From an uncultured Gammaproteobacteria bacterium (lineage in GTDB: Bacteria > Patescibacteriota > Microgenomatia > CAYXHB01): 64,000 nucleotides of DNA. How positions within the stretch are numbered: the first letter of the stretch is position 1; every line of letters begins with the position of its first letter. Shown here one piece after another: positions 1-64,000 of this stretch. The notes beneath the pieces are model-generated. The model was not told the origin of the DNA and made no database searches. It worked only from the letters and a program-made list of their open reading frames with translations. The stretch lies in NCBI GenBank assembly GCA_964561945.1, contig CAZLQM010000001.1, positions 25,655 through 89,654 of the forward strand, read 5' to 3'. The position numbers were made by a program, and so were the translations under genes.

Positions 1-886
1 TTTGTCCAAGATTGTATTTATCTGGATCTCGAGTTCGAAGACTAACTTTGACTAAGTTTAAATCTGTTTCTATAAAACTTGCTACGATTTCCCAGCCAAT
101 TACAGATTTCAAAATATTGGCAACTTCACTATTTTGAATGAGATTAAGATCAATATGGTGTTGGTGTAAGTCTTGTTGAGTTACATTTGAAATAATAATT
201 TTTGAATTTGAATATAATTCTAAGTGAGTTAATGCCAGACCAAGGTATTTGACCATATCTTGACGTTGATGATTGTTAAGTTCAAATAAATAATGTGGGA
301 AATTAGGATTTATCTCAGCTAATTTTGCTCCTGCTTGTAGTGTCTTGCTGGTTGTCCCTGGGTATTGGAAGCCACCCGTATCACTATGGATACCAACATA
401 TAAATTAGTAGCTATGTCTGGGGTTATGTTTAACTGCCATGATTGGAAAAGATAGAATAAAATTTCACAGACAGAAGGAGCGGACGGATCAACTAGATTA
501 ATATCTGCAAAACCTTGATTGGTAATGTGATGATCAATTACAATGGTTTGGAGATGGGAAGGAAAAGTTACAGGTGAAAATTTGGTTATTTGATTATAGG
601 ACGATGAATCTTGAATTATAAATAAATCAAATTGTGATAGATCTGTCTGGTGATACGACTGGGATAAAATATTTTTGTAACCTGGAAGGCAATTGAATAT
701 ATCAGATTTAGGCGTATCCCCGGAGATGATTTTGACTTGTTTATTTAATTGAAGTAAGCCCTCTGCCATTGCCAAAACCCCACCGACGCTATCTGCGTCA
801 GGGCTAGGATGGCAGTGCAAGAGAATACGATGTGATTGGTTAATCTTGTTTAAAATCTGATTTGATAATTGTGAAAAATCTTTCAT
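1..886 (-). CDS. nrnA: DHH-family phosphoesterase, NrnA-like (oligoribonuclease/pAp phosphatase); its 3' end runs off the window
   Basis: Minus-strand translation from the ATG at 886-884 reads MKDFSQLSNQILNKINQSHRILLHCHPSPDADSVGG...IIQDSSS...IDHHITN...YVGIHSDTGGFQYPGTT. DHH motifs I-IV are intact and the frame stays open to position 1. Confidence 0.7.
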   Translation of the reverse strand, partial: MKDFSQLSNQILNKINQSHRILLHCHPSPDADSVGGVLAMAEGLLQLNKQVKIISGDTPKSDIFNCLPGYKNILSQSYHQTDLSQFDLFIIQDSSSYNQITKFSPVTFPSHLQTIVIDHHITNQGFADINLVDPSAPSVCEILFYLFQSWQLNITPDIATNLYVGIHSDTGGFQYPGTTSKTLQAGAKLAEINPNFPHYLFELNNHQRQDMVKYLGLALTHLELYSNSKIIISNVTQQDLHQHHIDLNLIQNSEVANILKSVIGWEIVASFIETDLNLVKVSLRTRDPDKYNLGQ

Positions 887-888
887 GA

Positions 889-1836
889 TTATATAAAAAT
901 TTTGCCAGCTAAATATTTTCGCCATACTTCATACAACTCGGCTGTAGCAATGACATCACGAGATACATATTTTACGATTTCATTTAGTTTACCTTGATGA
1001 AATAATTTGGAAACCTCCATGCCTGACACCCCTAGTTGCTTGGGGTTGGAAATATTCAACGCTTTGCAGATTGTTTCTAGTTTGAAAGGTCGATTGTTAA
1101 GTCGAAATTTGTACGCCAAATCAACAAACTTATCGGCTGAACCCGAGGTTGGGAAAGGCACTTTGATTCGGTGGACTGCTGACCTGAATGTAAGAAATGG
1201 AAAATCAAAGCCAGTCCCGTTATATGTAACGAATCTTTGATACTGACTAGCAATATCCCAAAAATTGCTAATCATCTCTGCTTCAGTGGCAAAAGACTGG
1301 GAAGTGAAGTTGTCTACTTCTATTTTGGTTTTGTCTGGGGATAAATATAAAACCTTACCTTGATTGGAATTGGGATTATAAAGTCCTATGGTGAGTACAG
1401 ATCCATACATGGGATATAAGCCTGTGCGACCATATAATTGGCGTTTGGTTCCTTTGAAATCCCTCTCTAAATTGTTAATAAAATAATCTTTATCTGTTTT
1501 ATCTAATAAAGATAATGATTTACCAACTGTTTCAATATCAAAAACAAGAGTGGGCACTGGAATAAGATATGATTCAACATCTTCATCGGTTAATTTGGCT
1601 GATTTGATATTGATGATTTTTTCTTGTTGATAATTGTCTAAAACTCCCGTGATATGGAATACTCTACCTGGGATCAAGTGGACATTTGCCAAAGATTCTG
1701 TCCATACGCGAGCACTTGTTAATCCAGTGGCAGTGCTCAATTGAACATATTGGTACGTATCACCTGTAGCTGTTTTTTTTGAATCACAAGATATAACGGC
1801 AAATTTATTGTCGATTTGAGTTTGGAGTTCAACCAT
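889..1836 (-). CDS. 3'-5' exonuclease, PolB-exonuclease-domain-like (COG3298-type, RNase H-like fold)
   Basis: The 315-aa ORF has an Exo I-like motif 'LVFDIETVG' and an Exo II-like 'YNGTGFDFPFL'. Its stop lies 2 bp before the nrnA-like start, suggesting translational coupling. Confidence 0.55.
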   Translation of the reverse strand: MVELQTQIDNKFAVISCDSKKTATGDTYQYVQLSTATGLTSARVWTESLANVHLIPGRVFHITGVLDNYQQEKIINIKSAKLTDEDVESYLIPVPTLVFDIETVGKSLSLLDKTDKDYFINNLERDFKGTKRQLYGRTGLYPMYGSVLTIGLYNPNSNQGKVLYLSPDKTKIEVDNFTSQSFATEAEMISNFWDIASQYQRFVTYNGTGFDFPFLTFRSAVHRIKVPFPTSGSADKFVDLAYKFRLNNRPFKLETICKALNISNPKQLGVSGMEVSKLFHQGKLNEIVKYVSRDVIATAELYEVWRKYLAGKIFI

Positions 1837-1948
1837 AGTTATATTTTACATAGTATTTTGAAAAGAATGAGAGGTGTTTTCTGTAAGACAGGGAAGATTT
1901 AACCAAAGCACAATGACAGGGTTTACAAAACTAATATTATAGGATATA

Positions 1949-3496
1949 ATGTGCCGACTTATGTTACTGCTTTTGAATGGAAAAAAAATACTATTTGATT
2001 GGGCTACCGTTGTTACAACATTGTTGATGATTGTATTTGTGTTTATTGCTGGATCCAATCTACAATACAACACGGCATTTGTTGATGAAGCAATTTATGC
2101 GAATGTAGGGGAAGAGTTCATGAGACAAGCTTATTGGGATGCTCCATTGAGTTGGATGGGCGGATCGTATGCTTATCCAGTGATGAGTGCGACCATAAAT
2201 AGACTTTGGGGATTGTGGGGTATCCGAATGGCATCTACATTGATGGTGTTAGTTGTAGCTTGGTGTGTAGGAATAATTGGCAAACGCGTAGCCGGTAATT
2301 GGGGACGGCCTTTGGCTATTGGATTTTATCTTTTTTCCGCGCCGACATTGAGCGTGGCTCAATTGGCTACTTACGATGCTCCAAGTATGATGACTTTTAC
2401 AATTGGAGCTTTGGCTCTAATACTAAGTCTTGACCAGCGAGGCTGGAAGAAATATTTACTAATTACCCTGTCTGGTTTAATGGTAGGCGGATCTATATTA
2501 ATTAAATATGTAACCATTTTGGTAACGGCTCCTCTGGCTCTTTTGCATATTACTGCCAAAAAACAATGGTTTCTTGGCGGATTGTTTTGGGGGTGGATAT
2601 TAGTTGCGATGATTTCTCCATACGTATACTTAAACCATACTGATTTGTACGCATATGCCACAGGCGGTAATTCGATTGAAATTACATCACGATTGAGGAT
2701 CTTTTTACAAATGCTTGAGCAAATTCCATCTCAGTTTATGGGAGCTGTGCTAACAGCATTACTTTTGATTATTAATAGAAACAAAGGCAAAAAAGATAGA
2801 ATGTGGATGATTCTATTAATAGGTACTGCGCCAATAATTTACCATTTAGGATCAGGAAATATTAGATCATTTAATAAACATTTATCATTGGCGACAGTTA
2901 TGTGGGCACCTTTGTCTGCTTGGAGCACAATAACTATTTCGAAAATGTACAAACATTATCGTTTGTCACATGGTTTGGTTGCCAACAGTATGCAGTTAAT
3001 TAATTCAATTGTTTTGATTGCTATTTTTACCAGCTTATGGACAACTTTTAGTATCCATTGGAGGTTTGAACGATCATGGCCCTCGGCTAGTAAAACTGTA
3101 GAATATTTGGACAAAAGATTGAATACGGGCGACAAGGTTTTTGCAGAGGGGGCCGCAACATACAAGTATCATTTGTTTCGTGGCTTTGGTGATCCCTCTG
3201 CGTGGCCTAGCACTTGGTATTATCAGCGAGATGGCAAATACGGAACTGATGCGATGAAAGATGCTATCAAAAATCGCGAATTTAGATACATAATTCTTAA
3301 TAAATATTTTACAAGTGAAACCGATGAGGCTATACTGCCAACTGTTGTTGAAAATTATGAGCCTGTGTTCGAGGAAAAATATCTTCTATCAGGTGTGCAT
3401 GAAATGACTACTACCGTTTGGGAAAAGAAATCAAATTTGCAGTATGGATTTTTTGATTTGTTAGTTAAGTCAGATACACAGCCTAATTTAATTTAA
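1949..3496 (+). CDS. GT-C fold glycosyltransferase (ArnT/PMT-like, GT39/GT83 type), polytopic membrane protein
   Basis: The 515-aa ORF has many TM helices and a first-loop 'FVDEAIYANVG' DE motif typical of polyprenyl-phosphate-dependent GT-C enzymes. The start is ambiguous between the ATG at 1949 and the ATG at 1961, because a TATAAT-like box sits at about 1944-1949. Confidence 0.6.
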   Translation: MCRLMLLLLNGKKILFDWATVVTTLLMIVFVFIAGSNLQYNTAFVDEAIYANVGEEFMRQAYWDAPLSWMGGSYAYPVMSATINRLWGLWGIRMASTLMVLVVAWCVGIIGKRVAGNWGRPLAIGFYLFSAPTLSVAQLATYDAPSMMTFTIGALALILSLDQRGWKKYLLITLSGLMVGGSILIKYVTILVTAPLALLHITAKKQWFLGGLFWGWILVAMISPYVYLNHTDLYAYATGGNSIEITSRLRIFLQMLEQIPSQFMGAVLTALLLIINRNKGKKDRMWMILLIGTAPIIYHLGSGNIRSFNKHLSLATVMWAPLSAWSTITISKMYKHYRLSHGLVANSMQLINSIVLIAIFTSLWTTFSIHWRFERSWPSASKTVEYLDKRLNTGDKVFAEGAATYKYHLFRGFGDPSAWPSTWYYQRDGKYGTDAMKDAIKNREFRYIILNKYFTSETDEAILPTVVENYEPVFEEKYLLSGVHEMTTTVWEKKSNLQYGFFDLLVKSDTQPNLI

Positions 3497-3501
3497 TAAA
3501 T

Positions 3502-5145
3502 ATGTTAATTAAATCAAGTAATTATATCCAAAATAAGAATTGGCAACGGGTGCCTGGGGTTATGTTTCTAGTAACTGGATTGGTTTATCTAATTTGGTTA
3601 GTTATGAATCTCAACTATAACAACTTATTTATTGCATTGCCGTTTGGATTAGTACAAATGTTAACTTACTTGATTGTAGGGGTCTCGGTAATAAATAATT
3701 GGTCAAGTAATTACAGGAAGGATAGACCACAAAAAAATTTAATGCCAGACGTTGGTGTGATTATTCCAACATATGGCGAAACAATTCAAATAATTGAACC
3801 AACTATTTTATCGCTATTAAATTCTAATTATGAAGGGAAAATTGTAATTGTATTGTCTAATGATGAGCGAAGTGAGAAAAAGGAAGCTCAACTTGGGATG
3901 CTTGAACAACGTATAAGTAATCAACTTTTGGGACAGAATTATAAAGGAGAAAGAATCTTCTATTTAAGACATTCAATACCTCACAACCAAGCGAAGGCGG
4001 GAAATCTGAATCAAGCTATGGAGTTTATAAAATGGTTGCATCCGGAAATTGATTTGCTTATTACTGAAGATGCCGATGAAGTTGCTTATGCCGATTTTGT
4101 GGATGCTGTGGTGGGATATTTTGAAAACCCCAAAGTGGCTTACGTACAAACAATCAAACAATCATTAACGCATCCTAGTGATCCATTTGGTAATCAAGAC
4201 TTGATGTTTTATTGCAGAACTGCTGCATCAAGAGATGCGTGTAACTCAATGTTTTCGTGTGGATCTGGAGTCATGTGGAGAATTAAGGCTTTGGAAGATG
4301 TGGGTGGATTTAACACTTGGAACTTAGTTGAAGATCTAACAACTTCTTATGAAATGTTAAGTCGGGGATGGGAGTCAAGATTTCACTATGAACCAATGTC
4401 TGAGGGATTGGCACCAGAAGATTTGCCAAACTATATTAAACAACGCGGGACTTGGGCGATTGATACGATGAGGATTTTCTTCTGGAATAATCCTTTGGGC
4501 AAAAGAGGATTAACATGGAGACAGAAGTTGCAATTTTTGGAGCCGTGCTTGTTTTATATCAATGGATTTGTAACTACCAGTATGATTATTGTGGCTTCAC
4601 TAAGCTTATTGTTAGAAGCGTGGCCAACAAGCGCAAATGCTTGGAAGCATGGGTTGATGATGTTGCCTTACTTCTTGGCGATGGAAGCTTATTTCTTAAT
4701 TCTAGCTGGTAATATTTCATATTATCGAGTAAGACAAATGTGGGTAGGGCTGGCACCAGTATTTGTAAAGGCTGCAATAATTGCCCTGATTTATGGACCT
4801 AATAAAAAACCAAGATACAAAGTTACCCGTAAACAAAACCAGTATTCAAATTATTTATACATGGTTTGGCCACAGATTGGATTGTTGGGATTGCTAGTTG
4901 CGGGGTTAGTTAAAACTATTTTGACTACTCCACTCTATAGTGCTTTTGACTGGGGAGCAGTTTTCTGGAGTTTGTATTTGGCTTCTTTCTTAGTACAAAT
5001 CATTAAAATATCCTACTGGGGATGGCAACCTGTTTATCAGGTGAATGTATCAATGTTAGATCAGAAAATGTTGAGCAGAATTAAGAATGGCTTAACATCA
5101 ATAATTAGTGAAGCTCTACCTGTACAAATTACCAAAGAAGAGTAA
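3502..5145 (+). CDS. GT2 processive glycosyltransferase, cellulose-synthase-like (N- and C-terminal TM segments)
   Basis: Motifs 'VIIPTYGE', 'TEDADEV' (DxD) and a 'KQRGTWAIDTMRI' Q-x-x-R-W-like motif. Length is 547 aa with flanking TM helices. Confidence 0.7.
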   Translation: MLIKSSNYIQNKNWQRVPGVMFLVTGLVYLIWLVMNLNYNNLFIALPFGLVQMLTYLIVGVSVINNWSSNYRKDRPQKNLMPDVGVIIPTYGETIQIIEPTILSLLNSNYEGKIVIVLSNDERSEKKEAQLGMLEQRISNQLLGQNYKGERIFYLRHSIPHNQAKAGNLNQAMEFIKWLHPEIDLLITEDADEVAYADFVDAVVGYFENPKVAYVQTIKQSLTHPSDPFGNQDLMFYCRTAASRDACNSMFSCGSGVMWRIKALEDVGGFNTWNLVEDLTTSYEMLSRGWESRFHYEPMSEGLAPEDLPNYIKQRGTWAIDTMRIFFWNNPLGKRGLTWRQKLQFLEPCLFYINGFVTTSMIIVASLSLLLEAWPTSANAWKHGLMMLPYFLAMEAYFLILAGNISYYRVRQMWVGLAPVFVKAAIIALIYGPNKKPRYKVTRKQNQYSNYLYMVWPQIGLLGLLVAGLVKTILTTPLYSAFDWGAVFWSLYLASFLVQIIKISYWGWQPVYQVNVSMLDQKMLSRIKNGLTSIISEALPVQITKEE

Positions 5146-5985
5146 TCAGTTTTTTGAGATAACAATTATACGTTTGGGGGTGAAACTAGGGATATCAATA
5201 TGATCTCCGGTTGGGTAATCGCGAATAGACTGCCACAAATTTGAGCTAGTATAACGGAAATTACGGCCGTTACGCGTGCCTGGATCTTGAGTAATAAATT
5301 GTTTGGTGGAAATATCGTATCCGCTGATTACCAACATATGACGCTCGGGGCCTGGAGCTGTGAAGTTGGGGTTATTAAGCATTTGACCATCCATCGGGGC
5401 GATAATTAATTTGTTAGATTGTAGGATACGAACTAAATCATCTGATGAATCAGGAATGATAATCTTGATATTTTTTAATTGAAAGTATCCTCTGAGAATT
5501 CTGATAACTGTATCTTCTACTGATGTATCTACGAATGAACCAAAATTGTCACTTTGATATTGAGCTAATTTGATGATCGTGTCATTGGCAATTTGGGGGG
5601 TAAGTGGTAAGTCATGGACCCAAGAATAGGCAATTAGGCTGGATGTTTCTTCGCAAGCGTCTTGAAATCTAGCATCTGACCACTGAGCGAATGGCGCTTG
5701 GGATGCAAAAGGTGCGTCTATAATAATGGTTTTAATTGGGGGAGGTGTTGGTGTAGTTGGCGATGGAAGTGAAATCGTAACGACGGGTTGAGTAGGTAAA
5801 GGCATGGGAGTCGAGGTGGAGAAATTGAAGCTTGAATCAGGTGATGAATTACTACTCAATTGATATTGAGTGAGTAAGATGAAAATTGAAACAAGCAGTA
5901 TAAAAATAAGCAGAATCCAAACCAGATAAGGGGTTAATTGGAATCGGACTTGTTTATGATGAAAGGGTTTTGGTAAGTTCATCAA
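5146..5985 (-). CDS. membrane-anchored papain-like (peptidase C39-like) domain protein with a Pro/Thr-rich linker
   Basis: N-terminal TM helix, then a 'PTQPVVTISLPSPTTPTPPP' linker, then a domain with ordered candidate Cys ('QDACEETS'), His ('ERHMLVISGYD') and Asp. The family assignment is tentative. Confidence 0.4.
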   Translation of the reverse strand: MMNLPKPFHHKQVRFQLTPYLVWILLIFILLVSIFILLTQYQLSSNSSPDSSFNFSTSTPMPLPTQPVVTISLPSPTTPTPPPIKTIIIDAPFASQAPFAQWSDARFQDACEETSSLIAYSWVHDLPLTPQIANDTIIKLAQYQSDNFGSFVDTSVEDTVIRILRGYFQLKNIKIIIPDSSDDLVRILQSNKLIIAPMDGQMLNNPNFTAPGPERHMLVISGYDISTKQFITQDPGTRNGRNFRYTSSNLWQSIRDYPTGDHIDIPSFTPKRIIVISKN

Positions 5986-6652
5986 GTTGGTGTGAGCGCA
6001 AAGTAAGATTGGGATTTGAATTAATTATTTGACTAGCTTGTTTGAGATAGCTATCAAGTTGGGATGGTTGTTGGAAATGATGACTAAGTCTAGCAAGTCG
6101 CATGTAAGCGCCCGAAGTCCATACATCACGGTTATATTGATCTTCATCCAGTTTGGATAATTGTTGAGCTAAGGACTCCAAGGGAGGAATGACTTGCTCG
6201 TCTCCTGCCATGCCTTGGGCAAAGAGCAAATGGACTTGGAAATCAATTCTGACTGCGGGTCGATCATGATTTGGAGGCGGGGAAGCTACTAAAGCATCGA
6301 GGGCTTTTTGGTACCAAGTAATAGACTGGGGCCAATCAGTAAGAAATTTCTGGAAATATTTGCCACGGTTGAAGTAAGCAAGGGCCAAAGCTCTGGGGTC
6401 TTGGGAAGTTTCGGCAATGGCGATTGCCATTTGAGTTGCGTGGTCTGCTTGAATGGCAAGGGCTGATGATTGATCTTGAGTATATAAATGTTTGAAGACA
6501 TTAAAGCGAGAACACATAACTTCTGATGCACCCAGCAAATCGTTGTCTTGGATGTAAGAAATGAAAGCTCGATCAGTAAGTTCTAGTGCAGTAGTAAAAT
6601 CGCCTGATTCACGAGAGGTTTCAGCTTGGATGTGAAACTGGCGGTCGGTCAT
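5954..6652 (-). CDS. hypothetical all-helical (TPR-like) protein
   Basis: The 232-aa ORF has no recognisable catalytic motif. It overlaps the downstream peptidase gene by 32 bp, consistent with operon membership. Confidence 0.35.
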   Translation of the reverse strand: MTDRQFHIQAETSRESGDFTTALELTDRAFISYIQDNDLLGASEVMCSRFNVFKHLYTQDQSSALAIQADHATQMAIAIAETSQDPRALALAYFNRGKYFQKFLTDWPQSITWYQKALDALVASPPPNHDRPAVRIDFQVHLLFAQGMAGDEQVIPPLESLAQQLSKLDEDQYNRDVWTSGAYMRLARLSHHFQQPSQLDSYLKQASQIINSNPNLTLRSHQLDELTKTLSS

Positions 6653-6693
6653 GGGTAGATTATACGATATAAAATTGGCTGAAATTACATGAT

Positions 6694-7368
6694 CTATTCC
6701 AATAAAATGTCTAATCTTTTTATAATCTGCATTTGAGTTTGAACTGGTGCATCGGTATGATAAATGATATGAACTTGGTCTAGAATAATGGATTCGTTGA
6801 GTAACTCCTTTGTATCATTTTGAATGGCTTGAGTTAATGAATCTTGCCAATCTGTGTGTGAAATTCTCCCTAACGTAATATGGGGATTGTATTTATCGCG
6901 AGAGTAAATAAATCCATTTTGATATAGTCTTTCGATTTCAACTGGAGAAAATTTGTTTTGGGTTAGACGTTGGAAATCTTTTTGTCTAATTAATCCTTGA
7001 CTGCGATATTTAAGAAGTAAATCCATGAGTAAGTTATGCTGGTGGATAAGCCACTCTAGGTCTAGGGCTATTTTGATAAAATGAGCACCATCACGAGTGG
7101 GCTCAATTATGATTTGTCTAATTTTTAATTGCTTTGCAGTTTTCCATTGATTAACAAACTCAATAGCTTCATTAAAGGCTGGTTGATAGGAAGACTGAGA
7201 AATCGGTAAAAGAATCAGTCCAATATGAGGAGGCAAATCAAATGAGTTAGGCCACTTTTTTTGAAAATTAGTTTTTATTTGATCAATTAGTTTGGAATTG
7301 AGATCAAATCCAACTGATAGGATTGTATTGATTGGATGCCATTCGTACATAGCACTAGGAGTATACAA
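6694..7368 (-). CDS. 2H phosphoesterase superfamily protein (LigT / 2'-5' RNA ligase-like)
   Basis: Two H-x-T/S-like motifs ('PHIGLIL' and 'PHITLGRI') at the spacing expected for a 2H cyclic phosphodiesterase fold. Confidence 0.5.
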   Translation of the reverse strand: MYTPSAMYEWHPINTILSVGFDLNSKLIDQIKTNFQKKWPNSFDLPPHIGLILLPISQSSYQPAFNEAIEFVNQWKTAKQLKIRQIIIEPTRDGAHFIKIALDLEWLIHQHNLLMDLLLKYRSQGLIRQKDFQRLTQNKFSPVEIERLYQNGFIYSRDKYNPHITLGRISHTDWQDSLTQAIQNDTKELLNESIILDQVHIIYHTDAPVQTQMQIIKRLDILLE

Positions 7369-7395
7369 TATGCTTGTGACATACTTATATTAATG

Positions 7396-8922
7396 CTTGC
7401 CAAGGTTATCTCAGGAGCGGTGATTGGACTAGAGACGATGCCCATAACGGTGGAAGTAGATGTGTCTAACATGGGATTATTCCGATTTACGATCGTGGGG
7501 TTGCCTGATAAGGCGGTTGAAGAAGCAAGAGAACGAGTGATGAGTGCGACAAGAAATAGTAATGCGAGTTTTCCACAACATAGAATTACAGTGAACCTTG
7601 CTCCTGCTGATCTGCCTAAGATTGGCCCTGCTTATGATCTGCCAATTGCTCTGGGAATATTGCTAGCTCATGGAGAAATTGAAGCAGAGATTAATGATGC
7701 AATGTTTATCGGCGAACTTTCACTTGATGGTTCAATTCGACATACGAACGGGGTTTTGCCTTTGGCGATTTTGGCAAAGGATATGGGTTTAAAAAGAATC
7801 TTCGTACCTAGTGTTGATGCTCGTGAGGCATCAGTAGTGTCTGGAATCGAAATTGTCGGATTGGAATCTCTAGTTCAGCTGTTGCAAATTCTTACAGGTA
7901 AAGTTGAAGCTCCAATTCATGGTTATACTCCATATGTGAAATTATTAACTGAGTTATCAAGTAGTATTTTTGATTTTGCGGATGTCAAAGGTCAAGAGCA
8001 AGCCAAAAGAGCTATGGAAATAGCGGCGGCTGGTCATCACAATATCATGTTGCATGGCGTACCCGGAGCAGGCAAAACTATGCTGTCTCGAGCCTTGCCT
8101 TCGATACTACCTTCGATGGATGAGTCAGAAGCTCTAGAAGTAACTAAGATCTACTCAGTGACGGGAAATTTGCCAAGTGAGAAGTCATTGATGACTGTTC
8201 GGCCTTTTCGTTCGCCTCACCATACTACGAGTCGAATCGGATTAATCGGGGGTGGCAGTCATCCCATGCCTGGAGAAATTTCGCTAGCACATCGCGGAGT
8301 GTTGTTTTTGGACGAATTACCTGAGTTCCCCAGAGATGTTTTGGAGGCTTTGCGACAACCATTGGAAGATGGAATCATAACAATTTCAAGAGCAGCAGGA
8401 ACAATTGCCTACCCTGCTGAGTTTTTGTTAGTTGCAGCGGCTAATCCTTGTCCTTGTGGTTATTATGGTAGTTCATCAAGAGCTTGCACTTGTCCTGCGG
8501 GTCAAATTAGTCGTTATCAGAAAAAATTGTCAGGTCCTTTGCTTGATCGAATTGATTTGCATGTACAAGTTAATTCCGTTCCGTTGGACAAATTAACGAG
8601 TATTGAAGAAGGTGAAAATTCAACCAATATCAGAACTCGAGTAGAAAAGGCTCGCGTGATGCAAAGGAAAAGATTTGAAAATCTGAAACTGCATGCTAAT
8701 GGACAAATGTCCAGCCAACATGTGAGGAAAATCTGTTTACTAGATAAGGAGAGTGAGTCTCTTCTCAAGCGAGCAGCTGATCAGTTACACTTATCAGCAC
8801 GGGCTTATTTTAGAATTATAAAAGTAGCACGAACAATTGCAGATTTATCAGAGTCAGAAGATATTGCTAAACCCCACATCGCTGAGGCATTACAGTATCG
8901 AACAATGATTCAAAATTTATAG
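7396..8922 (+). CDS. yifB: YifB/ComM family Mg-chelatase-like AAA+ ATPase
   Basis: 'MLAKVISGAVIGLE' N-terminus, Lon-protease-like N-domain, Walker A 'GVPGAGKTML' and a Cys cluster 'CPCGYYGSSSRACTCP'. I moved the start from the ORF-track position 7336 to 7396 to match the family N-terminus and avoid overlapping the opposite-strand gene. Confidence 0.85.
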   Translation, partial: LAKVISGAVIGLETMPITVEVDVSNMGLFRFTIVGLPDKAVEEARERVMSATRNSNASFPQHRITVNLAPADLPKIGPAYDLPIALGILLAHGEIEAEINDAMFIGELSLDGSIRHTNGVLPLAILAKDMGLKRIFVPSVDAREASVVSGIEIVGLESLVQLLQILTGKVEAPIHGYTPYVKLLTELSSSIFDFADVKGQEQAKRAMEIAAAGHHNIMLHGVPGAGKTMLSRALPSILPSMDESEALEVTKIYSVTGNLPSEKSLMTVRPFRSPHHTTSRIGLIGGGSHPMPGEISLAHRGVLFLDELPEFPRDVLEALRQPLEDGIITISRAAGTIAYPAEFLLVAAANPCPCGYYGSSSRACTCPAGQISRYQKKLSGPLLDRIDLHVQVNSVPLDKLTSIEEGENSTNIRTRVEKARVMQRKRFENLKLHANGQMSSQHVRKICLLDKESESLLKRAADQLHLSARAYFRIIKVARTIADLSESEDIAKPHIAEALQYRTMIQNL

Positions 8923-8924
8923 AT

Positions 8925-9512
8925 ATGTATATCGATATTTCAATTCCGGTTAAATTGGAAGTTTCTAATTCGAAAGCAAATGCTTTTGATGAAATACCAA
9001 CTCATTCAATATTCATTGATCAACACATGGTTTTTGGCACTCATTTGGATTTGCCGAATGTCGGGGCTGAAATAGTTGAGTTTGATAATCTGGTTGGTGA
9101 GTGTCTAGTGGTTAAAATTCCTGAATCTGCCAAAGCTGTTGAGCTGGGTCATTTATTGAAATTGCCTTTGATTCCTGGAGGTCGAGTAATTTTTAAAACA
9201 AAAAATTCTTCGGGTTGGCAAAGGGCTGGATATCCGCCTAATCCAATTGGGATTGATATTCGAGCCGCACAGTTTTTGGCTGATAGGAAATTGAAATTAA
9301 TTGGCGTTGATGGCTGGTCTGTGGATAAGAAAGATGACCCAAATCTAATAAGCCATACGTTGTTATTAGAAAGTGGAAGCTATTTGTTAGAAAGCTTGTA
9401 TTTGGACCACGTAGCACCGGGAAATTATCAAGTGTTGGCATTGCCGTTGATGATCCAAGGCGCTAGGATAGTTCCCTGTCGGGCAGTCTTGCAAAAGGAA
9501 GACAGATTATAA
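8925..9512 (+). CDS. cyclase-family metal-dependent hydrolase (kynurenine formamidase / isatin hydrolase-like)
   Basis: 'HMVFGTHLDLPNVG' resembles the HxGTHxDxPxH metal-binding motif of the putative-cyclase family. The start is 2 bp after the yifB stop. Confidence 0.5.
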   Translation: MYIDISIPVKLEVSNSKANAFDEIPTHSIFIDQHMVFGTHLDLPNVGAEIVEFDNLVGECLVVKIPESAKAVELGHLLKLPLIPGGRVIFKTKNSSGWQRAGYPPNPIGIDIRAAQFLADRKLKLIGVDGWSVDKKDDPNLISHTLLLESGSYLLESLYLDHVAPGNYQVLALPLMIQGARIVPCRAVLQKEDRL

Positions 9513-9537
9513 AGTGAAACGGAAGAAAAAGACTAAC

Positions 9538-11979
9538 TTAGGATATTACCAATGGTTTGACTTGAATCTTTTTGGTAGGGTGAGGCTGAAAATTTATTAA
9601 GGCAAGAGGCAAGACCTCGTCAAGGTGAGATACGGGGACTATGTCTAGATCTTTCTTGACTTTTAGAGGAATTTCTTCAAGATCCTTGATATTATCTTTG
9701 GGAATTAAAACTCGTTTGATGCCCGCTTTGTGGGCTGCGATTAATTTTTCTTTGAGTCCGCCAATTTCTGTAACCCGACCTCGCAAGGTAATTTCGCCTG
9801 TCATGGCAACTTCTTTGTGGGTTGGCGTATTAGTGAAGGCTGAAGTTAGAGCTGTAGCAATGGCAGCACCCGCAGATGGTCCGTCTTTGGGGACAGCTCC
9901 TTCGGGTACGTGGATATGAACATTGATTTTGCTGGCATCTTTGGAATCAATTCCCCAATCCGGCGATCTCATTCTAATATATGTAAATGCAGCTTTGGCT
10001 GACTCCTGCATAACTTGACCAAGTTGACCTGTCAACAAAAGAGTGCCCTTGCCATTGGGTACAATTCCAACTTCAATGAAAAGGATATCTCCACCAACGG
10101 GCGTATAGGCAAGTCCCGTAGCGATACCGATGCCGTCTTCTGTATCGGCAAGCTGTGAAGAAAACTTAGGCGGTCCAAGGTATTTGCCAAGATCAGATTG
10201 TTTGATTTTGATGGTTGAAGTCTTGGGTTTTTCGGAATACATGCGAGCGATTTTGCGCGATATTTGTGCTATATTCCGCTCGAGCTCCCTAACTCCTGCC
10301 TCGCGAGTATAGCGATTAATAATTTGATGGAGGGCGGAGTCCTCGAGTTTGATTTTCACATCATCTAACCCGTGACGCTCAATTTGTTTGTTAACTAGAT
10401 ATTTTTTGGCAATTTGAAATTTTTCGTCTTCAGTGTAAGAAGAGAATTTGATAATTTCTAAGCGATCACGCAAGGCAGGTGGAATTGTATCAAGCATATT
10501 GGCTGTTGCAATAAACATAACTTGAGAGAGATCAAAAGGAACTTCTAAATAATGATCTGAGAATTCATGGTTTTGTTCTGGGTCAAGGGCTTCGAGCAAT
10601 GCAGCTGAAGGATCGCCACGCATGTCCATGCCCATTTTATCGATTTCATCGAGCATGAAAACAGGATTTTTGGTGCCTGCGGTTTTGATACCTTGAATAA
10701 TTCTACCCGGCAAAGCTCCGACATATGTACGGCGATGACCTCTAATTTCAGCTTCATCACGAACTCCACCTAATGAAACCCGAATAAATTCACGACCTAA
10801 GCTCTTGGCAATTGATTTTCCGATTGAAGTTTTGCCAACTCCTGGAGGACCAACGAAACAAAGAATAGCAGGGATAAAGTTTTCTTTTTTGGATTTGTCC
10901 TTGGACTTTTGTGCGTTTTTACGCATATTCATAACTGCCAAAAACTCAATGATGCGCTCTTTGATTTTGGCTAGTCCGTAGTGATCTTTTTCGAGAATTT
11001 CGATGGCATCTTTGAGAGATTTGTCATCATTAGTTGCTTTGGACCAAGGCATGTCGGTTAACCATTCGAGATAATTGCGGATATAGCCTGACTCCGGATT
11101 ATTAACTGACATATTTGATAAGCGTTTGAGTTCTTTGTCTGCCCTTATTTTGACTTCTTTGGGCATTTGGGCTTTTTTGATTTTCTTCTTGAGCTCAGCG
11201 ATTTCGGGATCTTGATCATCAGCATCAATACCTAGTGTATTTAGCTCGGCATCAATGGTTTTTCTGCGTTCTCTAAGAACTGCTTCACGCATGGATTTGT
11301 TGATACGTTTCTGGGTTTTGGTGGCTATTGATTGCTCAAGCTCGAGAACTTTGACCTCGCGTGTCAAGTGAGCAATGATCAGATTAAGACGTTCTTGGAT
11401 AGATGAAGTCTCGAGAATCTGTTGTTTATCAGGAATGCTGATTTCTAGTGATGAAGCAATTTGATCACAAAGTTCGGTTTCACTGACGCCTGCCATTAGT
11501 CTCATAAAAATACTAAGATCTACACCTTTGCCAAGATTGACAGCTTGTTTGAATAAATTAGTAAGATGCTTGGAAAGAGCGGTAATTTCATCGCCGTGAT
11601 TATCGCTATCTTCAATGGGAGTTATCTGAGCCATCCAAAACTGTCCCTCTGTGTTAACACGGCTAATTGACACACGTTGGATGCCTTTGACTAGAGCATG
11701 GATGACGCCCTCGATGGTGAGGATTTTGTCAATTTGAATTTGGACACCAATACTATAGAGGTCATCTGGTGTGGGATCTGTGACAGCTGAGTCTTTTTGA
11801 GTTACGAGACAGATGGTTTTGCCGAATTGTTCAGCTGCGTTGACGGCTGCGACTGATTTGGATCTGCCAAAGGTAAGCACAGGTTCAGTATGTGGAAAGA
11901 TTACAACGTCCCGAACAGGAACTAAAGGAACTTCTTTGGAAGTAGAAGGGTTGGTTACATCAGGTAACAAAGTAGTCAT
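9538..11979 (-). CDS. lon: ATP-dependent Lon protease (full length: LAN, AAA+ and S16 peptidase domains)
   Basis: 'GPPGVGKTSIGKSIA', 'RGHRRTYVGALPGR' and catalytic 'PKDGPSAGAAIATAL' in an 813-aa ORF. Confidence 0.95.
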   Translation of the reverse strand: MTTLLPDVTNPSTSKEVPLVPVRDVVIFPHTEPVLTFGRSKSVAAVNAAEQFGKTICLVTQKDSAVTDPTPDDLYSIGVQIQIDKILTIEGVIHALVKGIQRVSISRVNTEGQFWMAQITPIEDSDNHGDEITALSKHLTNLFKQAVNLGKGVDLSIFMRLMAGVSETELCDQIASSLEISIPDKQQILETSSIQERLNLIIAHLTREVKVLELEQSIATKTQKRINKSMREAVLRERRKTIDAELNTLGIDADDQDPEIAELKKKIKKAQMPKEVKIRADKELKRLSNMSVNNPESGYIRNYLEWLTDMPWSKATNDDKSLKDAIEILEKDHYGLAKIKERIIEFLAVMNMRKNAQKSKDKSKKENFIPAILCFVGPPGVGKTSIGKSIAKSLGREFIRVSLGGVRDEAEIRGHRRTYVGALPGRIIQGIKTAGTKNPVFMLDEIDKMGMDMRGDPSAALLEALDPEQNHEFSDHYLEVPFDLSQVMFIATANMLDTIPPALRDRLEIIKFSSYTEDEKFQIAKKYLVNKQIERHGLDDVKIKLEDSALHQIINRYTREAGVRELERNIAQISRKIARMYSEKPKTSTIKIKQSDLGKYLGPPKFSSQLADTEDGIGIATGLAYTPVGGDILFIEVGIVPNGKGTLLLTGQLGQVMQESAKAAFTYIRMRSPDWGIDSKDASKINVHIHVPEGAVPKDGPSAGAAIATALTSAFTNTPTHKEVAMTGEITLRGRVTEIGGLKEKLIAAHKAGIKRVLIPKDNIKDLEEIPLKVKKDLDIVPVSHLDEVLPLALINFQPHPTKKIQVKPLVIS

Positions 11980-12023
11980 ATTTTAGCACTCTATCATATG
12001 GGTTGCTAAGAGTCAACCTGTGT

Positions 12024-12455
12024 TTAGTTAAACAAATATGAATGAACAGCGATTGCAATTGTAGCTCCCATAATGGCACCTATTAAAACATCGTACCATG
12101 TATGGATATGTACCATAATTCGAGAAATCCCAACTATTATTGAAGCAATAATCAGGGTGATCCCAATAATCGAATTGAAATAAAATAAACTTACTGCTGC
12201 GGTCATTGAAGCTGCGGTATGGCCGGATGGGAAACTTTTGTCTGTGGGCGGATCATCCATAAGTGATTTCTTGCCAGATCGAATATATGGTCTGGGTTGG
12301 TTGGTTAATTCCTTGAGGATGATGATGATAAAGGTTGTAATTGATAAGGCTATTAAAGACTTAAGACTGAATTTATACTGACCTAGTAATCCAATAAGAA
12401 TTATTGGAGCAATAAGGAAGGAAATAAGGTATTTGGCGACAAATTCTATGAGCAT
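12024..12455 (-). CDS. PAP2-family phosphatase (undecaprenyl-diphosphate/phosphatidate phosphatase-like)
   Basis: PAP2 motifs 'KSFPSGHTA' and 'SRIMVHIHTWYDVLIGA' in a multi-TM ORF. Confidence 0.8.
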   Translation of the reverse strand: MLIEFVAKYLISFLIAPIILIGLLGQYKFSLKSLIALSITTFIIIILKELTNQPRPYIRSGKKSLMDDPPTDKSFPSGHTAASMTAAVSLFYFNSIIGITLIIASIIVGISRIMVHIHTWYDVLIGAIMGATIAIAVHSYLFN

Positions 12456-12554
12456 TGATTGATTATAAACTAAGAAAATAATTTAGATTAGTGTGTACAT
12501 CGAGCAAATTATTTATTTGTATTGCGTGTATACAAATGCTACGATGTTGGGTAC

Positions 12555-13121
12555 ATGAGCAATAGCTTATTAGCGGATGCCACGACGATAACGGGACTAA
12601 GTGACACGGGTCAAAGTGGTCTGGATACGGTAGGCACGTCCTGGGTGGGATTAGCAATGGCATTGATAATTTGTTTGGTTCTTTTGGTAGCAGCGATATT
12701 ACTAATACCCAGATTCTTCGATAAAATGCTAAACATTGGACCGATAATGGGAATAGTAGCTTTGGTCGGAGCCGGAATAGCTTTTCCATATGCTGTTAAT
12801 TTAGCGCTGACCCCAACTCGAACATCCACAAGTGCTTCAGCTGATATAAACGTTGGAGATATAGAGTTCTTGCCAACAACCAATGGAATGCTAACTATCA
12901 GATGGACTACTAATAAAGCCGCCTTGTCGGCTGTCAGATATGGAATTAAAGAAACGGTCCTTGATAAAGCTGCTTTTCCAGAAGATCCAGGAACCAAGAA
13001 AACGAATCATGAAGCTGTGATAGTTGGCTTGGAGTCAGGGAAAAAATATTATTTTGAAATAATTATTGGAGAGAAGAGGTTTAACAAAGATGGTAAGCCC
13101 TTGGAATACTTGATGCCTTAG
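12555..13121 (+). CDS. membrane-anchored protein with a single FN3-like domain resembling purple-acid-phosphatase N-terminal domains
   Basis: TM helix, then 'LTIRWTT...AVRYG...HEAVIVGLESGKKYYFEI', with no phosphatase domain. I preferred it over the antisense ORFs 12463-12789 and 12611-12997, which are low-complexity. Confidence 0.45.
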   Translation: MSNSLLADATTITGLSDTGQSGLDTVGTSWVGLAMALIICLVLLVAAILLIPRFFDKMLNIGPIMGIVALVGAGIAFPYAVNLALTPTRTSTSASADINVGDIEFLPTTNGMLTIRWTTNKAALSAVRYGIKETVLDKAAFPEDPGTKKTNHEAVIVGLESGKKYYFEIIIGEKRFNKDGKPLEYLMP

Positions 13122-13136
13122 AATGAAACATGGGAA

Positions 13137-14588
13137 TTATGATTCAGGTCTGAGTGTGGGGAAAAGGATGACATCTTTGATCGTGGGTTGATCGGTCATA
13201 AATGCAACTACCCTATCGATGCCCATGCCCCAACCTGCAGTTGGTGGCATGCCATACTCGAGAGCTCTTATGTAATCTAAGTCGGTTTCTTGGTATTCTT
13301 CAGCCCCTGAGTCTTTGGCTTGAGACTCCTCTGTCCAGCGCGAGGCTTGGTCAATAGGATCATTCAGTTCGTTATAAGCTTTGAGATATTCATGCCCTGC
13401 AATTAATAATTGAAAGCTTGACACCTTGGTTGGATCGTCTTCTTTACGTTTGGCTAGGGGTAACATTTGAGTAGGATAGTCTGTTAAAAATATTGGTCCG
13501 TCTAGTTGAGGTCTAATATGATGTTTGTATAATTCATCCAAAATTTTGCCATAACCTGCAAGAGGGACATTAGCGGGAAGTAAGTTATTTTGAGTTACGA
13601 ATTCTATAAGTTGGCTTTCGGTATTTATTAGGTCAATGTCTAATTTTAGGTGGTCTAGAAGTAAGCTATGGAAAGTGACTCTAGGCCAATTAACACTAAA
13701 GTCATAAACCCTACCTTGATATGTGATTTCTAGACTGTTAAAAACTGATTTGAGGATGTACCGCCACAAATCTTGCGTAAAATCCATCAGCATATTGTAG
13801 TCAGCATAAGCCCAGTAAAATTCGACTTGGGTAAATTCAGGGTTGTGTTCTTTGCTCATCCCTTCGTTACGAAAATCTTTAGCAACTTCGTAAACTTTTT
13901 CAAAACCTCCAACGATTAATCTTTTGAGATATAATTCATTGGAAATACGCAAGAAAAGATCACTATCTAGAGCATTGTGATGTGTCAAAAAGGGCTTGGC
14001 GGTAGCACCACCATAGATTGGTTGCAACACTGGTGTCTCAACTTCAAGGAAACCATTGTCGTCGAGAAATTTCCTGATGGCTGTTAGAATCTTAGATCTG
14101 ATGACAAAAACCCTCTTTACTTCTGGATTAACGATTAAGTCTACATATCTTTGGCGATATCGTTCTTCAACATCGGTTAAGCCGTGCCACTTTTCAGGTA
14201 ATGGTCGAATTGACTTAGAGAGCAATTGAAGCCTATTTACGAAAAGTGAAATTTCTCCTGATTGGGAAGAAGATATTTCTCCGGTGGTGAGAACAAAATC
14301 TCCGACATCTAAGTTTTCGACAATTTTCCAGTTGTCACTACTGATAAGATCAGCTTTGAACATCAATTGGATCTGTCCTGATGTGTCAACAAGGTCGGCA
14401 AAAATTAATTTACCATGTCCACGTTTGGCGATTATTCGGCCTGCAATCGTTTGGGTAGTAGAAAGTGTTTTAGCTGATTCAATTAAGGTTCTTTCGCCTG
14501 AATACTGAGGATAAGAATTAATGTTTTGGGACGTGAGGTTTTGGATTTTTTTAAGTCTGTCTTGGCGAATATCGTCGAGTCGTGACAT
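13137..14588 (-). CDS. lysS: lysine--tRNA ligase, class II
   Basis: 483-aa ORF with an OB anticodon-binding N-domain and class-II core motifs such as 'FRNEGMSKEHNPEFT'. Confidence 0.93.
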   Translation of the reverse strand: MSRLDDIRQDRLKKIQNLTSQNINSYPQYSGERTLIESAKTLSTTQTIAGRIIAKRGHGKLIFADLVDTSGQIQLMFKADLISSDNWKIVENLDVGDFVLTTGEISSSQSGEISLFVNRLQLLSKSIRPLPEKWHGLTDVEERYRQRYVDLIVNPEVKRVFVIRSKILTAIRKFLDDNGFLEVETPVLQPIYGGATAKPFLTHHNALDSDLFLRISNELYLKRLIVGGFEKVYEVAKDFRNEGMSKEHNPEFTQVEFYWAYADYNMLMDFTQDLWRYILKSVFNSLEITYQGRVYDFSVNWPRVTFHSLLLDHLKLDIDLINTESQLIEFVTQNNLLPANVPLAGYGKILDELYKHHIRPQLDGPIFLTDYPTQMLPLAKRKEDDPTKVSSFQLLIAGHEYLKAYNELNDPIDQASRWTEESQAKDSGAEEYQETDLDYIRALEYGMPPTAGWGMGIDRVVAFMTDQPTIKDVILFPTLRPES

Positions 14589-14653
14589 ATGAACGTATTG
14601 TATCAGAAAAGTAGATATCGATGAGAAATCACGCGCGGAAAAACTGAATAAAA

Positions 14654-15121
14654 CTACTCGACGGAAACTATCTGGTACTCAACCATTCCAGATGGAGCTT
14701 TTACTTGGGCTACATCGCCAATTTTTTTGCCTCCGATGGCTGCGCCTATTGGAGAAGATAGAGATATTTTGTTTTGCTTAGGATCGGCTTCCATGTCTCC
14801 AACTATGTTATAGATAATTTCATTTTTTTTGTTGGCTATTTTGAGAATTACCTTACTGCCAATGCCAATAGAATCTCCAGATTTAGTATGAACAACTTGA
14901 GCATTAGAAAGAACTTCTTCTAGCTCAGAAATTCTGTCGTCCATAAATGCCAGTTCTTCTCTGGCTGAAATATAATCACTATTTTCGGAAAGATCGCCTT
15001 GTTCACGGGCATGCGACAAACGATCAACCAACTTGGGTCGCTTGACTTCTTTGAGCGTATTGAGCTCTGCTTGGAGATCATTTATGCCATTGACGGTTAA
15101 ATGGACTTTTTTGGGTTTCAT
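14654..15121 (-). CDS. greA: transcription elongation factor GreA
   Basis: 155-aa ORF with N-terminal coiled coil and the acidic tip 'GDLSENSDYISAREE'. Confidence 0.9.
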   Translation of the reverse strand: MKPKKVHLTVNGINDLQAELNTLKEVKRPKLVDRLSHAREQGDLSENSDYISAREELAFMDDRISELEEVLSNAQVVHTKSGDSIGIGSKVILKIANKKNEIIYNIVGDMEADPKQNKISLSSPIGAAIGGKKIGDVAQVKAPSGMVEYQIVSVE

Positions 15122-15329
15122 AAATATTGAATTAGGTTAACACTCTATACTGAGGTATTTTTTTTGTCAAATGTATATCTGATATTAATACTTTAGGTTG
15201 ATAATATTGATAAATTTTGCACGACTATAAATAAAAAGTCTGTCTCGATAATTAGCAATATTATGTCCGAAGTAGAATTAAAATACCTTGAGAGCCGATA
15301 TAGTATCAGAGAGTTGTATAAAAAGCAAA

Positions 15330-15734
15330 TTACAACCAATATGCATAAATCCCACTCATAATTATGAACGACAACAAATAGTAAACAGAGTCAATTATGA
15401 ACAGTTTCTTGGGTCTATTGGCGAACAAAGTCGTAGTGAGCATCGTGGTGGCAACAAACCCAAACCAACACATAGCTCCGACTGTGATTGATTGCATGAA
15501 AGTATAAGGATTAACAGCAGCTATTACCTGAGACAACACATAGGCAATTACCAAGGCATTGAGCATAGCAATAGCGTAGTTGCTGTTAGATGCATTTGTT
15601 TTTTCTAAATTTTCACTAGGGCGTGCAACGAGGTTAAGCCAAGTTTTTTGCCAAAGTCGATACCAAATTGCGCCAAGGCCCATGTGAACTATCCCTGCAA
15701 CAAGAACCGCAAGCATATTAATTGAATAATTCAT
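15330..15734 (-). CDS. small 4-TM membrane protein, DUF1761-like
   Basis: 'MNYSINMLAVLVAGIVHMGLGAIWYRLWQKTW' N-terminus matches the DUF1761 pattern. I took the ATG at 15734 as start instead of the ORF-track TTG at 15749. Confidence 0.45.
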   Translation of the reverse strand: MNYSINMLAVLVAGIVHMGLGAIWYRLWQKTWLNLVARPSENLEKTNASNSNYAIAMLNALVIAYVLSQVIAAVNPYTFMQSITVGAMCWFGFVATTMLTTTLFANRPKKLFIIDSVYYLLSFIIMSGIYAYWL

Positions 15735-15811
15735 AATTAATTGCGCCAAGGCCCATGTGAACTATCCCTGCAACAAGAACCGCAAGCATATTAATTGAAT
15801 AATTCATAATT
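15666..15811. repeat. perfect tandem duplication of a 73-bp unit (copy 1 15666-15738, copy 2 15739-15811)
   Basis: The two copies are letter-for-letter identical: aattgcgccaaggcccatgtgaactatccctgcaacaagaaccgcaagcatattaattgaataattcataatt. Confidence 0.9.
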
Positions 15812-15836
15812 TAATTTAACAAATAAATAGTTGGAA

Positions 15837-16619
15837 TCAAAATTTGGAAATCAATTGGCTAGTACGTAGTACGAAGTTAATTAAGTAATGAGTGATTGTT
15901 CCGTGGTAGCGTTTACTACCAGGAATAAGCCTTTTCCAAGCGTGAGGGTTTGGTTGGCTGCTAGCACCATGATGATGAATGATCTCTGTCCTGGGATCAT
16001 AGATTATTTGGTAATTATTTTGTTTTAGACGTCGACAAAATTCCAAATCTTCAAAATACATAAAATAATCTGAATTTAGTTTGCCTATTTTTTGAAAGAC
16101 AGATCTGGGAATACACATACACGCCATCACAGCGGCTTCAACAGGGGTAGCTGTTGCGACTGAAGGTGCATATTTGGCGAAAGTAAAAGGTTGATGCAAC
16201 CAGTATTCCTTTATTGCTCCAGTTAGGGTTGGTAGTGGAAAAACGGAAGCTTGGATTGTACGGTCAGGATTGAGTAACTTAGGGACCGTGGCCCCAACTT
16301 GAGAGTTGGTAAAGTGCGAAGTTAAAGAATTAGAAATAGGCGTAAAAAGCTCAGTATCCGAATTAAGAAGAATAATGAATTCTGACTGAGATTGATCAAT
16401 TGCCAGATTGTTAGCCTTAGCAAAGCCAAGATTTTGGTCACAGGCAATAACTTGTGTGTGGGGGAATTTCTGTCTTATGCTAGCAACTGAGTCGTCCTGA
16501 GAACTATTATCTACAACGATAACTTTGCAATCAGTTTCATATTTATAAATTGAAGCAAGACAATCTAGCGTTAACTGTTGGGTATTGAAAGATGGAATAA
16601 TAAAAGTAACTTGAGCCAT
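15837..16619 (-). CDS. GT2 family glycosyltransferase
   Basis: 'FIIPSFNTQQLTLDCLASI', 'VIVVDNSSQDDS' and a DxD-like 'LNSDTEL'. Confidence 0.8.
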   Translation of the reverse strand: MAQVTFIIPSFNTQQLTLDCLASIYKYETDCKVIVVDNSSQDDSVASIRQKFPHTQVIACDQNLGFAKANNLAIDQSQSEFIILLNSDTELFTPISNSLTSHFTNSQVGATVPKLLNPDRTIQASVFPLPTLTGAIKEYWLHQPFTFAKYAPSVATATPVEAAVMACMCIPRSVFQKIGKLNSDYFMYFEDLEFCRRLKQNNYQIIYDPRTEIIHHHGASSQPNPHAWKRLIPGSKRYHGTITHYLINFVLRTSQLISKF

Positions 16620-16661
16620 TGGATATTTGTGTGACAGGCGATATGTATATTATAGTAAAAA

Positions 16662-17606
16662 TTGTATATGAGTGCTTTGATGATATCTGAGCAATTAAGA
16701 GGTGGAATTAGAAGCGAAGTAGATTTGTCGGGCAGAAGTAATAAGATTGACTCGCGTCCAATTGGGTCTTTGAGTCCTGTAGAGAAATGGCAGCGACTGG
16801 ATGAGGAAAAATTGGCTGATGTGAATGAAATAAGTGTGGCGCCTTCGAAATTTCCTTATGCCAAAGAACTGGGTCTTATGCTAGTTCCTCGATTTAAGGG
16901 CGAGCATCCACCGCGAGATGTGCGAGAAATTGAAAGAAAATGGGGCCTAAAAACCCTTCAGCATTTAAATAGAGGCGTAAATAACTTTATGAAAGAAAAA
17001 AGGGAAACTGATCAAGTCATATACGGTGTGAACGGAGGTCCGTTTAGATCAATTAGAGAACTAATTCATATTCAAGTAGCTGGTATAAAATCTCCAGAAT
17101 GGAATTATCTTGATGAGGAGTCCCTTGACGCATTTAAATTCGGGGTCAGAGGCTTGATTACAAATAATGTTGTGGGAAAAGAAATTACAGCTATCGTCGG
17201 AGAAAAAATTACAAATCTTTTCCCTAATTTTTTGTCCAGAGAAAGTTTACAAATCCGACCTTGTGGATCTGCATATTTTGATTTGAAGAACCATCTAAGT
17301 GAGGAAACAGATTTCTGCAAAGATCAGTTTGAAGTTTGGAAAACAGCAGATGCTATGATCCGAGAGGAATTTAACAAAAGAGACGTGGGATTGGAATACA
17401 GATGTCATGCCATTAGTTTTGGTCAGGAACAGGGAATTTGTAATGCGACCATGACAATTCACGCTGCCATTGCTTTTGGTAAAACAAATGGAGGAATCAT
17501 GGAAAGTAATAGGCTAATATTGTCTAGCCGGACAGAAAAATTAACTGAAGAGCAGAACGAGTTGTATTTTGCAACTGGAGATGAATTTGCACAAATGATG
17601 AATTAA
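16662..17606 (+). CDS. hypothetical cytoplasmic protein, 314 aa, no recognisable family
   Basis: Long ORF with codon usage like its neighbours. It is the only plus-strand gene in a run of minus-strand glycosyltransferases. Confidence 0.45.
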   Translation: MYMSALMISEQLRGGIRSEVDLSGRSNKIDSRPIGSLSPVEKWQRLDEEKLADVNEISVAPSKFPYAKELGLMLVPRFKGEHPPRDVREIERKWGLKTLQHLNRGVNNFMKEKRETDQVIYGVNGGPFRSIRELIHIQVAGIKSPEWNYLDEESLDAFKFGVRGLITNNVVGKEITAIVGEKITNLFPNFLSRESLQIRPCGSAYFDLKNHLSEETDFCKDQFEVWKTADAMIREEFNKRDVGLEYRCHAISFGQEQGICNATMTIHAAIAFGKTNGGIMESNRLILSSRTEKLTEEQNELYFATGDEFAQMMN

Positions 17607-18412
17607 TGATTTATTTTTCTTTTAAGTGCAAAGAATATGATTTTAGAATATCGTGGGTGTTTAATTAATCGAAGGAAAAGGAAAAAAATATGTATTGGCC
17701 ATTGTTGAAATGTTAAGAATTTCCAAGTGAATAGTAAGTGATTACGTTCTTGAATTTTAATTTTGTAAGTTTTATCTACGTATACCCCAATTGTTTTTTC
17801 GTGTTCATGTTGGACATGAGCATTGGGATTCCATAGATTTATCCAACCTAGTTTACTGGCCCGCATACAAATATCAATGTCTTCCCAATAAAATGGATCA
17901 TAAATAGAATCCAAACCTTGTAGCTGGTCCCAATATTTTTTGCGGAATGCCCCCGACCCTCCCGATACCCACATAGTTTGAGTAATTACTTTGGGTCTAG
18001 GAATCATAGGGTTGTGAGTAATATAACCTTGTGAAAAGCTAGCTACTGTGGGACCAAACTGAGGCTCAGAAAGAGAAACTGCAAAAATTGATGGGTCAGA
18101 AAAATCAGTATCGAGAAAGTGAAGGATATCTAAAGATGGGATAGCATCGAGATTTAATAAAATCACAATATCTGATGTAGCTAAAGCAACTCCTCTATTT
18201 ACAGTAGTACCAAACCCAAAATTCTTTTCGTTACGTCTAACAATTACATCGGGGAAATAATTCTTTATGTATTGATAATCATTTTGTGGTGAATGGTCAT
18301 CGATAATGATAAATTCATTGACTGGTAATTTAAGAATTTGAGGGAGATTTGTTTTGAGATGGTCCAGACCGTTCCAAGTAGGAATTACAACAGAATATGT
18401 AAATTTAGTCAT
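17603..18412 (-). CDS. GT2 family glycosyltransferase
   Basis: 'VVIPTWNGLDHL', 'IIIDDHSPQND' and 'LNLDAIP'. Overlaps 16662-17606 by 4 bp at convergent ends. Confidence 0.8.
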   Translation of the reverse strand: MTKFTYSVVIPTWNGLDHLKTNLPQILKLPVNEFIIIDDHSPQNDYQYIKNYFPDVIVRRNEKNFGFGTTVNRGVALATSDIVILLNLDAIPSLDILHFLDTDFSDPSIFAVSLSEPQFGPTVASFSQGYITHNPMIPRPKVITQTMWVSGGSGAFRKKYWDQLQGLDSIYDPFYWEDIDICMRASKLGWINLWNPNAHVQHEHEKTIGVYVDKTYKIKIQERNHLLFTWKFLTFQQWPIHIFFLFLRLIKHPRYSKIIFFALKRKINH

Positions 18413-18413
18413 A

Positions 18414-19478
18414 TTAAAGATTAGGAATAATTGTTTTGAAAGAATTGATAAATACTTGTTTTGAAAAATCTTGGGATCTTAATATAGCAGCTTTAGAAAG
18501 CATTTTTTGTTTGGGAGAATTTGATATTAATTTATGAGTTTGCCCAACCAATTCATCGATCGATGTAATTAAATAACCTGATTTATTAGTAATTATTTCT
18601 TTGAAACCTCCTTTATTAATAACCAAAGGAATACAACCTGCAGACATAGCTTCGACCAATGACATTCCAAAATGTTCACACTTTTCAGGATTCAATTCTT
18701 CATCTACATCAACACCAGCAAGTGACCAATAAAACCGCGACTGTTGATATAGTCGCTTGATTTGATCAAAGGAGGGGTTTAAGTGTATGTCAATTGGAAA
18801 TTCTTTGATATTTGAGTTGATTTCTTTAATTAAAGTATCTGAACCGACTTCCGTACTGCCAGCCAATACAAGTCGATAGTCTTTGATTCCCCCACTGTAC
18901 AACTTCTTAAATGCTTTGATTAATTGAACATGCCCTTTGTTTTGAAGAAGGGTGGAAAATCTGCCAACATATAATATCTGGTTTGTTTTTGAAATTGTTT
19001 GTGCGGTGAAATTATTAATTGGAGGATAAATAACTTGAGATTCGATATTAAATTCATGGTCTACAAATTTCTTGGTAAACTTGGAGTTAGAGATGAAATG
19101 ATGAATATATTTTTTTTTGAGGACGTTGACAATATTGTCGCCAGAGATATTATGAAATGGTACTTGAAAATGAATAATGTTAATTTTGCTTCCTACAAGC
19201 CAAGGAAGACTGCCGTCTGAAACAGAAAAGACTACATCATATTTTTTAAGATTGGAGTATCTATTGATCAAGGAGTCGTAGAAAAATGAAGGAACTAATT
19301 TAAATGGTGCAAGATTTAGTGAAAATTTATTACTTGCTTGAGTTCGGAGATTCTCTTGTTCATGCCATGCCAAGTCAATTTGATTACCTGATTTTTGCAT
19401 TGCTTCAATTAGGGTAAGGACGTAGAGTTCTCCACCGCCTAGCGAATCAAAATAAGGACTGTGAAACAATGCACGCAT
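18414..19478 (-). CDS. GT4 (GT-B fold, group-1) glycosyltransferase
   Basis: C-terminal E-x7-E-type motif 'EHFGMSLVEAMSAGCIPLV' in a 354-aa ORF. Confidence 0.8.
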   Translation of the reverse strand: MRALFHSPYFDSLGGGELYVLTLIEAMQKSGNQIDLAWHEQENLRTQASNKFSLNLAPFKLVPSFFYDSLINRYSNLKKYDVVFSVSDGSLPWLVGSKINIIHFQVPFHNISGDNIVNVLKKKYIHHFISNSKFTKKFVDHEFNIESQVIYPPINNFTAQTISKTNQILYVGRFSTLLQNKGHVQLIKAFKKLYSGGIKDYRLVLAGSTEVGSDTLIKEINSNIKEFPIDIHLNPSFDQIKRLYQQSRFYWSLAGVDVDEELNPEKCEHFGMSLVEAMSAGCIPLVINKGGFKEIITNKSGYLITSIDELVGQTHKLISNSPKQKMLSKAAILRSQDFSKQVFINSFKTIIPNL

Positions 19479-19499
19479 AAGGTTATGTTACCAGAAACT

Positions 19500-20303
19500 T
19501 TATCTGTGATTTTGTTGTAATTGCCAAAGCTTAATATAAGAAATAGATTTGCTAAATGCTTGATAAACCCCGTCTATTATTCCTTCGGTGTTATCTAAAA
19601 AACCCCGTTTGATGATAATTCTCGACCATATTTCTGAGATGAAGGGTCGAATAAAACGATAACTTTTCATTGGTGGGTGATTAGATTCAAATAAGAGTTG
19701 GCCTTCGGTATTTGACCAATTTTGAGTTTTTTCTACCATATCCTCTAAACTAGTATGTTTGAAATGATTGAGATAATTATGAAGATGACCCGTTTGACCT
19801 AATATCTTGGGTTGTTCATGGACTTTGCCTTGATAGCCAATCAAATTGGGTCGACGTATTAATCGCATAACATAATCCGGCCACCAGCCGGCGTGTTTCA
19901 TGGGTTTGTTTAAAATATAATTTAGACGTGGAATTGCAAAAGCCACAATCTGAGATTGATTGATTTTTTGAGTTATTTCTTGTGCAAGTTGAGGTGTGAC
20001 TTGTTCGTCTGCATCAATAAATAGTATCCAGTCATTGGTTGCTGATTTGGTGGCATTGTATCTCCATTGGCTGAAATGAGTTCCTGACTGTAGGACTATC
20101 TTAGATTTATAATGGGTGGCAATTTGTTCAAGTTCATTTGTGTGTGCACTAGTAGCTATGATTCGCTCTTGGCACCACATAAGCGAATTTAAAGCTTGAG
20201 GGAGTAATTGAATGGCGTCAAACCATTTGGGGTTGATAATTATAATTGCAGATATTGCTGAATTCATAAATATTGAACTGCTAAAAATAGCGACCTTTGC
20301 CAA
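19500..20303 (-). CDS. GT2 family glycosyltransferase
   Basis: 'WILFIDADEQVTPQLAQEI' and a C-terminal '...SYIKLWQ' shared with the 21202-22098 protein, so the two look like paralogs. Confidence 0.65.
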   Translation of the reverse strand: MAKVAIFSSSIFMNSAISAIIIINPKWFDAIQLLPQALNSLMWCQERIIATSAHTNELEQIATHYKSKIVLQSGTHFSQWRYNATKSATNDWILFIDADEQVTPQLAQEITQKINQSQIVAFAIPRLNYILNKPMKHAGWWPDYVMRLIRRPNLIGYQGKVHEQPKILGQTGHLHNYLNHFKHTSLEDMVEKTQNWSNTEGQLLFESNHPPMKSYRFIRPFISEIWSRIIIKRGFLDNTEGIIDGVYQAFSKSISYIKLWQLQQNHR

Positions 20304-21192
20304 AATTACGTAGGTAGAAATCTCTCACTCCACGTTTCTGATAAGGTCGGCCTGAGATTAATATTTTGAAACTTTCTCGTATTAAAGAAAGCTTAGTTCT
20401 TAGTGGGGCATATCTTTGGCCGAGTAATAAGCGATTGCGAGTTAAATAATAATCATGCAAATTTGAACCTGATCCGCTGGATGAGGAATTAATGTGCCAG
20501 AGTTTGGCGGATGGCACATACCAAATTTGATCATTATCGTTAATTCTTAGACATAAATCTGAGTCTTCATAATAAAGATAGTATCTATTATCGAATAGAT
20601 CTTGCTCTTGCCATAGTTTCTTATGGATAAGCATTGAGCAACCTGTAGCAACGGGAATTTGAGTTGGTTGGTCATATTGACCTTGATCAACTTCGTCAAT
20701 GCCTCGGTGCGAAATTATTAAATTATCCCAATCTATCACACCGCCTGCATACCAAATGACTTTGCCAATGTCTTCTTGGGTGTATCTCTGATGATGATAT
20801 TCACGATGTGGGGCAAAATAGATTTTTGGGCTTAAAATTACTGATTGCGGTTTGGTTTGGGCAAATGTATATAAATTATTTAATAAATTAGAGTGGCTAA
20901 TTGTGTCATTGTTGAGCAGAAAAACCCAGTCTGCATCTATTTCTCTTGCATATACGACTCCAAGATTATTACCACCAGTAAACCCACTGTTTTGGTTGTT
21001 AGTTATAATTTTGAGTTTAGGAAATTTGGCAGATAAATAATTAACTGAGTCGTCTTGAGAATTATTGTCTACAACAACGACCTGATGGTTAATGCCCTTT
21101 GGAATAATTAATTTATTTAGTGATTTTATACAATTATACGTATCTGACTTACCGTTGTAGTTAAGAATTATTGTAACGATTGTTATAGCCAT
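20281..21192 (-). CDS. GT2 family glycosyltransferase (rhamnosyltransferase-like)
   Basis: 'VTIILNYNGKSDT', 'VVVVDNNSQDDS' and 'FLLNNDT'. Confidence 0.8.
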   Translation of the reverse strand: MAITIVTIILNYNGKSDTYNCIKSLNKLIIPKGINHQVVVVDNNSQDDSVNYLSAKFPKLKIITNNQNSGFTGGNNLGVVYAREIDADWVFLLNNDTISHSNLLNNLYTFAQTKPQSVILSPKIYFAPHREYHHQRYTQEDIGKVIWYAGGVIDWDNLIISHRGIDEVDQGQYDQPTQIPVATGCSMLIHKKLWQEQDLFDNRYYLYYEDSDLCLRINDNDQIWYVPSAKLWHINSSSSGSGSNLHDYYLTRNRLLLGQRYAPLRTKLSLIRESFKILISGRPYQKRGVRDFYLRNFGKGRYF

Positions 21193-21201
21193 GAAGAATT
21201 G

Positions 21202-22098
21202 TTAAAAAAATTTACTTTTGAGCTTATGCATGATACGCTGGGTGGAATTTGTTTGAGTTTGGGATTGCCAGTAATAATAGTCTTTGATTTGTTTATTAAT
21301 AATGCTGGAAACAGAACTCTGAGAAAGATTGTCTGGTTTGAATTTGGTTGATTGCCACAGTTTGAGATAAAGAACTAATTCTGAAACAGATTGAAGTAAG
21401 CAAATTGCGAGTCCATGCAATCCATCTTTATACCCCTGACCTGCGAAATATCGACTTAGAAACTCAGATGTTGGTTTGGTAATTAAATCTGGCCATGTAA
21501 ATTTATATCTTTGATTAATTAAATTAATAACTTGCTGGTCTGTATATCGATTCACCCTGCTTATAAATTGTGAAATGTTCTGATAATTATGATGCTCTAT
21601 ACTTAAATTTTCATTTGGTTCTATGAAATATTCTTTACCTTTTTTTTGAGGAATTGAGTGTATTTCATCATTCCAGATGACTTGATTTCTTTTGAAGAAA
21701 CGGATGTTATAGTCTGGCCACCATCTCGCATACTTGATAGCTTGACCAAAGATAATGTTATTTCGCGGGACCCATACGTAGTCTGCAAGTTGATTCTGGA
21801 TAATTCGATCAAATTCAAAAAGTAATTGCCGATTTGCACGCTCATCAGCGTCAATAATAAAAATCCAGTTTCCAGATGCTTTGGAAATAGCGAAGTTTCT
21901 GGCTGGTTCTACATAGCCAACATTGGGATGGTTAAAAATGGTGAGATTGTTATCCTTGGCAATCTTGATTGTATCGTCCGTACTCTCCATATCGACCAAA
22001 ATAATTTCGTCCGCCCAGTTCTTAATTGAATCGACACACCCCTGAAGCATTTCTTGTTCGTTGCGTGTATTGATGACTACAGATTTGGTTATTTTCAT
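21202..22098 (-). CDS. GT2 family glycosyltransferase
   Basis: 'WIFIIDADERANRQLL' and C-terminal 'LYLKLWQ'. Paralog of the 19500-20303 protein. Confidence 0.75.
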   Translation of the reverse strand: MKITKSVVINTRNEQEMLQGCVDSIKNWADEIILVDMESTDDTIKIAKDNNLTIFNHPNVGYVEPARNFAISKASGNWIFIIDADERANRQLLFEFDRIIQNQLADYVWVPRNNIIFGQAIKYARWWPDYNIRFFKRNQVIWNDEIHSIPQKKGKEYFIEPNENLSIEHHNYQNISQFISRVNRYTDQQVINLINQRYKFTWPDLITKPTSEFLSRYFAGQGYKDGLHGLAICLLQSVSELVLYLKLWQSTKFKPDNLSQSSVSSIINKQIKDYYYWQSQTQTNSTQRIMHKLKSKFF

Positions 22099-22115
22099 AT
22101 ATATATTTTATCTTA

Positions 22116-25100
22116 TTAATGTATCTTATAAATATTGATCAACCCATTATCATATAGTAGTCTTGCATTGAGTTCATGAAGCATATAGGGGAAAGGCTCA
22201 TCCGCGCGGTGATAAAAGTACATAACTTGGTTATCTTTTATGAACTCCTGAGCAGAAGATAATGATTTTGTCTGATAAAAAGCCATTATTTGATTACGTT
22301 TGGTTTTCCAATCTAAACCTAGAATTTCTAAATTAACTTCGTCTTCTAGTACTGAAGGCTGAAAACTAATAGCAGAAATATAGGCTGTCGACTCATATGC
22401 AAATAAGGGGCGAGGCTCATCATATTTAAATTTGAGTTCCTTTTGATATGGGTACGACAAAACATGACCCGTGTCTTGTTTTTTGAGGAAATTAAGTGCG
22501 TGCATTTCTTCTGTTGGAATTCGACTTGGAGATCTTGACGGTAAATAATGTTTGAGCGTTCCATAGGTTGTAGGTATATTTATGATAATAAGAAGAATAA
22601 ATATTGCGTTTCTCAAAAAGAAAAATTTGATTTTGGAAATGGCGATTGCAGTCCAGATGCTGGAAATAAACAAACTATAATACATAAATTGAATAGTGTT
22701 CCACGAGGTGCCTTTTTGAATAAAAAAGAGTGGAAATAAAATACCAAAGATAAAAATGTAAAACATTAATTTAGAAACGTAGTCTTTATTCGGAGAATTA
22801 AATATATAATCAAGGATTCCAATTACACGCGTCCAAAAATTACCAATAATGAATATTGCTGTGCTTAGTCCAAATGCCAAAAATAATTTGGGGTAGTTAT
22901 GGTTAGTCTGATAAGCTTGAATTGCATTAGCCATATTTATCCAATGGAAGCGATCATTATCTTGAAGCATTGTCGTGATAAACCAGAATGGTTGCCAAAC
23001 AAAAAACGAGTTTGATGAATTATTAATATTTATAAATGGAAATAAAAATATGAAACTAATTGTGCAACTTAAGATTAGTAATTTGGTAATAGGTGCGAAA
23101 TTATGATTTATAATTCTTGTTTTAAATCTAGAAGTGATATTTCCTGTTCTAATCAACTCTTCAATTGAAAGAAGTGCTAAGCCTAGTATTACTAGTATGC
23201 TTGAATAAATTTTTGTTTGAGCTAACAAACCCACAAAGATAGCAAGAAGGAATAATAAATTAATTGTTGGCTTGTGAATATATTTATTAAAACTGATTAA
23301 GAATAACAAGAGAATAACAAGAGAAAGAGCAAATGGAGGATTAATTAGTGTAGAAATAGATTGTTGTGCCCAAAATGTTGTTTCTCCCCCTGTAGATTTG
23401 GAGTTAATTAAACTAAATATCCAGCCTGCACTACCCGCTGTAAAGGCGCTGAAAATTGCAAACATTGGGGCTGTCTTATTATTAGAAATTTGTTTGGTGA
23501 AAAACCAAAGTAGGGTTGCAATAATAATCGAGATAAGAAATGGCATTAGATGAAAATATGTCGTTATTAATGACAAGTTAGTGATACGGGAAATAAACGC
23601 TAGTAATGCATCATAAAAGAAATGATAATTTTGTAATTTTGTATTTGCTAATAAGGGATTTTCTAATGAAAAAGTTTTTTGGAAACTGGAGGCAATAGAA
23701 AGATGCCAAATGGCATCGTGTCCATTGGGTCCCCAAAAACCTAAGCCATAATTCATAAGTTGCCCGCTTCTGATCATGACAAGTGACCATATAGCTGAAA
23801 CAAATATAATAATGAATGGGGTCAAGAATTGCCTGAAAGTTATTATTAAAATAAATAAACTAACACCGATTACGATAACGTAATCAATATAGTCATATTT
23901 GGGCCACAATGATTTCCATGGTGGATTGAGATTATCAGAAATATTTAGAGCTGTATCAATTTGCGCAGGTATCGTAAGTAAGAGATTCGAATGTGGGTTG
24001 CGATTAGCAATAAATGGCTCTGGATAAGTTGAGTCATAATTGCGGAGGTCTCGAATAGTTGTTTGCCCATTTACACTCAAAAGTCCTTTACGGTGAGTTG
24101 AATCCATTTTCCATTCGGCAAGTTCATTTATATTTAAGGGATTATTCAATGAGATAGTATGCGACGGAGAAGTTGAGTATTTTTTCAAATACCAATTGGC
24201 AAATTGTTTAAATTGAACAACCTCTAGTTCTTGTTTTTTTGCCCTATTGGAAACGTAAGTAAGTTGGTTAGCGACTTCAGGTCCGTATTTTTCTAAATCA
24301 TAATCATTCTCGATACCGATTAATAGAAATCCAAATTGATTTGAATCATTATCAAGATAGCTACTAGCAATTTGTTTGAAATAATTTATATCTAGAGAAT
24401 GAAGCATGTAATCATTGGCTTGGACGCTATGGGTACTTTGGTGAACACTTAAGCCATATCCATTGACAGCATCTCTGGCCGCCCACTGACCTACAACTAG
24501 GGGCATTCTAGAATCTTCTGTATTTGCTGGTACAAGTATGTTCTGAAGAGATGGAATATAGGGGACTCCCCAGTAGCTTCCCCATAACTGGTAATGATCA
24601 GTGCTATATTGGTCTGCACAAATTATAATTCCAGTGACCCCATATTTATCTGTTAGGTATTTAGCAGAAAAAGCATCAATGTGCCACGCCCCAACTGTAC
24701 GAGGATATTGCCCGTATATTGTCAAAAACTTATTCATAGTTCGGTCAATTAAATTAATCCTTTCATTAATTGAATAGCCAGACAAGAAGATTGCATTGGC
24801 ATCATACCAGTATGAATTGGGATCATATTGAACATCTGCCTCGCCTGCGAGCGACTTGGTTATTTCCATAAAGACTCCGACTTCGTCTTGAGGCTGTCTT
24901 GATTTAATTAACTTATTAATTTGTGGATCAAGCATGGCATCGAACCGCATTAGCCATGTTGCAGAAACTTGATTTGAAGTTACGATATTAGCCAACATTT
25001 GTGTTTGGGAAAAAGGGCTTGAAGCGTTAGTCCAGTTATCACTACCTCTGATCGGATAAACAGGAGAGACAAATTTGGAAGCAGCTTGAACAGACGAAAG

Positions 25101-25163
25101 TTGCCCGGCAAATATAGTAAATAAAAAAGTAAGTAAAAATATTTGTTTTATTTGGTTGGCCAT
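22116..25163 (-). CDS. 1015-aa polytopic membrane protein: signal peptide, ~380-aa extracytoplasmic domain, ~15 TM helices, ~110-aa C-terminal soluble domain
   Basis: Hydrophobicity pattern read by eye; no catalytic motif was identified. Sits inside the glycosylation island. Confidence 0.6.
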   Translation of the reverse strand: MANQIKQIFLLTFLFTIFAGQLSSVQAASKFVSPVYPIRGSDNWTNASSPFSQTQMLANIVTSNQVSATWLMRFDAMLDPQINKLIKSRQPQDEVGVFMEITKSLAGEADVQYDPNSYWYDANAIFLSGYSINERINLIDRTMNKFLTIYGQYPRTVGAWHIDAFSAKYLTDKYGVTGIIICADQYSTDHYQLWGSYWGVPYIPSLQNILVPANTEDSRMPLVVGQWAARDAVNGYGLSVHQSTHSVQANDYMLHSLDINYFKQIASSYLDNDSNQFGFLLIGIENDYDLEKYGPEVANQLTYVSNRAKKQELEVVQFKQFANWYLKKYSTSPSHTISLNNPLNINELAEWKMDSTHRKGLLSVNGQTTIRDLRNYDSTYPEPFIANRNPHSNLLLTIPAQIDTALNISDNLNPPWKSLWPKYDYIDYVIVIGVSLFILIITFRQFLTPFIIIFVSAIWSLVMIRSGQLMNYGLGFWGPNGHDAIWHLSIASSFQKTFSLENPLLANTKLQNYHFFYDALLAFISRITNLSLITTYFHLMPFLISIIIATLLWFFTKQISNNKTAPMFAIFSAFTAGSAGWIFSLINSKSTGGETTFWAQQSISTLINPPFALSLVILLLFLISFNKYIHKPTINLLFLLAIFVGLLAQTKIYSSILVILGLALLSIEELIRTGNITSRFKTRIINHNFAPITKLLILSCTISFIFLFPFININNSSNSFFVWQPFWFITTMLQDNDRFHWINMANAIQAYQTNHNYPKLFLAFGLSTAIFIIGNFWTRVIGILDYIFNSPNKDYVSKLMFYIFIFGILFPLFFIQKGTSWNTIQFMYYSLFISSIWTAIAISKIKFFFLRNAIFILLIIINIPTTYGTLKHYLPSRSPSRIPTEEMHALNFLKKQDTGHVLSYPYQKELKFKYDEPRPLFAYESTAYISAISFQPSVLEDEVNLEILGLDWKTKRNQIMAFYQTKSLSSAQEFIKDNQVMYFYHRADEPFPYMLHELNARLLYDNGLINIYKIH

Positions 25164-26608
25164 ATTGATTTGGTAAATTTAGCAATCAAGTCATTTACTA
25201 AAACAGGAGCCATTAACTTTAGAGCAATAAAATAAATAATAGCGCTGGTTGTAACTGTTAACAATAAATTAACCCAAGATAGAGCCATATAATGACTGAG
25301 TAATACTGCGCATGCTCCCATGATAGTAACGGATAAAAACGGTGGTAAGAGGGCGGTTGTAAAACTAAAATTAACGAATTTTTTGAGAATCAACAAAGGA
25401 ATGATTGAAGCAAAAGAAATTATTCCAACTCCAATGGCGACGCCTTCATAGCCGTACATCCAACCCAAAGGTGCGACAATTAACCAAGTTAAAATAGTCC
25501 ACATGATCATTAGTTTGGTGACTATTTTGATATGGCCAATTGCAGCTAGGGCATTAGTTGCTGGAGTTGACACTGCGGCCCATAGGCTGTTAATAGCATA
25601 AAGATAGAAAAGAAAAATGGCTGGCTCCCATTTATTGTATCTAGGGATTAGCTTAATTAGGACATCAAGAATTGCTGCGGCGCCAACCACGAAGGGAAAT
25701 ACTGAGGCAGCCGAGAAAAAGATCATTTTGGTTATTGCTGATTGTAGCTTGGATTGATTATCTTGAATTTGGGAGATTGCGGGAAAGGTAACACGGGTTA
25801 CGTTGTCTGAAATGAAACGCAGAGGTTTCTGTGACCAAGTTTGAGCCCATCCCAAATATCCTAAACCGGATGGACCTACGACACCACCGAGAATTACATT
25901 AAGCAGTCTGTCTTTGATGGCGGCAATTATTGTATTTAGTTGATATGGAACCCCAAACTTGAGTAGCTTCTTAATGGATGATTTGTCCCAGGCTAAACCG
26001 ATACGCCAAGGAGAAAGTATGTAGATAGTAAATAAGCCAACGACGCCTCGGGCTATAACAGCAAAAGAATAACTGTTGATACCGAATCCCTTGATTGCCA
26101 TTACTACAGCAATCGAATAGAAAATAATGGTTTCGATGGTTTCTACGATTACAAGTTTTTCAAACTTGAGAGATCTCTCGATGAGGACTGAGGGGATGGT
26201 CTTGAGCGATGCTAAGAAAAATCCAAATAGAACCGATGCCCACAATAAGATAGTCTGATTGTCCCAACCATAGACGTGAGCTAAAAGTGGTGAAATGACC
26301 AATCCAGTGATACATAAAGTTCCAAATAATAATTGTTGGATTGTAAAACTAGTTCGTAAATCATTTAGAGTAGGAATGTTTTTTTGCTGGATAAGTGAAG
26401 CTGACAAACCTACGTCAGAAAAATAACTTAGGATGCCTACTAATTCATTCACAAGGAAGAAAATACCAAATTCTTTGGGGGAAAGATATTGAGTTAGAAA
26501 GAAAATACCAACCAAACTAAAGAGTTGCAAGAAACCACTCCTACTGACAAGAACTATCATGCTTCGAGTTACATTGGTACTTATTTCATGATGAGTTTGA
26601 TTAGTCAT
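25148..26608 (-). CDS. wzx: Wzx-type oligosaccharide flippase (polysaccharide biosynthesis protein family)
   Basis: 'FGIFFLVNELVGILSYFSDVGLSASLIQQK' signature and about 12 TM helices. Confidence 0.8.
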   Translation of the reverse strand: MTNQTHHEISTNVTRSMIVLVSRSGFLQLFSLVGIFFLTQYLSPKEFGIFFLVNELVGILSYFSDVGLSASLIQQKNIPTLNDLRTSFTIQQLLFGTLCITGLVISPLLAHVYGWDNQTILLWASVLFGFFLASLKTIPSVLIERSLKFEKLVIVETIETIIFYSIAVVMAIKGFGINSYSFAVIARGVVGLFTIYILSPWRIGLAWDKSSIKKLLKFGVPYQLNTIIAAIKDRLLNVILGGVVGPSGLGYLGWAQTWSQKPLRFISDNVTRVTFPAISQIQDNQSKLQSAITKMIFFSAASVFPFVVGAAAILDVLIKLIPRYNKWEPAIFLFYLYAINSLWAAVSTPATNALAAIGHIKIVTKLMIMWTILTWLIVAPLGWMYGYEGVAIGVGIISFASIIPLLILKKFVNFSFTTALLPPFLSVTIMGACAVLLSHYMALSWVNLLLTVTTSAIIYFIALKLMAPVLVNDLIAKFTKSIWPTK

Positions 26609-26629
26609 GGGTTTGAAATTTGGATGTAA

Positions 26630-28186
26630 CTAAGGACGCGTAACTTGATATAGCATGAGTGATTGATGAGTCCCATCGGGCCTAGTGGCTTTGGGGAAGC
26701 TCTGAACTAGAACGAGATTGGAAGATTGAATATCTTTGATCTTAAGACGTTCGTCATTGAATACAAGATAAACTAAGTTTTCTTGAGTAGCATCAAGGAG
26801 AGATTGCGGAACTTGATCAATGATGAATGAATGACCAATGACAGTAACATTGGGGCGTTTATCAAAATATATTTGCAATCCATCTGGGGTGGTGCCAAAA
26901 AAGCCTTCTGTACCTACGACGATACGATTCGAATGACTTTGGCGGTCGATATAACTAGCTATTTGATCTAAGCCTTGTCCTGCTGTCCATTCTTCTAGGT
27001 ACCCTGATCTTTCGATGCGAGGCAGATTGGCTTGGTCTGGATTTGTAATAATGATTATGGATTGATGTAAGCCATATCCGAAGAGGATAATGAGAAAAAG
27101 TAATTTGAGAAAAAGATTTTTGCGATAATGATAAAAAACCTGTGTAAATCCAATTGAAGCTAAAATTAAGAATGGTGGCACTATAAAAAAGAAGTACCGA
27201 GCGGTTAACCCACGGGCGACAAAAATTTGGATAATAGATGGACCGACTATCCAGAGGAGGAAAAATAAGACTTTGGTTTTTTTTGTTCGAAATAGAAAGA
27301 ATATGCCTAAGGATGAAAATATTAAAACGCCAGGAGTTATCAAATACCAGATAAAACTTACAAAAGCTGAGGCGTTAGTTTGGAAAATGCCAATTGGGTT
27401 AGCTATAATTTCGGAGAATGGGAAACGGTAATCTTGATTACGCAGTGAAATTTGATGGAACTCTGGTCCAAGTCTAAGAACATTGTAAATTGCATAGGCA
27501 ATAACCAAGGTCAGAGACAATAAAATTGCAAATTTCAAATAGTGCCAGCAATTAAAGCGAGGAAGCAAAAGGGGGGCCATAACTCCTAGAAAGATGAAAA
27601 CTATGGCTGGAGATTTGGTAAGGAGTGCAAGTCCAAGCACTCCTCCACTGATTAATGCAGTGTCTAGACGAGTGTATTTGGCTATTAAATATGTAAAAAC
27701 TAACGACCAAATTCCAAACATTAAAAGTAAACTATCTGCCAATGCGTATCTATCAAAAAATAAAGTGTACGGGATAATGGCATATAATAAACCTGTGATC
27801 AAAGAGGTTAGGCGACGCTTGGTGAGTAAATAAGTTAGAATATATAAACCTATTACACTTGAAGTACCTGCAAATATAGAAACTAATCTGCCTGCGTAGA
27901 GAGGGTTGGAAATTAATTTAAGGAAAGGGATAATCAGCCACATAAATAAAGGTTGCTTGCCATCTGTCAAAGGTAAAAAACGCAAAGTGGGCTCGGCACG
28001 CATAACTTGAGCCCAGCGGATATATATAGCTTCGTCAGCAAAGATTGGCCAAATTAGTAAGTTGATAATTCTCAACCCAAAGGTAATTAATACAAGGGAA
28101 ACTATAAGAAGCAGATGTGGTTTGAGTTTGCGCCAAATTGTTAGGGCTTGTTGAGGAGTATCAAACATAGAGACCCTTAAGATCAT
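26630..28186 (-). CDS. GT-C fold glycosyltransferase (ArnT/PMT-like)
   Basis: First-loop 'FADEAIYIRWAQVM' DE motif in a 518-aa multi-TM ORF. Confidence 0.75.
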   Translation of the reverse strand: MILRVSMFDTPQQALTIWRKLKPHLLLIVSLVLITFGLRIINLLIWPIFADEAIYIRWAQVMRAEPTLRFLPLTDGKQPLFMWLIIPFLKLISNPLYAGRLVSIFAGTSSVIGLYILTYLLTKRRLTSLITGLLYAIIPYTLFFDRYALADSLLLMFGIWSLVFTYLIAKYTRLDTALISGGVLGLALLTKSPAIVFIFLGVMAPLLLPRFNCWHYLKFAILLSLTLVIAYAIYNVLRLGPEFHQISLRNQDYRFPFSEIIANPIGIFQTNASAFVSFIWYLITPGVLIFSSLGIFFLFRTKKTKVLFFLLWIVGPSIIQIFVARGLTARYFFFIVPPFLILASIGFTQVFYHYRKNLFLKLLFLIILFGYGLHQSIIIITNPDQANLPRIERSGYLEEWTAGQGLDQIASYIDRQSHSNRIVVGTEGFFGTTPDGLQIYFDKRPNVTVIGHSFIIDQVPQSLLDATQENLVYLVFNDERLKIKDIQSSNLVLVQSFPKATRPDGTHQSLMLYQVTRP

Positions 28187-28922
28187 TTAATCTGACTCTG
28201 AGTATTTGTTTAATCATGTCAAGTGATTCTTGAATAAACTTTTGGGCAGTACGGTCTTTGCTGGTACTAAGGTCACTATCTTCCCATTTCACGGGAACTT
28301 CTTTGATAGAATGTTTGAACTTCTGAGCAAGAAAAAGAAACTCTACATCCCAAGCGGCTACTGTCCACCCTTTAGCAGAATGTGTTTGGTCGAAAATCAT
28401 CATTTTGGAAAAAATATCTTTGGCAATATCAGTTTGAACTAGCTTAAAACCACATTGTGTGTCTTTGATTTGAGAAAGAAGTAGGCTGCGACGAAAAATG
28501 CCGAATAAATTTGAAGCCAGCTTGCGCCAAATAGAAGAGTTTTTGCGCTGGTTACCACGCGATCCGATGACAACAGGAAATCCTGATTCTGCGAATTTGA
28601 TTAATTTATTAACTTGATCAATGGGAGTAGATTGATCCATATCGGTAAATAAGGTGTAGGCGCCTCTAGCATTATGAAGTCCTGCGCGTAAAGCAAAGGC
28701 TTTGCCTCCGTGAGCATTTTTGAGTAAATGGATGTGAGAATTGAGGTGTTTTTGGACATAATCAATGCTTCCATCAGTGCTTTGGTCATCTGAGACAATT
28801 ATTTCGTATGTGAAGTTTTGTTTTGATAAATAATTATCAAGATCTAACAAAGCACCATTATTGAGATTTTGCAACTCGTTGTAGCAAGGAACTACAATTG
28901 ATAAATAAATATTAGAGTTCAT
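28161..28922 (-). CDS. polyprenyl-phosphate glycosyltransferase, GT2 (DPM1/ArnC-like)
   Basis: 'SIVVPCYNE', 'IIVSDDQSTDGS', 'DTQCGFKL' and 'GSRGNQRKNS'. Confidence 0.8.
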   Translation of the reverse strand: MNSNIYLSIVVPCYNELQNLNNGALLDLDNYLSKQNFTYEIIVSDDQSTDGSIDYVQKHLNSHIHLLKNAHGGKAFALRAGLHNARGAYTLFTDMDQSTPIDQVNKLIKFAESGFPVVIGSRGNQRKNSSIWRKLASNLFGIFRRSLLLSQIKDTQCGFKLVQTDIAKDIFSKMMIFDQTHSAKGWTVAAWDVEFLFLAQKFKHSIKEVPVKWEDSDLSTSKDRTAQKFIQESLDMIKQILRVRLNDLKGLYV

Positions 28923-29020
28923 GTTTTTGCTAATTGTATCTGTTTTATATGGTAATTGTCGATTAAAATTGAATGGTTGATAAATGAAATTTTAGATTCC
29001 GGATAAGACTATACCAGAGC

Positions 29021-30502
29021 ATGAGAACAAACACATCAAAGGCAATTATAATAGGTGCAGGTTTCGGAGGCTTGGCAGCTGCTGCTCTATTGGCTAAAGA
29101 TGGGTACGATGTGGAGGTATTTGAAAAAAATAATCAACCTGGAGGCAGAGCTCAAGTTTGGAAAAAAGATGGTTTTTTGTTTGATATGGGACCTTCGTGG
29201 TATTTGATGCCAGATGTGTTTGAGAAATTCTTCGGTGAGTTTGGACGTAAACCTAGTGATTTTTTTAAGTTGAAAAGACTAGATCCTTCGTATCGGATTT
29301 GGTTTGGGGAAAATGACTATATTGATATGCCCACAGATCTTAGTGAAATTAAGAAAATATTTGCTAAGTTAGAGGTAGATGGAGATAAAAAATTAGAAAA
29401 ATATTTAGCACAAGCCAAGTATCAATATGATGTGGCTATGGATCGTTTTATTTATCGGTCTTATAATTCCTGGAAGGACATTCTAGATAAGCAATTAATG
29501 GTTGAGGGAGCCAAGTTAAATGTATTTGGGAGTATGGGGAAATTGGCAGAAAAGTATTTTGATTCTGAGAAAGCTAGAAAAATATTGCTCTATACAATTG
29601 TTTTCTTAGGTGGATCTCCCAAAGTAACCCCTGCTCTGTACTCAATAATGACACATATCGATTTTTCACTGGGTGTTTGGTATCCAATGGAAGGAATAAA
29701 CAAAGTAGCCTTAGCAATAGAGTCATTAGGAAAAAAGCATGGAGCTAAGTTTCATTATAGTAAGGCTGTCGATGAGATTATAGTAGAGGAAGGGAAAGCC
29801 GTTGGAGTTAGGATTGGTAAAAAAATTAACAAAGCTGACCTTGTAGTGGTCAACGCAGATTATCATTTCGCAGAAACTTGTTTACTTGAAAGTAAATATC
29901 AATCCTACCCAGAGAAATACTGGAAAAAGAAAACTGTGGCTCCTTCGGCATTAATCTTTTATCTCGGTATTAGTAAGAAAATAAAAAATTTGCAACATCA
30001 TACACTTTTTTTTGATGGTGATTGGGAGGCACATTTTGAAAACATCTTTAGTAATCCGTCTTGGCCCCGAAGTGATCCTTCTTTTTATGTCTGTGCTCCA
30101 TCTAAAACTGATAATACTGTAGCCCCAAAGAATATGGAAAATCTATTTGTGTTAATTCCCGTGGCAAGTGGACTTGATGATAATGAAGGCACACGGGAAA
30201 AGTATTTTGAGCAAGTAATTGATAGAATGGAAAAATTAACTAGAGAATCAATAAAGGAACATATAATAGTAAAGCGTTCTTTTGCTCATAAGGATTTTGC
30301 TAAGGAATACAACGCCTACAAAGGAACTGCACTGGGACTAGCGCACACGTTGTCACAAACTGCTTTTTTGAGACCCAAACAAAAGAGTGATAAAGTACAA
30401 AACTTATTTTATACAGGGCAATACACACATCCTGGAATTGGAATGCCTATTACTTTGATTTCTTCATCAATTCTGCATCATACTTTGACTCATGAGAAAT
30501 GA
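29021..30502 (+). CDS. crtI: phytoene desaturase family flavoprotein (CrtI/CrtN-like)
   Basis: 'KAIIIGAGFGGLAAAALLAKDGYDVEVFEKNNQPGGRAQVWKKDGFLFDMGPSWY' in a 493-aa ORF. Confidence 0.8.
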   Translation: MRTNTSKAIIIGAGFGGLAAAALLAKDGYDVEVFEKNNQPGGRAQVWKKDGFLFDMGPSWYLMPDVFEKFFGEFGRKPSDFFKLKRLDPSYRIWFGENDYIDMPTDLSEIKKIFAKLEVDGDKKLEKYLAQAKYQYDVAMDRFIYRSYNSWKDILDKQLMVEGAKLNVFGSMGKLAEKYFDSEKARKILLYTIVFLGGSPKVTPALYSIMTHIDFSLGVWYPMEGINKVALAIESLGKKHGAKFHYSKAVDEIIVEEGKAVGVRIGKKINKADLVVVNADYHFAETCLLESKYQSYPEKYWKKKTVAPSALIFYLGISKKIKNLQHHTLFFDGDWEAHFENIFSNPSWPRSDPSFYVCAPSKTDNTVAPKNMENLFVLIPVASGLDDNEGTREKYFEQVIDRMEKLTRESIKEHIIVKRSFAHKDFAKEYNAYKGTALGLAHTLSQTAFLRPKQKSDKVQNLFYTGQYTHPGIGMPITLISSSILHHTLTHEK

Positions 30503-31310
30503 AGTAAGTTTTTTGGATATTTTCAGGAAAGGAAGTAAAACTTATTTTTATTCCAGTTTGTTCTTTCCTAAGGATGTCTATCGTGAAGTTCAGGTGTTAT
30601 ATGCTTTTGTCAGAACAGCTGATGATTTGGTTGATGGTAGGCAGGCAAATATTGATAAATTTAATCTGTTTTGGGAGAAATATTGGGGAAATGAAGACAA
30701 ACCTAGTGGAGATTTGATCATCGATTATTTTAGGCAATTAGTTAAAAAAAAGAAATTTGAAAAGGATTGGATTTGTGCATTTGAGAAATCTATGCGAATG
30801 GATTTTGGGAAAAATAAATACACTACTTTGGATGAGACTATTGAGTATATGTATGGGTCAGCTGAGGTGATTGGTTTGATGATGTGCAGGATTATAAATA
30901 TAAAAAATGAGGCTTTTCCTTCTGCGCGAGCATTGGGGAGATCAATGCAGTATGCAAATTTTATGCGTGATATTGATGAAGATTTGGGATTGGGTCGAGT
31001 TTACTTTGCAGAGGCTGAAATGAAGAAAGTTGGATTGAAATCATTAAACCATCAAGATGTTTTAAAGAATGAAAAAGGATTTGTTCAGTTTATTAATAAC
31101 CAACAGAAATATTATCTTGAATGGCTCGAAGAAGGACGCTCAGGTTATCAATACTTACCCAAATGGGCGTTGCGGGCAATCAAGACAGCCGAGGAAATGT
31201 ATACTTGGACGGTTAGTGAAATTGCGACAAATCCAATGGTGGTTTATGAGAAAAAAGTTAAACCATCTATTTGGAAAATTATTTCAACGGGGATAAAAAA
31301 TAGTTTATGA
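30492..31310 (+). CDS. crtB: phytoene/squalene synthase family (CrtB/CrtM-like)
   Basis: 'YAFVRTADDLVDG' and 'YANFMRDIDEDLGLGRVYF'. Confidence 0.8.
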   Translation: MRNEVSFLDIFRKGSKTYFYSSLFFPKDVYREVQVLYAFVRTADDLVDGRQANIDKFNLFWEKYWGNEDKPSGDLIIDYFRQLVKKKKFEKDWICAFEKSMRMDFGKNKYTTLDETIEYMYGSAEVIGLMMCRIINIKNEAFPSARALGRSMQYANFMRDIDEDLGLGRVYFAEAEMKKVGLKSLNHQDVLKNEKGFVQFINNQQKYYLEWLEEGRSGYQYLPKWALRAIKTAEEMYTWTVSEIATNPMVVYEKKVKPSIWKIISTGIKNSL

Positions 31311-32146
31311 GAGGAACTTTAAATTTTTTGGTTAAGATTTCTCGACCTAGATTTTGGGTATATTTATTTGGTACGTATTTGGTGGGATATACATTTGGGT
31401 TAGATTCACCAGAAGGTTTTCGCATTCCCATTTTTTGGATTCACTTAATATATTTTATGTGGATGGCAAATTTCTGGTTGTATGGTATCAATGATCTTTA
31501 TGATGAGGACACCGATAAATATAATCTCAAAAAAGGCAGTTATGAAGTTAGATTAGCTCGAGAACGGAAACAAACTGTAATTAAAATAGTTAAATTGATT
31601 GGCATATTTAGTATCGGTTTGATGTTAATGCAAACTGTTGCAGGAGCTCTAATGATTCTGATTTGGGGGATGCTAGGTTGGGCATATAGCAGTCCACCTC
31701 TACGATTTAAAGCAAGGGTAGGATGGGATTTTGCGTCTAATATACTATACGGGATTCCTGGATTACTGGGCTATTGGCAATCAAGTCTGAATTTGCCTGA
31801 TTGGAAAATTATATTAGCAATCTGGCTCTGGTGTGGCGCGATGCATCTTTTTTCCGCAATTCCTGATATAAAGGCAGATAGTCAAGCGGGGTTAGGAACA
31901 ACAGCGGTAAAATTAGGACTAAGGAAATCATTAATTACCTGTCTAAGCCTGTGGAGTTTGGCGGTAGTGCTGGCTGGCTTTGGCTTGGGGTGGTGGTCAA
32001 TGATAGGATTAATTTACCCTGGGATTTGTATTTATTTATTGGTTGGGAAAAAGGAAATTTCTGCGATGTATAAAAATTTACCTGTTGTTAATGCATTGGC
32101 AGGCTTGTGTTTATTTGGATATGCTATTTGGCCATTAATAAATTAG
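31307..32146 (+). CDS. UbiA-family integral membrane prenyltransferase
   Basis: 'NDLYDEDTDKYN' (NDxxDxxxD) and 8-9 TM helices. Overlaps crtB by 4 bp. Confidence 0.75.
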   Translation: MRGTLNFLVKISRPRFWVYLFGTYLVGYTFGLDSPEGFRIPIFWIHLIYFMWMANFWLYGINDLYDEDTDKYNLKKGSYEVRLARERKQTVIKIVKLIGIFSIGLMLMQTVAGALMILIWGMLGWAYSSPPLRFKARVGWDFASNILYGIPGLLGYWQSSLNLPDWKIILAIWLWCGAMHLFSAIPDIKADSQAGLGTTAVKLGLRKSLITCLSLWSLAVVLAGFGLGWWSMIGLIYPGICIYLLVGKKEISAMYKNLPVVNALAGLCLFGYAIWPLIN

Positions 32147-32161
32147 TCTGGGTTGAAATTG

Positions 32162-32473
32162 TTAAATTTTGAAAAATGAAGAAATTTTTGTGAGAAAATT
32201 TTGGGGCGATTTATGAATGGCTTTGGTCTTATGGGTTGTGGAAATTGGATCGCTGGATAAATTGGGTTGGATATTTTCTTGGTCACAGATTTTATCGACT
32301 AAGTAATCGACGTGATCAGGAATTTTGTCTGTAAATTCATGGATAATTTTTTTAAGGTGTGGTTTGGAGAAAGAAATATTTTGATCACGATTAGTCCACA
32401 ATTCCCATCCAATACCCAAAAGTGTACCCGCAATAAAACCGAAATTGTGATGTGTGTGTCGTTTTTTGGTCAT
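32162..32473 (-). CDS. YtxH-like small membrane-associated protein
   Basis: N-terminal 'FGFIAGTLLGIGWELW' helix followed by a hydrophilic tail. Overlaps the next gene by 4 bp. Confidence 0.35.
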   Translation of the reverse strand: MTKKRHTHHNFGFIAGTLLGIGWELWTNRDQNISFSKPHLKKIIHEFTDKIPDHVDYLVDKICDQENIQPNLSSDPISTTHKTKAIHKSPQNFLTKISSFFKI

Positions 32474-32733
32474 TCTTGAGAATCAGAAGTTTTTTGAGTT
32501 TTGGAGAGAATCTGTTTGCCTGTTTTAAGCCCCGAGAGGAAACTGCTTAATGATGTTACGGGTTGAGCGATGGCTTCTGAGACATCTCGAGTGCGATCTA
32601 TAATTTGGTTGATTTTACGAAGTCCTTGGCGAATTTCTTGAAGGATTAAGATTAGTTGATAGCCAATCATAATAAAAACAATGGTTAATGAAATCGAGAT
32701 AAGAAGTCCAGCGGCTTGGTTGATGGTAATCAT
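32470..32733 (-). CDS. DUF948-like protein (N-terminal TM plus coiled coil)
   Basis: 87-aa ORF with architecture typical of DUF948, which is commonly next to YtxH. Confidence 0.4.
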   Translation of the reverse strand: MITINQAAGLLISISLTIVFIMIGYQLILILQEIRQGLRKINQIIDRTRDVSEAIAQPVTSLSSFLSGLKTGKQILSKTQKTSDSQE

Positions 32734-32780
32734 TTTTTTATTATGACATATTTGTCAGATTGGCGTGGCATAGGTGTCAA

Positions 32781-33422
32781 TTATGAGTTTGGATATTTGA
32801 CGTTTATGGTGCGTTTGACGATGGTTTCGTTTTTGCGACGATTAATAGCTTGGATGATGATTTGCTGTCTGCCTGAATTGACTGGAATTTTGACTTGAAA
32901 TTTGCCTGAATTATCTAAGGATATTAATTGATTGTTTATCTTAACTACTGACGTGGGATCAGCAATACCAACAACTTGGACTGTAGATTCTGAAACAACT
33001 TGACCTTCAATAGGTAATGTAACAATAAGTTTGGGCTTGATCAGGCTGGTGTATTGGAAGGCTAGAAAACCTGAAAACAATGCTAGGGTAAAACCGACAA
33101 TTGTAAAAACAATAATTCGCGAATACCACCAAGGGGATGCTGGGGTAGATTCAATCATACTACGAGGAATAATTTGGCCCGATTCACTCTCCGCAAAATC
33201 ACGGCGAAAAATAGCTAATAAGGTTTGGGGATTAATGTTGAGAAATTGAGCGTAGTTCTTGATAAAACCTCGGGCATAGGTAGCAGATGGAAGTTTGTGA
33301 TATTCATCTGATTCGAGAGCTTGTAAATATTTGCTGTGGATTTTGATGGCATGACTGACTTGATCCAAGGTTAGAGATTGTTTGTGGCGCGTGGTTTGGA
33401 GTAATTGCCCGACGGTTTTCAT
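32781..33422 (-). CDS. rodZ: RodZ-like cytoskeleton protein (HTH, TM, C-terminal beta domain)
   Basis: 'MKTVGQLLQTTRHKQSLTLDQVSHAIKIHSKYLQALESDEY...YARGFIKNYAQFLNI', then a TM helix. Confidence 0.6.
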   Translation of the reverse strand: MKTVGQLLQTTRHKQSLTLDQVSHAIKIHSKYLQALESDEYHKLPSATYARGFIKNYAQFLNINPQTLLAIFRRDFAESESGQIIPRSMIESTPASPWWYSRIIVFTIVGFTLALFSGFLAFQYTSLIKPKLIVTLPIEGQVVSESTVQVVGIADPTSVVKINNQLISLDNSGKFQVKIPVNSGRQQIIIQAINRRKNETIVKRTINVKYPNS

Positions 33423-33460
33423 GTTTCAAGTGTACCTGATAATAGCAAGAATTATTATGA

Positions 33461-35617
33461 TTAGGATGGATTTTCTTGGAGGAATCTTTGCGCCGCTAGG
33501 ATATTTATTTCGCGTTTCTTGGCATTTTTTTGAGGTGCGCCAACAATTCCTAACGTTTCCATTTCTTTTATAAGTCTAGCTGCTTTGTTGAAACCAATCC
33601 TGTGTTCAGTTTGAAGCATGGAAGCTGAAGCTCCGCCTGTGCTCAAGACTGTTTCAATGGCAAGTCTAAGTTCCGGACTAAACTGAGATTCTGCTTCGGA
33701 TTGAAGTTTGGTTTCTGCAACTGATTGGGCTGCAATATCAATGTACTGAGGATTTAGTCCTTGGGATTTAATAAAAGTTGTGACTCTTTGGATTTCTTCG
33801 GTGGTTATAAATGAGCCTTGAATTCGAATGGGTTTGCGGTCAGATGATACGAATAACATGTCTCCTTGACCAAGCAATTTTTCGGCTCCTGGCATATCAA
33901 TAATTGTTCGAGAATCTTGCATTTGGGGGAGAGCAAAGGCGATTCGCACGGGAATATTGGCTTTGATTAAACCAGTAATGACGTTTACATCTGGTCTTTG
34001 AGTAGCTAAAACAAGATGGATACCTGGGGCTCGAGCCATTTGGGCTAACTTAACAATTGATTCTTCTGTCTCACGAGGTGCACTCATCATGATGTCATTA
34101 AGTTCATCGATAACAACTACGATCGAAGGGAGAGCTTGATAGCCCATGATTCTGTTGTAATCTGCTAAATTTTTGGCTCCTACTTCCATGAATCGACTAA
34201 GACGCTCATCCATTTCTTTGCAACACCAACGCAGTGCCGGTAATACATCTTTGACTTCGGTAATTACAGGCGATAATAAATGGGGGATACCTGAGTAGCC
34301 AGTTAGCTCAACTTTTTTGGCATCAGCTAATACCAGTCTAACTTCGGCAGGATTTGCTCGGAATAAGATTGAGCAAATAATACTATGCACACAGATTGAT
34401 TTACCACTGCCCGTTGTACCTGCGATTAATAAATGTGGCATGCGGGCAATATCAAATCCCTGTGGCTTGCCACTGATATCTTTACCTAAGGCAACTAGCG
34501 TACGGGACGACTCAGCTTTGACTGGAGTTGATTCAAGAACTGAACGCAGAGTTACAGTTTCGATTTTTTGGTTTGGAACTTCAATCCCAACATAATTAGT
34601 CCCCGGTATAGGCGCTTCGATACGAATTTGGCCAGTTGGTGCAGCTAAGGCAAGGGCCAGATCAGCAGCTAAATTGGTAATCCGGTTGAGCTTGGTGCCA
34701 TCTGGAATTGAGATTGAGTATTGAGTCACCGATGGACCAACCTTGGTATCGGCAACTTTGGCACGACGGATTCCAAAAGCGTCAAGAGTGCGCTCGATGA
34801 TGGAAGCATTTTGGCGGGTGTGACTATTGCTCGTGCTACTGGTAGTGCCTGCGATTAGTAGGGAAGTTGGAGGCAACACCCAAGGAGTATTGATTGCCAT
34901 TTGAGTTAAATGTGTTGCGCTGGTTACTGACGAAGATATTTCATCAATGGCAGGACTGGGTAGATTGTGAGGCAAGTTATTGGTGATAGAAGTTGAACCC
35001 TGATTTGGCAAAACCGGACGGAGTGGCAATTGGGTTGGTGCTATATTATCTAAATTCGAATCTGTTTCAGAAATAAGCTCTGGTTGAGGTGTGAGTTTGG
35101 GAATTATTTTCTCGATTATTTCTCTAAAATAAGCAAATGTATAAAGAAGGAAACCTTTGAGTCTTAATGGTGGAATGTTAAAGATAACAATAATTGCAAT
35201 AAAAAACGAAAATACAAGGACAGAATATGCACCAAATGAAGTAATATAAGGCGAAAGACTAGAAAAAATTGATTGACCAAAAAGACCTGTGTGGAAAAGT
35301 CCTGATAAAGAAATAACCATAAGCCAGGTACCCAAGACAACATACTGGCGAACAAAAACTAGTTGACGTAGATTAAGAACTTGTAAACTTATTTGTAAAA
35401 GTAAAAAAGGAAGAGCTATTGCCATCCAACCAAAATATTTAATTACCCATTGATTGATTTTGCCTGGAACTCCAGTCGATTGAGAAAAGGAAAGAGCGAT
35501 CAAAGCAGCTAGTACCAGAATGGCAATTCCCAAAATGAACTTTAGCAATCTAGAGCTGATGTTGATTTTGATAGCTCTCTTGATGACTTTTTTTTTGTAA
35601 TGGCGTTTTTTGGGCAT
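33461..35617 (-). CDS. ftsK: DNA translocase FtsK/SpoIIIE
   Basis: N-terminal TM helices, Pro/Ser-rich linker, motor 'HLLIAGTTGSGKSICVHSIICSIL' and a C-terminal gamma domain. Confidence 0.9.
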   Translation of the reverse strand: MPKKRHYKKKVIKRAIKINISSRLLKFILGIAILVLAALIALSFSQSTGVPGKINQWVIKYFGWMAIALPFLLLQISLQVLNLRQLVFVRQYVVLGTWLMVISLSGLFHTGLFGQSIFSSLSPYITSFGAYSVLVFSFFIAIIVIFNIPPLRLKGFLLYTFAYFREIIEKIIPKLTPQPELISETDSNLDNIAPTQLPLRPVLPNQGSTSITNNLPHNLPSPAIDEISSSVTSATHLTQMAINTPWVLPPTSLLIAGTTSSTSNSHTRQNASIIERTLDAFGIRRAKVADTKVGPSVTQYSISIPDGTKLNRITNLAADLALALAAPTGQIRIEAPIPGTNYVGIEVPNQKIETVTLRSVLESTPVKAESSRTLVALGKDISGKPQGFDIARMPHLLIAGTTGSGKSICVHSIICSILFRANPAEVRLVLADAKKVELTGYSGIPHLLSPVITEVKDVLPALRWCCKEMDERLSRFMEVGAKNLADYNRIMGYQALPSIVVVIDELNDIMMSAPRETEESIVKLAQMARAPGIHLVLATQRPDVNVITGLIKANIPVRIAFALPQMQDSRTIIDMPGAEKLLGQGDMLFVSSDRKPIRIQGSFITTEEIQRVTTFIKSQGLNPQYIDIAAQSVAETKLQSEAESQFSPELRLAIETVLSTGGASASMLQTEHRIGFNKAARLIKEMETLGIVGAPQKNAKKREINILAAQRFLQENPS

Positions 35618-35670
35618 GGCAATGAAGATTAATAGCTATCATTGTATCACAATGTCAGGTTCAAAATTGT

Positions 35671-37323
35671 TTAAACTTCAATTACGACAGGTAAAATCAT
35701 GGGGTGGCGTTGAAGTTTGTCAGCAAAGTGATTGGCGAGAATATCAATGGTTTCTTGTTTAACATGGTGCCAGTCACTCATTGTCTTTTGGCGATTAAGG
35801 ATCGAATTGAGATGATGTTTGGCGGATAACAAAATTTCACTGTTAGGTTTAGCGTATATCAAACCTCTGGTGATAATATCAGGAGCTTCAGCAAGGCGTT
35901 TGGTTTCTGAGTCAATTTGGATTAGGACAACCACAATACCTTCCTCTGCCAAAACTTGTCTATCCCTCAATACAACATTGCCAACATCTCCGACCCCAAG
36001 GCCATCCACCATAACATTGCGGATTAGCGCATTGTCCCCAAGACGAACTCCTTGTTGATCGACGATGACAGTGCGACCTTCGGGCAATAGAACATTTTTG
36101 CGATCATAGCCCATAGATTCAGCTAAAAGTGAGTAATGAACCATGTGTCGAAAAGTTCCACCCACAGGCATGAAGTATTGAGGATTTGTTAAGTTTATAA
36201 GCATCATGAGATCATGACGACTGCCGTGGCCTGAAACATGTAAGTCGTCTTTGATATTGGCATAGGTAACCGTAGCACCACGTTCATAGAGGGCATCAAT
36301 GGCTGCGTGAATGGCGGTTTCTGAGCCTGGAATATAGTCTGAGGAAAATAGAACATGATCGCCTGGTTTGATATTAATGAAAGAGTGATCGCCAATGGCA
36401 AGACGTTGTAAGGCAGAGCCTGTTTGTCCTTGGCTTCCTGCAGTTAAAATGGTGACCTGATCATCCTTGTATTTACGCAGATTCTTGAGGGGAACAATCT
36501 GGCGGATATCCACATCTAGATATCCAAGTTTTTGGGCGATGGTAACGTTTTTCTCAATTGAACGACCTGCTATGAAAATCTTGCGCCCGTGTTTGATTGA
36601 AGCTGAGATAGCTTGCTGAAGACGTGATATGGAAGACGACATGGTGGTGACAATGAACTTACCTTTACAACTTGAGATCTCACGCTCAAACATTTCATCT
36701 AAACTTTTCTCGCTACGAGTAGCACCTTGGCGTTCGCTACCAAGAGAATCGGAAATTAGCAATTTGACTCCTAGATTACCCGCTTGGGCGATTTTGCCGA
36801 GCTCCGGTTGTTTACCATCAACTGGAGTGAAATCGAATTTGAAGTCAGCCCCATGATAGATAATGCCAGCACTGGTCTTGATGATGAGATGGAAGGTATC
36901 GGGAATTGAATGTGAAACACGAGCAAAACTAATCTCGAAGCCTCCAATTTTGATGGAAGCATCAGATGAGACTATTTGGATATTACGCTTAATGTTATAT
37001 TCTTGGAGTTTTGCTTGAGCTAGTGCTGCGGTGAGTCTGGCGGTATAAATTGGGAACTCAGGAAGTTGAGGTAAAATATAAGGTAATCCACCAATATGAT
37101 CTTCATGGCCATGGGTCAAAATCATGCCACGAATTTTTTCGCGTTTATTTTTGAGAAAACCCACATCTGGAATTAGGAGATCGACTCCAAGCATTTCTTC
37201 AGTAGGGAAACCGATGCCACAGTCGATGAGAAGAATATCAGTATCGGTTTCGTAAGCATACATATTACGAGTAACTTCACCAAAGCCTCCAAGGGAAGTG
37301 ATGTGTACGGTATTAGGATTCAT
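35671..37323 (-). CDS. rnj: ribonuclease J
   Basis: Metallo-beta-lactamase 'THGHEDHIGGLPY' plus beta-CASP and C-terminal domains in a 550-aa ORF. Confidence 0.9.
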   Translation of the reverse strand: MNPNTVHITSLGGFGEVTRNMYAYETDTDILLIDCGIGFPTEEMLGVDLLIPDVGFLKNKREKIRGMILTHGHEDHIGGLPYILPQLPEFPIYTARLTAALAQAKLQEYNIKRNIQIVSSDASIKIGGFEISFARVSHSIPDTFHLIIKTSAGIIYHGADFKFDFTPVDGKQPELGKIAQAGNLGVKLLISDSLGSERQGATRSEKSLDEMFEREISSCKGKFIVTTMSSSISRLQQAISASIKHGRKIFIAGRSIEKNVTIAQKLGYLDVDIRQIVPLKNLRKYKDDQVTILTAGSQGQTGSALQRLAIGDHSFINIKPGDHVLFSSDYIPGSETAIHAAIDALYERGATVTYANIKDDLHVSGHGSRHDLMMLINLTNPQYFMPVGGTFRHMVHYSLLAESMGYDRKNVLLPEGRTVIVDQQGVRLGDNALIRNVMVDGLGVGDVGNVVLRDRQVLAEEGIVVVLIQIDSETKRLAEAPDIITRGLIYAKPNSEILLSAKHHLNSILNRQKTMSDWHHVKQETIDILANHFADKLQRHPMILPVVIEV

Positions 37324-37337
37324 AAGTTTTTTATATT

Positions 37338-38423
37338 TTACCAGGTCGGCAGATAAGGTTTGATGTTTTCGGTAGTTAAGTCCAACGCTGTGATTTGACC
37401 TTCGACAATCTGTCGGGCAACCTTGCGACCGATTCCATTGATGGTTCTTTCTAAGGTACGAATACCCGAGTCAAAACCCAAAGGCCTAACGATGAGAGGC
37501 CAAGTGTCGTCGCTAATGGTAAGCTGATCTATATTGAGGCCTGAGTCTTGGATGACTTTGGGCAAAACGTATTCTCTACCGATATGAATTTTTTCATCAT
37601 CAGTATAAGATGGCATTCTGATTAATTCCATACGATCAAGAACCGCCGTTGCGATGTTATTGGTATTATTGGCTGTAGCTATAAATAGAGCTTGGGAAAG
37701 ATCAAAAGGATAATCGATGTAGTGATCGGTAAAAGCATTGTTCTGACCTGGATCTAACAATTCAACCAAAACTCCCATAATATCTCCTCTAACTTGTTCT
37801 GAAACACGATCAATTTCATCAAGGAGAATAACTGGATTTTTGACCTCAACTCGACGAAGTGACTTAAGAACTTGACCCACTTCGGCATCGGGTTGAATTC
37901 GCGATTGACCACGAAGAATTGAGGCATCACCCATACCTCCGAAAGGGATACGGACAAAAGGTCTTCCCATGGCTTCGGCTATTGATTTGGCGATAGTAGT
38001 TTTTCCAGTACCTACGAGCCCGACGAAGAATAGAATGGGGGCTCGCATTAATTGAGCCGTGACTTCTTCTTCAGACAGGTCTTGTGATTTGAGCTGAGTG
38101 GCCTTGAGTTGCATGACTGCGATTGATTCTAGAACGCGAGCTTTTATCTCCTCTAGTCCATAATGAGTCTTATCGAGAACTTGTTTAGCATAATTTAGAT
38201 CAAGGATATCTTGACTGCGCTTATACCAAGGCAAACTGCTAATCCATTCGACGTATTTAGAAACAGATTCGTATTCTTGAGAGTAAAATCCTGAGCTGAC
38301 AGCCCGATGGAGTCTACGTAACATGCTATTAACTCTATCCTCGAGAAGGGGTGGTAACTTAGTGTTATCAACTTGAGACTGTAAATTATTTAATTCCTCA
38401 ATTATATCTGGCTGCTCATTCAT
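37338..38423 (-). CDS. standalone Lon-derived AAA+ ATPase (helical linker plus AAA+ module only, no LAN or S16 peptidase domain)
   Basis: Aligns throughout with residues ~280-620 of the Lon encoded at 9538-11979: 'KTHYGLEEIKARVLESIAVMQL', Walker A 'GLVGTGKTTIAKSIA', 'ILLDEIDRV', 'DHYIDYPFDLSQALFIATAN'. It ends where the peptidase domain would begin. Confidence 0.8.
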   Translation of the reverse strand: MNEQPDIIEELNNLQSQVDNTKLPPLLEDRVNSMLRRLHRAVSSGFYSQEYESVSKYVEWISSLPWYKRSQDILDLNYAKQVLDKTHYGLEEIKARVLESIAVMQLKATQLKSQDLSEEEVTAQLMRAPILFFVGLVGTGKTTIAKSIAEAMGRPFVRIPFGGMGDASILRGQSRIQPDAEVGQVLKSLRRVEVKNPVILLDEIDRVSEQVRGDIMGVLVELLDPGQNNAFTDHYIDYPFDLSQALFIATANNTNNIATAVLDRMELIRMPSYTDDEKIHIGREYVLPKVIQDSGLNIDQLTISDDTWPLIVRPLGFDSGIRTLERTINGIGRKVARQIVEGQITALDLTTENIKPYLPTW

Positions 38424-38483
38424 ATATTATCCTAAAATTTACTATATCACGGGAAGCGTAAAAACACAGAATTTGGTTGAAAA

Positions 38484-40643
38484 TTAGCGATTGAAACGGC
38501 GTGGTCCACCACCTTGACGAGGCCTGTTGTCTCTACGAGGACCGTTGTCGGAGCGACGTGGAGCTCGCGGCTCGCTGTCTCCTGGGTTGGAATCCAATAA
38601 CATAGTTAAGTTTAATCTGCCCATATCATCAATTTCCATGACTTTAACGGTTACTTTGTCACCTTCGGAAACTAAGTCTTGGGGATCATTAACATATTCT
38701 CGTGACATTTGAGATACATGCACAAGGCCTTCGCGCCCTGGGAAAATTTCTACGAAAGCTCCAAAATTAACCAGTCTGGTAACTGTGCCTTCATATAACT
38801 GTCCCGGCTCTGGTTCCGTAGTAAGATTTTTGACCCAATCAACTGCTTTATCGAGGCTTTCTTGACTGGTAGCACTAATCATAACCGTGCCATCATCTTC
38901 AACGTCAACTGTAGCTGAGGTTTCGGCAATAATACGACGGATCATGCGACCACCTGGACCAATAACTTCGCCGATCTTCTCAACTGGGATTTTGACTTGT
39001 TGAACCTTAGGAGCAAAAACAGAAACTTGTACGCGGGGTTGAGATATTGCCTGATTCATTTTGTCTAAGATGAAAAGCCTATCTTGGCGAGCTCGCTTGA
39101 TAATCTCGGACACTAAAGGAAGTGATAGACCTGTAATTTTGACGTCTAGTTGAACTGCAGTAATGCCTGTGACTGTACCTGCAACTTTGAAATCCATGTC
39201 GCCATTGAAGTCTTCGATGCCTGCAATGTCGCTTAGAACAAGTGGTCCTTCAGGTGCGTCGGAGATCAAACCCATAGCAACTCCTGCAACTGGCGCTTTG
39301 ATAGGAACTCCAGCATCCATTAAAGCGAGGGTTGAACCCGAAACTGAAGCTTGGGAAGTTGATCCATTGGATGAAAGAATATCAGAAACAACTCTTATGG
39401 TGTAAGGAAATTCGGAGAGTGAAGGGATGACTGGCAAAAGAGCCTTTTCAGCCAAAGCTCCGTGACCGACTTCACGCCTGCCTGGACCGAACATGCGACT
39501 AGCTTCTCCAACTGAGAATGGAGGGAAATTATAGTGATGGATATAATGTTTTTCAAGTTCTTCGGTAGTAGTTTCGATGAGGAGCCCAAAAGCTGGAGTT
39601 GCTAGAGTGGCTACAGTTAATGCTTGCGTGGTACCGCGTGAAAATAGAGCGCTACCATGGACACGGGGCAAAACTCCAACCTCTGCTGAGATTGTGCGAA
39701 TCTCGTCTATCTTGCGACTGTCAGTGCGCTTGCCTGAGGCAATAATGGCTCGAATGGCTTTTTTCCATTGATAATTAAAGGCTTTCTCAAGCAATTTGCC
39801 ATCGGCATCTATATTGGTTTCTTTGAAAGTTTGGAATGGCACGTCAAATTCTATAGTCGAACCGTCTTTTTGGGCTGTAGATATATAGTCAGCAATGACT
39901 TTTTGGGCTTGAGTTTTGAGATCTGAAGGGATTTCTGGAGCGGAAACCACGATCTTGGTAGTTTGCACTTTGGACATTAATTCTTCGATGAGCTCAATAA
40001 CGAGTTTGTTTTGGGTGTGAGCGAATTCCATCGCTTGAACAAATTGATCATCAGGAAGTTGGTTGGCGCCTGCCTCGATCATGTTGATGACATCTTTGTT
40101 ACCTGCAACGAATAATTCTAGTGATGATTTGGCAATCTGTGCAGGTGAAGGATTGGCGATCAGTTCTCCGTCTACCATGCCGACCTTAACTCCACCTAAG
40201 GGACCGGCCCAAGGGGCGGGTGAAATGGCTAGTGCCGCTGAGGCTCCGATAAAACTTGCAATATCCAATTCGGCTTCTCCGTCATATGCCAACTCGGTCA
40301 TGATGACTTGAACTTCTCGATTGAAATTTTTGTCAAACAAAGGACGAATAGCTCGATCAACTAAGCGACCGGTAAGCACGGCATCATCTGAAGGACGACC
40401 CTCACGCTTGACCCAGCGAGAACCTTTGATTTTGCCACTAGCATAAAGGCGCTCAATGTATTCAACAGATAAAGGAAAATATCCAAGACTAGGATTATCT
40501 CTACCGACTACGACAGTAACGAGAACGACACTTTCTCCGTATTGAACCCAAACAGCACTATCTGCTTGACTGGCTACTTTGCCGATTTCTAGTTTGAGTG
40601 TTTTGCCCGCAATTTCTCTGCTAACACTTACAATTTGTGACAT
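38484..40643 (-). CDS. pnp: polynucleotide phosphorylase with an Arg/Gly-rich basic C-terminal tail
   Basis: Two RNase PH domains, KH and S1 in a 719-aa ORF. The tail reads 'DSEPRAPRRSDNGPRRDNRPRQGGGPRRFNR'. Confidence 0.95.
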   Translation of the reverse strand: MSQIVSVSREIAGKTLKLEIGKVASQADSAVWVQYGESVVLVTVVVGRDNPSLGYFPLSVEYIERLYASGKIKGSRWVKREGRPSDDAVLTGRLVDRAIRPLFDKNFNREVQVIMTELAYDGEAELDIASFIGASAALAISPAPWAGPLGGVKVGMVDGELIANPSPAQIAKSSLELFVAGNKDVINMIEAGANQLPDDQFVQAMEFAHTQNKLVIELIEELMSKVQTTKIVVSAPEIPSDLKTQAQKVIADYISTAQKDGSTIEFDVPFQTFKETNIDADGKLLEKAFNYQWKKAIRAIIASGKRTDSRKIDEIRTISAEVGVLPRVHGSALFSRGTTQALTVATLATPAFGLLIETTTEELEKHYIHHYNFPPFSVGEASRMFGPGRREVGHGALAEKALLPVIPSLSEFPYTIRVVSDILSSNGSTSQASVSGSTLALMDAGVPIKAPVAGVAMGLISDAPEGPLVLSDIAGIEDFNGDMDFKVAGTVTGITAVQLDVKITGLSLPLVSEIIKRARQDRLFILDKMNQAISQPRVQVSVFAPKVQQVKIPVEKIGEVIGPGGRMIRRIIAETSATVDVEDDGTVMISATSQESLDKAVDWVKNLTTEPEPGQLYEGTVTRLVNFGAFVEIFPGREGLVHVSQMSREYVNDPQDLVSEGDKVTVKVMEIDDMGRLNLTMLLDSNPGDSEPRAPRRSDNGPRRDNRPRQGGGPRRFNR

Positions 40644-40746
40644 ATTTTAATTCTTTAAATTTATTTTATTTTGACTAAAGCAGTATAACATAAAAATGAA
40701 TACGCTTTGGAAAGCAAAACTATCAACCTAACACTGGGTATTTTAA

Positions 40747-41016
40747 TTATTTGGAGAGTCCAAGTTTGCCAATTATTGTTTGATAGCGATCTAGATTTTT
40801 GGTCATGAGGTAGTGTAACAAACGGCGTCTTTTGGAAACCATTGAAAGCAAGCCTTTACGCGAATGAACATCTTTCTTATGTTCTCGGAGATGCTCGGCG
40901 AGTTTGTCAATTTTAGCACTAAGAAGTGCAACTTGAACTTCTGGGCTACCAGTGTCGCCAGACCCGGTGGAGTATTCGGTAATTATTTTTTGTTTTTGGT
41001 CAACTAGAAGTGACAT
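40747..41016 (-). CDS. rpsO: 30S ribosomal protein S15
   Basis: 89 aa with '[26 protein letters not shown]'. Confidence 0.95.
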
Positions 41017-41027
41017 ATTATTATTAG

Positions 41028-41924
41028 TTATTGAACTTCACGTATTGTATCAGGTACGGGCTTGGTTGGCAAATTGGCCATGTGATCGATGTTGCCTTTA
41101 ATCCACTTAGGGATAGGCTTGTTGGTTTTTGGGGTTTGCTGATTATTAGGTCGAGAAGGAATTGTGGCATTTGAGGTTGTTGTGAGTGGGGTAAAACTGC
41201 GATAATTACGAGTGCCTCCTGCATTGAGACACTCGGCTGTCATGGTAAAAACTTCCGAAGGGAGATCGGGATTGGCAAATCTTTCAGTTCGGTTTTCTAA
41301 GCCCGTAAGTAACAAGGTAGCGATAGTTGGTTCTAGTTTGATTTGAAGGGACTTGAATAACTGCCAAATAACGAAGGTAAGTGACGGTGCGGAAGGATTG
41401 GGATATTCTTGAATACGGGGATCTGGTTGAAGTTTTTCGGAGGTAGAGAATCTAGTGGTAATTAATTTGTTTTGGGTTAGTTGTTTGAGTTCAGAATTAT
41501 TGATAGCCTCGCGGGAAGCACCAATTAAAATAACTAAGTCGGCATCTACGCCTGTATAACTAAATTCCATTTGGGAGATGTCTAAAGGTTGAGAGTTGGT
41601 TTTGGTTTGAATGATGATGGCAAATCTGCCCTTATCACGTTGAGCTTCGGTCATGACTTGAGACACAGAATCTTGCGCGTCTGGCCAAGAGATAATGATG
41701 TTTTTGCCCTTAATTTCTGATTGAATCATCGATTGAGCTGGTAATTGCCACTCTTGATGGGCATGGCCAAGAATCGAGATCTGTTTGCCCTTGGCTTTGA
41801 AACCGAGAGCCAAGGCAAGAGCTGTGCAAGCCTGATCAAGCAAGGCATTGGCTGGAAGTACGATAACTATGCTATTTGATTGGGTAATCTTGGTTAGTAG
41901 TGATTCTTGAGAAAGACTGTCCAT
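41028..41924 (-). CDS. NrnA/DHH-DHHA1-like protein with degenerate catalytic motifs (probable pseudo-enzyme) and a Pro/Thr/Asn-rich C-terminal tail
   Basis: It is collinear with NrnA but every catalytic motif is substituted: DxD becomes 'PANALLDQA', the DHH triad becomes 'ILIGASR', GDTGxF becomes '[13 protein letters not shown]', and GGGH becomes 'NAGGTRNY'. Confidence 0.5.
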
Positions 41925-41977
41925 CTTTGTAGTTTTTGGATTATATGATAGATGTAAGTGAGAAAGAATATATGATT

Positions 41978-43414
41978 CTAGCTAGATTTGGCAGGAAGTT
42001 TCTTAGGTTTGAATGCAATTAAGTTATCACCTACTCGGAAATCAATATAGGGCGAAAACACACAGCCAAATTCTTGATTGAGAGCAACTTTGGAAACTGG
42101 GTTTTTGGCTTGTTTGAGACTGGAAATACGGCTAGTGCCGACGTTAGTTTGATTGCGAATCAAATCAACTTGGATATCATCTAAAATTTCACCTTCGGTT
42201 ACTTTGCAACCTGCGATGCGATGTTTGTCTATTTTGAATTCGGCGTTGATGTCTGCTTTGCCGATTATGTCACGATCATAATAAGGATCTATAGTGCGAT
42301 TGTATAGTTCGTCAATGTATTCATATAATTCATAGATAATATTAAATGACTTGACGGTTACTTTTTCGGCCTCTGCCACTCGGATAACCTGATTAGGAAC
42401 TAAGACGGAAAATGCGACGATGAAAGCACCAGCACTCTTGGCCAAGGAAATATCCCCTGGGGTCACGTCGCCCACTGTGGACGAGAAAATGGTTACTCCT
42501 TGAGGAATAATTGTTTGGATAGCTTCAAGTGAGCCTTGTGCATCTGCCTTGATGATACAAGTGAGTACCGGCTTTATAGGTTCATTTCTGCTTTGGTTGG
42601 GAGATGTTTCTTGAGATGAAGTCGAGGAAAGAACCGCACCAACTTGAGGTATGGAATCCCAACCCATAATTTGAACTGGAGTACTGGGAAGAGCTTCTTT
42701 GAGACTTTTGCCAAGATGATCGGTTAGTGATTTGACTTTGGCTTGAGCTTGGTGAGCGTAGATTGTGTCCCTGACCTTGAGAGTACCCTCGGTTATTACT
42801 GCTGTGGCGATAATCCCTCGATGGGGATCTTTTTGGGATTCGATAATGACTCCCGAAATATCAGACTTAGGGTCAGCCTTTAGATCAGTAAGCTGAGCGA
42901 CTAAAAGTAGAGTTTCAAGTAATGTATCTATGCCTTTGCCTGAAACACTAGAAACTTCGACGACAGGAATGTCCCCGCCAAATCCTTCAACTAAACACCC
43001 TTGTTCGGCTAGTTCTTGTTTGGCTCTGGTGGGATTGGCAGTGGCGATATCACTTTTGGTTAGGGCCACAATATAAGGAACTTGAGCCTGCTTGATATGA
43101 TCTAAGGATTCTTTGGTTTGAGGCTTGACCCCTTCTGTGGCGGCAACAACTAAGATTACGATATCAGCCACTTTGCCCCCGCGAGAACGCATTTGCGAAA
43201 AGGCAGCATGACCTGGTGTGTCAATAAAGGTAATTTTGTGAGATTGGTGTTGGGGATCTTTAACTTCAACTTGGTAAGCTCCGATATGCTGAGTAATTCC
43301 CCCGTGTTCTTTTTGGGCAACTTTAGTTTTGCGGATATAATCCAATAACGAAGTTTTGCCATGATCTACATGGCCCATAATTGTAACGATTGGGGGTCTT
43401 GAGATAGCTGTCAT
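41978..43414 (-). CDS. infB: translation initiation factor IF-2, short form starting at the G domain
   Basis: 'IVTIMGHVDHGKTSLLD' lies at residue 8. Only 478 aa. Confidence 0.9.
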   Translation of the reverse strand: MTAISRPPIVTIMGHVDHGKTSLLDYIRKTKVAQKEHGGITQHIGAYQVEVKDPQHQSHKITFIDTPGHAAFSQMRSRGGKVADIVILVVAATEGVKPQTKESLDHIKQAQVPYIVALTKSDIATANPTRAKQELAEQGCLVEGFGGDIPVVEVSSVSGKGIDTLLETLLLVAQLTDLKADPKSDISGVIIESQKDPHRGIIATAVITEGTLKVRDTIYAHQAQAKVKSLTDHLGKSLKEALPSTPVQIMGWDSIPQVGAVLSSTSSQETSPNQSRNEPIKPVLTCIIKADAQGSLEAIQTIIPQGVTIFSSTVGDVTPGDISLAKSAGAFIVAFSVLVPNQVIRVAEAEKVTVKSFNIIYELYEYIDELYNRTIDPYYDRDIIGKADINAEFKIDKHRIAGCKVTEGEILDDIQVDLIRNQTNVGTSRISSLKQAKNPVSKVALNQEFGCVFSPYIDFRVGDNLIAFKPKKLPAKSS

Positions 43415-43472
43415 GTTTTTTATAAATTTGGGAAATAACGCTTAAAATTGAAATGGAGTGCGGGATAGAGAT

Positions 43473-44555
43473 TTAATCTAGCTCTTTTGGATCGGCTTGG
43501 GACGGTTCTTGGTCATCATCTGCTTCAACAGTGGCAGATTCTGCACTCCGTGAGGATTCTGGTTTGATACCAGAGGCTCCTACGACATCAAGTTTATACC
43601 CTGTAAGTTTTGCAGCCAAGCGTACGTTTTGACCGTCTTTGCCAATGGCCAGAGAGAGTTGGTCATCAGGAACGGTAACTAGGGCAGTAAGTTCTTCGTC
43701 ATTAACGAGAACAGATTGGACAGTGGCTGGTGACATGGCCGCAGCGATAAAACGAGATGCATCGGCGTTGTATTCGATGATGTCGATTTTTTCGCCCTTG
43801 AGTTCGTTGATTACAGCTTGGACTCGGACGCCTTTTTGACCGACGCACGAGCCAACAGGATCAACTCCTTGTTGAGATGAGAAGACTGCCATCTTGGTGC
43901 GAGCTCCAGCCTCACGAGCAATGGACTTGACCTCAACGTTGCCAGAGTTAACCTCGGGGACTTCACGTTTGAAAAGTTGTACTACCAAATTCTTGTGAGC
44001 ACGAGAGAGAATTATTTCTTCTCCACGGATGGTTTCTTTGATTGATTCAATATAAAAAACCAAGCGTTGATTAAGCTCATAATCTTCGCTGATGACTTGT
44101 TCGTATTGAGGCATGAAGCCTTCGGCCTTGCCTAAATCAACGATGATATTATGACCGTCAATTCTCATGATCATCCCGTTGACTATTGATCCTACACGCT
44201 CCTTGTAAGCTGCGATGATAACTGATTTTTCAGCTTCCCGCATTTTTTGGATAATTACTTGCTTGGCAGTTTGTGCTGCGATGCGACCAAATCCAGGAGG
44301 GGTAACGTCTTTCATTTTGCCTGGGTTATCTGGATCTGCGGTTGTCATCATGATCCCACCGTTTACTGGATCTACGTCAACTTTGTATTCAATGGATTCG
44401 TCGATTTCTTCACCGCGTTCCTTGGCATCTTTTTGGAATGCAGCCACGATGGAAGACTCGATAGCACCAAGAACCATCTCGGGATCAATGCCCCTGTCGT
44501 TAGCCAATTGGTTAACGGCGGCGGCGAATTCTGTACGTGCGATTACTTTGGCCAT
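43473..44555 (-). CDS. nusA: transcription termination/antitermination factor NusA with an acidic C-terminal tail
   Basis: 'MAKVIARTEFAAAVNQLANDRGIDPEMV...' with S1 and KH domains. I used the ATG at 44555; the ORF-track extension to 44663 relies on a TTG start and crosses the terminator hairpin. Confidence 0.9.
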   Translation of the reverse strand: MAKVIARTEFAAAVNQLANDRGIDPEMVLGAIESSIVAAFQKDAKERGEEIDESIEYKVDVDPVNGGIMMTTADPDNPGKMKDVTPPGFGRIAAQTAKQVIIQKMREAEKSVIIAAYKERVGSIVNGMIMRIDGHNIIVDLGKAEGFMPQYEQVISEDYELNQRLVFYIESIKETIRGEEIILSRAHKNLVVQLFKREVPEVNSGNVEVKSIAREAGARTKMAVFSSQQGVDPVGSCVGQKGVRVQAVINELKGEKIDIIEYNADASRFIAAAMSPATVQSVLVNDEELTALVTVPDDQLSLAIGKDGQNVRLAAKLTGYKLDVVGASGIKPESSRSAESATVEADDDQEPSQADPKELD

Positions 44556-44575
44556 ATTATTTTTGTTACAGCAAT

Positions 44576-44600
44576 AAAAAAGGTGGGAAAACGCCCACCC
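44576..44600 (-). terminator. intrinsic terminator/attenuator hairpin in the nusA 5' leader
   Basis: Minus-strand RNA reads GGGUGGG-CGUUUU-CCCACC followed by UUUUUUAUU. The U-tract ends about 20 nt upstream of the nusA ATG. Confidence 0.55.
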
Positions 44601-45177
44601 TAATGCTCTTAGCGTGTAGTTTACCACTAGGATGGATTTGGAGTCAAATAATGTACAAATCAAATTGTAAAAATGTTGGAGGTATGTGAAGTAGAACCAT
44701 TGGTAGCAAAACCGTCGGCTGTGTGGGAATAACTACTTCCGCGAGTGCGATACAGACTGCCAGACATGGCTACACAAAATAACTAGGCGTTTCACGATTA
44801 GATCCCTTCTCAAGATAAGTGGGTAGATGTGAACTCGCGATAGAATAACAAAAAACAGTATTCAATAGGCACTCTCCTTATGAATAGATATGAAGTGAAC
44901 TACACTTCCTGATTAGAATTCTTGGGCGGGTTAAGAAGAGGTTTGACAACAATTGATTCAAAATCTAAGTTTAAAATTTGTGCATATTCGCAAGTAATAA
45001 CCTCAAATTCTTCGATATATCTTTTATTGTCTACAAAATTTATGGTTCACTAATATCTTCTTCCATATTTTAGAAATAAATAATCAAATTAATAACAAGA
45101 TATCTTGTACAGATTATTTATTAAATTTTGTGTGGAAATATAATGAGCAAGACACCTGACGTAAACAGAGGGGAGGT

Positions 45178-46050
45178 CTAAGTAGCTTTATCAAACTGTT
45201 CGATGAGTTGGCGTTGTTTTTTTGAAATATTATCGGGAATATCAACAAGAATACGTACATATTGGTTGCCCCGACCTGATCGATTAAGAAATGGCACTCC
45301 TTGGCCTTGGAGTCTGATCATGCTATGAGATTGAGTACCAGCGCGGATTTTGATTTTGAGTTCGCCGTCCACGGTAGGAACTTTAGTAGTTGTCCCTAAA
45401 ATAGCGTCTGAAATACTAATATGATGATCAATATATATATCTTGACCCTCGCGTTTGAATGTGGGATGAGAACCAACGTCGATAGTGACATCAAAGTCCG
45501 TGAATCTTAATCTGGTTCCATCTGATGCACCTTTAGGAATTTTGATGGTGTGTTCTTTGCCTTGGATAACAACCTTCTTCTCTCCTCCATTGACTGCATC
45601 CATGAAATCTACCTTAAGAGAATAGTGATCACGTGGCGCGGATTGGCGACCAAATGGTGAACCGCCACCGAAAAATTGCTCAAAGATCTCGAATGGATCT
45701 GTAAACTCTACATCACCAAAGGGGGAACCCCCTGAGAAGTTGGTTGAGTAGGAATAACTAAAAGGTCCAGTCTGAGCTCCGCGTTGATTGCCAAATCCAC
45801 CTGGAGGAAAACCCCCTGACCCTGGCGAAAAGGCTGCATGACCAAATTGATCATAAGTTTGGCGCTTCTGCGTGTCGGAGAGAACTTCGTAGGCGTGATT
45901 GATTTCTTTGAACTTGGCTTCTGCTTCGGGAGTCTTATTACGATCAGGATGCCACTCAAGGGCTTTCTTGCGATAAGCTTTTTTTATTTCTTCTGCTGTG
46001 GCTGTTTTGGTGACACCCAAGAGATCATAGTAATCTGATTTTGGAGGCAT
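45178..46050 (-). CDS. dnaJ: DnaJ-class co-chaperone, type II (J domain, G/F region and C-terminal domains, no CxxCxGxG zinc finger)
   Basis: '[33 protein letters not shown]' in a 290-aa ORF. Confidence 0.85.
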
Positions 46051-46088
46051 ACCTATAAATATTAAAAACCTAAGTTGGCTAGAGAAAA

Positions 46089-48002
46089 TTAATCGCTGAC
46101 TACTTCGCCTTCTTCAGCTTGATCTTTGGAATCTGAAGTTGTGTCTGTTTTTTTGGTTTCGTCGGTAGATTTATCATCTGAGGTCTCGGGTGCGGATGCT
46201 GACGCTGCCGATTGCATAGCTGGACCGATTTTTTGCATGGCATCGGAGAGTTCTTTGGACTTGGTATCTATCTCTTCTTTAGAACCTGATTCCAAAATAC
46301 CTTTGAGACTAGATACTTTGTCTTGGACTTCTTTGATAAGTTCTTGAGGAATCTTATCTTTGGCGTCTTCGAGAGCTTTCTCGGCAGTGAAAATCATGGC
46401 TTCAGCCTGATTACGGGCTTCGATTTGGGCCTTCTTTTGCTCATCCTCCGCCTTGTATTTCTCGGCTTCGTCTTGAGCTTTTTTGACTTCTTCGTCACTA
46501 AGTCCAACCGCCCCTGTTATTGTAATGTGTTGTTCTTTGCCGCTGGTCTTATCTTTGGCGGAAACCTTGAGAATGCCGTTTGAATCAATGTCAAAGGTAA
46601 CTTCGATTTGAGGGACCCCACGAGGCGCAGGAGCAATGCCATCAAGTTTGAAGGTCCCCAAACTCTTATTATCTTGAGCCATAGGCCGCTCGCCTTGAAG
46701 GACGTGTACTTCTACGGAGGTTTGATTATCGGCAGCAGTTGAGAAAACTTCAGTCTTGGCTGTAGGAATAGTGGTATTGCGAGCAATCATGGGAGTGGCA
46801 ACTCCGCCGAGAGTCTCGATACTCATGGACAAAGGCGTGACGTCCAAGAGAAGAATATCAGTCACATCTCCTGCTAGCACACCTCCTTGAATCGCAGCAC
46901 CCACAGCCACAACTTCGTCTGGATTGACGCCTTTGTGAGGTTCTTTGTTAAAGAATTCTTTGACCACTTGTTGGACTTTGGGCATTCGAGTCATACCTCC
47001 AACTAGGATTACTTCATTGATGTCAGAAACTTTGAGATCGGCATCTTTGAGTGCAGCCTCAACTGGTTTCATGGTGTTGGCAATGAGATCTCCGATTAAT
47101 GATTCTAATTTGGCGCGAGTTAATTTGAGATTAAGATGCAAGGGGTTGCCTTCTTTGCTCTGGGTAATGTAGGGTTGGGAAATTTCGGTTTCTTGAGAAC
47201 TGGAAAGTTCGATCTTAGCTTTTTCGGCGGCATCACGAATTCTTTGAAGAGCTTGTTTGTCTGCTTTGAGATCGACACCGTTTTCTTTTTTGAATTCAGC
47301 AACTATCCAGTCAATAATGACTTCGTCAAAATCATCTCCGCCAAGATGTGTATCCCCGTTGGTTGATTTAACTTCGAATACACCATCGCCAATTTCGAGG
47401 ATGGAAATATCGAAAGTTCCGCCACCGAGATCATAGACAGCAATCTTTTGGTTGTTTTTCTTATCCAGACCGTAGGCTAAGGCCGCGGCTGTGGGTTCAT
47501 TGATAATCCTGTCTACTTTGAGTCCTGCAATTTCACCGGCCTGCTTGGTAGCTTGGCGCTGAGCATCGTCAAAATAAGCAGGAACGGTAATGACAGCTTG
47601 GCCAACTTTTTCACCTAGGAATTCTTCAGCGTGTTTTTTCATGGTAGAAAGAATGCGAGCTGAGATTTCTTGAGGAGTATAAACCTTACCATCGACCTCG
47701 ACTGCGGCCATGTCTTCTTTGCCTTCAACTATTTTGTAGGCAACAGTTTTTTTCATCTTCTCGACTTCTTTGTCTTGGTAACGTCTACCCATCAATCTTT
47801 TAACAGAGTAAAGAGTGTTGGCGGGATTGAGAATCATTTGGCGTTTGGCAACATCGCCGACTAAATTCTTAACTGGCTCGACAACAGAAGGAGTAGTGTT
47901 TTTGCCGGTGTCATGCGCAGGAATAACCTTGGGCTGACCGCCCTGCATAACTGCAACACAGCTGTTTGTGGTTCCGAGATCTATACCGATTATTTTTGAC
48001 AT
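46089..48002 (-). CDS. dnaK: molecular chaperone DnaK (Hsp70)
   Basis: '[14 protein letters not shown]', '[12 protein letters not shown]', 637 aa. Confidence 0.97.
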
Positions 48003-48012
48003 ATTTTTTAGA

Positions 48013-48039
48013 TTAGCACCAATTTAACACGAGTGCTAA
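48013..48039. promoter_or_regulatory. CIRCE-like HrcA operator upstream of dnaK
   Basis: TTAGCACCA-ATTTAACAC-GAGTGCTAA against the consensus TTAGCACTC-N9-GAGTGCTAA. The right arm overlaps the grpE stop codon. Confidence 0.6.
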
Positions 48040-48539
48040 GTGGTGTCAAGATGTTTTTTTGAGTCTGAGGATTCATCTGTTTGACGGAAGACAACGACTT
48101 GAGCTGGTCTGATAACTTGACCATCCTGCCACATTGCTCCTGACTGAACATTCTTGGCAATCGTTTCACTCGGGGCATCGGCTGACTGATCAAGATCAAC
48201 ACATTCGTGGAGTTGGGGATCAAATGGTTCACCTTGTGTGGGAGTGATGAAATTTATGCCTTGAGATTCGAGAGTTTGTTTGAGTTGTTTAGATATCATT
48301 ACAATTCCCGCATCCTGCCCATGCAGAGCCGCTAAATCTAGCGAATCGATTATGGGGAGTAATTCGATGATTAATGATTGATTTGCGTATTTGAGATACT
48401 CTTGGCGGTCTTTTTGGTGTTGGCGAATTAAGTTTTGGTAATCGGCTAAGGCTCGGGCATATTTGTCTTGCCAATCTGGCTGATTGGTTTCTAATGTTTC
48501 TTCGATTGGTGTGTTTTTGGTTTTAACTTGTTTATTCAT
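48036..48539 (-). CDS. grpE: nucleotide exchange factor GrpE
   Basis: 167-aa ORF with a coiled-coil N-terminus and C-terminal 'MISKQLKQTLESQGINFI...VVVFRQ' beta domain. Confidence 0.9.
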   Translation of the reverse strand: MNKQVKTKNTPIEETLETNQPDWQDKYARALADYQNLIRQHQKDRQEYLKYANQSLIIELLPIIDSLDLAALHGQDAGIVMISKQLKQTLESQGINFITPTQGEPFDPQLHECVDLDQSADAPSETIAKNVQSGAMWQDGQVIRPAQVVVFRQTDESSDSKKHLDTT

Positions 48540-48550
48540 AAAAATTTTAT

Positions 48551-49285
48551 TTACCAGTCACGACCCAAATCTTCGAATAAATGTGAGTAGTAGCGTAACC
48601 AAGGAATTGATTGGCTGAAGTTCATACGAGCTGGTCCGATAACTCCAATGATGCCTGCTGATTGGCCGTTAATTTGGAACTGACTAAACAGCATGCCAAC
48701 AGGTTCGAGATAGGGCTCGTTTAGCTCTTCGCCGAAGACCACTTGGATTTCCTGAGAACTCATGTTTTGTTCGATAACTCGGACCATCCACGAGGGTAAG
48801 CTATCGGAAATAGATAGTACTTGGCGAGTAACGTCGATGTCAAAGAACTCAGGCATAGTGAGCAAGTATGAATATCCCGATGAGTACATAGGGCCACTTG
48901 CAAGAGAGACTATGGAAACGGTTTCAAGTTTGCGAGCTAGTGTCCGGCTGGCGGTTTGCATCATTTGATACATGTTGTGTCTTTGGTCCCAGATGCGTTC
49001 ACGAGTGGCAACTTCTTCGGCAACGGAAAGTTGGGACTCTTGCATAAGTTCATTAATGTAAAAGCGGAGCGCTCGAGCAGTGGGTACTCTGCCTGCGGAT
49101 GTGTGAGGCTGTTTGAGAAAACCCTCATGGATAAGTACTGCCATCTCGTTGCGAATGGTCGCGGGGGAAACACCTAAATTATACTTGCGCTCGAGTTGTT
49201 CGGAACCAACAGGAGCTGCAGTGTCAATGTATTCATCAATCACTGCTTTGAGGATACTTACTTGGCGAACTGACAAAAGAGACAT
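48551..49285 (-). CDS. hrcA: heat-inducible transcription repressor HrcA (short, 244 aa)
   Basis: 'ILKAVIDEYIDTAAPVGSEQLERKYNLGVSPATIRNEMAVLIHEGFLKQPHTSAGRVPT'. Confidence 0.85.
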   Translation of the reverse strand: MSLLSVRQVSILKAVIDEYIDTAAPVGSEQLERKYNLGVSPATIRNEMAVLIHEGFLKQPHTSAGRVPTARALRFYINELMQESQLSVAEEVATRERIWDQRHNMYQMMQTASRTLARKLETVSIVSLASGPMYSSGYSYLLTMPEFFDIDVTRQVLSISDSLPSWMVRVIEQNMSSQEIQVVFGEELNEPYLEPVGMLFSQFQINGQSAGIIGVIGPARMNFSQSIPWLRYYSHLFEDLGRDW

Positions 49286-49294
49286 AATGAGATT

Positions 49295-49321
49295 CTAGCA
49301 ACAATTTAACATGAGTGCTAA
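49295..49321. promoter_or_regulatory. second, more degenerate CIRCE-like element upstream of hrcA
   Basis: CTAGCAACA-ATTTAACAT-GAGTGCTAA, 10 bp upstream of the hrcA ATG. Its spacer is nearly identical to the dnaK CIRCE spacer. Confidence 0.5.
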
Positions 49322-49348
49322 AAGGAGTCAAGTTTGTTTGAACTTAGG

Positions 49349-51127
49349 CTATTGCATCAGCTTGAGGAAGGTATCGGGCATGACTGAAACTTTGCCGAGC
49401 TGTTTCATTTTGCGTTTACCTTTTTTTTGTTTTTTGAGGAGTTTGTCTTTACGAGTTTGGTCACCTCCATATAGCTTGGCGGTGACGTCTTTGCGGAAGG
49501 GTTTGACAGTAGATCTAGCTATGACTTTGGCTCCGACAACAGCCTGAATAGCGACTTCGAATTGATGTCGGGGAATTAGCTGTGAGAGCTTATCTACAAT
49601 GGCTCGGCCCGTCGACTCGAGTCGGTCTTTGGGCACGATTTGAGAAAGGATAGAGATTTTTTCGCCTGCGAGGAGAATTTCAAGTTTGGATAAATTGGCT
49701 TCCTGCCAATCAAGTAATTCGTAATCAAGACTAGCGTAGCCAGATGAAATAGATTTGAGGCGTGAATAAAACTCACCCACCATTTCAGCCAAAGGCATAA
49801 TAAATTCTAATTGGACTTGTTTGCCAAGGCTGTGGGTTGTTGAGTGTTTGGCACGTTTGGACCTCATTAAGTCCATAATTGGGCCCATGTAGTCTAAAGG
49901 AGTGAAAATTGTGACTCTTAACATCGGTTCAAGAATCGAATCAAATTGACCCGGTTCGGGTAAATCATTAGGGCTGTAAATTATTTCTGTTTGACCTTTG
50001 GTGACAATTTTATAGGTAACGGTTGGGGTGGTAGCAATAACCGTAAGATTAAATTCACGTTCTAATCTTTCTTGGACAATCTCTGCATGGAGCAAGCCTA
50101 GAAATCCAATGCGATATCCATGACCTAGGAGAGCAGATGATTCCTCAGTGTATGTCAAGCTGGAATCACTTAGAGTGAGTCTATCCAAAGCCTGAGTCAG
50201 ATTTACGAAGTCACCTGCGTCGATGGGGTAAAGGGAAACAAAAACCATAGGCACTGGAAGTTTGTACCCTGGTAAGGGCGAGATATTTTGCTTGGCAAAT
50301 TGAGTCAGGGTCAAAGTGTCACCGATTTTGACTTGATGAGGATCCTTGAGACCGGTGATTATGTAACCAACTTCACCTGTTTGGAGAGCAGAGACGGGGA
50401 TGCTTTGTAAATTATAGATGCCAATTTCTTGAGAAAGAGTGTTTTGTTTACTGTTAAGAAGAGTCAGGCTGACGTTGTTGGGGATAACGCCATCGAAAAC
50501 CCGAACCCACGCTCTAACACCTTGGTGATGAAGATACTCTGAGTTAAAAACCAAAGCGCGAGTAATGTCTGAACTTGAAGACGGTGGTGGAACTTGTTGA
50601 ACCACGCGATGAAGAAGGTCTTGAACCCCTTGGCCAGATTTGGCGGAGATATGAGCCACATCCAAATCTGTAAGTTCTAGAACTTCGATCATTTGCATTA
50701 GAACTCCTTCAACATCAGCCCCTGGTAAATCAACCTTATTTATAACAGGGATGATTTTGAGGTTTAGACTTTTGGCTTGACGAAAATGAGCTAAGGTTTG
50801 CGCCTGAACTCCCTGAGTAGCATCAACCAAAAGAATAGCCCCTTCACAAGCAGCCAGAGCTCGATTGACTTCGTAAGAAAAATCTACATGACCAGGGGTA
50901 TCAATTAAATTGAGAGTGTAATCTTGTCCTTGATATTGATAGTGCATGGTCACGGGAGCCAATTTGATAGTAATCCCACGCTCTTTTTCGATAGGATTAG
51001 AATCTAGAGTTTGAGATTGAGCGTGTTTAACTAGTCCTGTTAGTTCTAAGAATCTATCAGCTAAGGTCGACTTACCGTGATCCACATGAGCGATAATTGC
51101 AAAGTTGCGAATGTGTGAGATTGACAT
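49349..51127 (-). CDS. lepA: elongation factor 4 (LepA)
   Basis: 'IRNFAIIAHVDHGKSTLADR' and the LepA C-terminal domain, 592 aa. Confidence 0.95.
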   Translation of the reverse strand: MSISHIRNFAIIAHVDHGKSTLADRFLELTGLVKHAQSQTLDSNPIEKERGITIKLAPVTMHYQYQGQDYTLNLIDTPGHVDFSYEVNRALAACEGAILLVDATQGVQAQTLAHFRQAKSLNLKIIPVINKVDLPGADVEGVLMQMIEVLELTDLDVAHISAKSGQGVQDLLHRVVQQVPPPSSSSDITRALVFNSEYLHHQGVRAWVRVFDGVIPNNVSLTLLNSKQNTLSQEIGIYNLQSIPVSALQTGEVGYIITGLKDPHQVKIGDTLTLTQFAKQNISPLPGYKLPVPMVFVSLYPIDAGDFVNLTQALDRLTLSDSSLTYTEESSALLGHGYRIGFLGLLHAEIVQERLEREFNLTVIATTPTVTYKIVTKGQTEIIYSPNDLPEPGQFDSILEPMLRVTIFTPLDYMGPIMDLMRSKRAKHSTTHSLGKQVQLEFIMPLAEMVGEFYSRLKSISSGYASLDYELLDWQEANLSKLEILLAGEKISILSQIVPKDRLESTGRAIVDKLSQLIPRHQFEVAIQAVVGAKVIARSTVKPFRKDVTAKLYGGDQTRKDKLLKKQKKGKRKMKQLGKVSVMPDTFLKLMQ

Positions 51128-51205
51128 AATAGTAGTTTGGGATCGCTTGGGTAGAATTAGTTAAAGGAGAATACGTGAGGCTATTCTAACATGAGATAAG
51201 GAGAA

Positions 51206-52954
51206 TTATGGGTTGTTTATCTCTGGGATTGGAGATGACATCCAAGATTGAGTTTTGTTTACTAATGTCCCAAATCCGGGGAATTTGATAAGTAATTTCC
51301 AAATAGTATGTTGAGCTTGGATATCAAGGATATGGCAGGAAATTATATAAACAACAAACCCGATTGCGGAGGTTGTAAATGTAAGAGCAACTAACGGAAT
51401 GACTCTAGTTGTATCAAAAACGAGTCTGTCGAGAAACTGGAAGGGGATCCAAAGGCTAATAATCATGATAGCTCCAGCCGAGGTTAGTTTGAGAAACTCC
51501 AAGCGAAAACGCTGTAAATTAGAGATCATTTTGTCTCTGATAAACCAAAAAATTAAACTGGTACGGACAAGGGCGGTAAAAACAACAGCATATGCTAAAG
51601 CTTGAAGAGGATTGTCAAAGTTGAACAAAGTTAAATTGAGCCACGGGGTATTAATGACATTAATAGGGTTGATGACTTGACCAAAGAATTGAAGTTGGTT
51701 GATGCTTATCCAACCAATTACAGAAAATAGTGCCAAGCTTGAGAGATGAATTACCATGGGTGTTTTGGTGTTTTTGTAGGCATAGTAACTGCGGAGTAGT
51801 AACTGACTTAAGACTAATGACGGAATTAAAATTGTGAAGATTCCCAAGGTATAGGCTGTTTCTTTGGTGGCTGCCCATGGGAATGAGGCGGTGCCAAAGG
51901 CGAGTCTGACAATAGGAATACGGAGAATCAATAGGATTGATGTTAAGGGGAGAACCAAGTAATACATCTGCATAAATGTGTCTTGGGCAATTTTCTTAAA
52001 TTGTGGAGAGTTGTTATGAGCATATTCTGACAAACTAGGGAAAGCTGCTTGACCGATAGCCAAACCCACAATTTGAACAGGCACCTGACGCAGGAGGGCT
52101 GCAAGATCAAACAGGAAAAGACTGCCTGCTGCTAATGATGAAGCAAAGTACATGGTCAAATTGCTTTCTAGTTGGACTGAGGCCTGAGTTAATAATCTGG
52201 GCCATGAAATTAAAAGTACTTCTTTGACGTCTTTGTTCCAAATTGACCAGCCAGATGTAAAACTAAATTCTGTTTGTCTTAACACTACAATTTGGACAAC
52301 AAGATGCATTAAAGCACCCAGAACTACACCGACTGCAGGGCCATAAATTCCTAGTGGTTTACTTAAAAAAACAATTCCAGAAATTATGCCAATGTTATAG
52401 GTGATTGGCGCTAATGCTGGGGCTATAAATCTTTTCATCGTTTGTAGCAAAGTTCCGATCCAGTTGGAAAAGAGAAAAATTATCTGGGCAGAAAAAATAA
52501 TTCGCATCAAATTTGCCATAGTTGTAATTTGGGAGGTGGAGAAATTGACCGTCATCAATCTGGCTAGCATTGGGGCAAAGATTATTACTAATATGGCAAA
52601 CCCTATCATGATGGTTAATAGGAACATCAGGATACTGGTGGCAACTTGCGATCCTTTGGTAGATGACTGACTGAATCTTTGAGCAAAAATGGGAATGCAT
52701 GAAGTTGCCAATATCCCCGAGACTACTGTTTGGAAGATCAAGTCGGGTAACCGAAAGGCTGCTTGGAATGCATCTAGGTCAACGGCACAACAATCGAAGA
52801 AAACCGATCCCATCAATCTCTGACGTAACAATCCTAAAATTAGCGAGGCAGAATAACTAATCATGATGACTAGTGAAGCAAGAAGAATATCGTTTTGTTT
52901 ACGAGCCAATAGATTTGAAGACAAGTTGATAAATTTGCGGGTGGTTTGAATCAT
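51206..52954 (-). CDS. murJ: lipid II flippase MurJ (MviN family) with a C-terminal extension
   Basis: 582-aa ORF with 14+ TM helices and N-terminal 'LLASLVIMISYSASLILGLLRQRLMGSVF'. Confidence 0.8.
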   Translation of the reverse strand: MIQTTRKFINLSSNLLARKQNDILLASLVIMISYSASLILGLLRQRLMGSVFFDCCAVDLDAFQAAFRLPDLIFQTVVSGILATSCIPIFAQRFSQSSTKGSQVATSILMFLLTIMIGFAILVIIFAPMLARLMTVNFSTSQITTMANLMRIIFSAQIIFLFSNWIGTLLQTMKRFIAPALAPITYNIGIISGIVFLSKPLGIYGPAVGVVLGALMHLVVQIVVLRQTEFSFTSGWSIWNKDVKEVLLISWPRLLTQASVQLESNLTMYFASSLAAGSLFLFDLAALLRQVPVQIVGLAIGQAAFPSLSEYAHNNSPQFKKIAQDTFMQMYYLVLPLTSILLILRIPIVRLAFGTASFPWAATKETAYTLGIFTILIPSLVLSQLLLRSYYAYKNTKTPMVIHLSSLALFSVIGWISINQLQFFGQVINPINVINTPWLNLTLFNFDNPLQALAYAVVFTALVRTSLIFWFIRDKMISNLQRFRLEFLKLTSAGAIMIISLWIPFQFLDRLVFDTTRVIPLVALTFTTSAIGFVVYIISCHILDIQAQHTIWKLLIKFPGFGTLVNKTQSWMSSPIPEINNP

Positions 52955-53127
52955 TTAATATTTTTTTTATTAGATAGTATTGATTAAAACATTGCCAAGT
53001 CCTTCTGCATATGGGGAATTACGAAGGTTTTATATATAAAATTTTGCACTTACGTAGAGGCAATTGGCAGAAATGGTTTTATAGATTATAATGGGCAAGA
53101 GTTATTTAGCTAATAAATTATAAAAAT

Positions 53128-53367
53128 ATGCCAGTCACCAGAACAGCCCAACGAGCTTTGCGTCGATCAAAGCGCAAGCAAGTAATAAATTTGCAAAGAA
53201 AAAATGGTTTGAGAGCAGCAATGAAAAAGTTTCGCCTAGAACCAAGTTCCGATGCGCTTCAAAATGCATCTAGTGTAATTGATAGAAACGCTAAGTGGGG
53301 ATTAATCCATGCGAACAAAGCTGCACATCTTAAGTCGCAGTTGGCTAAGAAGTTAGCAAGTAAGTAA
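53128..53367 (+). CDS. rpsT: 30S ribosomal protein S20
   Basis: 79 aa, 'RTAQRALRRSKRKQVINLQRKNGLRAAMKKF'. Confidence 0.9.
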   Translation: MPVTRTAQRALRRSKRKQVINLQRKNGLRAAMKKFRLEPSSDALQNASSVIDRNAKWGLIHANKAAHLKSQLAKKLASK

Positions 53368-53501
53368 GTTGTTTAAATTTACTAGGATTAAAAAATCTTC
53401 TTTGAAGTTTTGAGTTGGATTGGAAAAATGAAAGGATTGTTTTGGTATTTATACTTGTGATTGGGGATTGGAGTCATTTATACTGATAAGTGTTTCCTGC
53501 C

Positions 53502-54074
53502 ATGGCTAAACGCACCCCGTCGATAAATTTACTCCACCAAGTTAATGCTACAAGTTCTGTAGACAAGATATTATCGTGGGCTTTGTCAGTGGGAAGATGG
53601 ATTGTAATTTTGACTGAGTTAGTAGTTATCGGAGCATTTATTTGGAGATTCTCTCTGGATATCAAACTAACTAACCTTAATGAAGACATCGAAATGCGCA
53701 AAAACCAAGTCAAGGCATTTGCTTCGGTTGAGAAGGAGTTTCGAACTGTTCAGAAAAGCGTTAATTCCGTAGCAACTGTGGTGGGAATGCAGCCAGATAT
53801 ACAACTGATTTTCAATGAATTTAATCGAAGTTTCCCGATTTCTACAGACATTACTATTAATCAGTTAAATTGGAATAGCGATAAGTTATCGATTAAAGGA
53901 GAATCTGTTGATGAGAAAACAATTTCAATATTCGAGAATAATTTTAGGTCTTCGGCAATAATTAAAAATGTCAATTTGACCAATGTAAGTTTGAAAGTCG
54001 AAGAAAATGATGTTGCTACTAATAGTAAATATTTATACGAATTTAGTTTAACGGCAGATATAAAATTAAAGTAA
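53502..54074 (+). CDS. pilN: PilN-like type IV pilus/pseudopilus assembly protein
   Basis: 'MAKRTPSINLL', then a single TM helix and a coiled-coil periplasmic domain. Confidence 0.5.
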   Translation: MAKRTPSINLLHQVNATSSVDKILSWALSVGRWIVILTELVVIGAFIWRFSLDIKLTNLNEDIEMRKNQVKAFASVEKEFRTVQKSVNSVATVVGMQPDIQLIFNEFNRSFPISTDITINQLNWNSDKLSIKGESVDEKTISIFENNFRSSAIIKNVNLTNVSLKVEENDVATNSKYLYEFSLTADIKLK

Positions 54075-54075
54075 T

Positions 54076-54729
54076 ATGAAGTTAAATGACTCAAAAATAA
54101 ATAACAAGTTTTCTTTTAAAAGCTCTCAGAAATTGGTGGACTCAAAGAAACGACAAACTTATATGGAGCTGATTTTGACGTTTGTAACAATATTGTTTTT
54201 TGGGGTCTTTGCTCTTAAGCCCACTTTCTCGACAATTGCAACGTTGCTTGGTGATATTACAAATTTGGAAGAAGTAAATAATAAGTTAAAAGAAAAACTT
54301 GATTCTTTGGCTACAGCTCAGCAAGTACTAGATAAAAATCGTGAACAACTTTATTTCGTGCAAGAGGCTTTGCCTGACAATCCTAATTTGGCAACTTTTG
54401 TAGCTCAAGTTGATAGAGCTAATGAAAATAGTGAGTTTGTTTTGGAAACAATTATGTTTGGGGATTATGAAGTTGATCCAAGCGGTAAGACGAAAGCGGT
54501 TGATTCCAATGCTGAAAAAAAAGGGCCTATTGGCGAATGGAACAATATTAGTTTCACGATTGAGGGAACCGGGAAATATGATGCTATTCTAGATTTTGCT
54601 AAGAAAATTGCTAATTTCCGAAGAGTTGTAGTTTTGGATTCTATTTCCATAGATTATAGTGATGTCGAGAATGAAAATGATTTACCAAAGGTTACTATTA
54701 ATGGAACGATTCTATCGAAACTTAAATAA
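54076..54729 (+). CDS. pilO: PilO-like assembly protein
   Basis: Basic N-terminus, TM helix, coiled coil and a C-terminal beta domain. Starts 2 bp after the pilN-like stop. Confidence 0.45.
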   Translation: MKLNDSKINNKFSFKSSQKLVDSKKRQTYMELILTFVTILFFGVFALKPTFSTIATLLGDITNLEEVNNKLKEKLDSLATAQQVLDKNREQLYFVQEALPDNPNLATFVAQVDRANENSEFVLETIMFGDYEVDPSGKTKAVDSNAEKKGPIGEWNNISFTIEGTGKYDAILDFAKKIANFRRVVVLDSISIDYSDVENENDLPKVTINGTILSKLK

Positions 54730-54731
54730 AT

Positions 54732-54965
54732 ATGAAAAGACCAAGAGATAATACCTTTTTGATTTTATTGGGATGTTTGACTTTAATTACACTTACGATA
54801 TGGATTGGCTCGGAAGTTTATCGAGGACTGGCAAAAGACAGAATATCTGGTGAAGTAAGTGAGGAGCTGGTCGAACTTAATTCGACGTTGAATCTGTCTG
54901 TATTACAAGTATTGTCAGCGAGAACTCCATCTGATGTGATAATTCCCAACCCCAATGATAACTAA
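54732..54965 (+). CDS. small single-TM membrane protein, possibly a pilus-assembly accessory
   Basis: 77 aa with TM helix 'FLILLGCLTLITLTIWIG'. Starts 3 bp after the pilO-like stop. Confidence 0.35.
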   Translation: MKRPRDNTFLILLGCLTLITLTIWIGSEVYRGLAKDRISGEVSEELVELNSTLNLSVLQVLSARTPSDVIIPNPNDN

Positions 54966-55022
54966 AAAATCAGTTTACTTGTTGACGCAGAGGTCAGACC
55001 TTGCAAAAATGAATTAATATTT

Positions 55023-56528
55023 ATGTTCAAAAAATCAAGTAGTGCCCACGTTTCTCCAAAGATTCCCATGATCGCAGGATTGCTCTTGTTATTGGCAGGA
55101 GTTGTGGGCGGTGTTTATTTAATCCAAAATCGTCAATCTCCAACAGAAACTCAGGCAGACGTAGGAACGGCTCCAAGTTCGGTCGAGGTGTCGAATGTTA
55201 CAAGTAATTCATTTACCATAAGCTGGGTAACTCAAAATCCGACAAGTGGATTTTTGACCTATGGGACTAGTAGCGAGAAAATTAATAGTGTGGCAAGAGA
55301 TAAACGTGATTTGTTATCGAGCGATTACTTGAAGTATTCGACCCATTATGTCCAAGTTTCAGGTCTTAATCCGGCCACTGAATATTTTTTTATGGTTAAT
55401 TCTGGCAAAACGGCATATCTTACAAACGAAAGCGTTCCGTATACGGTCAAAACTGCCAGTAATTTAGCCGAAGGGTCTTTATCTGCTATTTCGGGAAAAG
55501 TACAAACAAGTGATGGGGGAGTTCTTGAGAATGCAATTGTGTTAATATCAGGTCCTAATTTAAGTACACAATCTGTTTTAACTGACGCAACAGGAGATTG
55601 GTCAATGTCGTTGGGAGGAGCGGTTGATCCGTCGCTGAGTAAAGAAGCTAGTATCAGTCAAAATGACGACGTTACAATAAGAGTGCAAAGTAATCTGGGG
55701 AACTCGACAGCATTGATTTTGGGTCAACAAATTAATGACATACCAACAATAAGTGCTGGTGAGACATTTGATTTTAGAAGTTTGGTTGCCTCATCGACAC
55801 AGAGACCATCAAGTTTTACGTTTATTGACGATCTGTCTGCCCAATCACCAACTGCCTCTCAAACAATTAATATCTTTAATCCTCAAGAAAACGAAGCGCT
55901 AAGCACAACTAAGCCTCTGTTTATGGGAACAGCCCCAGCGGGAAATGAAATTTCAATATCAGTGATCCAAAAACAAACTCAATTAACTGGCGTAGTGATG
56001 AGTGATGAGCGAGGAAATTGGCGTTGGACAAGTGAAGAAGATTTGGCTCTTGGATCTCATGTAGTCAGAGCCAGTTATACTAACGATTCAGGAATTACAT
56101 TTCAAGCTGAGAAAAGATTTAGCATACTCGGCAATGTCAGTACTAATCCGGCTATTGAATCAAGTCCTGGGGGCGAATTAGCTCAAGTTTCTCCTGGTCC
56201 AACCATAATCGCTCAAGTTAGTCTGACGCCAACTCAAGGAGTGCGAGTGTCTCCAACAGTTTCTGTATCAAAAACTCCCGCCCCAACCAGAGTTCTTTCG
56301 CCCACACCAACAGTCACAACCAAACTCACACCAACCGTGACATTGGTTCCTACTAGGATAACCACTCTCGTTCCAACCGTATCTGTGACAAGTGAAGTTA
56401 CTCTAACAGCTTCGCCAACGCCAACTATGGCAACTGAATTACCAGTGGCGGCCACTACCCTCCCCACTTATATAACTGGAATCGTAATTTCACTATTTTT
56501 GGGCGTAGCAGTTCTGTTGTTAATTTGA
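55023..56528 (+). CDS. cell-surface protein: N-terminal TM, FN3-like domain (purple-acid-phosphatase N-terminal type), beta-rich domains, Thr/Pro/Val-rich repetitive linker, C-terminal hydrophobic anchor
   Basis: 'FTISWVTQNPTSGFLTYG...HYVQVSGLNPATEYFFMV'. The linker at residues ~395-475 is made of (S/T)PT(V/L) units, followed by a C-terminal 'LPTYITGIVISLFLGVAVLLLI' helix. Confidence 0.55.
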   Translation: MFKKSSSAHVSPKIPMIAGLLLLLAGVVGGVYLIQNRQSPTETQADVGTAPSSVEVSNVTSNSFTISWVTQNPTSGFLTYGTSSEKINSVARDKRDLLSSDYLKYSTHYVQVSGLNPATEYFFMVNSGKTAYLTNESVPYTVKTASNLAEGSLSAISGKVQTSDGGVLENAIVLISGPNLSTQSVLTDATGDWSMSLGGAVDPSLSKEASISQNDDVTIRVQSNLGNSTALILGQQINDIPTISAGETFDFRSLVASSTQRPSSFTFIDDLSAQSPTASQTINIFNPQENEALSTTKPLFMGTAPAGNEISISVIQKQTQLTGVVMSDERGNWRWTSEEDLALGSHVVRASYTNDSGITFQAEKRFSILGNVSTNPAIESSPGGELAQVSPGPTIIAQVSLTPTQGVRVSPTVSVSKTPAPTRVLSPTPTVTTKLTPTVTLVPTRITTLVPTVSVTSEVTLTASPTPTMATELPVAATTLPTYITGIVISLFLGVAVLLLI

Positions 56529-56551
56529 GATAGTTTGGATAGGATAAAACA

Positions 56552-57820
56552 ATGAAATATTTGATCGTAGGGACTGGGTTTACGGGATTGGTAGCGGCTT
56601 TGGATCTGGTGGAAGCAGGCCATGAGGTAGTTATGTTGGAAAAAAATAGTTTTGTGGGGGGATTGGCTGCAGGGTTTAAAGAAACTAAGTGGGAATGGAA
56701 TCTTGAACATCATTATCATCATATTTTTCGAAATGATAAAAGCATAATAAATTTAGCAAATAGATTGAATGTGAAGGTTAAATTTTATAGAGTTAAAACT
56801 AGTTTTTGGGATGGAGAGAAGATCTTCCAGTTTGATTCGGTTAAAAGCGTATTAACTAATCAACAAATATCACTAGTTGATAGAATAAGAACACTGGGAA
56901 CTATGGGTTTTCTTAAAATGATTCCCAACTGGGAGTGGTTTGAAAGAATGACATCTGAGCAGTTGATAAAAATGACGATGGGGAGAAAGGTGTGGGATAA
57001 AATATGGGGGCCATTGTTTCTTGGGAAATTCCATCAATGGACCTCTGTTGTAAATGCAACTTGGTTTTGGGCCAGAATTCATGCCAGAAGCCAAGCGTTA
57101 GGTTACTTTGGAGGTGGTTTTAATAGTTTAGTTAAAGCATTGACTGATAAATTAATTAGTTATGGAGTTAAGATTAATTTGAATGAAAATGTTGAAAAAA
57201 TTAAAATTGTAGACGATAAAGCTTGGGTTAAAACACAGAAGGAAACATACCGCGTGGACAAAGTTTTAGTTACGGGACCAAGTAATGTGGTTAAGAAAAT
57301 TATGCCAGACGAAGAAATAACAAATAAACCGATTCAAAGTCTAGGTGCTATTACAATGATTTTGGAGACTAGAAAAAAGTTTTTGGATGATAATACATAC
57401 TGGCTGAATATCAGCGACTCTAAAGCCCCGTTCTTAGCATTTGTTGAGCATACAAATATGATAGGCAAAGAAAAATATGACAATAAAAACATCTTGTATT
57501 TAGGCAACTATCTACCTAAGGAGCATGCGTATTTTGGAAAATCAGACAAAGACTTATTAAAAATATATGCACCGTATCTAAAGAAAATTAATAGAAAATT
57601 TGATGTAGATGATACAAACAATGTTTGGGTATTTAAGACTGATTATGCTCAAAGTGTGTTTGAAATAAATCATGGCAGAGATGTACCTAAAATGGAAATT
57701 GTTAAAAACAAAATATACTGGTGCGGAATCGAGCATGTTTATCCTTGGGACCGAGGGACTAATTATGCAGTTGAGTGGGGACATAAAGTCGCAAAACTGA
57801 TGATGAACAAGGTAAGATAA
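56552..57820 (+). CDS. FAD/NAD(P)-binding flavoprotein of the amine-oxidase/UDP-galactopyranose mutase (Glf)-like fold
   Basis: Rossmann 'KYLIVGTGFTGLVAALDL...LEKNSFVGG'. 'EHHYHHIFRND' resembles the Glf 'HVYGPHIFHTDN' motif. 422 aa. Confidence 0.5.
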   Translation: MKYLIVGTGFTGLVAALDLVEAGHEVVMLEKNSFVGGLAAGFKETKWEWNLEHHYHHIFRNDKSIINLANRLNVKVKFYRVKTSFWDGEKIFQFDSVKSVLTNQQISLVDRIRTLGTMGFLKMIPNWEWFERMTSEQLIKMTMGRKVWDKIWGPLFLGKFHQWTSVVNATWFWARIHARSQALGYFGGGFNSLVKALTDKLISYGVKINLNENVEKIKIVDDKAWVKTQKETYRVDKVLVTGPSNVVKKIMPDEEITNKPIQSLGAITMILETRKKFLDDNTYWLNISDSKAPFLAFVEHTNMIGKEKYDNKNILYLGNYLPKEHAYFGKSDKDLLKIYAPYLKKINRKFDVDDTNNVWVFKTDYAQSVFEINHGRDVPKMEIVKNKIYWCGIEHVYPWDRGTNYAVEWGHKVAKLMMNKVR

Positions 57821-57826
57821 TAGAGT

Positions 57827-59653
57827 ATGGTTTTGGGTAAAAAACTTAGCGCAGAGAAATGGAAAATATTGTTAGGAATAGTAGTGGTGTTTTTTTGGAT
57901 CATAACTAGATTCGGTTTTTTGAATTGGGGAGCACCTTGGTATTTCCATCCTGACGAACGAAATGTCGCGACTGCTGCCGCGCGGATTTACGATCAAGTT
58001 AATGATGGTGTCGCTGATGCATATAATCCACATTTTTTTGCATACGGAGGGCTTCCAATTTATATCATCTTTGGAATCACCTCTATCGTGACTCACTTCC
58101 GTGATCAAGCTGATCCTTTCGTGGTCGCCATTCTTGTAAGTAGGGCTATGAGTGCTATTTGGATGGTTTTAATTCCAATTATGACATGGAAGCTTGCTTT
58201 GTATTGGGGAAAAGGAGTGGCAAAATATAGTTTTTTGCTGAGTATCTTTTGTGTGGGATATATTCAGTTTGCGCGATTTGGAACTTTCGAGAGTTGGTTG
58301 ACATTTAATTATCTATTGTTACTACATCTAGTAATTAAATTGTATTATAAATGGTCATTACGACTGTGGTTCGGAGTGTGCTTGATTGCTGGAATTGGTG
58401 TAGCAATTAAAATTCCTAGTTTATATTTATTGGGGTTAATTGGAATAATTTGGACATGGAAATTGTTTAAATTATTACGAAGCACGAGTTATTGGAGAAC
58501 AAAATTTATTGTGTTGAGCAATATGGTAATGTTGGGAATAAGTGGATTATTAGTAGTTTATTGTGTATTTATAATAAGTAATCCCTATGCATTTAGTGAA
58601 CGAATTGTCGACGATTTAAATGTAAATTTGCTTAGTTTCGTAATTAGAACTTTAGTGAAGTCTGTTAATTTTGTAACTCAGAATAATTTATTGAAATTGA
58701 GTAATTTGTCAGACCTATTCGGAAGTGAGTTTTTACATTCGATCAATATTGAAAGGTCTATCGCTATAGGGAAGATCGATGTTTTCTATACTCGTCATTT
58801 CAAAGATACGATTGGCGGTTTATATCATATTGAAATGATTTTGCCGTGGATAACCAGCATTCCAATGGTAATACTGTCCATTGGTGGAATAGTGTCTTTG
58901 ACATGGTCAGCATTGAAGAAAAATACACCAAGTGCCCTACTATTGCTGTGGCTGATACTACAGTTAATTTTTATATTTCCACTTTACGTGAAGTGGACAC
59001 GATATATGATCCCTGTTTTACCTGCGATTATAATCGCAGCAAGTGTTGCAATTAATCAGATACTTTGGTTTATTAATAATCTTTGGTCAGACAAAAAGGT
59101 TAAGAAAATTCTGATATACGGAACCATGTTTAGTTTGGGATGGCATCTGATGTATACATTAATGTTTAGTGTAACCCTCACACAGGAAGACACTCGGATT
59201 GAGGCGGCTGAATGGATGAGAAGATCTATAAATAAAAATGTAAATGTTTTATCTGAAGTTTATGATTTGGGGATTTTGCCATTTAATAATGTTGTACCTA
59301 GTTCTCAAATCACCTTATATAATTTTTATGACATGGATAATTCATCGTTGGAAAACATAAGATTACCTAATGAAATTGTTGATGGCTATGATGTGGTTGT
59401 GGTTTTATCTAGAAGAATTTGGAAAAATTCAATTGATAATAAAGAGTACTATCCTAGAGCTGCAAATTTTTACAGTGAGTTGTTAAATGGAAATTTAGGG
59501 TTTATAAAAGTACAGGAATTCAGCAACTATCCACGATTTGGACCTTTAATAATTAATGACGAAATTAATGCTGAAGAGACTTTTAGTGTATTTGACCATC
59601 CGCGAATTCAAATATGGGTTAATCATGATAAATATGACAAAATTATGATATGA
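57827..59653 (+). CDS. GT-C fold glycosyltransferase (ArnT/PMT-like)
   Basis: 'WYFHPDERNVATAAARIYD' first-loop DE motif and a C-terminal soluble domain. 608 aa, multi-TM. Confidence 0.7.
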   Translation: MVLGKKLSAEKWKILLGIVVVFFWIITRFGFLNWGAPWYFHPDERNVATAAARIYDQVNDGVADAYNPHFFAYGGLPIYIIFGITSIVTHFRDQADPFVVAILVSRAMSAIWMVLIPIMTWKLALYWGKGVAKYSFLLSIFCVGYIQFARFGTFESWLTFNYLLLLHLVIKLYYKWSLRLWFGVCLIAGIGVAIKIPSLYLLGLIGIIWTWKLFKLLRSTSYWRTKFIVLSNMVMLGISGLLVVYCVFIISNPYAFSERIVDDLNVNLLSFVIRTLVKSVNFVTQNNLLKLSNLSDLFGSEFLHSINIERSIAIGKIDVFYTRHFKDTIGGLYHIEMILPWITSIPMVILSIGGIVSLTWSALKKNTPSALLLLWLILQLIFIFPLYVKWTRYMIPVLPAIIIAASVAINQILWFINNLWSDKKVKKILIYGTMFSLGWHLMYTLMFSVTLTQEDTRIEAAEWMRRSINKNVNVLSEVYDLGILPFNNVVPSSQITLYNFYDMDNSSLENIRLPNEIVDGYDVVVVLSRRIWKNSIDNKEYYPRAANFYSELLNGNLGFIKVQEFSNYPRFGPLIINDEINAEETFSVFDHPRIQIWVNHDKYDKIMI

Positions 59654-61392
59654 GAAATAAAATTTGGTTTAACATCGGTTTATTGATAGTACTAATCACT
59701 GGTTGGGGTTTGCGCATATGGGGCATTAATTGGGATAGTGGTTATCATTTCCATCCTGACGAACGAAAAATTATTATGGTTGCAAATGAAATCAGATGGG
59801 TTAATCCAATTACAGATTGGGAAACGTTTAGTTCTATAGATTCGGGATTAAATCCGAAATTTTTTGCATATGGTAGTTTTCCTATTTACTTATTATCTTT
59901 TGCCTCTAATACTATCGGAAATGTGCTGGGTGATCGTGGGGTTGCGAGTTATGACGGGATGTTGATGGTGGGGAGATTGTTGTCGGCGATGTTCGATACA
60001 TTGACTATATTAGTTGTGTTTTGGATTGGAAGAAAAATCAGGGATGAAAAATTAGGATTAATAAGTGCGTTTTTGTATGCAATTGCTGTTTTCCCAATTC
60101 AAACAAGTCATTTCTATGCTGTCGATACGTTGCTGAGTTTGTTAATGGCGAGCTTATTGTTTGTAATAATTTCGGTAAAAAAAATCTCGTATAAACAAAT
60201 CATAATTGTTGGAGCATTGATTGGATTAGGGCTGGGAACAAAAGCTAGTGCAGTAATCGGACTTATATTCTGGTTATTGTGGTTAACAGCTCAAATAATA
60301 TCTCCTGATAAATTGAATTTAAATAATAAAAGTAGTTATTGGAAAAGGATTGTGGTAGTTATTAAGTGGGGAACTTTGTCATTAATTATTGCGATCGGAG
60401 TATTAAGCATCGTCCAACCATATATGTGGTATGACAAGGTAGCTTTCTGGGGTGATCTGAGTAGCCAGTCGCGAATGAGATATGATGCTTGGACTTTCCC
60501 ATATACGCGACAATATATTGGGACTAAGCCATATATCTATAATGTCGAACAGATTGTGCGATTTGGATTAGGGATTGGACAAACTGTTTTTGTTTTGTTG
60601 GGTATTGGGGGTTTAGTAAGCATATTGATTAAAAAAAATACAAAGCAATTTGATGTGAGGAGTTTGATATGGGGATGTATTTTGATGCTGGGGTTTGTGG
60701 TTCCATTCGGAATATATAGTGTTAAATTTATGCGATATCTATTGCCAATTTATCCTTGGCTGACAATTCTGGGTGGGGTAGGTATCATTTACGCGACAAA
60801 TCTATTTACTAACGCTAAACGAAATTTCGTATATGTAGGACTGGGAATAATTATGGCGATGACGTTACTGTGGACATGGGGATTTATGAACATTTATAAT
60901 GTAAAAAATACAAGGATTTCAGCCAGTATTTGGATAAATAGAAACTTGAAATCTGGTTCGACATTGGCAATAGAACACTGGGATGACGCAATCCCAGTTC
61001 CCCCTTGGGGAAGTCAATTCCAAGAAGTGACACTTGCGTTATATGAACCAGACAATGAAATGAAATGGCGATTAATTAGTCAACAACTGGCTCAAGCCGA
61101 TGCGATTGTTATTGCAAGCAATAGGCTTTATGCGCCTTTGACGAGGTTGACTGATAAATATCCTGTAGCTAGCGAGTATTATAAAAAATTGTTTAATAAT
61201 GAACTTGGTTTTAAACTCGAATTGAAAGACAGTAATTATCCTAGGATTGGTAATTATGAAATTGCTGATGACGAGGCAGATGAAAGTTTTCATGTTTACG
61301 ATCATCCCAAGATTTTGGTTTATAAAAAGAAAGTTGGATATACAGCTGAACAATACTATGATTTAATTACAAATGGAAATTTGGAAATATGA
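59650..61392 (+). CDS. GT-C fold glycosyltransferase (ArnT/PMT-like), tandem paralog
   Basis: 'YHFHPDERKIIMVANEI' and the same architecture. Overlaps the upstream gene by 4 bp. Confidence 0.7.
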   Translation: MRNKIWFNIGLLIVLITGWGLRIWGINWDSGYHFHPDERKIIMVANEIRWVNPITDWETFSSIDSGLNPKFFAYGSFPIYLLSFASNTIGNVLGDRGVASYDGMLMVGRLLSAMFDTLTILVVFWIGRKIRDEKLGLISAFLYAIAVFPIQTSHFYAVDTLLSLLMASLLFVIISVKKISYKQIIIVGALIGLGLGTKASAVIGLIFWLLWLTAQIISPDKLNLNNKSSYWKRIVVVIKWGTLSLIIAIGVLSIVQPYMWYDKVAFWGDLSSQSRMRYDAWTFPYTRQYIGTKPYIYNVEQIVRFGLGIGQTVFVLLGIGGLVSILIKKNTKQFDVRSLIWGCILMLGFVVPFGIYSVKFMRYLLPIYPWLTILGGVGIIYATNLFTNAKRNFVYVGLGIIMAMTLLWTWGFMNIYNVKNTRISASIWINRNLKSGSTLAIEHWDDAIPVPPWGSQFQEVTLALYEPDNEMKWRLISQQLAQADAIVIASNRLYAPLTRLTDKYPVASEYYKKLFNNELGFKLELKDSNYPRIGNYEIADDEADESFHVYDHPKILVYKKKVGYTAEQYYDLITNGNLEI

Positions 61393-63782
61393 TTAATATT
61401 ATAAATTGGTGGGCAACTTGGTGGTTACTCGGCATAGTATCTTTGCCTGTAACGATTCGATTATTCAAATCGTTGAATGATGAGGGTTATGCAGTGGCGC
61501 GGTTATTGGGTGTATTAGTAATTTCATATGTTGTGTGGTTGTTGGCTTCGATAAAAGTAATGCCTTTTTCGTTAGTCGGCGTTTGGTCTATCTTAATTAT
61601 TTGGACTTTGATAAATGGCTATTTATATAAAATAAATCAGAAAGACGACATAGAAATTATTAAAATTTATTGGTGGAAGTGGATACGTATTGAAATGATT
61701 TTTGTTTTTTTTCTTGCGTTTTGGAGTTTAATCAGAAGTTTTTATCCTGATATTAATGGCTTGGAAAAATTTATGGATTATGGATTTATGAATTCTATAT
61801 TACGGAGTGATTATTTTCCACCTCATGATATGTGGTATGCCGGTGGTTCAATAAACTATTATTACTACGGGCACTATGTTAGTGCCTTGGTTACAAAAAT
61901 ATCTCAGGTTCCTAGTCAAATTAGTTACAACTTGATGATTAGTACTATCTTAGCAAACGCTGCAATTGCTATTTATTCATTGGTTGGTAGCATCGTAGAA
62001 TGGACTTGGGGAGATAAAAAAAATAGTAGTTTGATATGGGTTAAATTCGGTGGAACGTTAGCTGTATTTTTATTATTACTACGAGGAAATTTACATCTGG
62101 GTGCATATGAACTGGGTAAGATGCTAAGTAGCTGTGAAACACGAACTGACGGCACTATGACCAATTGTGTTTCCAAATATAGTGGTATTAACAAAGGATG
62201 GTTCCCTGATGTTTCCAAACCATACTGGTATCCTGATGCTACTCGCTATATCCCCTACACTATCCATGAATTTCCTATATATAGCTTTGTGGTGGCTGAT
62301 TTGCATGCCCATTTAATTAATTTGCCATTTGTACTTTTGTATCTATCGCTTTTGCTTCAATTGATTAAAGAATCGTATACGAAGCTTGGGAAATGGCTTG
62401 TGGCTGGGTGGATATTGGGAATTTTCTATATGACGAATGCATGGGATTGGCCAATTTATATGTTGCTTACCGGCATGTGTTTGTTATATTTGCAGTTTTC
62501 AAATATATTGAAATTCACTTCTAAACAATGGTTATGGATTCAAGGAACTGGATTAACTATATTTGCAGCGCTAGTCGGACTTTGGGGGATTGCTATTAAA
62601 ACAACTCTTTTTTCTAGTGGCAATGATAACTTTGAATGGCCATTGATTATTGCAAGTCTAGTTTTGACAATTATCGGAGTTAGCGTGACTAAACAAATTA
62701 AAATCAAAGACTGGGCAAATGTGAAAGATGTTTTATATGGATTAGTTTTGCCTTGTCTGATTATATTGGGAATATCAATTTTGGTTGCCTTACCTTTTCA
62801 TTTGAAATTCGAACAAATAGCTCAAGGAGTTGGGCTGGTAACAACAAGGTCAGAAATTTCTAAACTATTAACGCTTTGGGGGTGGGATTTATTTACGGGG
62901 TTGATACTTATTGGAATTATGGTGCTTAGTAAGCTCGGTAAAATTAAGCAGATTGATTTTAGCTTGGATGGAATAATGGTAGTTATTTGGTTACTAGGAA
63001 TTATTTTAATAATAATTCCTGAATTTATATATGTTAAAGATATATATATTCAGGAATATCATCGAGCCAATACAATGTTTAAATTAGTTTATCAGTCTTG
63101 GACGTTGTTTTCGATTGTATCTGCTTATACAGTAATTAGACTTATACGATTAACTCTTGGGCGTGTTGGTAATATAATCCGTGTGCCATTAATTATGGTA
63201 ATCATTCTAATGTTGTGGCAAATGGCGAGATATCCTGTAATTGCAATTAACTCTTATTATCCAATGTTTAATTCCATAACAGGTGAATTAAACATTGATA
63301 AAATGCACAATGGTTTGGATGGAGAATTATGGCTAAAAGATCAAAATGCTAATGAATATGCATTACTGAAAAGTCTAAAGAAAATTGAAGGCTCGCCTGT
63401 TATTCTGGAGGCACCGGGAGATAGTTATACAGAGTTTAATCGATTCTCTTCGTATACTGGACTGCCAACCGTTGAGGGCTGGCTGGTGCATGAATGGTTG
63501 TGGCGAGGAAGCTATGATGGCCCTGGGCGGAGAGCCAGCGAAGTGGAACATATTTATACTGCAGCAGATGAAAATTCGGAAAGATCAGTCTACGATGGAC
63601 CGCCAATTCCTAATGTCAAAGAATTAATCAAGAAATATGGGATAAAATATATAATAATAGGAGAGAAAGAGCGTGATAAATATGGAAGAGTTGATGCAAG
63701 ATTGAACGTAGACTTAATAAAAAGTTTGGCCGATGAGATTTTTGTTGCTGGAGATAGTAGATTATATAAAGTTAGGGAGTAA
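61389..63782 (+). CDS. 797-aa polytopic membrane protein with a C-terminal soluble domain, GT-C-like (possibly DUF2298-type)
   Basis: About 15 TM helices and a 'SINYYYYGHYVSA' loop, with a ~170-aa soluble C-terminus. Overlaps the upstream gene by 4 bp. Confidence 0.55.
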   Translation: MINIINWWATWWLLGIVSLPVTIRLFKSLNDEGYAVARLLGVLVISYVVWLLASIKVMPFSLVGVWSILIIWTLINGYLYKINQKDDIEIIKIYWWKWIRIEMIFVFFLAFWSLIRSFYPDINGLEKFMDYGFMNSILRSDYFPPHDMWYAGGSINYYYYGHYVSALVTKISQVPSQISYNLMISTILANAAIAIYSLVGSIVEWTWGDKKNSSLIWVKFGGTLAVFLLLLRGNLHLGAYELGKMLSSCETRTDGTMTNCVSKYSGINKGWFPDVSKPYWYPDATRYIPYTIHEFPIYSFVVADLHAHLINLPFVLLYLSLLLQLIKESYTKLGKWLVAGWILGIFYMTNAWDWPIYMLLTGMCLLYLQFSNILKFTSKQWLWIQGTGLTIFAALVGLWGIAIKTTLFSSGNDNFEWPLIIASLVLTIIGVSVTKQIKIKDWANVKDVLYGLVLPCLIILGISILVALPFHLKFEQIAQGVGLVTTRSEISKLLTLWGWDLFTGLILIGIMVLSKLGKIKQIDFSLDGIMVVIWLLGIILIIIPEFIYVKDIYIQEYHRANTMFKLVYQSWTLFSIVSAYTVIRLIRLTLGRVGNIIRVPLIMVIILMLWQMARYPVIAINSYYPMFNSITGELNIDKMHNGLDGELWLKDQNANEYALLKSLKKIEGSPVILEAPGDSYTEFNRFSSYTGLPTVEGWLVHEWLWRGSYDGPGRRASEVEHIYTAADENSERSVYDGPPIPNVKELIKKYGIKYIIIGEKERDKYGRVDARLNVDLIKSLADEIFVAGDSRLYKVRE

Positions 63783-63845
63783 TTAATGGTATGAGGAAAG
63801 CTGTTTAGTTTTTGAGCTTAATATAAAGTATAATATCCATAGTCT

Positions 63846-64000
63846 ATGAAGTTTTTTGCTGTCTTAATTACTTTAATTGTTTTTTGGGGGTTAGTTCCAT
63901 CTATTAATGACGTAAGTGCGTATACGGATTGGGATAGGCAGTATTTCCCTTCAATTGCAATGCACAATGAAATTGAAACTGAAAAATTTTTGATTGATTC
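63846..64000 (+). CDS. secreted or membrane protein, N-terminal fragment that continues beyond the window
   Basis: 'MKFFAVLITLIVFWGLVPSINDVSAYTD' signal-peptide-like start. The frame stays open to the window end. Confidence 0.3.
   Translation, partial: MKFFAVLITLIVFWGLVPSINDVSAYTDWDRQYFPSIAMHNEIETEKFLID

Follow-up and report, generated by a model that had tools for sequence, protein, structure and literature searches.

A protease-less Lon-type AAA+ ATPase family of CPR/Patescibacteria, frequently encoded beside pnp and rnj

Introduction

In the window, the stretch of 64,000 nt of DNA analysed here, a gene whose 361-aa product resembles the ATPase part of Lon (hereafter the AAA gene) lies between the genes for PNPase (pnp) and RNase J (rnj). 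Is this gene the remnant of a protease, the motor of a protease whose peptidase is encoded elsewhere, or an ATPase with another task, and does its place among RNA-decay genes indicate which task? A sequence-only reading of the locus had treated the gene as a peculiarity of one operon; in fact, it belongs to a large and ancient family, and its product ranks among the more strongly conserved proteins in a large part of the CPR. To our knowledge, most of the conserved proteins of unknown function in the CPR are uncharacterised. Branches of Lon in which the protease was kept and the ATPase was lost are already known, and the AAA family represents the reverse case. It constitutes a natural experiment in which a Lon motor would work without threading its substrate into a protease.

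Gene neighbourhood and domain content

The features of the locus are collected in Table 1. The stop codon of the AAA gene occupies positions 37338-37340, and the ATG of rnj is at 37323. The three genes are part of a conserved co-directional array, hrcA-grpE-dnaK-dnaJ-nusA-infB-x-rpsO-pnp-AAA-rnj-ftsK-rodZ-like. A scan for promoters and terminators detected sites no more commonly than in shuffled sequence, and none in either spacer beside the AAA gene.

Table 1 Positions of the AAA gene, its motifs and the genes compared with it (window coordinates; aa, residues of the 361-aa protein)
Feature	Coordinates	Strand	Basis or remark
AAA gene, protease-less Lon-type AAA+ ATPase, 361 aa	37338..38423 (including stop)	-	ORF list; ATG start
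pnp (PNPase, 719 aa), immediately upstream, co-directional	38484..40643	-	Pfam RNase_PH x2, RNase_PH_C, KH_1, S1
rnj (RNase J, 550 aa), immediately downstream, co-directional	35671..37323	-	Pfam Lactamase_B, RNase_J_b_CASP, RMMBL, RNase_J_C
pnp-AAA spacer, 60 nt	38424..38483	-	No terminator-like hairpin
AAA-rnj spacer, 14 nt	37324..37337	-	No terminator-like site
Full-length LonA, 813 aa; comparator or possible partner outside the operon	9538..11979	-	Pfam LON_substr_bdg, AAA, Lon_lid, Lon_C
N-terminal helical region (about aa 1-86), equivalent of last three helices of LonA HI(CC) domain and linker	38166..38423	-	Aligned to Lon 259-335
Walker A GLVGTGKTT, aa 135-143	37995..38021	-	Invariant in family alignment
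Pore-loop 1 region RGQSRIQPDAEVG, aa 171-183	37875..37913	-	LonA Tyr replaced by Gln, then P-[DE]-A-E-[PV]-G
Walker B VILLDEID, aa 198-205	37809..37832	-	D202, E203, D205 conserved in >=95% of short family and LonA
Pore-loop 2, aa about 206-217, directly after Walker B		-	No aromatic residue
Arg finger R264 (LDRME)	37632..37634	-	D263, R264, E266 in >=95% of short family and LonA
Sensor-2 R322 (GIRTLER)	37458..37460	-	G320, R322, L324 in >=95% of both families

Pfam searches of the 361-aa protein detected AAA at residues 132-268 (E 4.9e-18) and Lon_lid at residues 293-343 (E 9.5e-10), which together make up a Lon-type AAA+ module (PF00004 and PF22667); LON_substr_bdg (PF02190), Lon_C and RNA-binding domains were not matched. 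BLASTP against the window LonA gave 130/337 identities (39%, E 1e-79), with residues 10-346 aligned to Lon 259-588, and the ORF ends at the linker between the AAA and P domains. The lon model TIGR00763 was matched only at positions 252-568 of 795, with 329.7 bits against a cut-off of 608.05 that the 813-aa LonA exceeded (898.9 bits), and NF008053 gave 246.5 bits versus a cut-off of 891. When the Lon N-domain (1-250) and protease domain (590-813) were used as tblastn queries, the 813-aa Lon itself was the only match within the window.

The structural comparisons gave the same picture. Residues 3-358 of the protein matched residues 3-339 of the 344-residue chain of PDB 6N2I (E 3e-69), and MtaLonA structures matched at E about 1e-70. 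A Foldseek search with an AF2 monomer model (pLDDT 77.5) returned LonA and LONP1 as the best folds (probability 1.00). We therefore have next to no doubt about the molecular identity of the protein as a Lon-derived stand-alone AAA+ ATPase. The sequence-only reading had arrived at the helical linker and AAA+ module of Lon by way of four motif pairs, all of which are found verbatim in the two translations. Its further statements, namely the absence of a LAN N-domain and an S16 peptidase, the lack of a protease fragment nearby, the identities of both neighbours and the gaps of 60 (pnp) and 14 nt (rnj), agreed with the Pfam and tblastn results and with the coordinates, and the profile searches brought out no cryptic Lon_C. 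Membership in an anti-phage defence system was also considered and rejected, since defence-system models (PADLOC; e.g. BrxL) gave only weak generic AAA matches (the best being DolB with 32.8 bits) and the gene context is that of housekeeping genes.

Spread, integrity and phylogeny of the family

Relatives of the 361-aa protein were found in at least 530 species-level genomes. The 120 best database matches were all 350-388 aa long, and none of them contained Lon_C; the ORF was 342-479 aa long (median, 354 aa) in 79 of the 80 loci that were fetched. Within 7 kb, the flanks of 82 loci had no similarity to Lon_C or LAN in tblastn searches with Lon 590-813 and 1-250, and none of several hundred family matches was fused to an RNase domain. 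At four loci (L002, L004, L036 and L050), the tblastn alignment of Lon ran on, up to residue 639, into the start of rnj. This extension was judged to be a chance continuation past the stop codon because the Lon protease domain alone gives no match at E <= 1e-3.

The median identity to the window protein was 58% for the AAA protein, as compared to 49% for PNPase, 44% for RNase J, 43% for IF2 and 41% for FtsK from the same loci. In an NJ tree with 100 bootstraps, the short proteins of Microgenomates, Dojkabacteria and deeper lineages formed one clade apart from LonA in 99 of the 100 replicates, and the window LonA grouped with the LonA representatives outside this clade. A search of representatives ranked tandem-AAA Lon proteases as the closest long relatives; this ranking arose because scores summed over modules are inflated, and it was rejected by per-module scoring, in which the tandem-AAA Lon proteases obtained 160-270 bits per module, LonA 300-345 bits and the short family 360-550 bits.

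These data refute the explanation that the gene is a Lon duplicate in decay, or that a protease domain is masked by an error of assembly or a frameshift, and the chance that we leave to it is practically nil. All that speaks for it is that the ORF is a shortened version of the neighbouring full-length gene type. A decaying or broken gene does not fit with the uniform length across so many species-level genomes, a monophyletic and old family, a protein conserved above PNPase or IF2, or invariant catalytic motifs; furthermore, rnj begins only 14 nt past the stop codon, and Lon_C similarity appears in no frame. A frameshift or a sporadic decaying fragment was what the sequence-only reading had itself named as fatal to its proposal, and neither was found. 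As judged from its sequence, the AAA gene is an intact member of an ancient paralog family of LonA within the ultra-small bacteria of the CPR/Patescibacteria. This protease-less Lon family is unnamed and has no family model in Pfam or NCBIfam. Literature searches on protease-less Lon, on Lon-like ATPases in Patescibacteria and on AAA+ proteins in RNase J/PNPase degradosomes retrieved nothing on it.

ATPase motifs and pore loops

The N-terminal helical region, which comprises helices 5-19, 25-43 and 48-63 in the AF2 model, carries a conserved Y-x-x-W-x-x-x-L-P-W motif, and P65 and W66 are conserved in at least 95% of the short family and of LonA alike. A three-helix bundle ahead of the AAA+ module has been described for Lon (PMC8244335, PMC6722904). 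In the AAA+ module, GLVGTGKT was present in 78 and [LM]DR[LMI]E in 75 of the 79 short-family loci, and the protein has the sensor-1 Asn (ATANN). GLVGTGKT, VILLDEID, ATANN, LDRME and GIRTLER were invariant or nearly so in sets of 27 and 79 family members, and LonA has them in common with the family at >=95% conservation. The predicted elements of nucleotide binding and hydrolysis, that is, Walker A, Walker B, the sensor-1 Asn, the Arg finger and sensor-2, are all kept. Ahead of sensor-2, the Y-T-R-E of LonA is replaced by L-G-F-D, with short-family-specific switches at residues 315, 316 and 318.

In LonA, the aromatic residues of the pore loops grip polypeptides and thread them. Pore-loop 1 of LonA, G-H-R-R-T-Y-[VI]-G, is G-Q-S-R-I-Q-P-D in the window protein, and the alignment upheld the correspondence of RGHRRTY in Lon with RGQSRIQ that had been pointed out previously. 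The entropy of the Tyr column was 0 in 36 LonA representatives versus 3.13 bits in the short family, where this position varies more than any other in the loop and takes H, F, Q, E, Y or N, among other residues (including S and D). In 79 Microgenomates proteins, His (46) and Arg (15) were the commonest residues at this position, a preference confined to this group, and Tyr or Phe was still found in 14. The former Tyr position is followed by P-[DE]-A-E-[PV]-G, the acidic hallmark of the short family, and the invariant Arg of the LonA GHRR is changed to Ser in 88% of short-family members. In pore-loop 2, the LonA aromatic residue (F/Y/W) is replaced by A/G/E/T/S, and RGDP is replaced by R-[AS]-D-[IV]-M. 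The aromatics of both predicted pore loops are lost in the short family, and an acidic motif is gained. The AAA module had a median pI of 5.9 in the short family versus 6.5 in LonA.

The pore loops also bear on the explanation that Lon has been split into an ATPase and a separately encoded peptidase, as in ClpX/ClpP or HslU/HslV, so that the protein would still serve proteolysis. The ORF ends exactly at the linker between the AAA and protease domains, and the C-terminus conserved in Microgenomates, [FY]-L-P-[TS]-[WY], could in principle be a docking tail; however, its aromatic residue is not conserved in Dojkabacteria. S16-like sequence was found within 7 kb in none of the 82 loci, no peptidase recurred among the called neighbours, and the aromatics needed for substrate delivery have been lost from the pore. 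We consider a split Lon very improbable.

A second explanation is that the Lon-derived ring is an RNA translocase or helicase that threads RNA to PNPase or RNase J and replaces a DEAD-box helicase. This is the strongest form of the idea put forward in the sequence-only reading. The His and Arg residues at the former Tyr position in Microgenomates are of the types that contact phosphate in ring helicases. The placement of the gene between two exoribonuclease genes would suit such a motor, and the large ORFs scanned, which cover part of one 64-kb window, included no DEAD-box protein. Known degradosomes with RNase J and PNPase include an ATP-dependent RNA helicase (PMC3592473, PMC5289998). RNA threading is at odds with the high variability of the former Tyr position and with the conserved acidic D/E-A-E after it, which should repel RNA in the pore. 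The low pI of the module, below that of LonA, and the loss of the GHRR Arg also speak against it, and neither the module pI nor the acidic pore loop lends electrostatic support to RNA binding. The acidic pore loop and acidic module thus suggest that the ring would not thread RNA, and we regard a translocase or helicase of this type as improbable.

Linkage to pnp and rnj across genomes

Of the Microgenomates loci with enough flanking sequence, 60 of 70 had a co-directional pnp upstream, and 50 of 59 had a co-directional rnj downstream. The arrangement that the sequence-only reading had described at one locus, and had suggested comparing in related genomes, is thus a recurrent one. The distance from the pnp stop to the AAA start had a median of 72 nt and was 150 nt or less in 37 of 61 loci. 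The spacing between AAA and rnj was 200 nt or less in only 14 of the 50 loci with rnj downstream, and a uracil-DNA glycosylase gene (udg) lay between the two in 23 of 79 loci; the tight 14-nt junction of the window is a minority state.

Outside Microgenomates, three of seven Dojkabacteria-type loci were linked to pnp/rnj, with the order pnp-AAA-(udg)-rnj (L084, L168 and L170). Among the deep members, linkage was to pnp (L166) or to rnj (L171): in the deep member P0153, pnp is located 4.4 kb upstream, and in the deepest member, P0174, rnj follows after 78 nt. Neither pnp nor rnj was present at six of 15 additional family loci; the unlinked members include one placed divergently beside groES and one beside yidC-jag-rplY. 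As controls, full-length LonA loci were obtained from a metagenome scan that was aimed at Dojkabacteria-type loci; its peptide patterns are common to both kinds of protein, and most of what it yielded was ordinary LonA. None of these 76 loci, 23 of which had full 7-kb flanks, had pnp, rnj or rpsO within reach. The linkage of the AAA gene with RNA-decay genes is conserved well beyond close relatives. Since the whole co-directional array is conserved, the adjacency to pnp and rnj may be inherited block synteny.

Another candidate was an interaction between the acidic pore loop and the PNPase encoded next door, by way of the Arg/Gly-rich C-terminus of that PNPase. The two did not covary: four loci whose PNPase lacks an Arg/Gly-rich tail kept the identical AAA pore loop, and this candidate was rejected.

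Proposed function

The loss of the protease, the N-domain and the pore grip, together with the usual place beside pnp and rnj, points to a role that is probably non-proteolytic. That the AAA protein is not a protease motor is likely, and the annotations 'ATP-dependent Lon protease' and 'Lon protease' carried by proteins of the AAA family are wrong about activity. The rings of LonA owe part of their stability to the P domain, and the AAA protein would have to form its predicted ring without one. A precedent exists in EcLon(235-584), which has neither the N nor the P domain, yet forms an open hexameric ring in crystals and binds ADP (PMC6722904).

As a whole, the explanation that we favour, to which we give slightly less than an even chance, is that of a non-proteolytic remodelling or assembly factor, with the PNPase/RNase J machinery as its likeliest client. 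The AAA protein would assemble into the predicted ring and burn ATP, and the ring would neither translocate polypeptides processively nor feed a protease; instead, it may remodel or assemble its clients at the expense of ATP. These clients would most likely belong to the PNPase/RNase J RNA-decay machinery, whose genes are presumably co-transcribed with the AAA gene, and the ring might control the assembly, release or protein occupancy of this machinery or of its RNP substrates. Threading of RNA by the ring itself would be unlikely. The functional link to PNPase and RNase J, which is drawn from gene position, is a tentative one, to which we give somewhat less than even odds. Of the degradosome-like role 'rather than proteolysis' in the sequence-only reading, the second half gained strength from the loss of the pore aromatics, and recruitment to a degradosome stayed where it was, an argument from gene position.

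It is also conceivable that the AAA protein is a protein-quality-control factor unrelated to RNA, either a Lon-type chaperone or holdase devoid of a protease or a protein that modulates the resident full-length LonA, for example one that forms mixed rings with LonA or caps it and whose degenerate pore loops tune or poison translocation. The window genome encodes both proteins, although they are only 39% identical and split deep in the tree. LonA and the AAA protein have the three-helix bundle and two conserved inter-subunit elements, the Arg finger and sensor-2, in common, which makes mixed rings conceivable, and tandem-AAA Lon proteins show that Lon-type AAA+ modules can stack in one chain. 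With respect to gene context, dnaK, dnaJ, grpE and hrcA belong to the same co-directional array, and the family member placed divergently beside groES also fits a chaperone role; however, lonA was adjacent to the AAA gene in 0 of 82 loci, and it is pnp and rnj that recur beside the gene, rather than genes for chaperones or proteases. The lost pore aromatics argue against a classical unfoldase. We consider a quality-control factor unlikely, with a chance that still deserves attention.

A bolder version of the favoured remodelling-factor explanation can be formulated, in which Microgenomates, Dojkabacteria and related lineages would have a PNPase/RNase J RNA-decay complex with the Lon-derived AAA+ ring as the subunit that consumes ATP. 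The ring would then be a non-DEAD-box degradosome motor acting via its acidic pore on RNP proteins or on the ribonucleases. We hold this version to be rather unlikely. If it is true, a non-DEAD-box motor would, for example, clear bound proteins or gate PNPase. The recurrent placement beside pnp and rnj in any case yields a concrete, testable hypothesis on how RNA decay is organised in reduced genomes.

Comparison with known systems

The known systems closest to the AAA protein include LonA (E. coli Lon, Meiothermus taiwanensis LonA and human LONP1; MEROPS S16, S16.001-type; TIGR00763 'endopeptidase La'), whose three-helix bundle, alpha/beta ATPase domain and lid are homologous to it. The two share Walker A and B, sensor-1, the pre-sensor-1 hairpin region DHY..P.DLS, the Arg finger and sensor-2. 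LonA has a LAN N-domain, a coiled coil and an S16 protease, whereas the AAA protein has none of the three, and the invariant pore-loop-1 GHRRTY and aromatic pore-loop 2 of LonA are both lost in the AAA family. As Lon is defined in print, every one of its chains has an ATPase domain with a protease domain after it (PMC9569914). Of the properties of a LonA, the AAA protein has the Lon-type module and lacks the S16 domain with its Ser-Lys dyad, the LAN/coiled-coil part, a LonA-level score and the LonA pore loops. EcLon(235-584), the limited-proteolysis fragment of PDB 6N2I, has boundaries nearly identical to those of the AAA protein; it is, however, a laboratory fragment of a protease with LonA pore loops, whereas the AAA protein is a natural, independently evolving gene product.

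ClpX, ClpA and HslU are, like the AAA protein, free-standing AAA+ proteins of the same broad group without a protease domain of their own. Their pore loops have retained the aromatics, and each docks on a peptidase dedicated to it, whereas the AAA family, in the neighbourhoods examined, has no linked peptidase and has lost the aromatics, and lacks these properties of a two-component AAA+ protease. RNA degradosomes, in which the DEAD-box proteins RhlB, CshA and RhpA accompany RNase E/Y/J and PNPase, resemble the locus in that the AAA gene likewise places an ATPase beside PNPase and RNase J; an ATPase is indeed part of degradosomes built on RNase J and of those of Gram-positive bacteria (PMC3592473, PMC5289998). 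The resemblance does not go beyond gene position. The RecA-like DEAD-box fold of these helicases is unrelated to the AAA+ ring, and the predicted pore of the ring is acidic.

MEROPS lists S16 homologues without ATPase components and does not list the reverse. The LonC proteins, Lon-like proteases of thermophiles, are likewise a branch of Lon in which one activity has been given up (PMC9569914). They are the mirror image of the AAA family: LonC kept the protease and lost the ATPase residues, whereas the AAA family keeps the ATPase and is without the protease.

A Lon-type ATPase module encoded between pnp and rnj

The ORF between pnp and rnj proved to be real, with the length and the spacing to both neighbours (table) first described for it. 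Its product (the short protein) contained only Pfam AAA (residues 132-268) and the Lon-specific lid (residues 293-343), in keeping with its description as the Lon linker and AAA+ module without an N-domain or S16 peptidase. All the motif pairs quoted for it and the full-length Lon (window LonA) were found in the translations. Residues 10-346 aligned with residues 259-588 of window LonA at 39% identity over 337 residues (E 1e-79), and the NCBIfam Lon model was covered at positions 252-568 of 795 with 329.7 bits against a cut-off of 608. The nearest solved structures were LonA proteases (E about 1e-70), and PDB 6N2I, an E. coli Lon fragment (235-584, 344 residues), was matched end to end. In the AlphaFold model (pLDDT 77.5), three helices at the N-terminus precede a Rossmann-type ATPase core with a helical lid, and the top fold matches are LONP1 and bacterial LonA.

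Coordinates of the short ATPase gene, its neighbours and other features of the window
Feature	Position	Strand	Remarks
YifB/ComM-type gene	7336-8922	+	Mg-chelatase-family AAA+ protein
Full-length Lon	9538-11979	-	813 aa; Pfam LON_substr_bdg, AAA, Lon_lid, Lon_C
ORF	16662-17606	+	314 aa; no Pfam match at E <= 1e-5
ORF	22116-25163	-	1015 aa; no Pfam match at E <= 1e-5
Co-directional array	33461-49285	-	hrcA, grpE-sized ORF, dnaK, dnaJ, nusA, infB, ORF298, rpsO, pnp, Lon-AAA, rnj, ftsK, HTH_25/RodZ-like; uninterrupted
ftsK	33461-35617	-	downstream of rnj
rnj	35671-37323	-	14-nt gap after ATPase ORF
Short ATPase ORF	37338-38423	-	361 aa, ATG start
pnp	38484-40643	-	60-nt gap to ATPase ORF
PNPase C-terminal tail	38487-38597	-	about 37 aa, Arg/Gly-rich, low complexity
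rpsO	40747-41016	-	upstream of pnp
ORF298	41028-41924	-	298 aa, between infB and rpsO; no Pfam match
ORF	57827-59653	+	608 aa; no Pfam match at E <= 1e-5

Apart from that of window LonA, a Lon_C-related fold was noticed in the window only in the YifB/ComM-type protein, whose gene lies within a few hundred bases of full-length lon and is not linked to the short ATPase; the N-terminal ChlI domain of this protein has the Lon-protease-like fold. The ORFs of 1015, 608 and 314 aa sit amid glycosyltransferase, PMT_2 and polysaccharide-synthesis genes.

Integrity and age of the short family

The best 120 database matches were all 350-388 aa long with full query coverage and 59-100% identity, and Lon_C was absent from all of them. 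They came from Candidatus Gottesmanbacteria, Shapirobacteria and Microgenomates and were labelled 'AAA family ATPase' or 'ATP-dependent Lon protease', the latter label being wrong. When one genome per species was scanned, relatives turned up in at least 530 species-level genomes. The best 80 of these at least 530 loci belonged to Microgenomates-type CPR lineages (Gottesman-, Shapiro-, Woese-, Curtiss-, Chisholm-, Blackburn-, Beckwith-, Ames- and Cerribacteria), and the ORF was 342-479 aa long (median 354) in 79 of the 80. In the same loci, median identity to the window copies was 61% for S15, 58% for the short ATPase, 49% for PNPase, 44% for RNase J, 43% for IF2 and 41% for FtsK, so the short ATPase is more strongly constrained than most of the essential proteins encoded around it.

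Tblastn with the Lon protease domain (Lon_C) and the Lon N-domain (LAN) gave no match in any of 82 flanking regions, which answers the concern that a frameshift might conceal a protease remnant; a split Lon served by a peptidase in trans is very unlikely. Uniform length, conservation and the protease-free flanks of these 82 regions rule out an origin as a fragment, pseudogene or frameshift product. The sequence-only reading had also named a sporadic, decaying Lon duplicate as a concern; with relatives in so many genomes and conservation above that of most neighbours, the probability of a decaying Lon fragment is negligible. With full-length Lon as the tblastn query, the match continued past the ATPase stop into the first ~35 rnj codons (Lon 601-639) in L002, L004, L036, L050 and L055. 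A protease remnant at this junction was rejected, since the protease domain searched alone gave no match, and the run-on is attributable to chance likeness between the RNase J N-terminus (DILLIDCG) and Lon (DILFIEVG).

In a profile search over 1.8 billion cluster representatives with scores recomputed per module, short proteins scored 360-550 bits, ordinary LonA modules 300-345 and tandem-AAA Lon modules 160-270. The remoter short members were mainly from Dojkabacteria (WS6); low-complexity N- or C-terminal tails were frequent. A neighbour-joining tree was built from 98 modules (338 columns, 100 bootstraps, simple distance correction), with LonA sampled by the 36 best-scoring representatives, window LonA among them. 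All short proteins formed a single clade in 99 of 100 bootstraps, apart from these LonA representatives and the tandem-AAA Lon proteins, suggesting that the duplication is older than the Microgenomates/Dojkabacteria split. Judged by this placement, the short gene did not arise by recent duplication of the resident lon. The family is widespread and ancient, not an oddity of one operon.

The tandem-AAA Lon proteins, from outside the window (P0121, P0123, P0125, P0126, P0127, P0129, P0133 and P0139), formed a separate clade in the tree. They are about 960-1675 aa long, with two to three complete tandem Lon-type AAA+ modules and then one S16 domain; every module has a lid of its own, and the Tyr/Phe of the pore loop is kept. 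P0121 is named from Candidatus Dependentiae. They would represent a stacked-ring Lon architecture, of which we know of no description.

Many of the MAG records (L001, L002, L005, L010 and others) are titled 'uncultured Gammaproteobacteria/Pseudomonadales bacterium' and one 'Bathyarchaeia archaeon'. Contigs under these titles, including L001, the window's closest relative among the matches listed (86% identity), have CPR gene order and CPR-type proteins, and the taxonomy in the titles seems to be a placeholder or mistaken.

Linkage with pnp and rnj

Among Microgenomates loci with enough flanking DNA, a co-directional pnp preceded the ATPase gene in 60 of 70, and a co-directional rnj followed it in 50 of 59. 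The Dojkabacteria-type loci L084, L168 and L170 had the order nusA-(ylxR)-infB-x-rpsO-pnp-AAA-(nudix)-udg-rnj, and neither pnp nor rnj was nearby in Dojkabacteria-type L081, L083, L085 and L169. As a negative control, 76 full-length lonA metagenome loci (23 with full 7-kb flanks) were inspected, and none had pnp, rnj or rpsO within reach. The short family is, thus, preferentially encoded with pnp and rnj. While the position between these genes first noticed in the window is recurrent, its 14-nt junction with rnj is a minority state (spacing <=200 nt in 14 of 50 loci). The distance from the pnp stop to the AAA start had a median of 72 nt and was <=150 nt in 37 of 61 loci, and neither the pnp-AAA nor the AAA-rnj spacer of the window held a terminator-like hairpin. 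The gene of the deep-branching P0153 had rpsO-pnp 4.4 kb upstream and ftsK downstream, that of the deepest member, P0174, had rnj 78 nt downstream, and one Microgenomates-related member was divergent and adjoined groES.

A uracil-DNA glycosylase gene separated AAA from rnj in 23 of 79 Microgenomates loci. Directly 3' of the ATPase gene, a family 4-like udg was seen in L014, L020, L023, L025, L026 and others, and in several Dojkabacteria (L082, L084, L168 and L170 listed). Since udg recurs in both groups, the ancestral order was likely pnp-AAA-udg-rnj, and the window would have lost udg from this position.

The co-directional block from hrcA-grpE-dnaK-dnaJ through nusA-infB-rpsO-pnp-AAA-rnj to ftsK and the RodZ-like gene is conserved in relatives, and L082 repeats the window order from dnaK to the RodZ-like gene. 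Part of the pnp/rnj linkage may therefore be simple inheritance. The block mixes functions. A role of the short ATPase in protein quality control, or in modulating the co-resident LonA, is rather unlikely.

Within this block, at least 34 related loci have a counterpart in the position of the 298-aa ORF, with an identity of only about 25%; in Dojkabacteria its place is taken by a protein of 420-442 aa without a Pfam match. In many bacteria, rbfA and truB occupy the infB-rpsO interval. The window IF2 is short (478 aa) and begins directly with the GTPase domain. The PNPase tail follows the S1 domain, and comparable tails of 25-120 aa, a subset with GGPHFP[TA]SR, occur in nearly all Microgenomates loci (L001-L080). 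The tail does not covary with the ATPase, as four tail-less loci keep the same AAA pore loop.

Conserved ATP site, degenerate pore loops

Walker A (GLVGTGKTT), Walker B (LLDEID), the sensor-1 Asn, the DHY..P.DLS hairpin region, the Arg finger (LDR[LM]E), sensor-2 (G[IV]R.L.R) and the LPW motif of the helical bundle were invariant or nearly so in the short family and common to LonA at >=95%. The pore-loop-1 motif G-H-R-R-T-Y was invariant in 36 of 36 LonA representatives, whereas in the short family its Tyr position varied more than any other column of the region (3.13 bits; H, F, Q, E, Y, N and others) and Ser replaced its second Arg in 88% of members. At the former Tyr, the 79 Microgenomates loci had H in 46, R in 15, Y in 10, F in 4, Q in 3 and V in 1. 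The continuation of the loop was a conserved acidic P-[DE]-A-E-P-G versus [VI]-G-A-[ML]-P-G in LonA, and the pore-loop-2 aromatic (F/Y/W in LonA) was A/G/E/T/S.

Aromatic pore residues of AAA+ unfoldases grip and pull the polypeptide. Because the ATP site is preserved and the pore aromatics are unconstrained, the short protein, like its family, probably does not work as a processive protein translocase; the sequence supports no more mechanistic conclusion than this. A motor that threads RNA in place of a DEAD-box helicase is distinctly improbable, since an acidic pore loop is conserved and the module has a pI of 5.9, below the 6.5 of LonA. At the sequence level, the short family is a conserved, single-origin LonA paralog without protease and N-domain, with the ATPase site intact and the pore loops degenerate.

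Proposed role and comparison with known Lon proteins

Although it lacks the P domain, the E. coli Lon fragment equivalent to the short protein binds ADP and packs into an open hexameric ring (PMC6722904). By analogy, the short protein would form a ring; it would also hydrolyse ATP, and may serve as a remodelling or assembly factor, not as a threading unfoldase. As a working hypothesis for the function of the family, a link to PNPase/RNase J-based RNA decay, suggested by gene position, is a real possibility, if somewhat short of an even chance, because no other association recurs across the deep lineages and this one is confined to the short family. The sequence-only reading had proposed an RNA-degradosome-like role rather than proteolysis; the second half fits the loss of protease and pore residues, but the first is a hypothesis drawn from position. 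Were the family shown to be linked to PNPase or RNase J, whether physically or functionally, interest in it would rise sharply.

The literature search found nothing on the short family, no Pfam or NCBIfam model exists for it, and defence-system models did not match the short protein. According to reviews, a protease domain follows the ATPase domain in every Lon chain; they recognise LonA, LonB, LonC (ATPase-dead) and LonBA, besides S16 homologues without ATPase components; a protease-less Lon that keeps the ATPase is not described there (PMC9569914). Unlike LonA, the short protein has neither protease domain nor N-domain, departs from the LonA pore loops and scores below the family cut-off, whereas it carries the features expected of an active Lon-type AAA+ module. 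On these grounds, we regard the short family as a Lon-derived family of stand-alone ATPases.

Follow-up and report, generated by a model that had tools for sequence, protein, structure and literature searches.

Phosphoesterases of the DHH superfamily that are encoded next to infB have been recognized as a separate clade, NrnA', which is defined by the neighbouring genes infB, rbfA, and nusA (Srivastav et al., 2014; PMC4081065). It has been shown for M. smegmatis that infB, rbfA, and the gene for the active NrnA' are co-transcribed, and enzymes of the NrnA type have been reported to dimerise (PMC4081065). The location of a DHH gene at the infB position is therefore ancestral and already known. 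Inactivated DHH proteins have been described as well, represented by Cdc45 and the archaeal RecJ homologues, which have kept their gene context and serve as structural subunits (Makarova et al., 2012; PMC3307487; Oyama et al., 2016; PMC5100581).

A survey from 2025 reports that Dojkabacteria, WWE3, and Microgenomatia have lost der, era, and rbfA, and that RimP is poorly conserved in CPR bacteria (PMC12641178). Since the Microgenomatia are devoid of rbfA, era, and der, this class has an altered operon slot as well as an altered biology around IF2 and the 30S subunit. Here we describe a degenerate DHH protein without a DHHA1 domain, which is encoded directly downstream of infB in a 64-kb stretch of Microgenomatia DNA (called the window in the following; all positions refer to it), and the protein family to which it belongs.

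Gene organization of the locus

The gene is an ATG-initiated open reading frame on the minus strand (41028-41924), which codes for 298 amino acids plus a stop codon. As judged from the ORF listing, it does occupy the gap between infB and rpsO, where a preceding sequence-only reading had placed it, and the gene order is nusA-infB-ORF-rpsO-pnp. The infB gene (41978-43414, minus strand) encodes a minimal IF2 of 478 amino acids starting at the G domain, and nusA is located upstream of it (43473-44555, minus strand; both recognized by Pfam). No AR1/AR2 domain was detected by Pfam in the nusA product of the window; the nusA gene calls in related loci amount to 360-361 amino acids. On the other side of the ORF, rpsO for ribosomal protein S15 (40747-41016) is followed by pnp for polynucleotide phosphorylase (38484-40643) and by the genes for a Lon-like AAA protein (37338-38423) and RNase J (35671-37323), all on the minus strand. 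These genes are part of a same-strand housekeeping block consisting of lepA, hrcA, grpE, dnaK, dnaJ, nusA, infB, the ORF, rpsO, pnp, the Lon-like AAA gene, the RNase J gene, ftsK, and a RodZ-like gene.

The intergenic gaps are 53 nt between infB and the ORF and 11 nt between the ORF and rpsO, and a consensus scan found no terminator-like site on the minus strand between these three genes. An Rfam scan of the window returned only a miRNA match at chance level. The claim that rbfA and truB are absent from the operon was borne out, because neither gene lies between infB and rpsO; truB had no match anywhere in the 64-kb window. The absence of rbfA in the window agrees with the losses reported for the class (PMC12641178).

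A gene for an NrnA-like paralogue is present at positions 1-886 (minus strand), about 40 kb away from the ORF. It appears to code for an active enzyme, as judged from its translation, in which the DHH motifs I-IV are intact, and from a Pfam DHH score of 57.9 bits. The previous statement that every motif of this protein is intact holds for motifs I-IV, the gene being cut by the window edge before the GGGH position.

Relationship to NrnA-type phosphoesterases

Taken alone, the ORF protein gave no significant match to the Pfam DHH profile (PF01368), reaching 12.1 bits (E = 0.25) at a cut-off of 28.1 bits, and a phmmer search of the PDB with the single protein yielded nothing meaningful. The same Pfam profile is matched by 48 of 143 family members, with a best E-value of 3.3e-13. 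BLASTP against the NrnA-like protein of the window gave an E-value of 2e-8 over residues 176-231, corresponding to the motif IV region, and the similarity between the two paralogues is local only (36% over 56 residues). A family profile made from the 143 sequences matched the PDB entries of TM1595 (3e-20) and MSMEG_2630 (6e-19), then those of S. aureus NrnA, the D. radiodurans RecJ-like protein, and Rv2837c (1e-14 to 1e-16), and that of B. subtilis NrnA (1e-11), whereas GdpP and the family II pyrophosphatases scored far more weakly.

The structure of the ORF protein was predicted by AlphaFold (AF2) with the 143-sequence alignment, since an alignment of two sequences had led to an unusable model (pLDDT 45.7). 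The resulting model has a mean pLDDT of 87, with values above 90 over residues 1-240, and exhibits the DHH alpha/beta fold with its five-stranded parallel sheet. The best 50 Foldseek matches in the PDB are all DHH-family proteins, with TM1595 in first place (1.3e-9), followed by Borrelia DhhP and Rv2837c. The BLASTP match to the paralogue, the profile matches to the PDB, and the AF2/Foldseek result together place the homology of the ORF protein to NrnA-type members of the DHH superfamily, which had been proposed earlier, on solid ground. As judged from these comparisons, the family is assigned to the NrnA branch and not to the RecJ branch.

Degenerate active site and loss of the DHHA1 domain

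For mapping the catalytic motifs, both window proteins were aligned to the family HMM, and the respective columns were counted in 197 family members. The motif set of NrnA-type enzymes (H/DxD, D, DHH, and D, binding two metal ions) is represented in the ORF protein only by D30. The N-terminal part of the DHH core (residues 1-71 with beta1, alpha1, and beta2; 41712-41924, minus strand), as delimited by the family-HMM alignment and the AF2 model, contains a degenerate motif I, 'LPANALLD', with P24 in place of the His and L28 in place of the first Asp of DxD, both of which are lost across the family. The second Asp, D30 (codon at 41835-41837, minus strand), is the sole canonical metal ligand that has been kept, and the family column counts show Asp at this position in 185 and Glu in 12 of the 197 members. 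The other motifs belong to the C-terminal part of the core (residues 128-240; 41205-41543, minus strand), which is recognized by BLASTP, the profile-PDB and HMM alignments, AF2, and Foldseek. There, the Asp of motif II is replaced by G135 inside 'ILIGASR' (Gly in 158 of 197 members), the Asp-His-His of motif III by E163-K164-L165, with the triad being lost in the family, and the Asp of motif IV by R212 inside 'ENRTERF', where the following Thr and Phe are retained. The seven residues occurring most often in the motif IV column do not include Asp, although the rarest of them is found in only 10 of the 197 members, and Asp is missing in all of the 15 best-preserved ones.

Seven of the eight metal or catalytic ligands are therefore gone from the ORF protein, and the profile alignment indicates that they have been lost rather than displaced. 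The catalytic death claimed in the sequence-only reading is upheld at the level of the sequence, although its wording that all catalytic motifs are substituted applies to these seven ligands and not to the second Asp of DxD. Its equation of 'ENRTERF' with GDTGxF was correct as well, but two other assignments have to be revised: 'ILIGASR' does not represent the DHH triad, but motif II, and 'NAGGTRNY' is not the former GGGH motif, but the helix that closes the DHH domain about 20 residues past motif IV, which corresponds to the family consensus LLRxGAxR and aligns to residues ~180-190 of TM1595.

None of the 197 members has the full set of eight ligands. The maximum of five is reached in a clade including the Roizmanbacteria proteins, which shows the pattern D..D..D-R-H; with four to five of the eight ligands in their sequences, the proteins of this clade could still bind metal. 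The ORF protein does not contain any conserved His, and its residues H54 and H56 near beta2 are substituted in an orthologue with 77% identity.

The proposed collinearity with NrnA enzymes of the DHH-DHHA1 type does not extend over the whole protein. None of the 143 family members matched the DHHA1 profile (PF02272), the PDB alignments of the family profile end near chain residue 210, and residues 241-298 of the ORF protein are predicted to be disordered. As far as can be judged from alignment and model, the ORF protein is a DHH-only remnant without DHHA1 or GGGH, and it is predicted to show no activity in the hydrolysis of nanoRNA (2-5 nt), pAp, or linear dinucleotides.

A family-specific insertion and a tethered C-terminal peptide

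The two parts of the DHH core are separated by an insertion of about 55 residues (72-127; 41544-41711, minus strand), which follows beta2, precedes the motif II strand, and is absent from NrnA. It is evident from the profile-to-PDB alignment, which breaks at profile positions 75-130, from the HMM alignment, and from the AF2 model, where it forms four beta strands (75-79, 87-95, 100-107, and 120-124) with pLDDT values above 90. The family signature of the insertion is NLVISF.Y...I[DE]KVSY.I....FNL.I.PK.G, from which the ORF protein diverges with IIISWPD...VSQVMTE.

The linker and the DHHA1 domain of NrnA are replaced by a tail rich in Pro, Thr, Asn, and Gln (residues 241-298; 41031-41204, minus strand), which had already been noticed as Pro/Thr/Asn-rich and is predicted by AF2 to be disordered, with pLDDT values of 56-63 and without regular structure. 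The tails of the family are of low complexity, rich in Pro, Gln, Ser, and Lys, and 12-384 amino acids long, a variation in length as expected for a tether. They usually carry the C-terminal peptide P.DWLKPKI[YF]KG, which is found at a distance of 5-8 residues, usually 6, from the stop codon in 78 of 80 loci and at 16 residues in the other two. This peptide and the insertion signature are the most conserved elements outside the DHH core. The C-terminal listings and the HMM alignment show a divergent copy of the peptide in the ORF protein (residues 270-282; 41079-41117, minus strand), whose W274-I275-K276 align to W-L-K of the motif. The ORF protein is a member of a divergent clade of small size (P0001-P0004, P0008, P0009, and P0016). 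All that is left of the peptide in this clade is W-I-K-(G/P)..ID, and its insertion signature has drifted too. Because its peptide (WIKGNID...) and its insertion are both divergent, the ORF protein may differ in its mode of action from the typical members. The folded domain is acidic, with a net charge of -7.5 in the family mean and -3 in the ORF protein.

Several candidate explanations of the peptide and the tail were rejected. Binding of the peptide to the insertion of the same family should lead to co-variation of the two elements, but the insertion signature is common to the subgroups A and B, whose peptides differ. A common hub recognized by several neighbourhood proteins through the same peptide is also disfavoured, as neither the window nor the related loci, which cover about 1 Mb, contained any other protein carrying it. 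Finally, the longer family members do not contain informative fused domains, but only longer tails.

Distribution and selection of the family

A word-indexed search with the single protein retrieved only itself and the 77%-identical orthologue, which is encoded in the same nusA-infB-X-rpsO-pnp-AAA-rnj-ftsK arrangement; the identical protein is present in several public assemblies. When these two sequences were used as queries, exhaustive HMMER searching yielded 797 representatives at E <= 1e-3 (counted at 50% clustering) and 351 at E <= 1e-10, with lengths of 270-400 amino acids and all aligned over query positions ~8-260. By word-indexed searching, the family (at least 242 bits) was also clearly separated in score from true DHH-DHHA1 proteins, which did not exceed 94 bits; a single intermediate of 530 amino acids lies in the gap (P0197, 152 bits). 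The family members carry PF01368 or no domain in this search. When one genome per GTDB species was scanned with the peptide pattern from a 25-sequence alignment, 330 loci were confirmed in species-level genomes, indicating that the family occurs in at least 330 species. The named records are assigned to Woese-, Gottesman-, Roizman-, Shapiro-, Chisholm-, and Levyibacteria or to the 'Microgenomates group'. No description of the family was obtained from literature searches covering its peptide and DHH proteins of Microgenomates, and NCBIfam does not contain a model for it; it represents a discrete and apparently undescribed family. Some members bear the automatic names 'nanoRNase/pAp phosphatase' (JGI) or 'Phosphoesterase RecJ domain protein', which go back to weak DHH similarity only, and the annotation as nanoRNase/pAp phosphatase is very likely wrong.

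A Nei-Gojobori comparison with the 77%-identical orthologue resulted in a dN/dS of 0.11 for the whole protein, with a lower value in the folded domain (residues 1-240, 0.08) and a higher one in the tail (0.28). From these values, the ORF is judged to code for a protein under purifying selection and not to be a decaying gene. The identity to other Microgenomates is about 27-30% for the ORF protein, compared to 45-66% for IF2, PNPase, NusA, and S15.

Coupling to infB

The same degenerate protein was indeed encountered at the corresponding position in related genomes. Synteny was counted in 80 loci carrying the peptide pattern. In 79 of these, the gene immediately preceding the family gene in the same orientation is infB, the eightieth locus being cut by its contig end. 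The first ATG follows the infB stop codon at a median distance of 9 nt and at no more than 150 nt in 77 of the 79 loci, and several loci show stop/start overlaps of -1 or -4, which are typical of translational coupling. The rpsO(-pnp) genes follow downstream within 300 nt in 44 of the 80 loci, at a larger distance in 20, and are absent from the flank in 16. The divergent clade of the window keeps the order infB-X-rpsO-pnp-AAA-rnj, while in Roizmanbacteria rmuC-recJ is found downstream of the family gene, with the adjacency to infB being kept.

The gene for the intermediate P0197 precedes truB-x-rpsO, and a true NrnA-like relative is located after ribF. Both positions correspond to the classical infB-rbfA-truB-ribF-rpsO-pnp region.

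A sister clade, type B, ends in GGLxYQPSG or a Lys-rich C-terminus and is encoded by stand-alone genes, which are not located after infB, but have T4SS-pilin-like genes and large ORFs lacking Pfam matches as neighbours. This location indicates that the function of the core fold is not intrinsically tied to IF2. The adjacency of the family to infB is the location by which NrnA' has been defined, although rbfA is missing, and it may have been inherited from an NrnA' ancestor rather than reflecting a physical interaction with IF2.

Discussion

The most plausible function of the ORF protein, to which we assign about an even chance of being correct, is that of a non-catalytic adaptor, which is made together with IF2 and is descended from the infB-linked NrnA' (COG0618) phosphoesterases. 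The acidic DHH core and the beta insertion of such an adaptor would provide one binding surface, while the flexible linker would allow the C-terminal peptide to fish for a second partner, for which the translation-initiation, 30S, or RNA-turnover machinery encoded nearby may be considered. The intact NrnA paralogue would remain responsible for the hydrolysis of nano-RNA. The sequence-only reading had suggested a pseudo-enzyme in the nusA-infB-rpsO-pnp block, which agrees well with the loss of ligands and of DHHA1 under retained selection. Of the scaffolding or RNA-binding role suggested along with it, scaffolding is the most reasonable reading, whereas direct binding of RNA is disfavoured by the acidic charge of the folded domain and the loss of the RNA-binding DHHA1 domain. 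A more specific proposal would be an initiation or 30S-maturation factor of Microgenomatia coupled to IF2, in which the dead nanoRNase compensates for the lost RbfA and Era and docks on IF2 or the small subunit via its C-terminal peptide and beta insertion; we regard this as rather improbable.

Other functions have to be weighed against the adaptor. RNase E contains a disordered, motif-bearing C-terminal half, which represents the scaffold of the degradosome, and a similar scaffold bridging PNPase, RNase J, and/or the Lon-like AAA protein would be in keeping with the descent of the family from an RNA-turnover enzyme, with its combination of a disordered linker and a short conserved peptide, and with the block X-rpsO-pnp-lonAAA-rnj, which is kept in most loci. 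The invariable neighbour of the gene is infB, however, whereas rpsO/pnp are absent in 16 and more than 300 nt away in 20 of the 80 loci and are replaced in the downstream position by rmuC-recJ in Roizmanbacteria, and we consider a role in RNA degradation unlikely. Pseudoenzymes often act on active paralogues, and NrnA homodimers use a DHH-DHH interface. The ORF protein might hence form a DHH-DHH heterodimer with the active NrnA, inhibiting it or tethering it through the C-terminal peptide. Such a regulator or localiser would have a potential target in the apparently active NrnA-like gene product of the same window, and NrnA-type enzymes are reported to be dimeric (PMC4081065), but the resemblance between the two proteins is confined to a local match, the 55-residue insertion into the DHH domain could alter the interface, and the genes are not co-localised; the chance of this function appears to be rather slim.

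It is even harder to envisage an enzyme or small-molecule sensor with a non-canonical site made up of D30 and the insertion, which may, for example, bind nanoRNA, pAp, or cyclic or linear dinucleotides without cleavage. D30 is nearly invariant, the insertion is highly conserved, one clade keeps four to five ligands (D, D, D-R-H), and some members carry the JGI name 'nanoRNase/pAp phosphatase'; nevertheless, conserved His residues are missing, Asp is uncommon at the motif IV position, H54 and H56 are not kept even in the 77%-identical orthologue, and the automatic names reflect weak DHH similarity only. Moreover, substrate binding in NrnA, GdpP, and RecJ is a task of the DHHA1 domain, and as this domain is missing here, a function of this kind is very unlikely. 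Loss of the catalytic motifs and an evolution faster than that of the neighbours would also be expected from a functionless, decaying nrnA' relic that has been retained by its location in an essential operon. Yet a dN/dS of 0.08 in the folded domain, an intact ORF in hundreds of species, a confident and well-folded model, and the gain of new conserved elements, namely the insertion and a peptide with a fixed spacing to the C-terminus, make a relic hardly credible.

CPR bacteria perform translation with about half of the usual ribosome-biogenesis factors, and the family could bear on how this is accomplished. It represents a testable candidate for a lineage-specific accessory factor, being conserved, under selection, and often translationally coupled to IF2, and its origin from an RNA-turnover enzyme, the catalysis of which has been lost, and the putative tethered docking peptide add to this case. 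The family may thus serve as a lead into the organization of translation and RNA metabolism of Microgenomatia with their depleted set of factors.

Comparison with known systems

A globular domain followed by a low-complexity linker of variable length and a short peptide is known from FtsZ with its C-terminal linker and peptide, from SSB with its C-terminal tip, and from the RNase E scaffold. The family shares this tethered-peptide design, including the few variable terminal residues after the conserved peptide, but the likeness is an analogy of design only. No ftsZ gene is present in the related-locus DNA examined.

The closest relatives by profile and Foldseek matches are NrnA'/CnpB (MSMEG_2630 of M. 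smegmatis and Rv2837c of M. tuberculosis) as well as TM1595 of T. maritima and DhhP of B. burgdorferi, which have the DHH fold in common with the family, and the NrnA' clade also shares the location in the nusA-infB operon region. In contrast to NrnA', the family has lost seven of the eight ligands, the DHHA1 domain, and the GGGH motif, the operon does not contain rbfA, and the proteins have acquired the 55-residue beta insertion and a disordered tail ending in the C-terminal peptide.

The loss of catalytic residues in a retained ancestral context is shared with eukaryotic Cdc45 and the archaeal RecJdbd, arCOG00428, and arCOG00432 proteins. Cdc45 and the inactivated RecJ homologues have gained insertions for protein contacts, such as the CID domain, and play a structural role (PMC3307487; PMC5100581). 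They belong to the RecJ clade and to DNA replication, have not lost their DHHA1-like domain, and contain an insertion that follows the DHH domain, whereas the family described here is bacterial, belongs to the NrnA clade, consists of a DHH domain only, carries its insertion inside this domain, and is linked to genes of translation and RNA metabolism. With an inactivated DHH site, selection, and a retained context, the family would fall into the same functional class, but not into the same clade. Inactivated DHH proteins as such are known, and what is apparently new is a widespread family of them within one class of CPR bacteria. If the structural role is true, the family would be a bacterial counterpart to Cdc45, a DHH nuclease turned into a structural subunit.

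Gene context in the window and the related loci

The infB gene of the window (41978-43414, minus strand) encodes an IF2 of 478 amino acids which begins directly with the G domain, the GTP_EFTU match starting at residue 9, and from which the N-terminal region typical of most bacterial IF2 proteins is wholly absent. This short form is matched in the related loci fetched from other genomes, where IF2 measures 474-486 amino acids. Many TPA_asm MAGs with this CPR-type locus (L007, L011, L015, L016, L020, and others) are titled "uncultured Gammaproteobacteria/Pseudomonadales bacterium", and because they agree with named Microgenomates MAGs in both gene order and the short IF2, these titles look like placeholder or wrong taxonomy.

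A Lon-like AAA protein of 361 amino acids is encoded at 37338-38423 (minus strand), with AAA and Lon_lid domains but without the Lon protease domain. Its gene lies between pnp and that for RNase J, an order (pnp-lonAAA-rnj) kept in most related loci, and the protein could be an unfoldase tied to RNA turnover. The pnp/AAA intergenic region and the adjoining gene ends are also covered by the sole Rfam match of the window at the gathering threshold, the plant miRNA family MIR480 (38365-38496, plus strand; 35.8 bits, E = 0.26), almost certainly by chance. Elsewhere, a predicted PolB-exo/RNase H-like 3'-5' exonuclease is encoded at 889-1836 (minus strand), with the gene for the apparently active NrnA-like protein (1-886) immediately downstream on the same strand, an arrangement suggestive of a small operon of nuclease genes. 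The window also encodes PilN- and PilO-like proteins and a RodZ-like protein with HTH_25 and Glucodextran_B domains (53490-54729, plus strand, and 32781-33422, minus strand).

Variants of the inactivated DHH family

Within the family of catalytically inactivated NrnA-type DHH proteins, a sister subgroup (L087:6001-6939, L090:6001-6981, and L092:436-1374) is marked by a C-terminal "GGLxYQPSG" or a Lys-rich tail. Its genes stand alone with no adjoining infB, flanked by large opposite-strand ORFs without Pfam matches and by T4SS_pilin (PF18895) gene clusters. A Roizmanbacteria-like clade (proteins P0166-P0192; L088:6001-6954), in which rmuC and a full RecJ gene replace rpsO-pnp downstream, retains four to five of the eight canonical ligands (D, D, D-R-H); in this clade the decay may be less advanced. 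An intermediate member of 530 amino acids, P0197 (L094:459-2051), scores 152 bits against the family profile and shows a faint DHH match and a very long Pro-rich tail. There is no infB directly upstream of its gene, which is followed by truB, a 99-amino-acid ORF, and rpsO, and in evolutionary terms P0197 may connect the family with the classical truB-rpsO position.

Follow-up and report, generated by a model that had tools for sequence, protein, structure and literature searches.

The locus comprises five plus-strand open reading frames in a row (55023–63782), lying within the 64-kb stretch of DNA that was analyzed as a whole (the window)—a surface protein of 501 aa (SURF, 55023–56528) directly upstream of a 422-aa flavoprotein (FLAVO, 56552–57820), then two GT-C-type proteins of 608 aa (GTC1, 57827–59653) and 580 aa (GTC2, 59650–61392), and finally a 797-aa DUF2298/Chlor_Arch_YYY protein (YYY, 61389–63782). 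The last four, which form the module, agree with an earlier description based on the nucleotide letters and their translations (the sequence-only reading), as do the motifs quoted there: 'HHYHHIFRND' in FLAVO, 'FHPDER' in GTC1 and GTC2, and 'YYYYGHY' in YYY. That description also placed a 4-bp ATGA overlap at each junction, which is correct where the GTC2 start overlaps the GTC1 stop (59650–59653) and the YYY start overlaps the GTC2 stop (61389–61392), but not between FLAVO and GTC1, where a TAA stop ending at 57820 is separated by a 6-nt spacer from the GTC1 ATG at 57827. Together with the 23-nt spacer between SURF and FLAVO, these junctions indicate a single operon. Many homologues were recovered for FLAVO (5959), YYY (2111), and GTC1 (2092 representatives), excluding chance open reading frames for each of these proteins.

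FLAVO is a cytoplasmic FAD-binding protein with a GxGxxG motif beginning at residue 7 and no signal peptide in its translation. By sequence, it is assigned to an unnamed family of the amine-oxidase/PPO/PDS fold (NF005560/PRK07233; 362 bits, cutoff 252), and it matches Pfam Amino_oxidase (3e-22). The fold is best known for C–N and C–C dehydrogenation, not sugar chemistry. Foldseek searches with a high-confidence AF2 model (pLDDT 94) placed it closest to PPO/CgoX, MAO, and PDS (TM 0.75–0.82), with PPO/CgoX as the best matches and PDS at TM 0.82. However, identity to these enzymes is only 13–20%, and FLAVO falls far below the PPO, CrtI, and HpnE equivalog cutoffs (22 versus 406, 39 versus 238, and 56 versus 283 bits, respectively); its invariant motifs (YHHIFxxD, WxWxxxxxR, and YPWDRG) are also distinct, as is its genomic context. 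Among the positions that stay invariant across phyla are Y55, H56, H57, F59, D62, K159, W171, W173, R179, D400, and R401. A bona fide CrtI is encoded separately in the window (701 bits). JGI labels homologues of FLAVO 'protoporphyrinogen oxidase'. The sequence-only reading had counted a HemY/PPO- or CrtI-like flavoprotein against itself; the fold comes close to that outcome, yet FLAVO is no HemY or CrtI equivalog.

The same reading had likened 'HHYHHIFRND' to a motif of Glf. The likeness is real—FLAVO and Glf (PF03275/TIGR00031) share the FAD-binding superfamily, an N-terminal Rossmann fold, and the 'HIF' motif, and a FLAVO family profile aligns with true Glf by hhalign across the first ~250 residues (95.4%, E 1.7e-8, 225 columns)—but it is non-specific, as the His-rich stretch aligns equally well with 'ETGLHIFFGAY' of rice phytoene desaturase. 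The match of the FLAVO profile to the window's own CrtI is stronger than that to Glf (98.1%, E 8e-14). At the family level, the comparison with Glf fails: a Pfam search found no PF03275 GLF domain in FLAVO, the TIGR00031 score is far under the family cutoff (24.8 bits versus 303.75), and UGM is absent among the top 50 structural matches. With no GLF domain and PPO, MAO, and PDS as its nearest structures, FLAVO was rejected as a galactose mutase of the Glf family.

GTC1 and GTC2 are paralogous over their full length (25% identity, E 1e-34). GTC1 is polytopic, with 'FHPDER' following its first TM segment and a soluble C-terminal domain. The window's GTC1 itself has no Pfam match, while 30 representatives of its family included 25 with PMT_2, 7 with PMT, and 4 with TMEM260-like matches; GTC2 matches PMT_2 (35 bits, cutoff 26.1). 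A profile of the joint GTC1/GTC2 family matches ArnT (5ezm, 4e-5), AglB (4e-3), and STT3, and the first-loop P-D-E is invariant throughout this family. On these grounds, GTC1 and GTC2 are predicted PMT_2/ArnT-like GT-C-type glycosyltransferases. YYY matches PF10060 (3e-102) and TIGR03662 (482 bits, cutoff 300). The only significant Foldseek matches of its AF2 model (pLDDT 83.7) are GT-C structures—DPY19 (7zli), AglB (5gmy/7e9s/3waj), and AftA (8if8)—at E 3e-7 to 3e-4 (next match, E 0.06), with low TM-scores of 0.31–0.41; a profile comparison of DUF2298 with GTC1/GTC2 was not significant. The model suggests that this polytopic protein is probably a third GT-C glycosyltransferase. Both the paralogy and the ArnT/PMT-like character that the sequence-only reading ascribed to the middle proteins, and GT-C type for all three membrane proteins, are thus borne out.

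SURF has an N-terminal membrane/signal segment, Ig-like domains (Pfam Pur_ac_phosph_N/fn3 and Big_13), a Thr/Pro-rich stalk, and a C-terminal hydrophobic anchor. The stalk of its homologues contains 35–65% T+P over 80 aa (background median 16%), and in most of them it is followed by a PxTG-like motif, a TM segment, and a basic tail, a C-terminus that reads as a sortase-type sorting signal. In 32 of 80 DUF2298 loci, a homologue sits directly 5′ of the module, upholding the idea of a conserved glycan locus adjoining a Thr/Pro-rich surface protein; this link is one of synteny within one phylum, which is weak functional evidence. We infer that SURF is probably the acceptor of glycosylation.

Those 80 genome loci were gathered in a context survey anchored on DUF2298. 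FLAVO is present in 38, and in 32 of these the next gene downstream, on the same strand, is of GT-C type. The conserved order in Microgenomates is surface protein, FLAVO, GT-C, GT-C, (SDR or GT4, HAD-like), DUF2298, such that an SDR epimerase, or else a GT4, and then a HAD-like gene stand immediately 5′ of DUF2298 in sister loci. In one Oscillospiraceae and one Synergistaceae contig, FLAVO itself is immediately 5′ of DUF2298. Thermoclostridium stercorarium and one relative show the arrangement DUF2298 (opposite strand), GtrA, DUF2298-like, FLAVO, GT2 (PgfS/ArnC-like), and two further Firmicutes loci encode a PMT-family GT-C, GtrA, FLAVO, and GT2 in that order; the Clostridial GT2 is closest to PgfS (254–311 bits, short of the 500-bit equivalog cutoff). 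In three loci, the Clostridial FLAVO operon has a geranylgeranyl-reductase-like flavoprotein (NF008519, 411 bits) next to it. Of the metagenome loci anchored on FLAVO, many have GT-C genes flanking it; in ~19 of 80, a free-standing LPG_synthase_TM gene of MprF-flippase-like type is found immediately 5′ of FLAVO or one gene further away, and Wzx-type genes flank it in two; about a quarter have no recognised glycosylation neighbour. FLAVO is thus linked across phyla to genes for GT-C enzymes, flippases, and polyprenyl-phosphate-sugar synthases, and its linkage to GT-C/GtrA/GT2 recurs, with translational coupling, in Patescibacteria, Clostridia, and Synergistaceae.

Donor-supply genes point in the same direction. 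A decaprenyl-phosphate phosphoribosyltransferase-type UbiA (NF008978; 211–215 bits in sister loci, cutoff 207) stands in the place of FLAVO in seven loci and directly 3′ of it in two (L021 and L099), and in the Lachnospiraceae Anaerocolumna and Mobilitalea, authentic Glf and a small GT2 precede DUF2298. That furanose-donor genes fill the same slots in sister loci agrees with the broader, system-level glycan idea of the sequence-only reading. Homologues of the UbiA/DPPRS, HAD-like, and SDR genes of the sister loci are absent from the 64-kb window, and its module lacks both a GT2 and a flippase of GtrA or any other type. The window's only ArnC-like GT2 (28161–28922) pairs with an ArnT-like gene of its own, so nothing local accounts for making the donor.

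The closest known systems include the Pgf system of Streptococcus mutans, with the GT-A enzyme PgfS, the epimerase PgfE, and the GT-C enzymes PgfM1/PgfM2, and the streptococcal GtrB/PgtC2 systems (PMC12041528, PMC5856776). Pgf works outside the membrane, where it glycosylates wall-anchored adhesins, encoded alongside, in their Ser/Thr-rich regions (PMC12041528), and the module likewise combines a proposed sugar-tailoring enzyme and several GT-C proteins with a candidate wall-anchored Thr/Pro-rich acceptor encoded beside them. It differs in its GT-C types (PMT_2-like and DUF2298 rather than YfhO-type), in having an amine-oxidase-fold flavoprotein in place of an SDR epimerase, and in that the window's module lacks a GT2. 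Clostridial loci resemble GtrABC modules, with FLAVO flanked by a GtrA-family gene and a GtrB-like GT2, beside a GT-C; unlike GtrABC, FLAVO-bearing loci add a fourth, flavin-dependent component, their GT-C partners are DUF2298- or PMT-type, and the window module is without GtrA or GtrB.

The published pentofuranose three-component scheme consists of PPPRS/UbiA, a HAD phosphatase, a flippase, and a GT-C of GT136, with optional SDR or DprE1/E2 epimerases, and the donor-supply genes of the sister loci match it (PMC11127046). As in this scheme and mycobacterial DPA-arabinan, sister loci cluster UbiA (above the NF008978 cutoff), HAD-like, SDR, and several GT-C genes, whereas the window itself is without these UbiA, HAD, and SDR genes, neither a MATE nor an SMR flippase turned up, and the module's GT-C families differ in sequence from GT136, Emb, and Aft. 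The pairing of flavoenzyme and SDR in sister loci recalls DprE1/DprE2, although DprE1 is a VAO-fold enzyme and FLAVO has the amine-oxidase fold. In mycobacteria, galactan is built from UDP-Galf by cytoplasmic GT2 enzymes, and GT-C enzymes with a lipid-linked donor serve arabinan only; the earlier analogy to a mycobacterial Glf plus GT-C system therefore conflates two pathways and is imprecise, even if its system-level glycan idea stands.

Taken together, we consider it reasonably probable that SURF-FLAVO-GTC1-GTC2-YYY is a surface-glycosylation operon of Microgenomates-type Patescibacteria that follows the three-component (Gtr/Pgf/DPA-type) principle, with FLAVO tailoring the donor. In the scheme we infer, polyprenyl phosphate would be loaded with a sugar on the cytoplasmic face of the membrane, and cytoplasmic FLAVO would then tailor either this lipid-linked donor or the compound just before it—most likely by oxidation or isomerisation of the sugar, in a DprE1- or Glf-like role, or alternatively by altering the redox state of the isoprenoid chain. 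The donor would be flipped across the membrane and its sugar(s) transferred outside by the three GT-C enzymes, most likely to the Thr/Pro-rich stalk of wall-anchored SURF, or possibly to a wall polymer.

It is unlikely that FLAVO acts instead as a UDP-galactopyranose mutase or functional equivalent, contracting the ring to yield Galf that the GT-C enzymes would polymerise into a galactofuranan-type glycan. The invariant YHHIFxxD does align with Glf 'YGPHIFHTD', hhalign sets invariant R179 opposite the arginine of Glf 'PIR', and Clostridial FLAVO lies immediately 5′ of a GT2 in operons of the type that houses the Lachnospiraceal Glf, which immediately precedes DUF2298 with its GT2 and holds an equivalent position; moreover, minimal operons are in keeping with a mutase, which can work without a redox partner. 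Nonetheless, the domain, profile, and structural comparisons above all point away from Glf, FLAVO is more similar to CrtI and shares its motif with PDS, and it also occurs directly beside the phosphoribosyltransferase-type UbiA, whose product is a furanose already.

If anything slightly less likely is that FLAVO alters the lipid, as a polyprenyl(-phosphate) desaturase or saturase furnishing, for example, a dolichol-like carrier for these GT-C enzymes. Among its nearest folds and families are enzymes of isoprenoid chains (PDS in structure; HpnE, CrtI, and PDS by NCBIfam), an allylic double bond is saturated by the related RetSat, the reductase-like flavoprotein noted above adjoins the Clostridial operon, and FLAVO accompanies GT-C/flippase genes whichever donor gene (UbiA or GT2) is present, as would suit a common lipid moiety. 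On the contrary, its many charged or aromatic invariants (K159, R179, H56, H57, D62, and several W/Y) better suit a phosphate/sugar site, a conserved reductant-supplying partner is lacking, and DUF2298 loci with Glf or UbiA manage without FLAVO. Very improbable, finally, is a housekeeping oxidoreductase (HemY/PPO, CgoX, or carotenoid desaturase) that is merely syntenic with a module forming no single functional unit: the JGI label, the top PPO/CgoX structural matches, and the quarter of FLAVO-anchored loci without obvious glycan neighbours would fit, but the equivalog scores, the presence of CrtI in the window, and the recurrent, translationally coupled linkage in three lineages argue against it.

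Under the donor-tailoring reading that we prefer, FLAVO is proposed to be a fourth component of a polyprenyl-phosphate-sugar system, and polyprenyl-phosphate-linked sugars most likely feed an extracytoplasmic glycosylation system.

Between 55023 and 63782, five ORFs follow one another on the same (+) strand: a surface protein (SURF; 55023-56528, 501 aa), a flavoprotein (FLAVO; 56552-57820, 422 aa), two GT-C-type membrane proteins (GTC1; 57827-59653, 608 aa, and GTC2; 59650-61392, 580 aa), and a DUF2298 protein (YYY; 61389-63782, 797 aa). All motifs quoted in an initial, sequence-only reading were found in the ORF translations, and the ATGA overlaps that it placed at every junction hold for GTC1/GTC2 and GTC2/YYY but not for FLAVO/GTC1, which lie 6 nt apart; SURF and FLAVO are separated by 23 nt. 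Because a scan of the module for promoters and terminators returned no signal above shuffled expectation, the five genes are probably a single transcription unit. On the 5' side lie rpsT, pilN, pilO, and a gene for a small single-TM protein, with murJ and lepA farther 5'. The single-TM gene, which sits between pilO and SURF, was considered as a GtrA-type flippase and rejected, given that its product has a single TM segment followed by a Ser/Thr/Pro tail. Homologues of the module come from Woese-, Davies-, Blackburn-, Levy-, and Shapirobacteria, from which we infer that the organism belongs to the Microgenomates-type Patescibacteria.

FLAVO, which the sequence-only reading had taken to be Glf-like, matches the Pfam Amino_oxidase domain (3e-22) and is a full-length member (residues 1-420) of NF005560/PRK07233 (“hypothetical protein”), scoring 362.4 bits (cutoff 252); its homologue in Thermoclostridium stercorarium reaches 492 bits on the same model. 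Membership in the Glf family could be ruled out on the grounds of domain content, equivalog score, and fold—the GLF domain PF03275, which scores 247.5 bits on the genuine Glf of neighborhood L055, is absent from the 11 Pfam matches of the window's FLAVO; the Glf equivalog TIGR00031 gives only 24.8 bits (cutoff 303.75), over residues 2-90 (the Rossmann region) alone; and UGM is not among the best 50 Foldseek matches of the AF2 model (pLDDT 94). Those 50 matches are PPO/CgoX, MAO, PDS, and amino-acid oxidases, the closest folds being proto-/coproporphyrinogen oxidases, MAO, and PDS at TM 0.75-0.82 and 13-20% identity. The likeness to Glf is a property of the superfamily, because the family-invariant “YHHIFRND” aligns equally well with “YG(P/A)HIFHT(N/D)” of Glf and “GLHIFFGAY” of PDS, and because in hhalign profile comparisons FLAVO matches the window's own CrtI (98.1%, E 8e-14) more strongly than Glf (95.4%, E 1.7e-8). 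Classification as HemY/PPO or CrtI, which the same reading had named as an outcome that would speak against it, did not result either: FLAVO stays far under the equivalog cutoffs of all these oxidases and desaturases, with 22 against 406 on the PPO model NF008843, 39 against 238 on crtI_fam, 56 against 283 on HpnE, and 33 against 569 on the PDS model. It shares only its fold with these enzymes and belongs to a family of its own, NF005560. Comparison across phyla shows Y55, H56, H57, F59, D62, K159, W171, W173, R179, D400, R401, and G402 to be invariant. The protein lacks a signal peptide and its Rossmann motif begins as early as residue 7, so it is cytoplasmic. The literature searched offers next to nothing on either NF005560/PRK07233 or DUF2298.

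GTC1 and GTC2 are paralogous over their full length (25% identity, E 1e-34). GTC2 matches Pfam PMT_2 (35 bits, cutoff 26.1) and GTC1 has no direct Pfam match, while 30 representatives of the GTC1 family include 25 with PMT_2, seven with PMT, four with TMEM260-like, and one with Glyco_transf_22 matches. A joint GTC1/GTC2 profile of 34 sequences finds ArnT (5ezm, 4e-5), archaeal AglB (4e-3), STT3 (0.015-0.05), and, weakly, ALG9. In the “FHPDE” motif, P, D, and E are invariant; the motif comes directly after the first hydrophobic segment, which itself follows a Lys-rich N-terminus, and by the positive-inside rule its loop is predicted to face outside. Both proteins are polytopic members of the GT-C superfamily with an acidic motif in the putative first extracytoplasmic loop. 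The expectation of GT39 or GT83 enzymes is borne out at the level of this superfamily (PMT_2 and the ArnT profile match), but not for GT39 (PMT) or GT83 (ArnT) proper, as neither protein matches PF02366 PMT or the ArnT and Pmt NCBIfam models. A phmmer match of GTC2 to Fusexin1 (E 0.007) was dismissed as spurious, reflecting soluble-domain composition and having no other support.

DUF2298, among the families that the sequence-only reading named for checking, is the family of YYY, which is well past cutoff on both PF10060 (3.3e-102) and TIGR03662 Chlor_Arch_YYY (482.5 bits, cutoff 300.25). In the YYYxG motif region, N156, Y157, Y158, and G161 are invariant. Its AF2 model (pLDDT 83.7) has six significant Foldseek matches (E 3e-7 to 3e-4, the next falling to E 0.06), all of them GT-C enzymes—the C-mannosyltransferase DPY19, AglB three times, and the arabinosyltransferase AftA twice—at TM-scores of only 0.31-0.41. 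The DUF2298 profile found nothing real among PDB sequences, and a distant paralogy with GTC1/2 is not supported, at an hhalign probability of 2.4%.

SURF carries fn3 and Big_13 domains (Pfam). Its homologues from 32 loci have, at about three quarters of their length, an 80-aa stretch that is 35-65% Thr+Pro, against a background with a median of 16% and a 95th percentile of 35%, and most of them go on to a sortase-type sorting signal, composed of a PxTG-like motif, a hydrophobic segment, and a basic tail. In the window's SURF, the TP-rich stalk and hydrophobic end are kept, whereas the motif is degenerate and the basic tail absent. Streptococci use the Pgf and GtrB/PgtC2 systems to glycosylate wall-anchored and membrane proteins in their Ser/Thr-rich regions, outside the cell (PMC12041528, PMC5856776), and pgf genes adjoin the genes of their own adhesin substrates (PMC12041528). 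By analogy with Pgf/GtrB, and from synteny within a single phylum, the SURF stalk may be the glycan acceptor. Elsewhere in the window (12522-13121, +), a small membrane-anchored protein has a C-terminal part that by eye resembles the fn3/“purple acid phosphatase N” domain at the start of SURF.

Gene neighborhoods were gathered around DUF2298 in genomes and around FLAVO in metagenomes, and are referred to by L-numbers. Among 80 DUF2298-anchored genome loci, the Microgenomates consensus runs pilN, pilO, a small gene, SURF, FLAVO, GTC1, GTC2, an optional extra GT-C gene, an optional SDR epimerase or GT4 gene, a HAD-like gene, and YYY on one strand, followed by LCP and TIM on the other and then UvrD and FemX on the first; the window's module is a compact form of this order that has neither the SDR/GT4 nor the HAD-like gene. 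FLAVO occurs in 38 of the 80 loci and has a GT-C-type gene as its same-strand downstream neighbor in 32 of these. In seven loci, of Shapirobacteria-/Woesebacteria-type where the organism is named, its slot is taken by a ~315-aa UbiA that scores 211-215 bits on NF008978 (decaprenyl-phosphate phosphoribosyltransferase; cutoff 207). Such phosphoribosyltransferase-type UbiA genes were found in L021, L026, L042, L043, L050-L052, L069, and L099, and the adjacent order FLAVO, UbiA, GTC1 in L021 and in the metagenome locus L099 refutes the idea that FLAVO and UbiA are strict alternatives. In Anaerocolumna (three loci) and Mobilitalea (one locus), an authentic Glf and a 235-245-aa GT2 (ArnC/PgfS/PpgS type) stand immediately 5' of DUF2298. 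SDR epimerase and HAD-like genes are present in many sister loci; the 189-aa HAD-like protein, labeled solely on the basis of an invariant DxD...S...K...DDD pattern, has no Pfam, NCBIfam, or PDB match.

Several further features of these loci deserve mention. The position 3' of YYY is held in most Microgenomates loci by an opposite-strand LCP (LytR-CpsA-Psr) gene, and in the sister contig L001 a 7TM_transglut (PF14402) gene (3939-4787), corresponding to a position just past the window's end, lies directly 3' of YYY. The pilN-pilO-SURF-...-YYY-LCP-TIM-UvrD-FemX synteny of named Microgenomates recurs in many MAG records (SRP..._co.. and binchicken; L005, L011, L014, L018-L021, and many others) titled “uncultured Gammaproteobacteria bacterium”, titles that look like placeholder taxonomy. 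In Blautia and relatives (L057, L060, L061, L068, and L075), a tandem pair of DUF2298-type genes has a ~235-258-aa gene on its 5' side and no flavoprotein, Glf, or UbiA inside 10 kb. An apparent FLAVO-GTC1 fusion ORF (L038, 3693-6575) is an artefact of a scaffold N run translated as X.

Beyond Microgenomates, Thermoclostridium stercorarium and a relative have an opposite-strand DUF2298 gene followed by GtrA, a DUF2298-like gene (747 aa), FLAVO, and a PgfS/ArnC-like GT2, with a geranylgeranyl-reductase-like flavoprotein gene convergent on the 3' side; two more loci run (~440-aa membrane protein)-PMT-family GT-C-GtrA-FLAVO-GT2, with a mutarotase-like gene first in L087 only. Acetivibrio saccincola has GtrA, a 415-aa protein, and FLAVO with an overlapping stop and start, and DUF2298 stands directly 3' of FLAVO in one Oscillospiraceae and one Synergistaceae contig. 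The geranylgeranyl-reductase-like flavoprotein (NF008519, 411 bits, and TIGR02032, 128 bits, at L085) is convergent with the Clostridial GtrA-FLAVO-GT2 operon in L085 (12282-13346, −), L088, and L089. The FLAVO-anchored metagenome scan met the SURF-FLAVO-GT-C order again, along with arrays of three to four GT-C genes ending in FLAVO, and some 19 of its 80 loci have a stand-alone LPG_synthase_TM gene (PF03706, MprF-flippase-like) directly or one gene 5' of FLAVO. It is directly 5' in L120, L121, L124, L129, L137, L139, L142, L155, L157, L160, L162, L165, L167, and others, the gene ends of such pairs often overlapping or nearly so; a 235-aa gene that separates FLAVO from the flippase-like gene, considered as a GT2, encodes a response regulator. 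Wzx-type genes flank FLAVO in L117 and L148, and roughly a quarter of the FLAVO-anchored metagenome loci have no recognizable glycan neighbor. In the metagenome loci L104 (8375-9925) and L125 (8313-9893), a fusion of VKOR and a dihydroorotate-dehydrogenase-like domain lies directly 3' of FLAVO, as a possible electron-transfer partner or through synteny alone. What FLAVO loci share across lineages are GT-C enzymes, flippase-type proteins for lipid-linked sugars, and synthases of polyprenyl-phosphate sugars.

Genes for donor supply, which the sequence-only reading suggested looking for elsewhere, turned up in sister loci (UbiA, SDR, and HAD-like genes), but no homologues of these lie within the 64-kb window, whose UbiA (31307-32146) is of a different family, NF009516. 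The window module likewise contains no GtrB-like GT2 or GtrA-type flippase, and the sole ArnC-like GT2 in the window (28161-28922) overlaps an ArnT-like GT-C gene of its own (26630-28186). The three-component pentofuranose pathway (Kelly et al. 2024, PMC11127046) and the mycobacterial DPA pathway have the same components as the sister loci—phosphoribosyltransferase-type UbiA, a phosphatase (HAD-like), an SDR epimerase, and several GT-C enzymes—and the window lacks the first three of them. The GT2 and flippase of Gtr/Pgf systems, which the window module lacks, are found on either side of FLAVO in Firmicutes. Galactofuranose O-glycans on cellulosome proteins of Clostridia were considered as a lead, but the literature searched offered no support, and they are not used as evidence here.

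Other glycan and isoprenoid genes are found in the window. At 29021-32146 (+), the UbiA just mentioned (256 bits on NF009516) forms a carotenoid-type trio with CrtI and a CrtB/HpnD-like squalene/phytoene synthase, CrtI scoring 701 bits on NF058655 (“bifunctional phytoene desaturase/3,4-desaturase”; cutoff 640); such a trio is unusual for a Patescibacteria-like organism with a presumably reduced genome. A dense second glycan locus (15837-28922, −) was assigned by eye from translations, with only the ArnC-like GT2 profile-scanned, and comprises six GT2 genes (that one included), a GT4, the ArnT-like GT-C gene that overlaps the ArnC-like GT2, a Wzx-like flippase (25148-26608), and a 1015-aa protein that is soluble over a large N-terminal portion and has many TM segments. 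At 1949-5145 (+), a 515-aa GT-C-like multi-TM protein precedes a cellulose-synthase-like membrane GT2 of 547 aa, both again by eye.

Building wholly on comparative genomics and predicted structures, we take as the best-supported reading, and a reasonably probable one, a pathway in which a sugar would be joined to polyprenyl phosphate at the cytoplasmic face, cytoplasmic FLAVO would tailor this lipid-linked sugar, the tailored product would be flipped across the membrane, and GTC1, GTC2, and YYY would transfer it to an acceptor outside the membrane, for which the SURF stalk is the likeliest candidate. For the tailoring step, it is plausible that FLAVO oxidizes or isomerizes the lipid-linked sugar in a DprE1-like role, given that it adjoins phosphoribosyltransferase-type UbiA, frequently has SDR and HAD-like partners, and is tightly paired with flippase genes. 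In the related DAO branch, flavoproteins such as glycerol-3-phosphate oxidase oxidize secondary alcohols, so this chemistry would be plausible for NF005560. The Firmicutes FLAVO operons, however, include a GT2 and no SDR. The minimal operons, and the resemblance of the Glf-GT2-DUF2298 layout to FLAVO-GT2, would suit a redox-neutral ring isomerase of the Glf kind, an option against which stand the negative domain, score, and fold tests for Glf membership.

Alternatively, FLAVO might act by redox chemistry on the isoprenoid chain rather than the sugar, an option in keeping with its PDS/CrtI/HpnE kinship and with an association that is independent of the sugar-loading enzyme, but one against which the polar and aromatic invariant residues speak. 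Taken at face value, database annotations and the best structural matches would make FLAVO a housekeeping PPO or desaturase; this is unlikely because its linkage recurs across phyla. Returning to the tailoring of lipid-linked sugars, we tentatively put forward a broader scheme, which as a whole we regard as possible yet doubtful: that NF005560/PRK07233 would be an unrecognized class of enzymes tailoring polyprenyl-phosphate-linked sugars, counterparts of DprE1 or Glf without homology to them; that a four-component pathway (synthase, flavoenzyme, flippase, and GT-C) would be common to Patescibacteria, Clostridia, and Synergistaceae; that DUF2298 would be a new GT-C family for furanose-type donors; and that in Patescibacteria the target of its O-glycosylation would be the Thr/Pro stalk of a sortase-anchored protein whose gene adjoins the type IV pilus genes.

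The logic of such a system is already known from Gtr, Pgf, and DPA-type pathways. Apparently undescribed is that an NF005560 flavoprotein recurrently forms a fourth component; the functional context thereby given to DUF2298, and the fact that Glf+GT2, phosphoribosyltransferase-type UbiA, and FLAVO interchange next to it, also appear to be new. DUF2298/Chlor_Arch_YYY and NF005560/PRK07233, both large families without known function, now have a concrete, testable candidate role in extracytoplasmic glycosylation from lipid-linked donors, and cultured carriers—Thermoclostridium stercorarium, Acetivibrio, and Anaerocolumna—make genetic tests feasible. That the slot beside DUF2298 is filled by Glf+GT2, UbiA, or FLAVO suggests the use of furanose or otherwise tailored donors far outside Actinobacteria, and in Patescibacteria with their reduced genomes as well. 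These organisms need host contact, and for attachment a stalk protein that is glycosylated, wall-anchored, and encoded next to pilus genes may be important.
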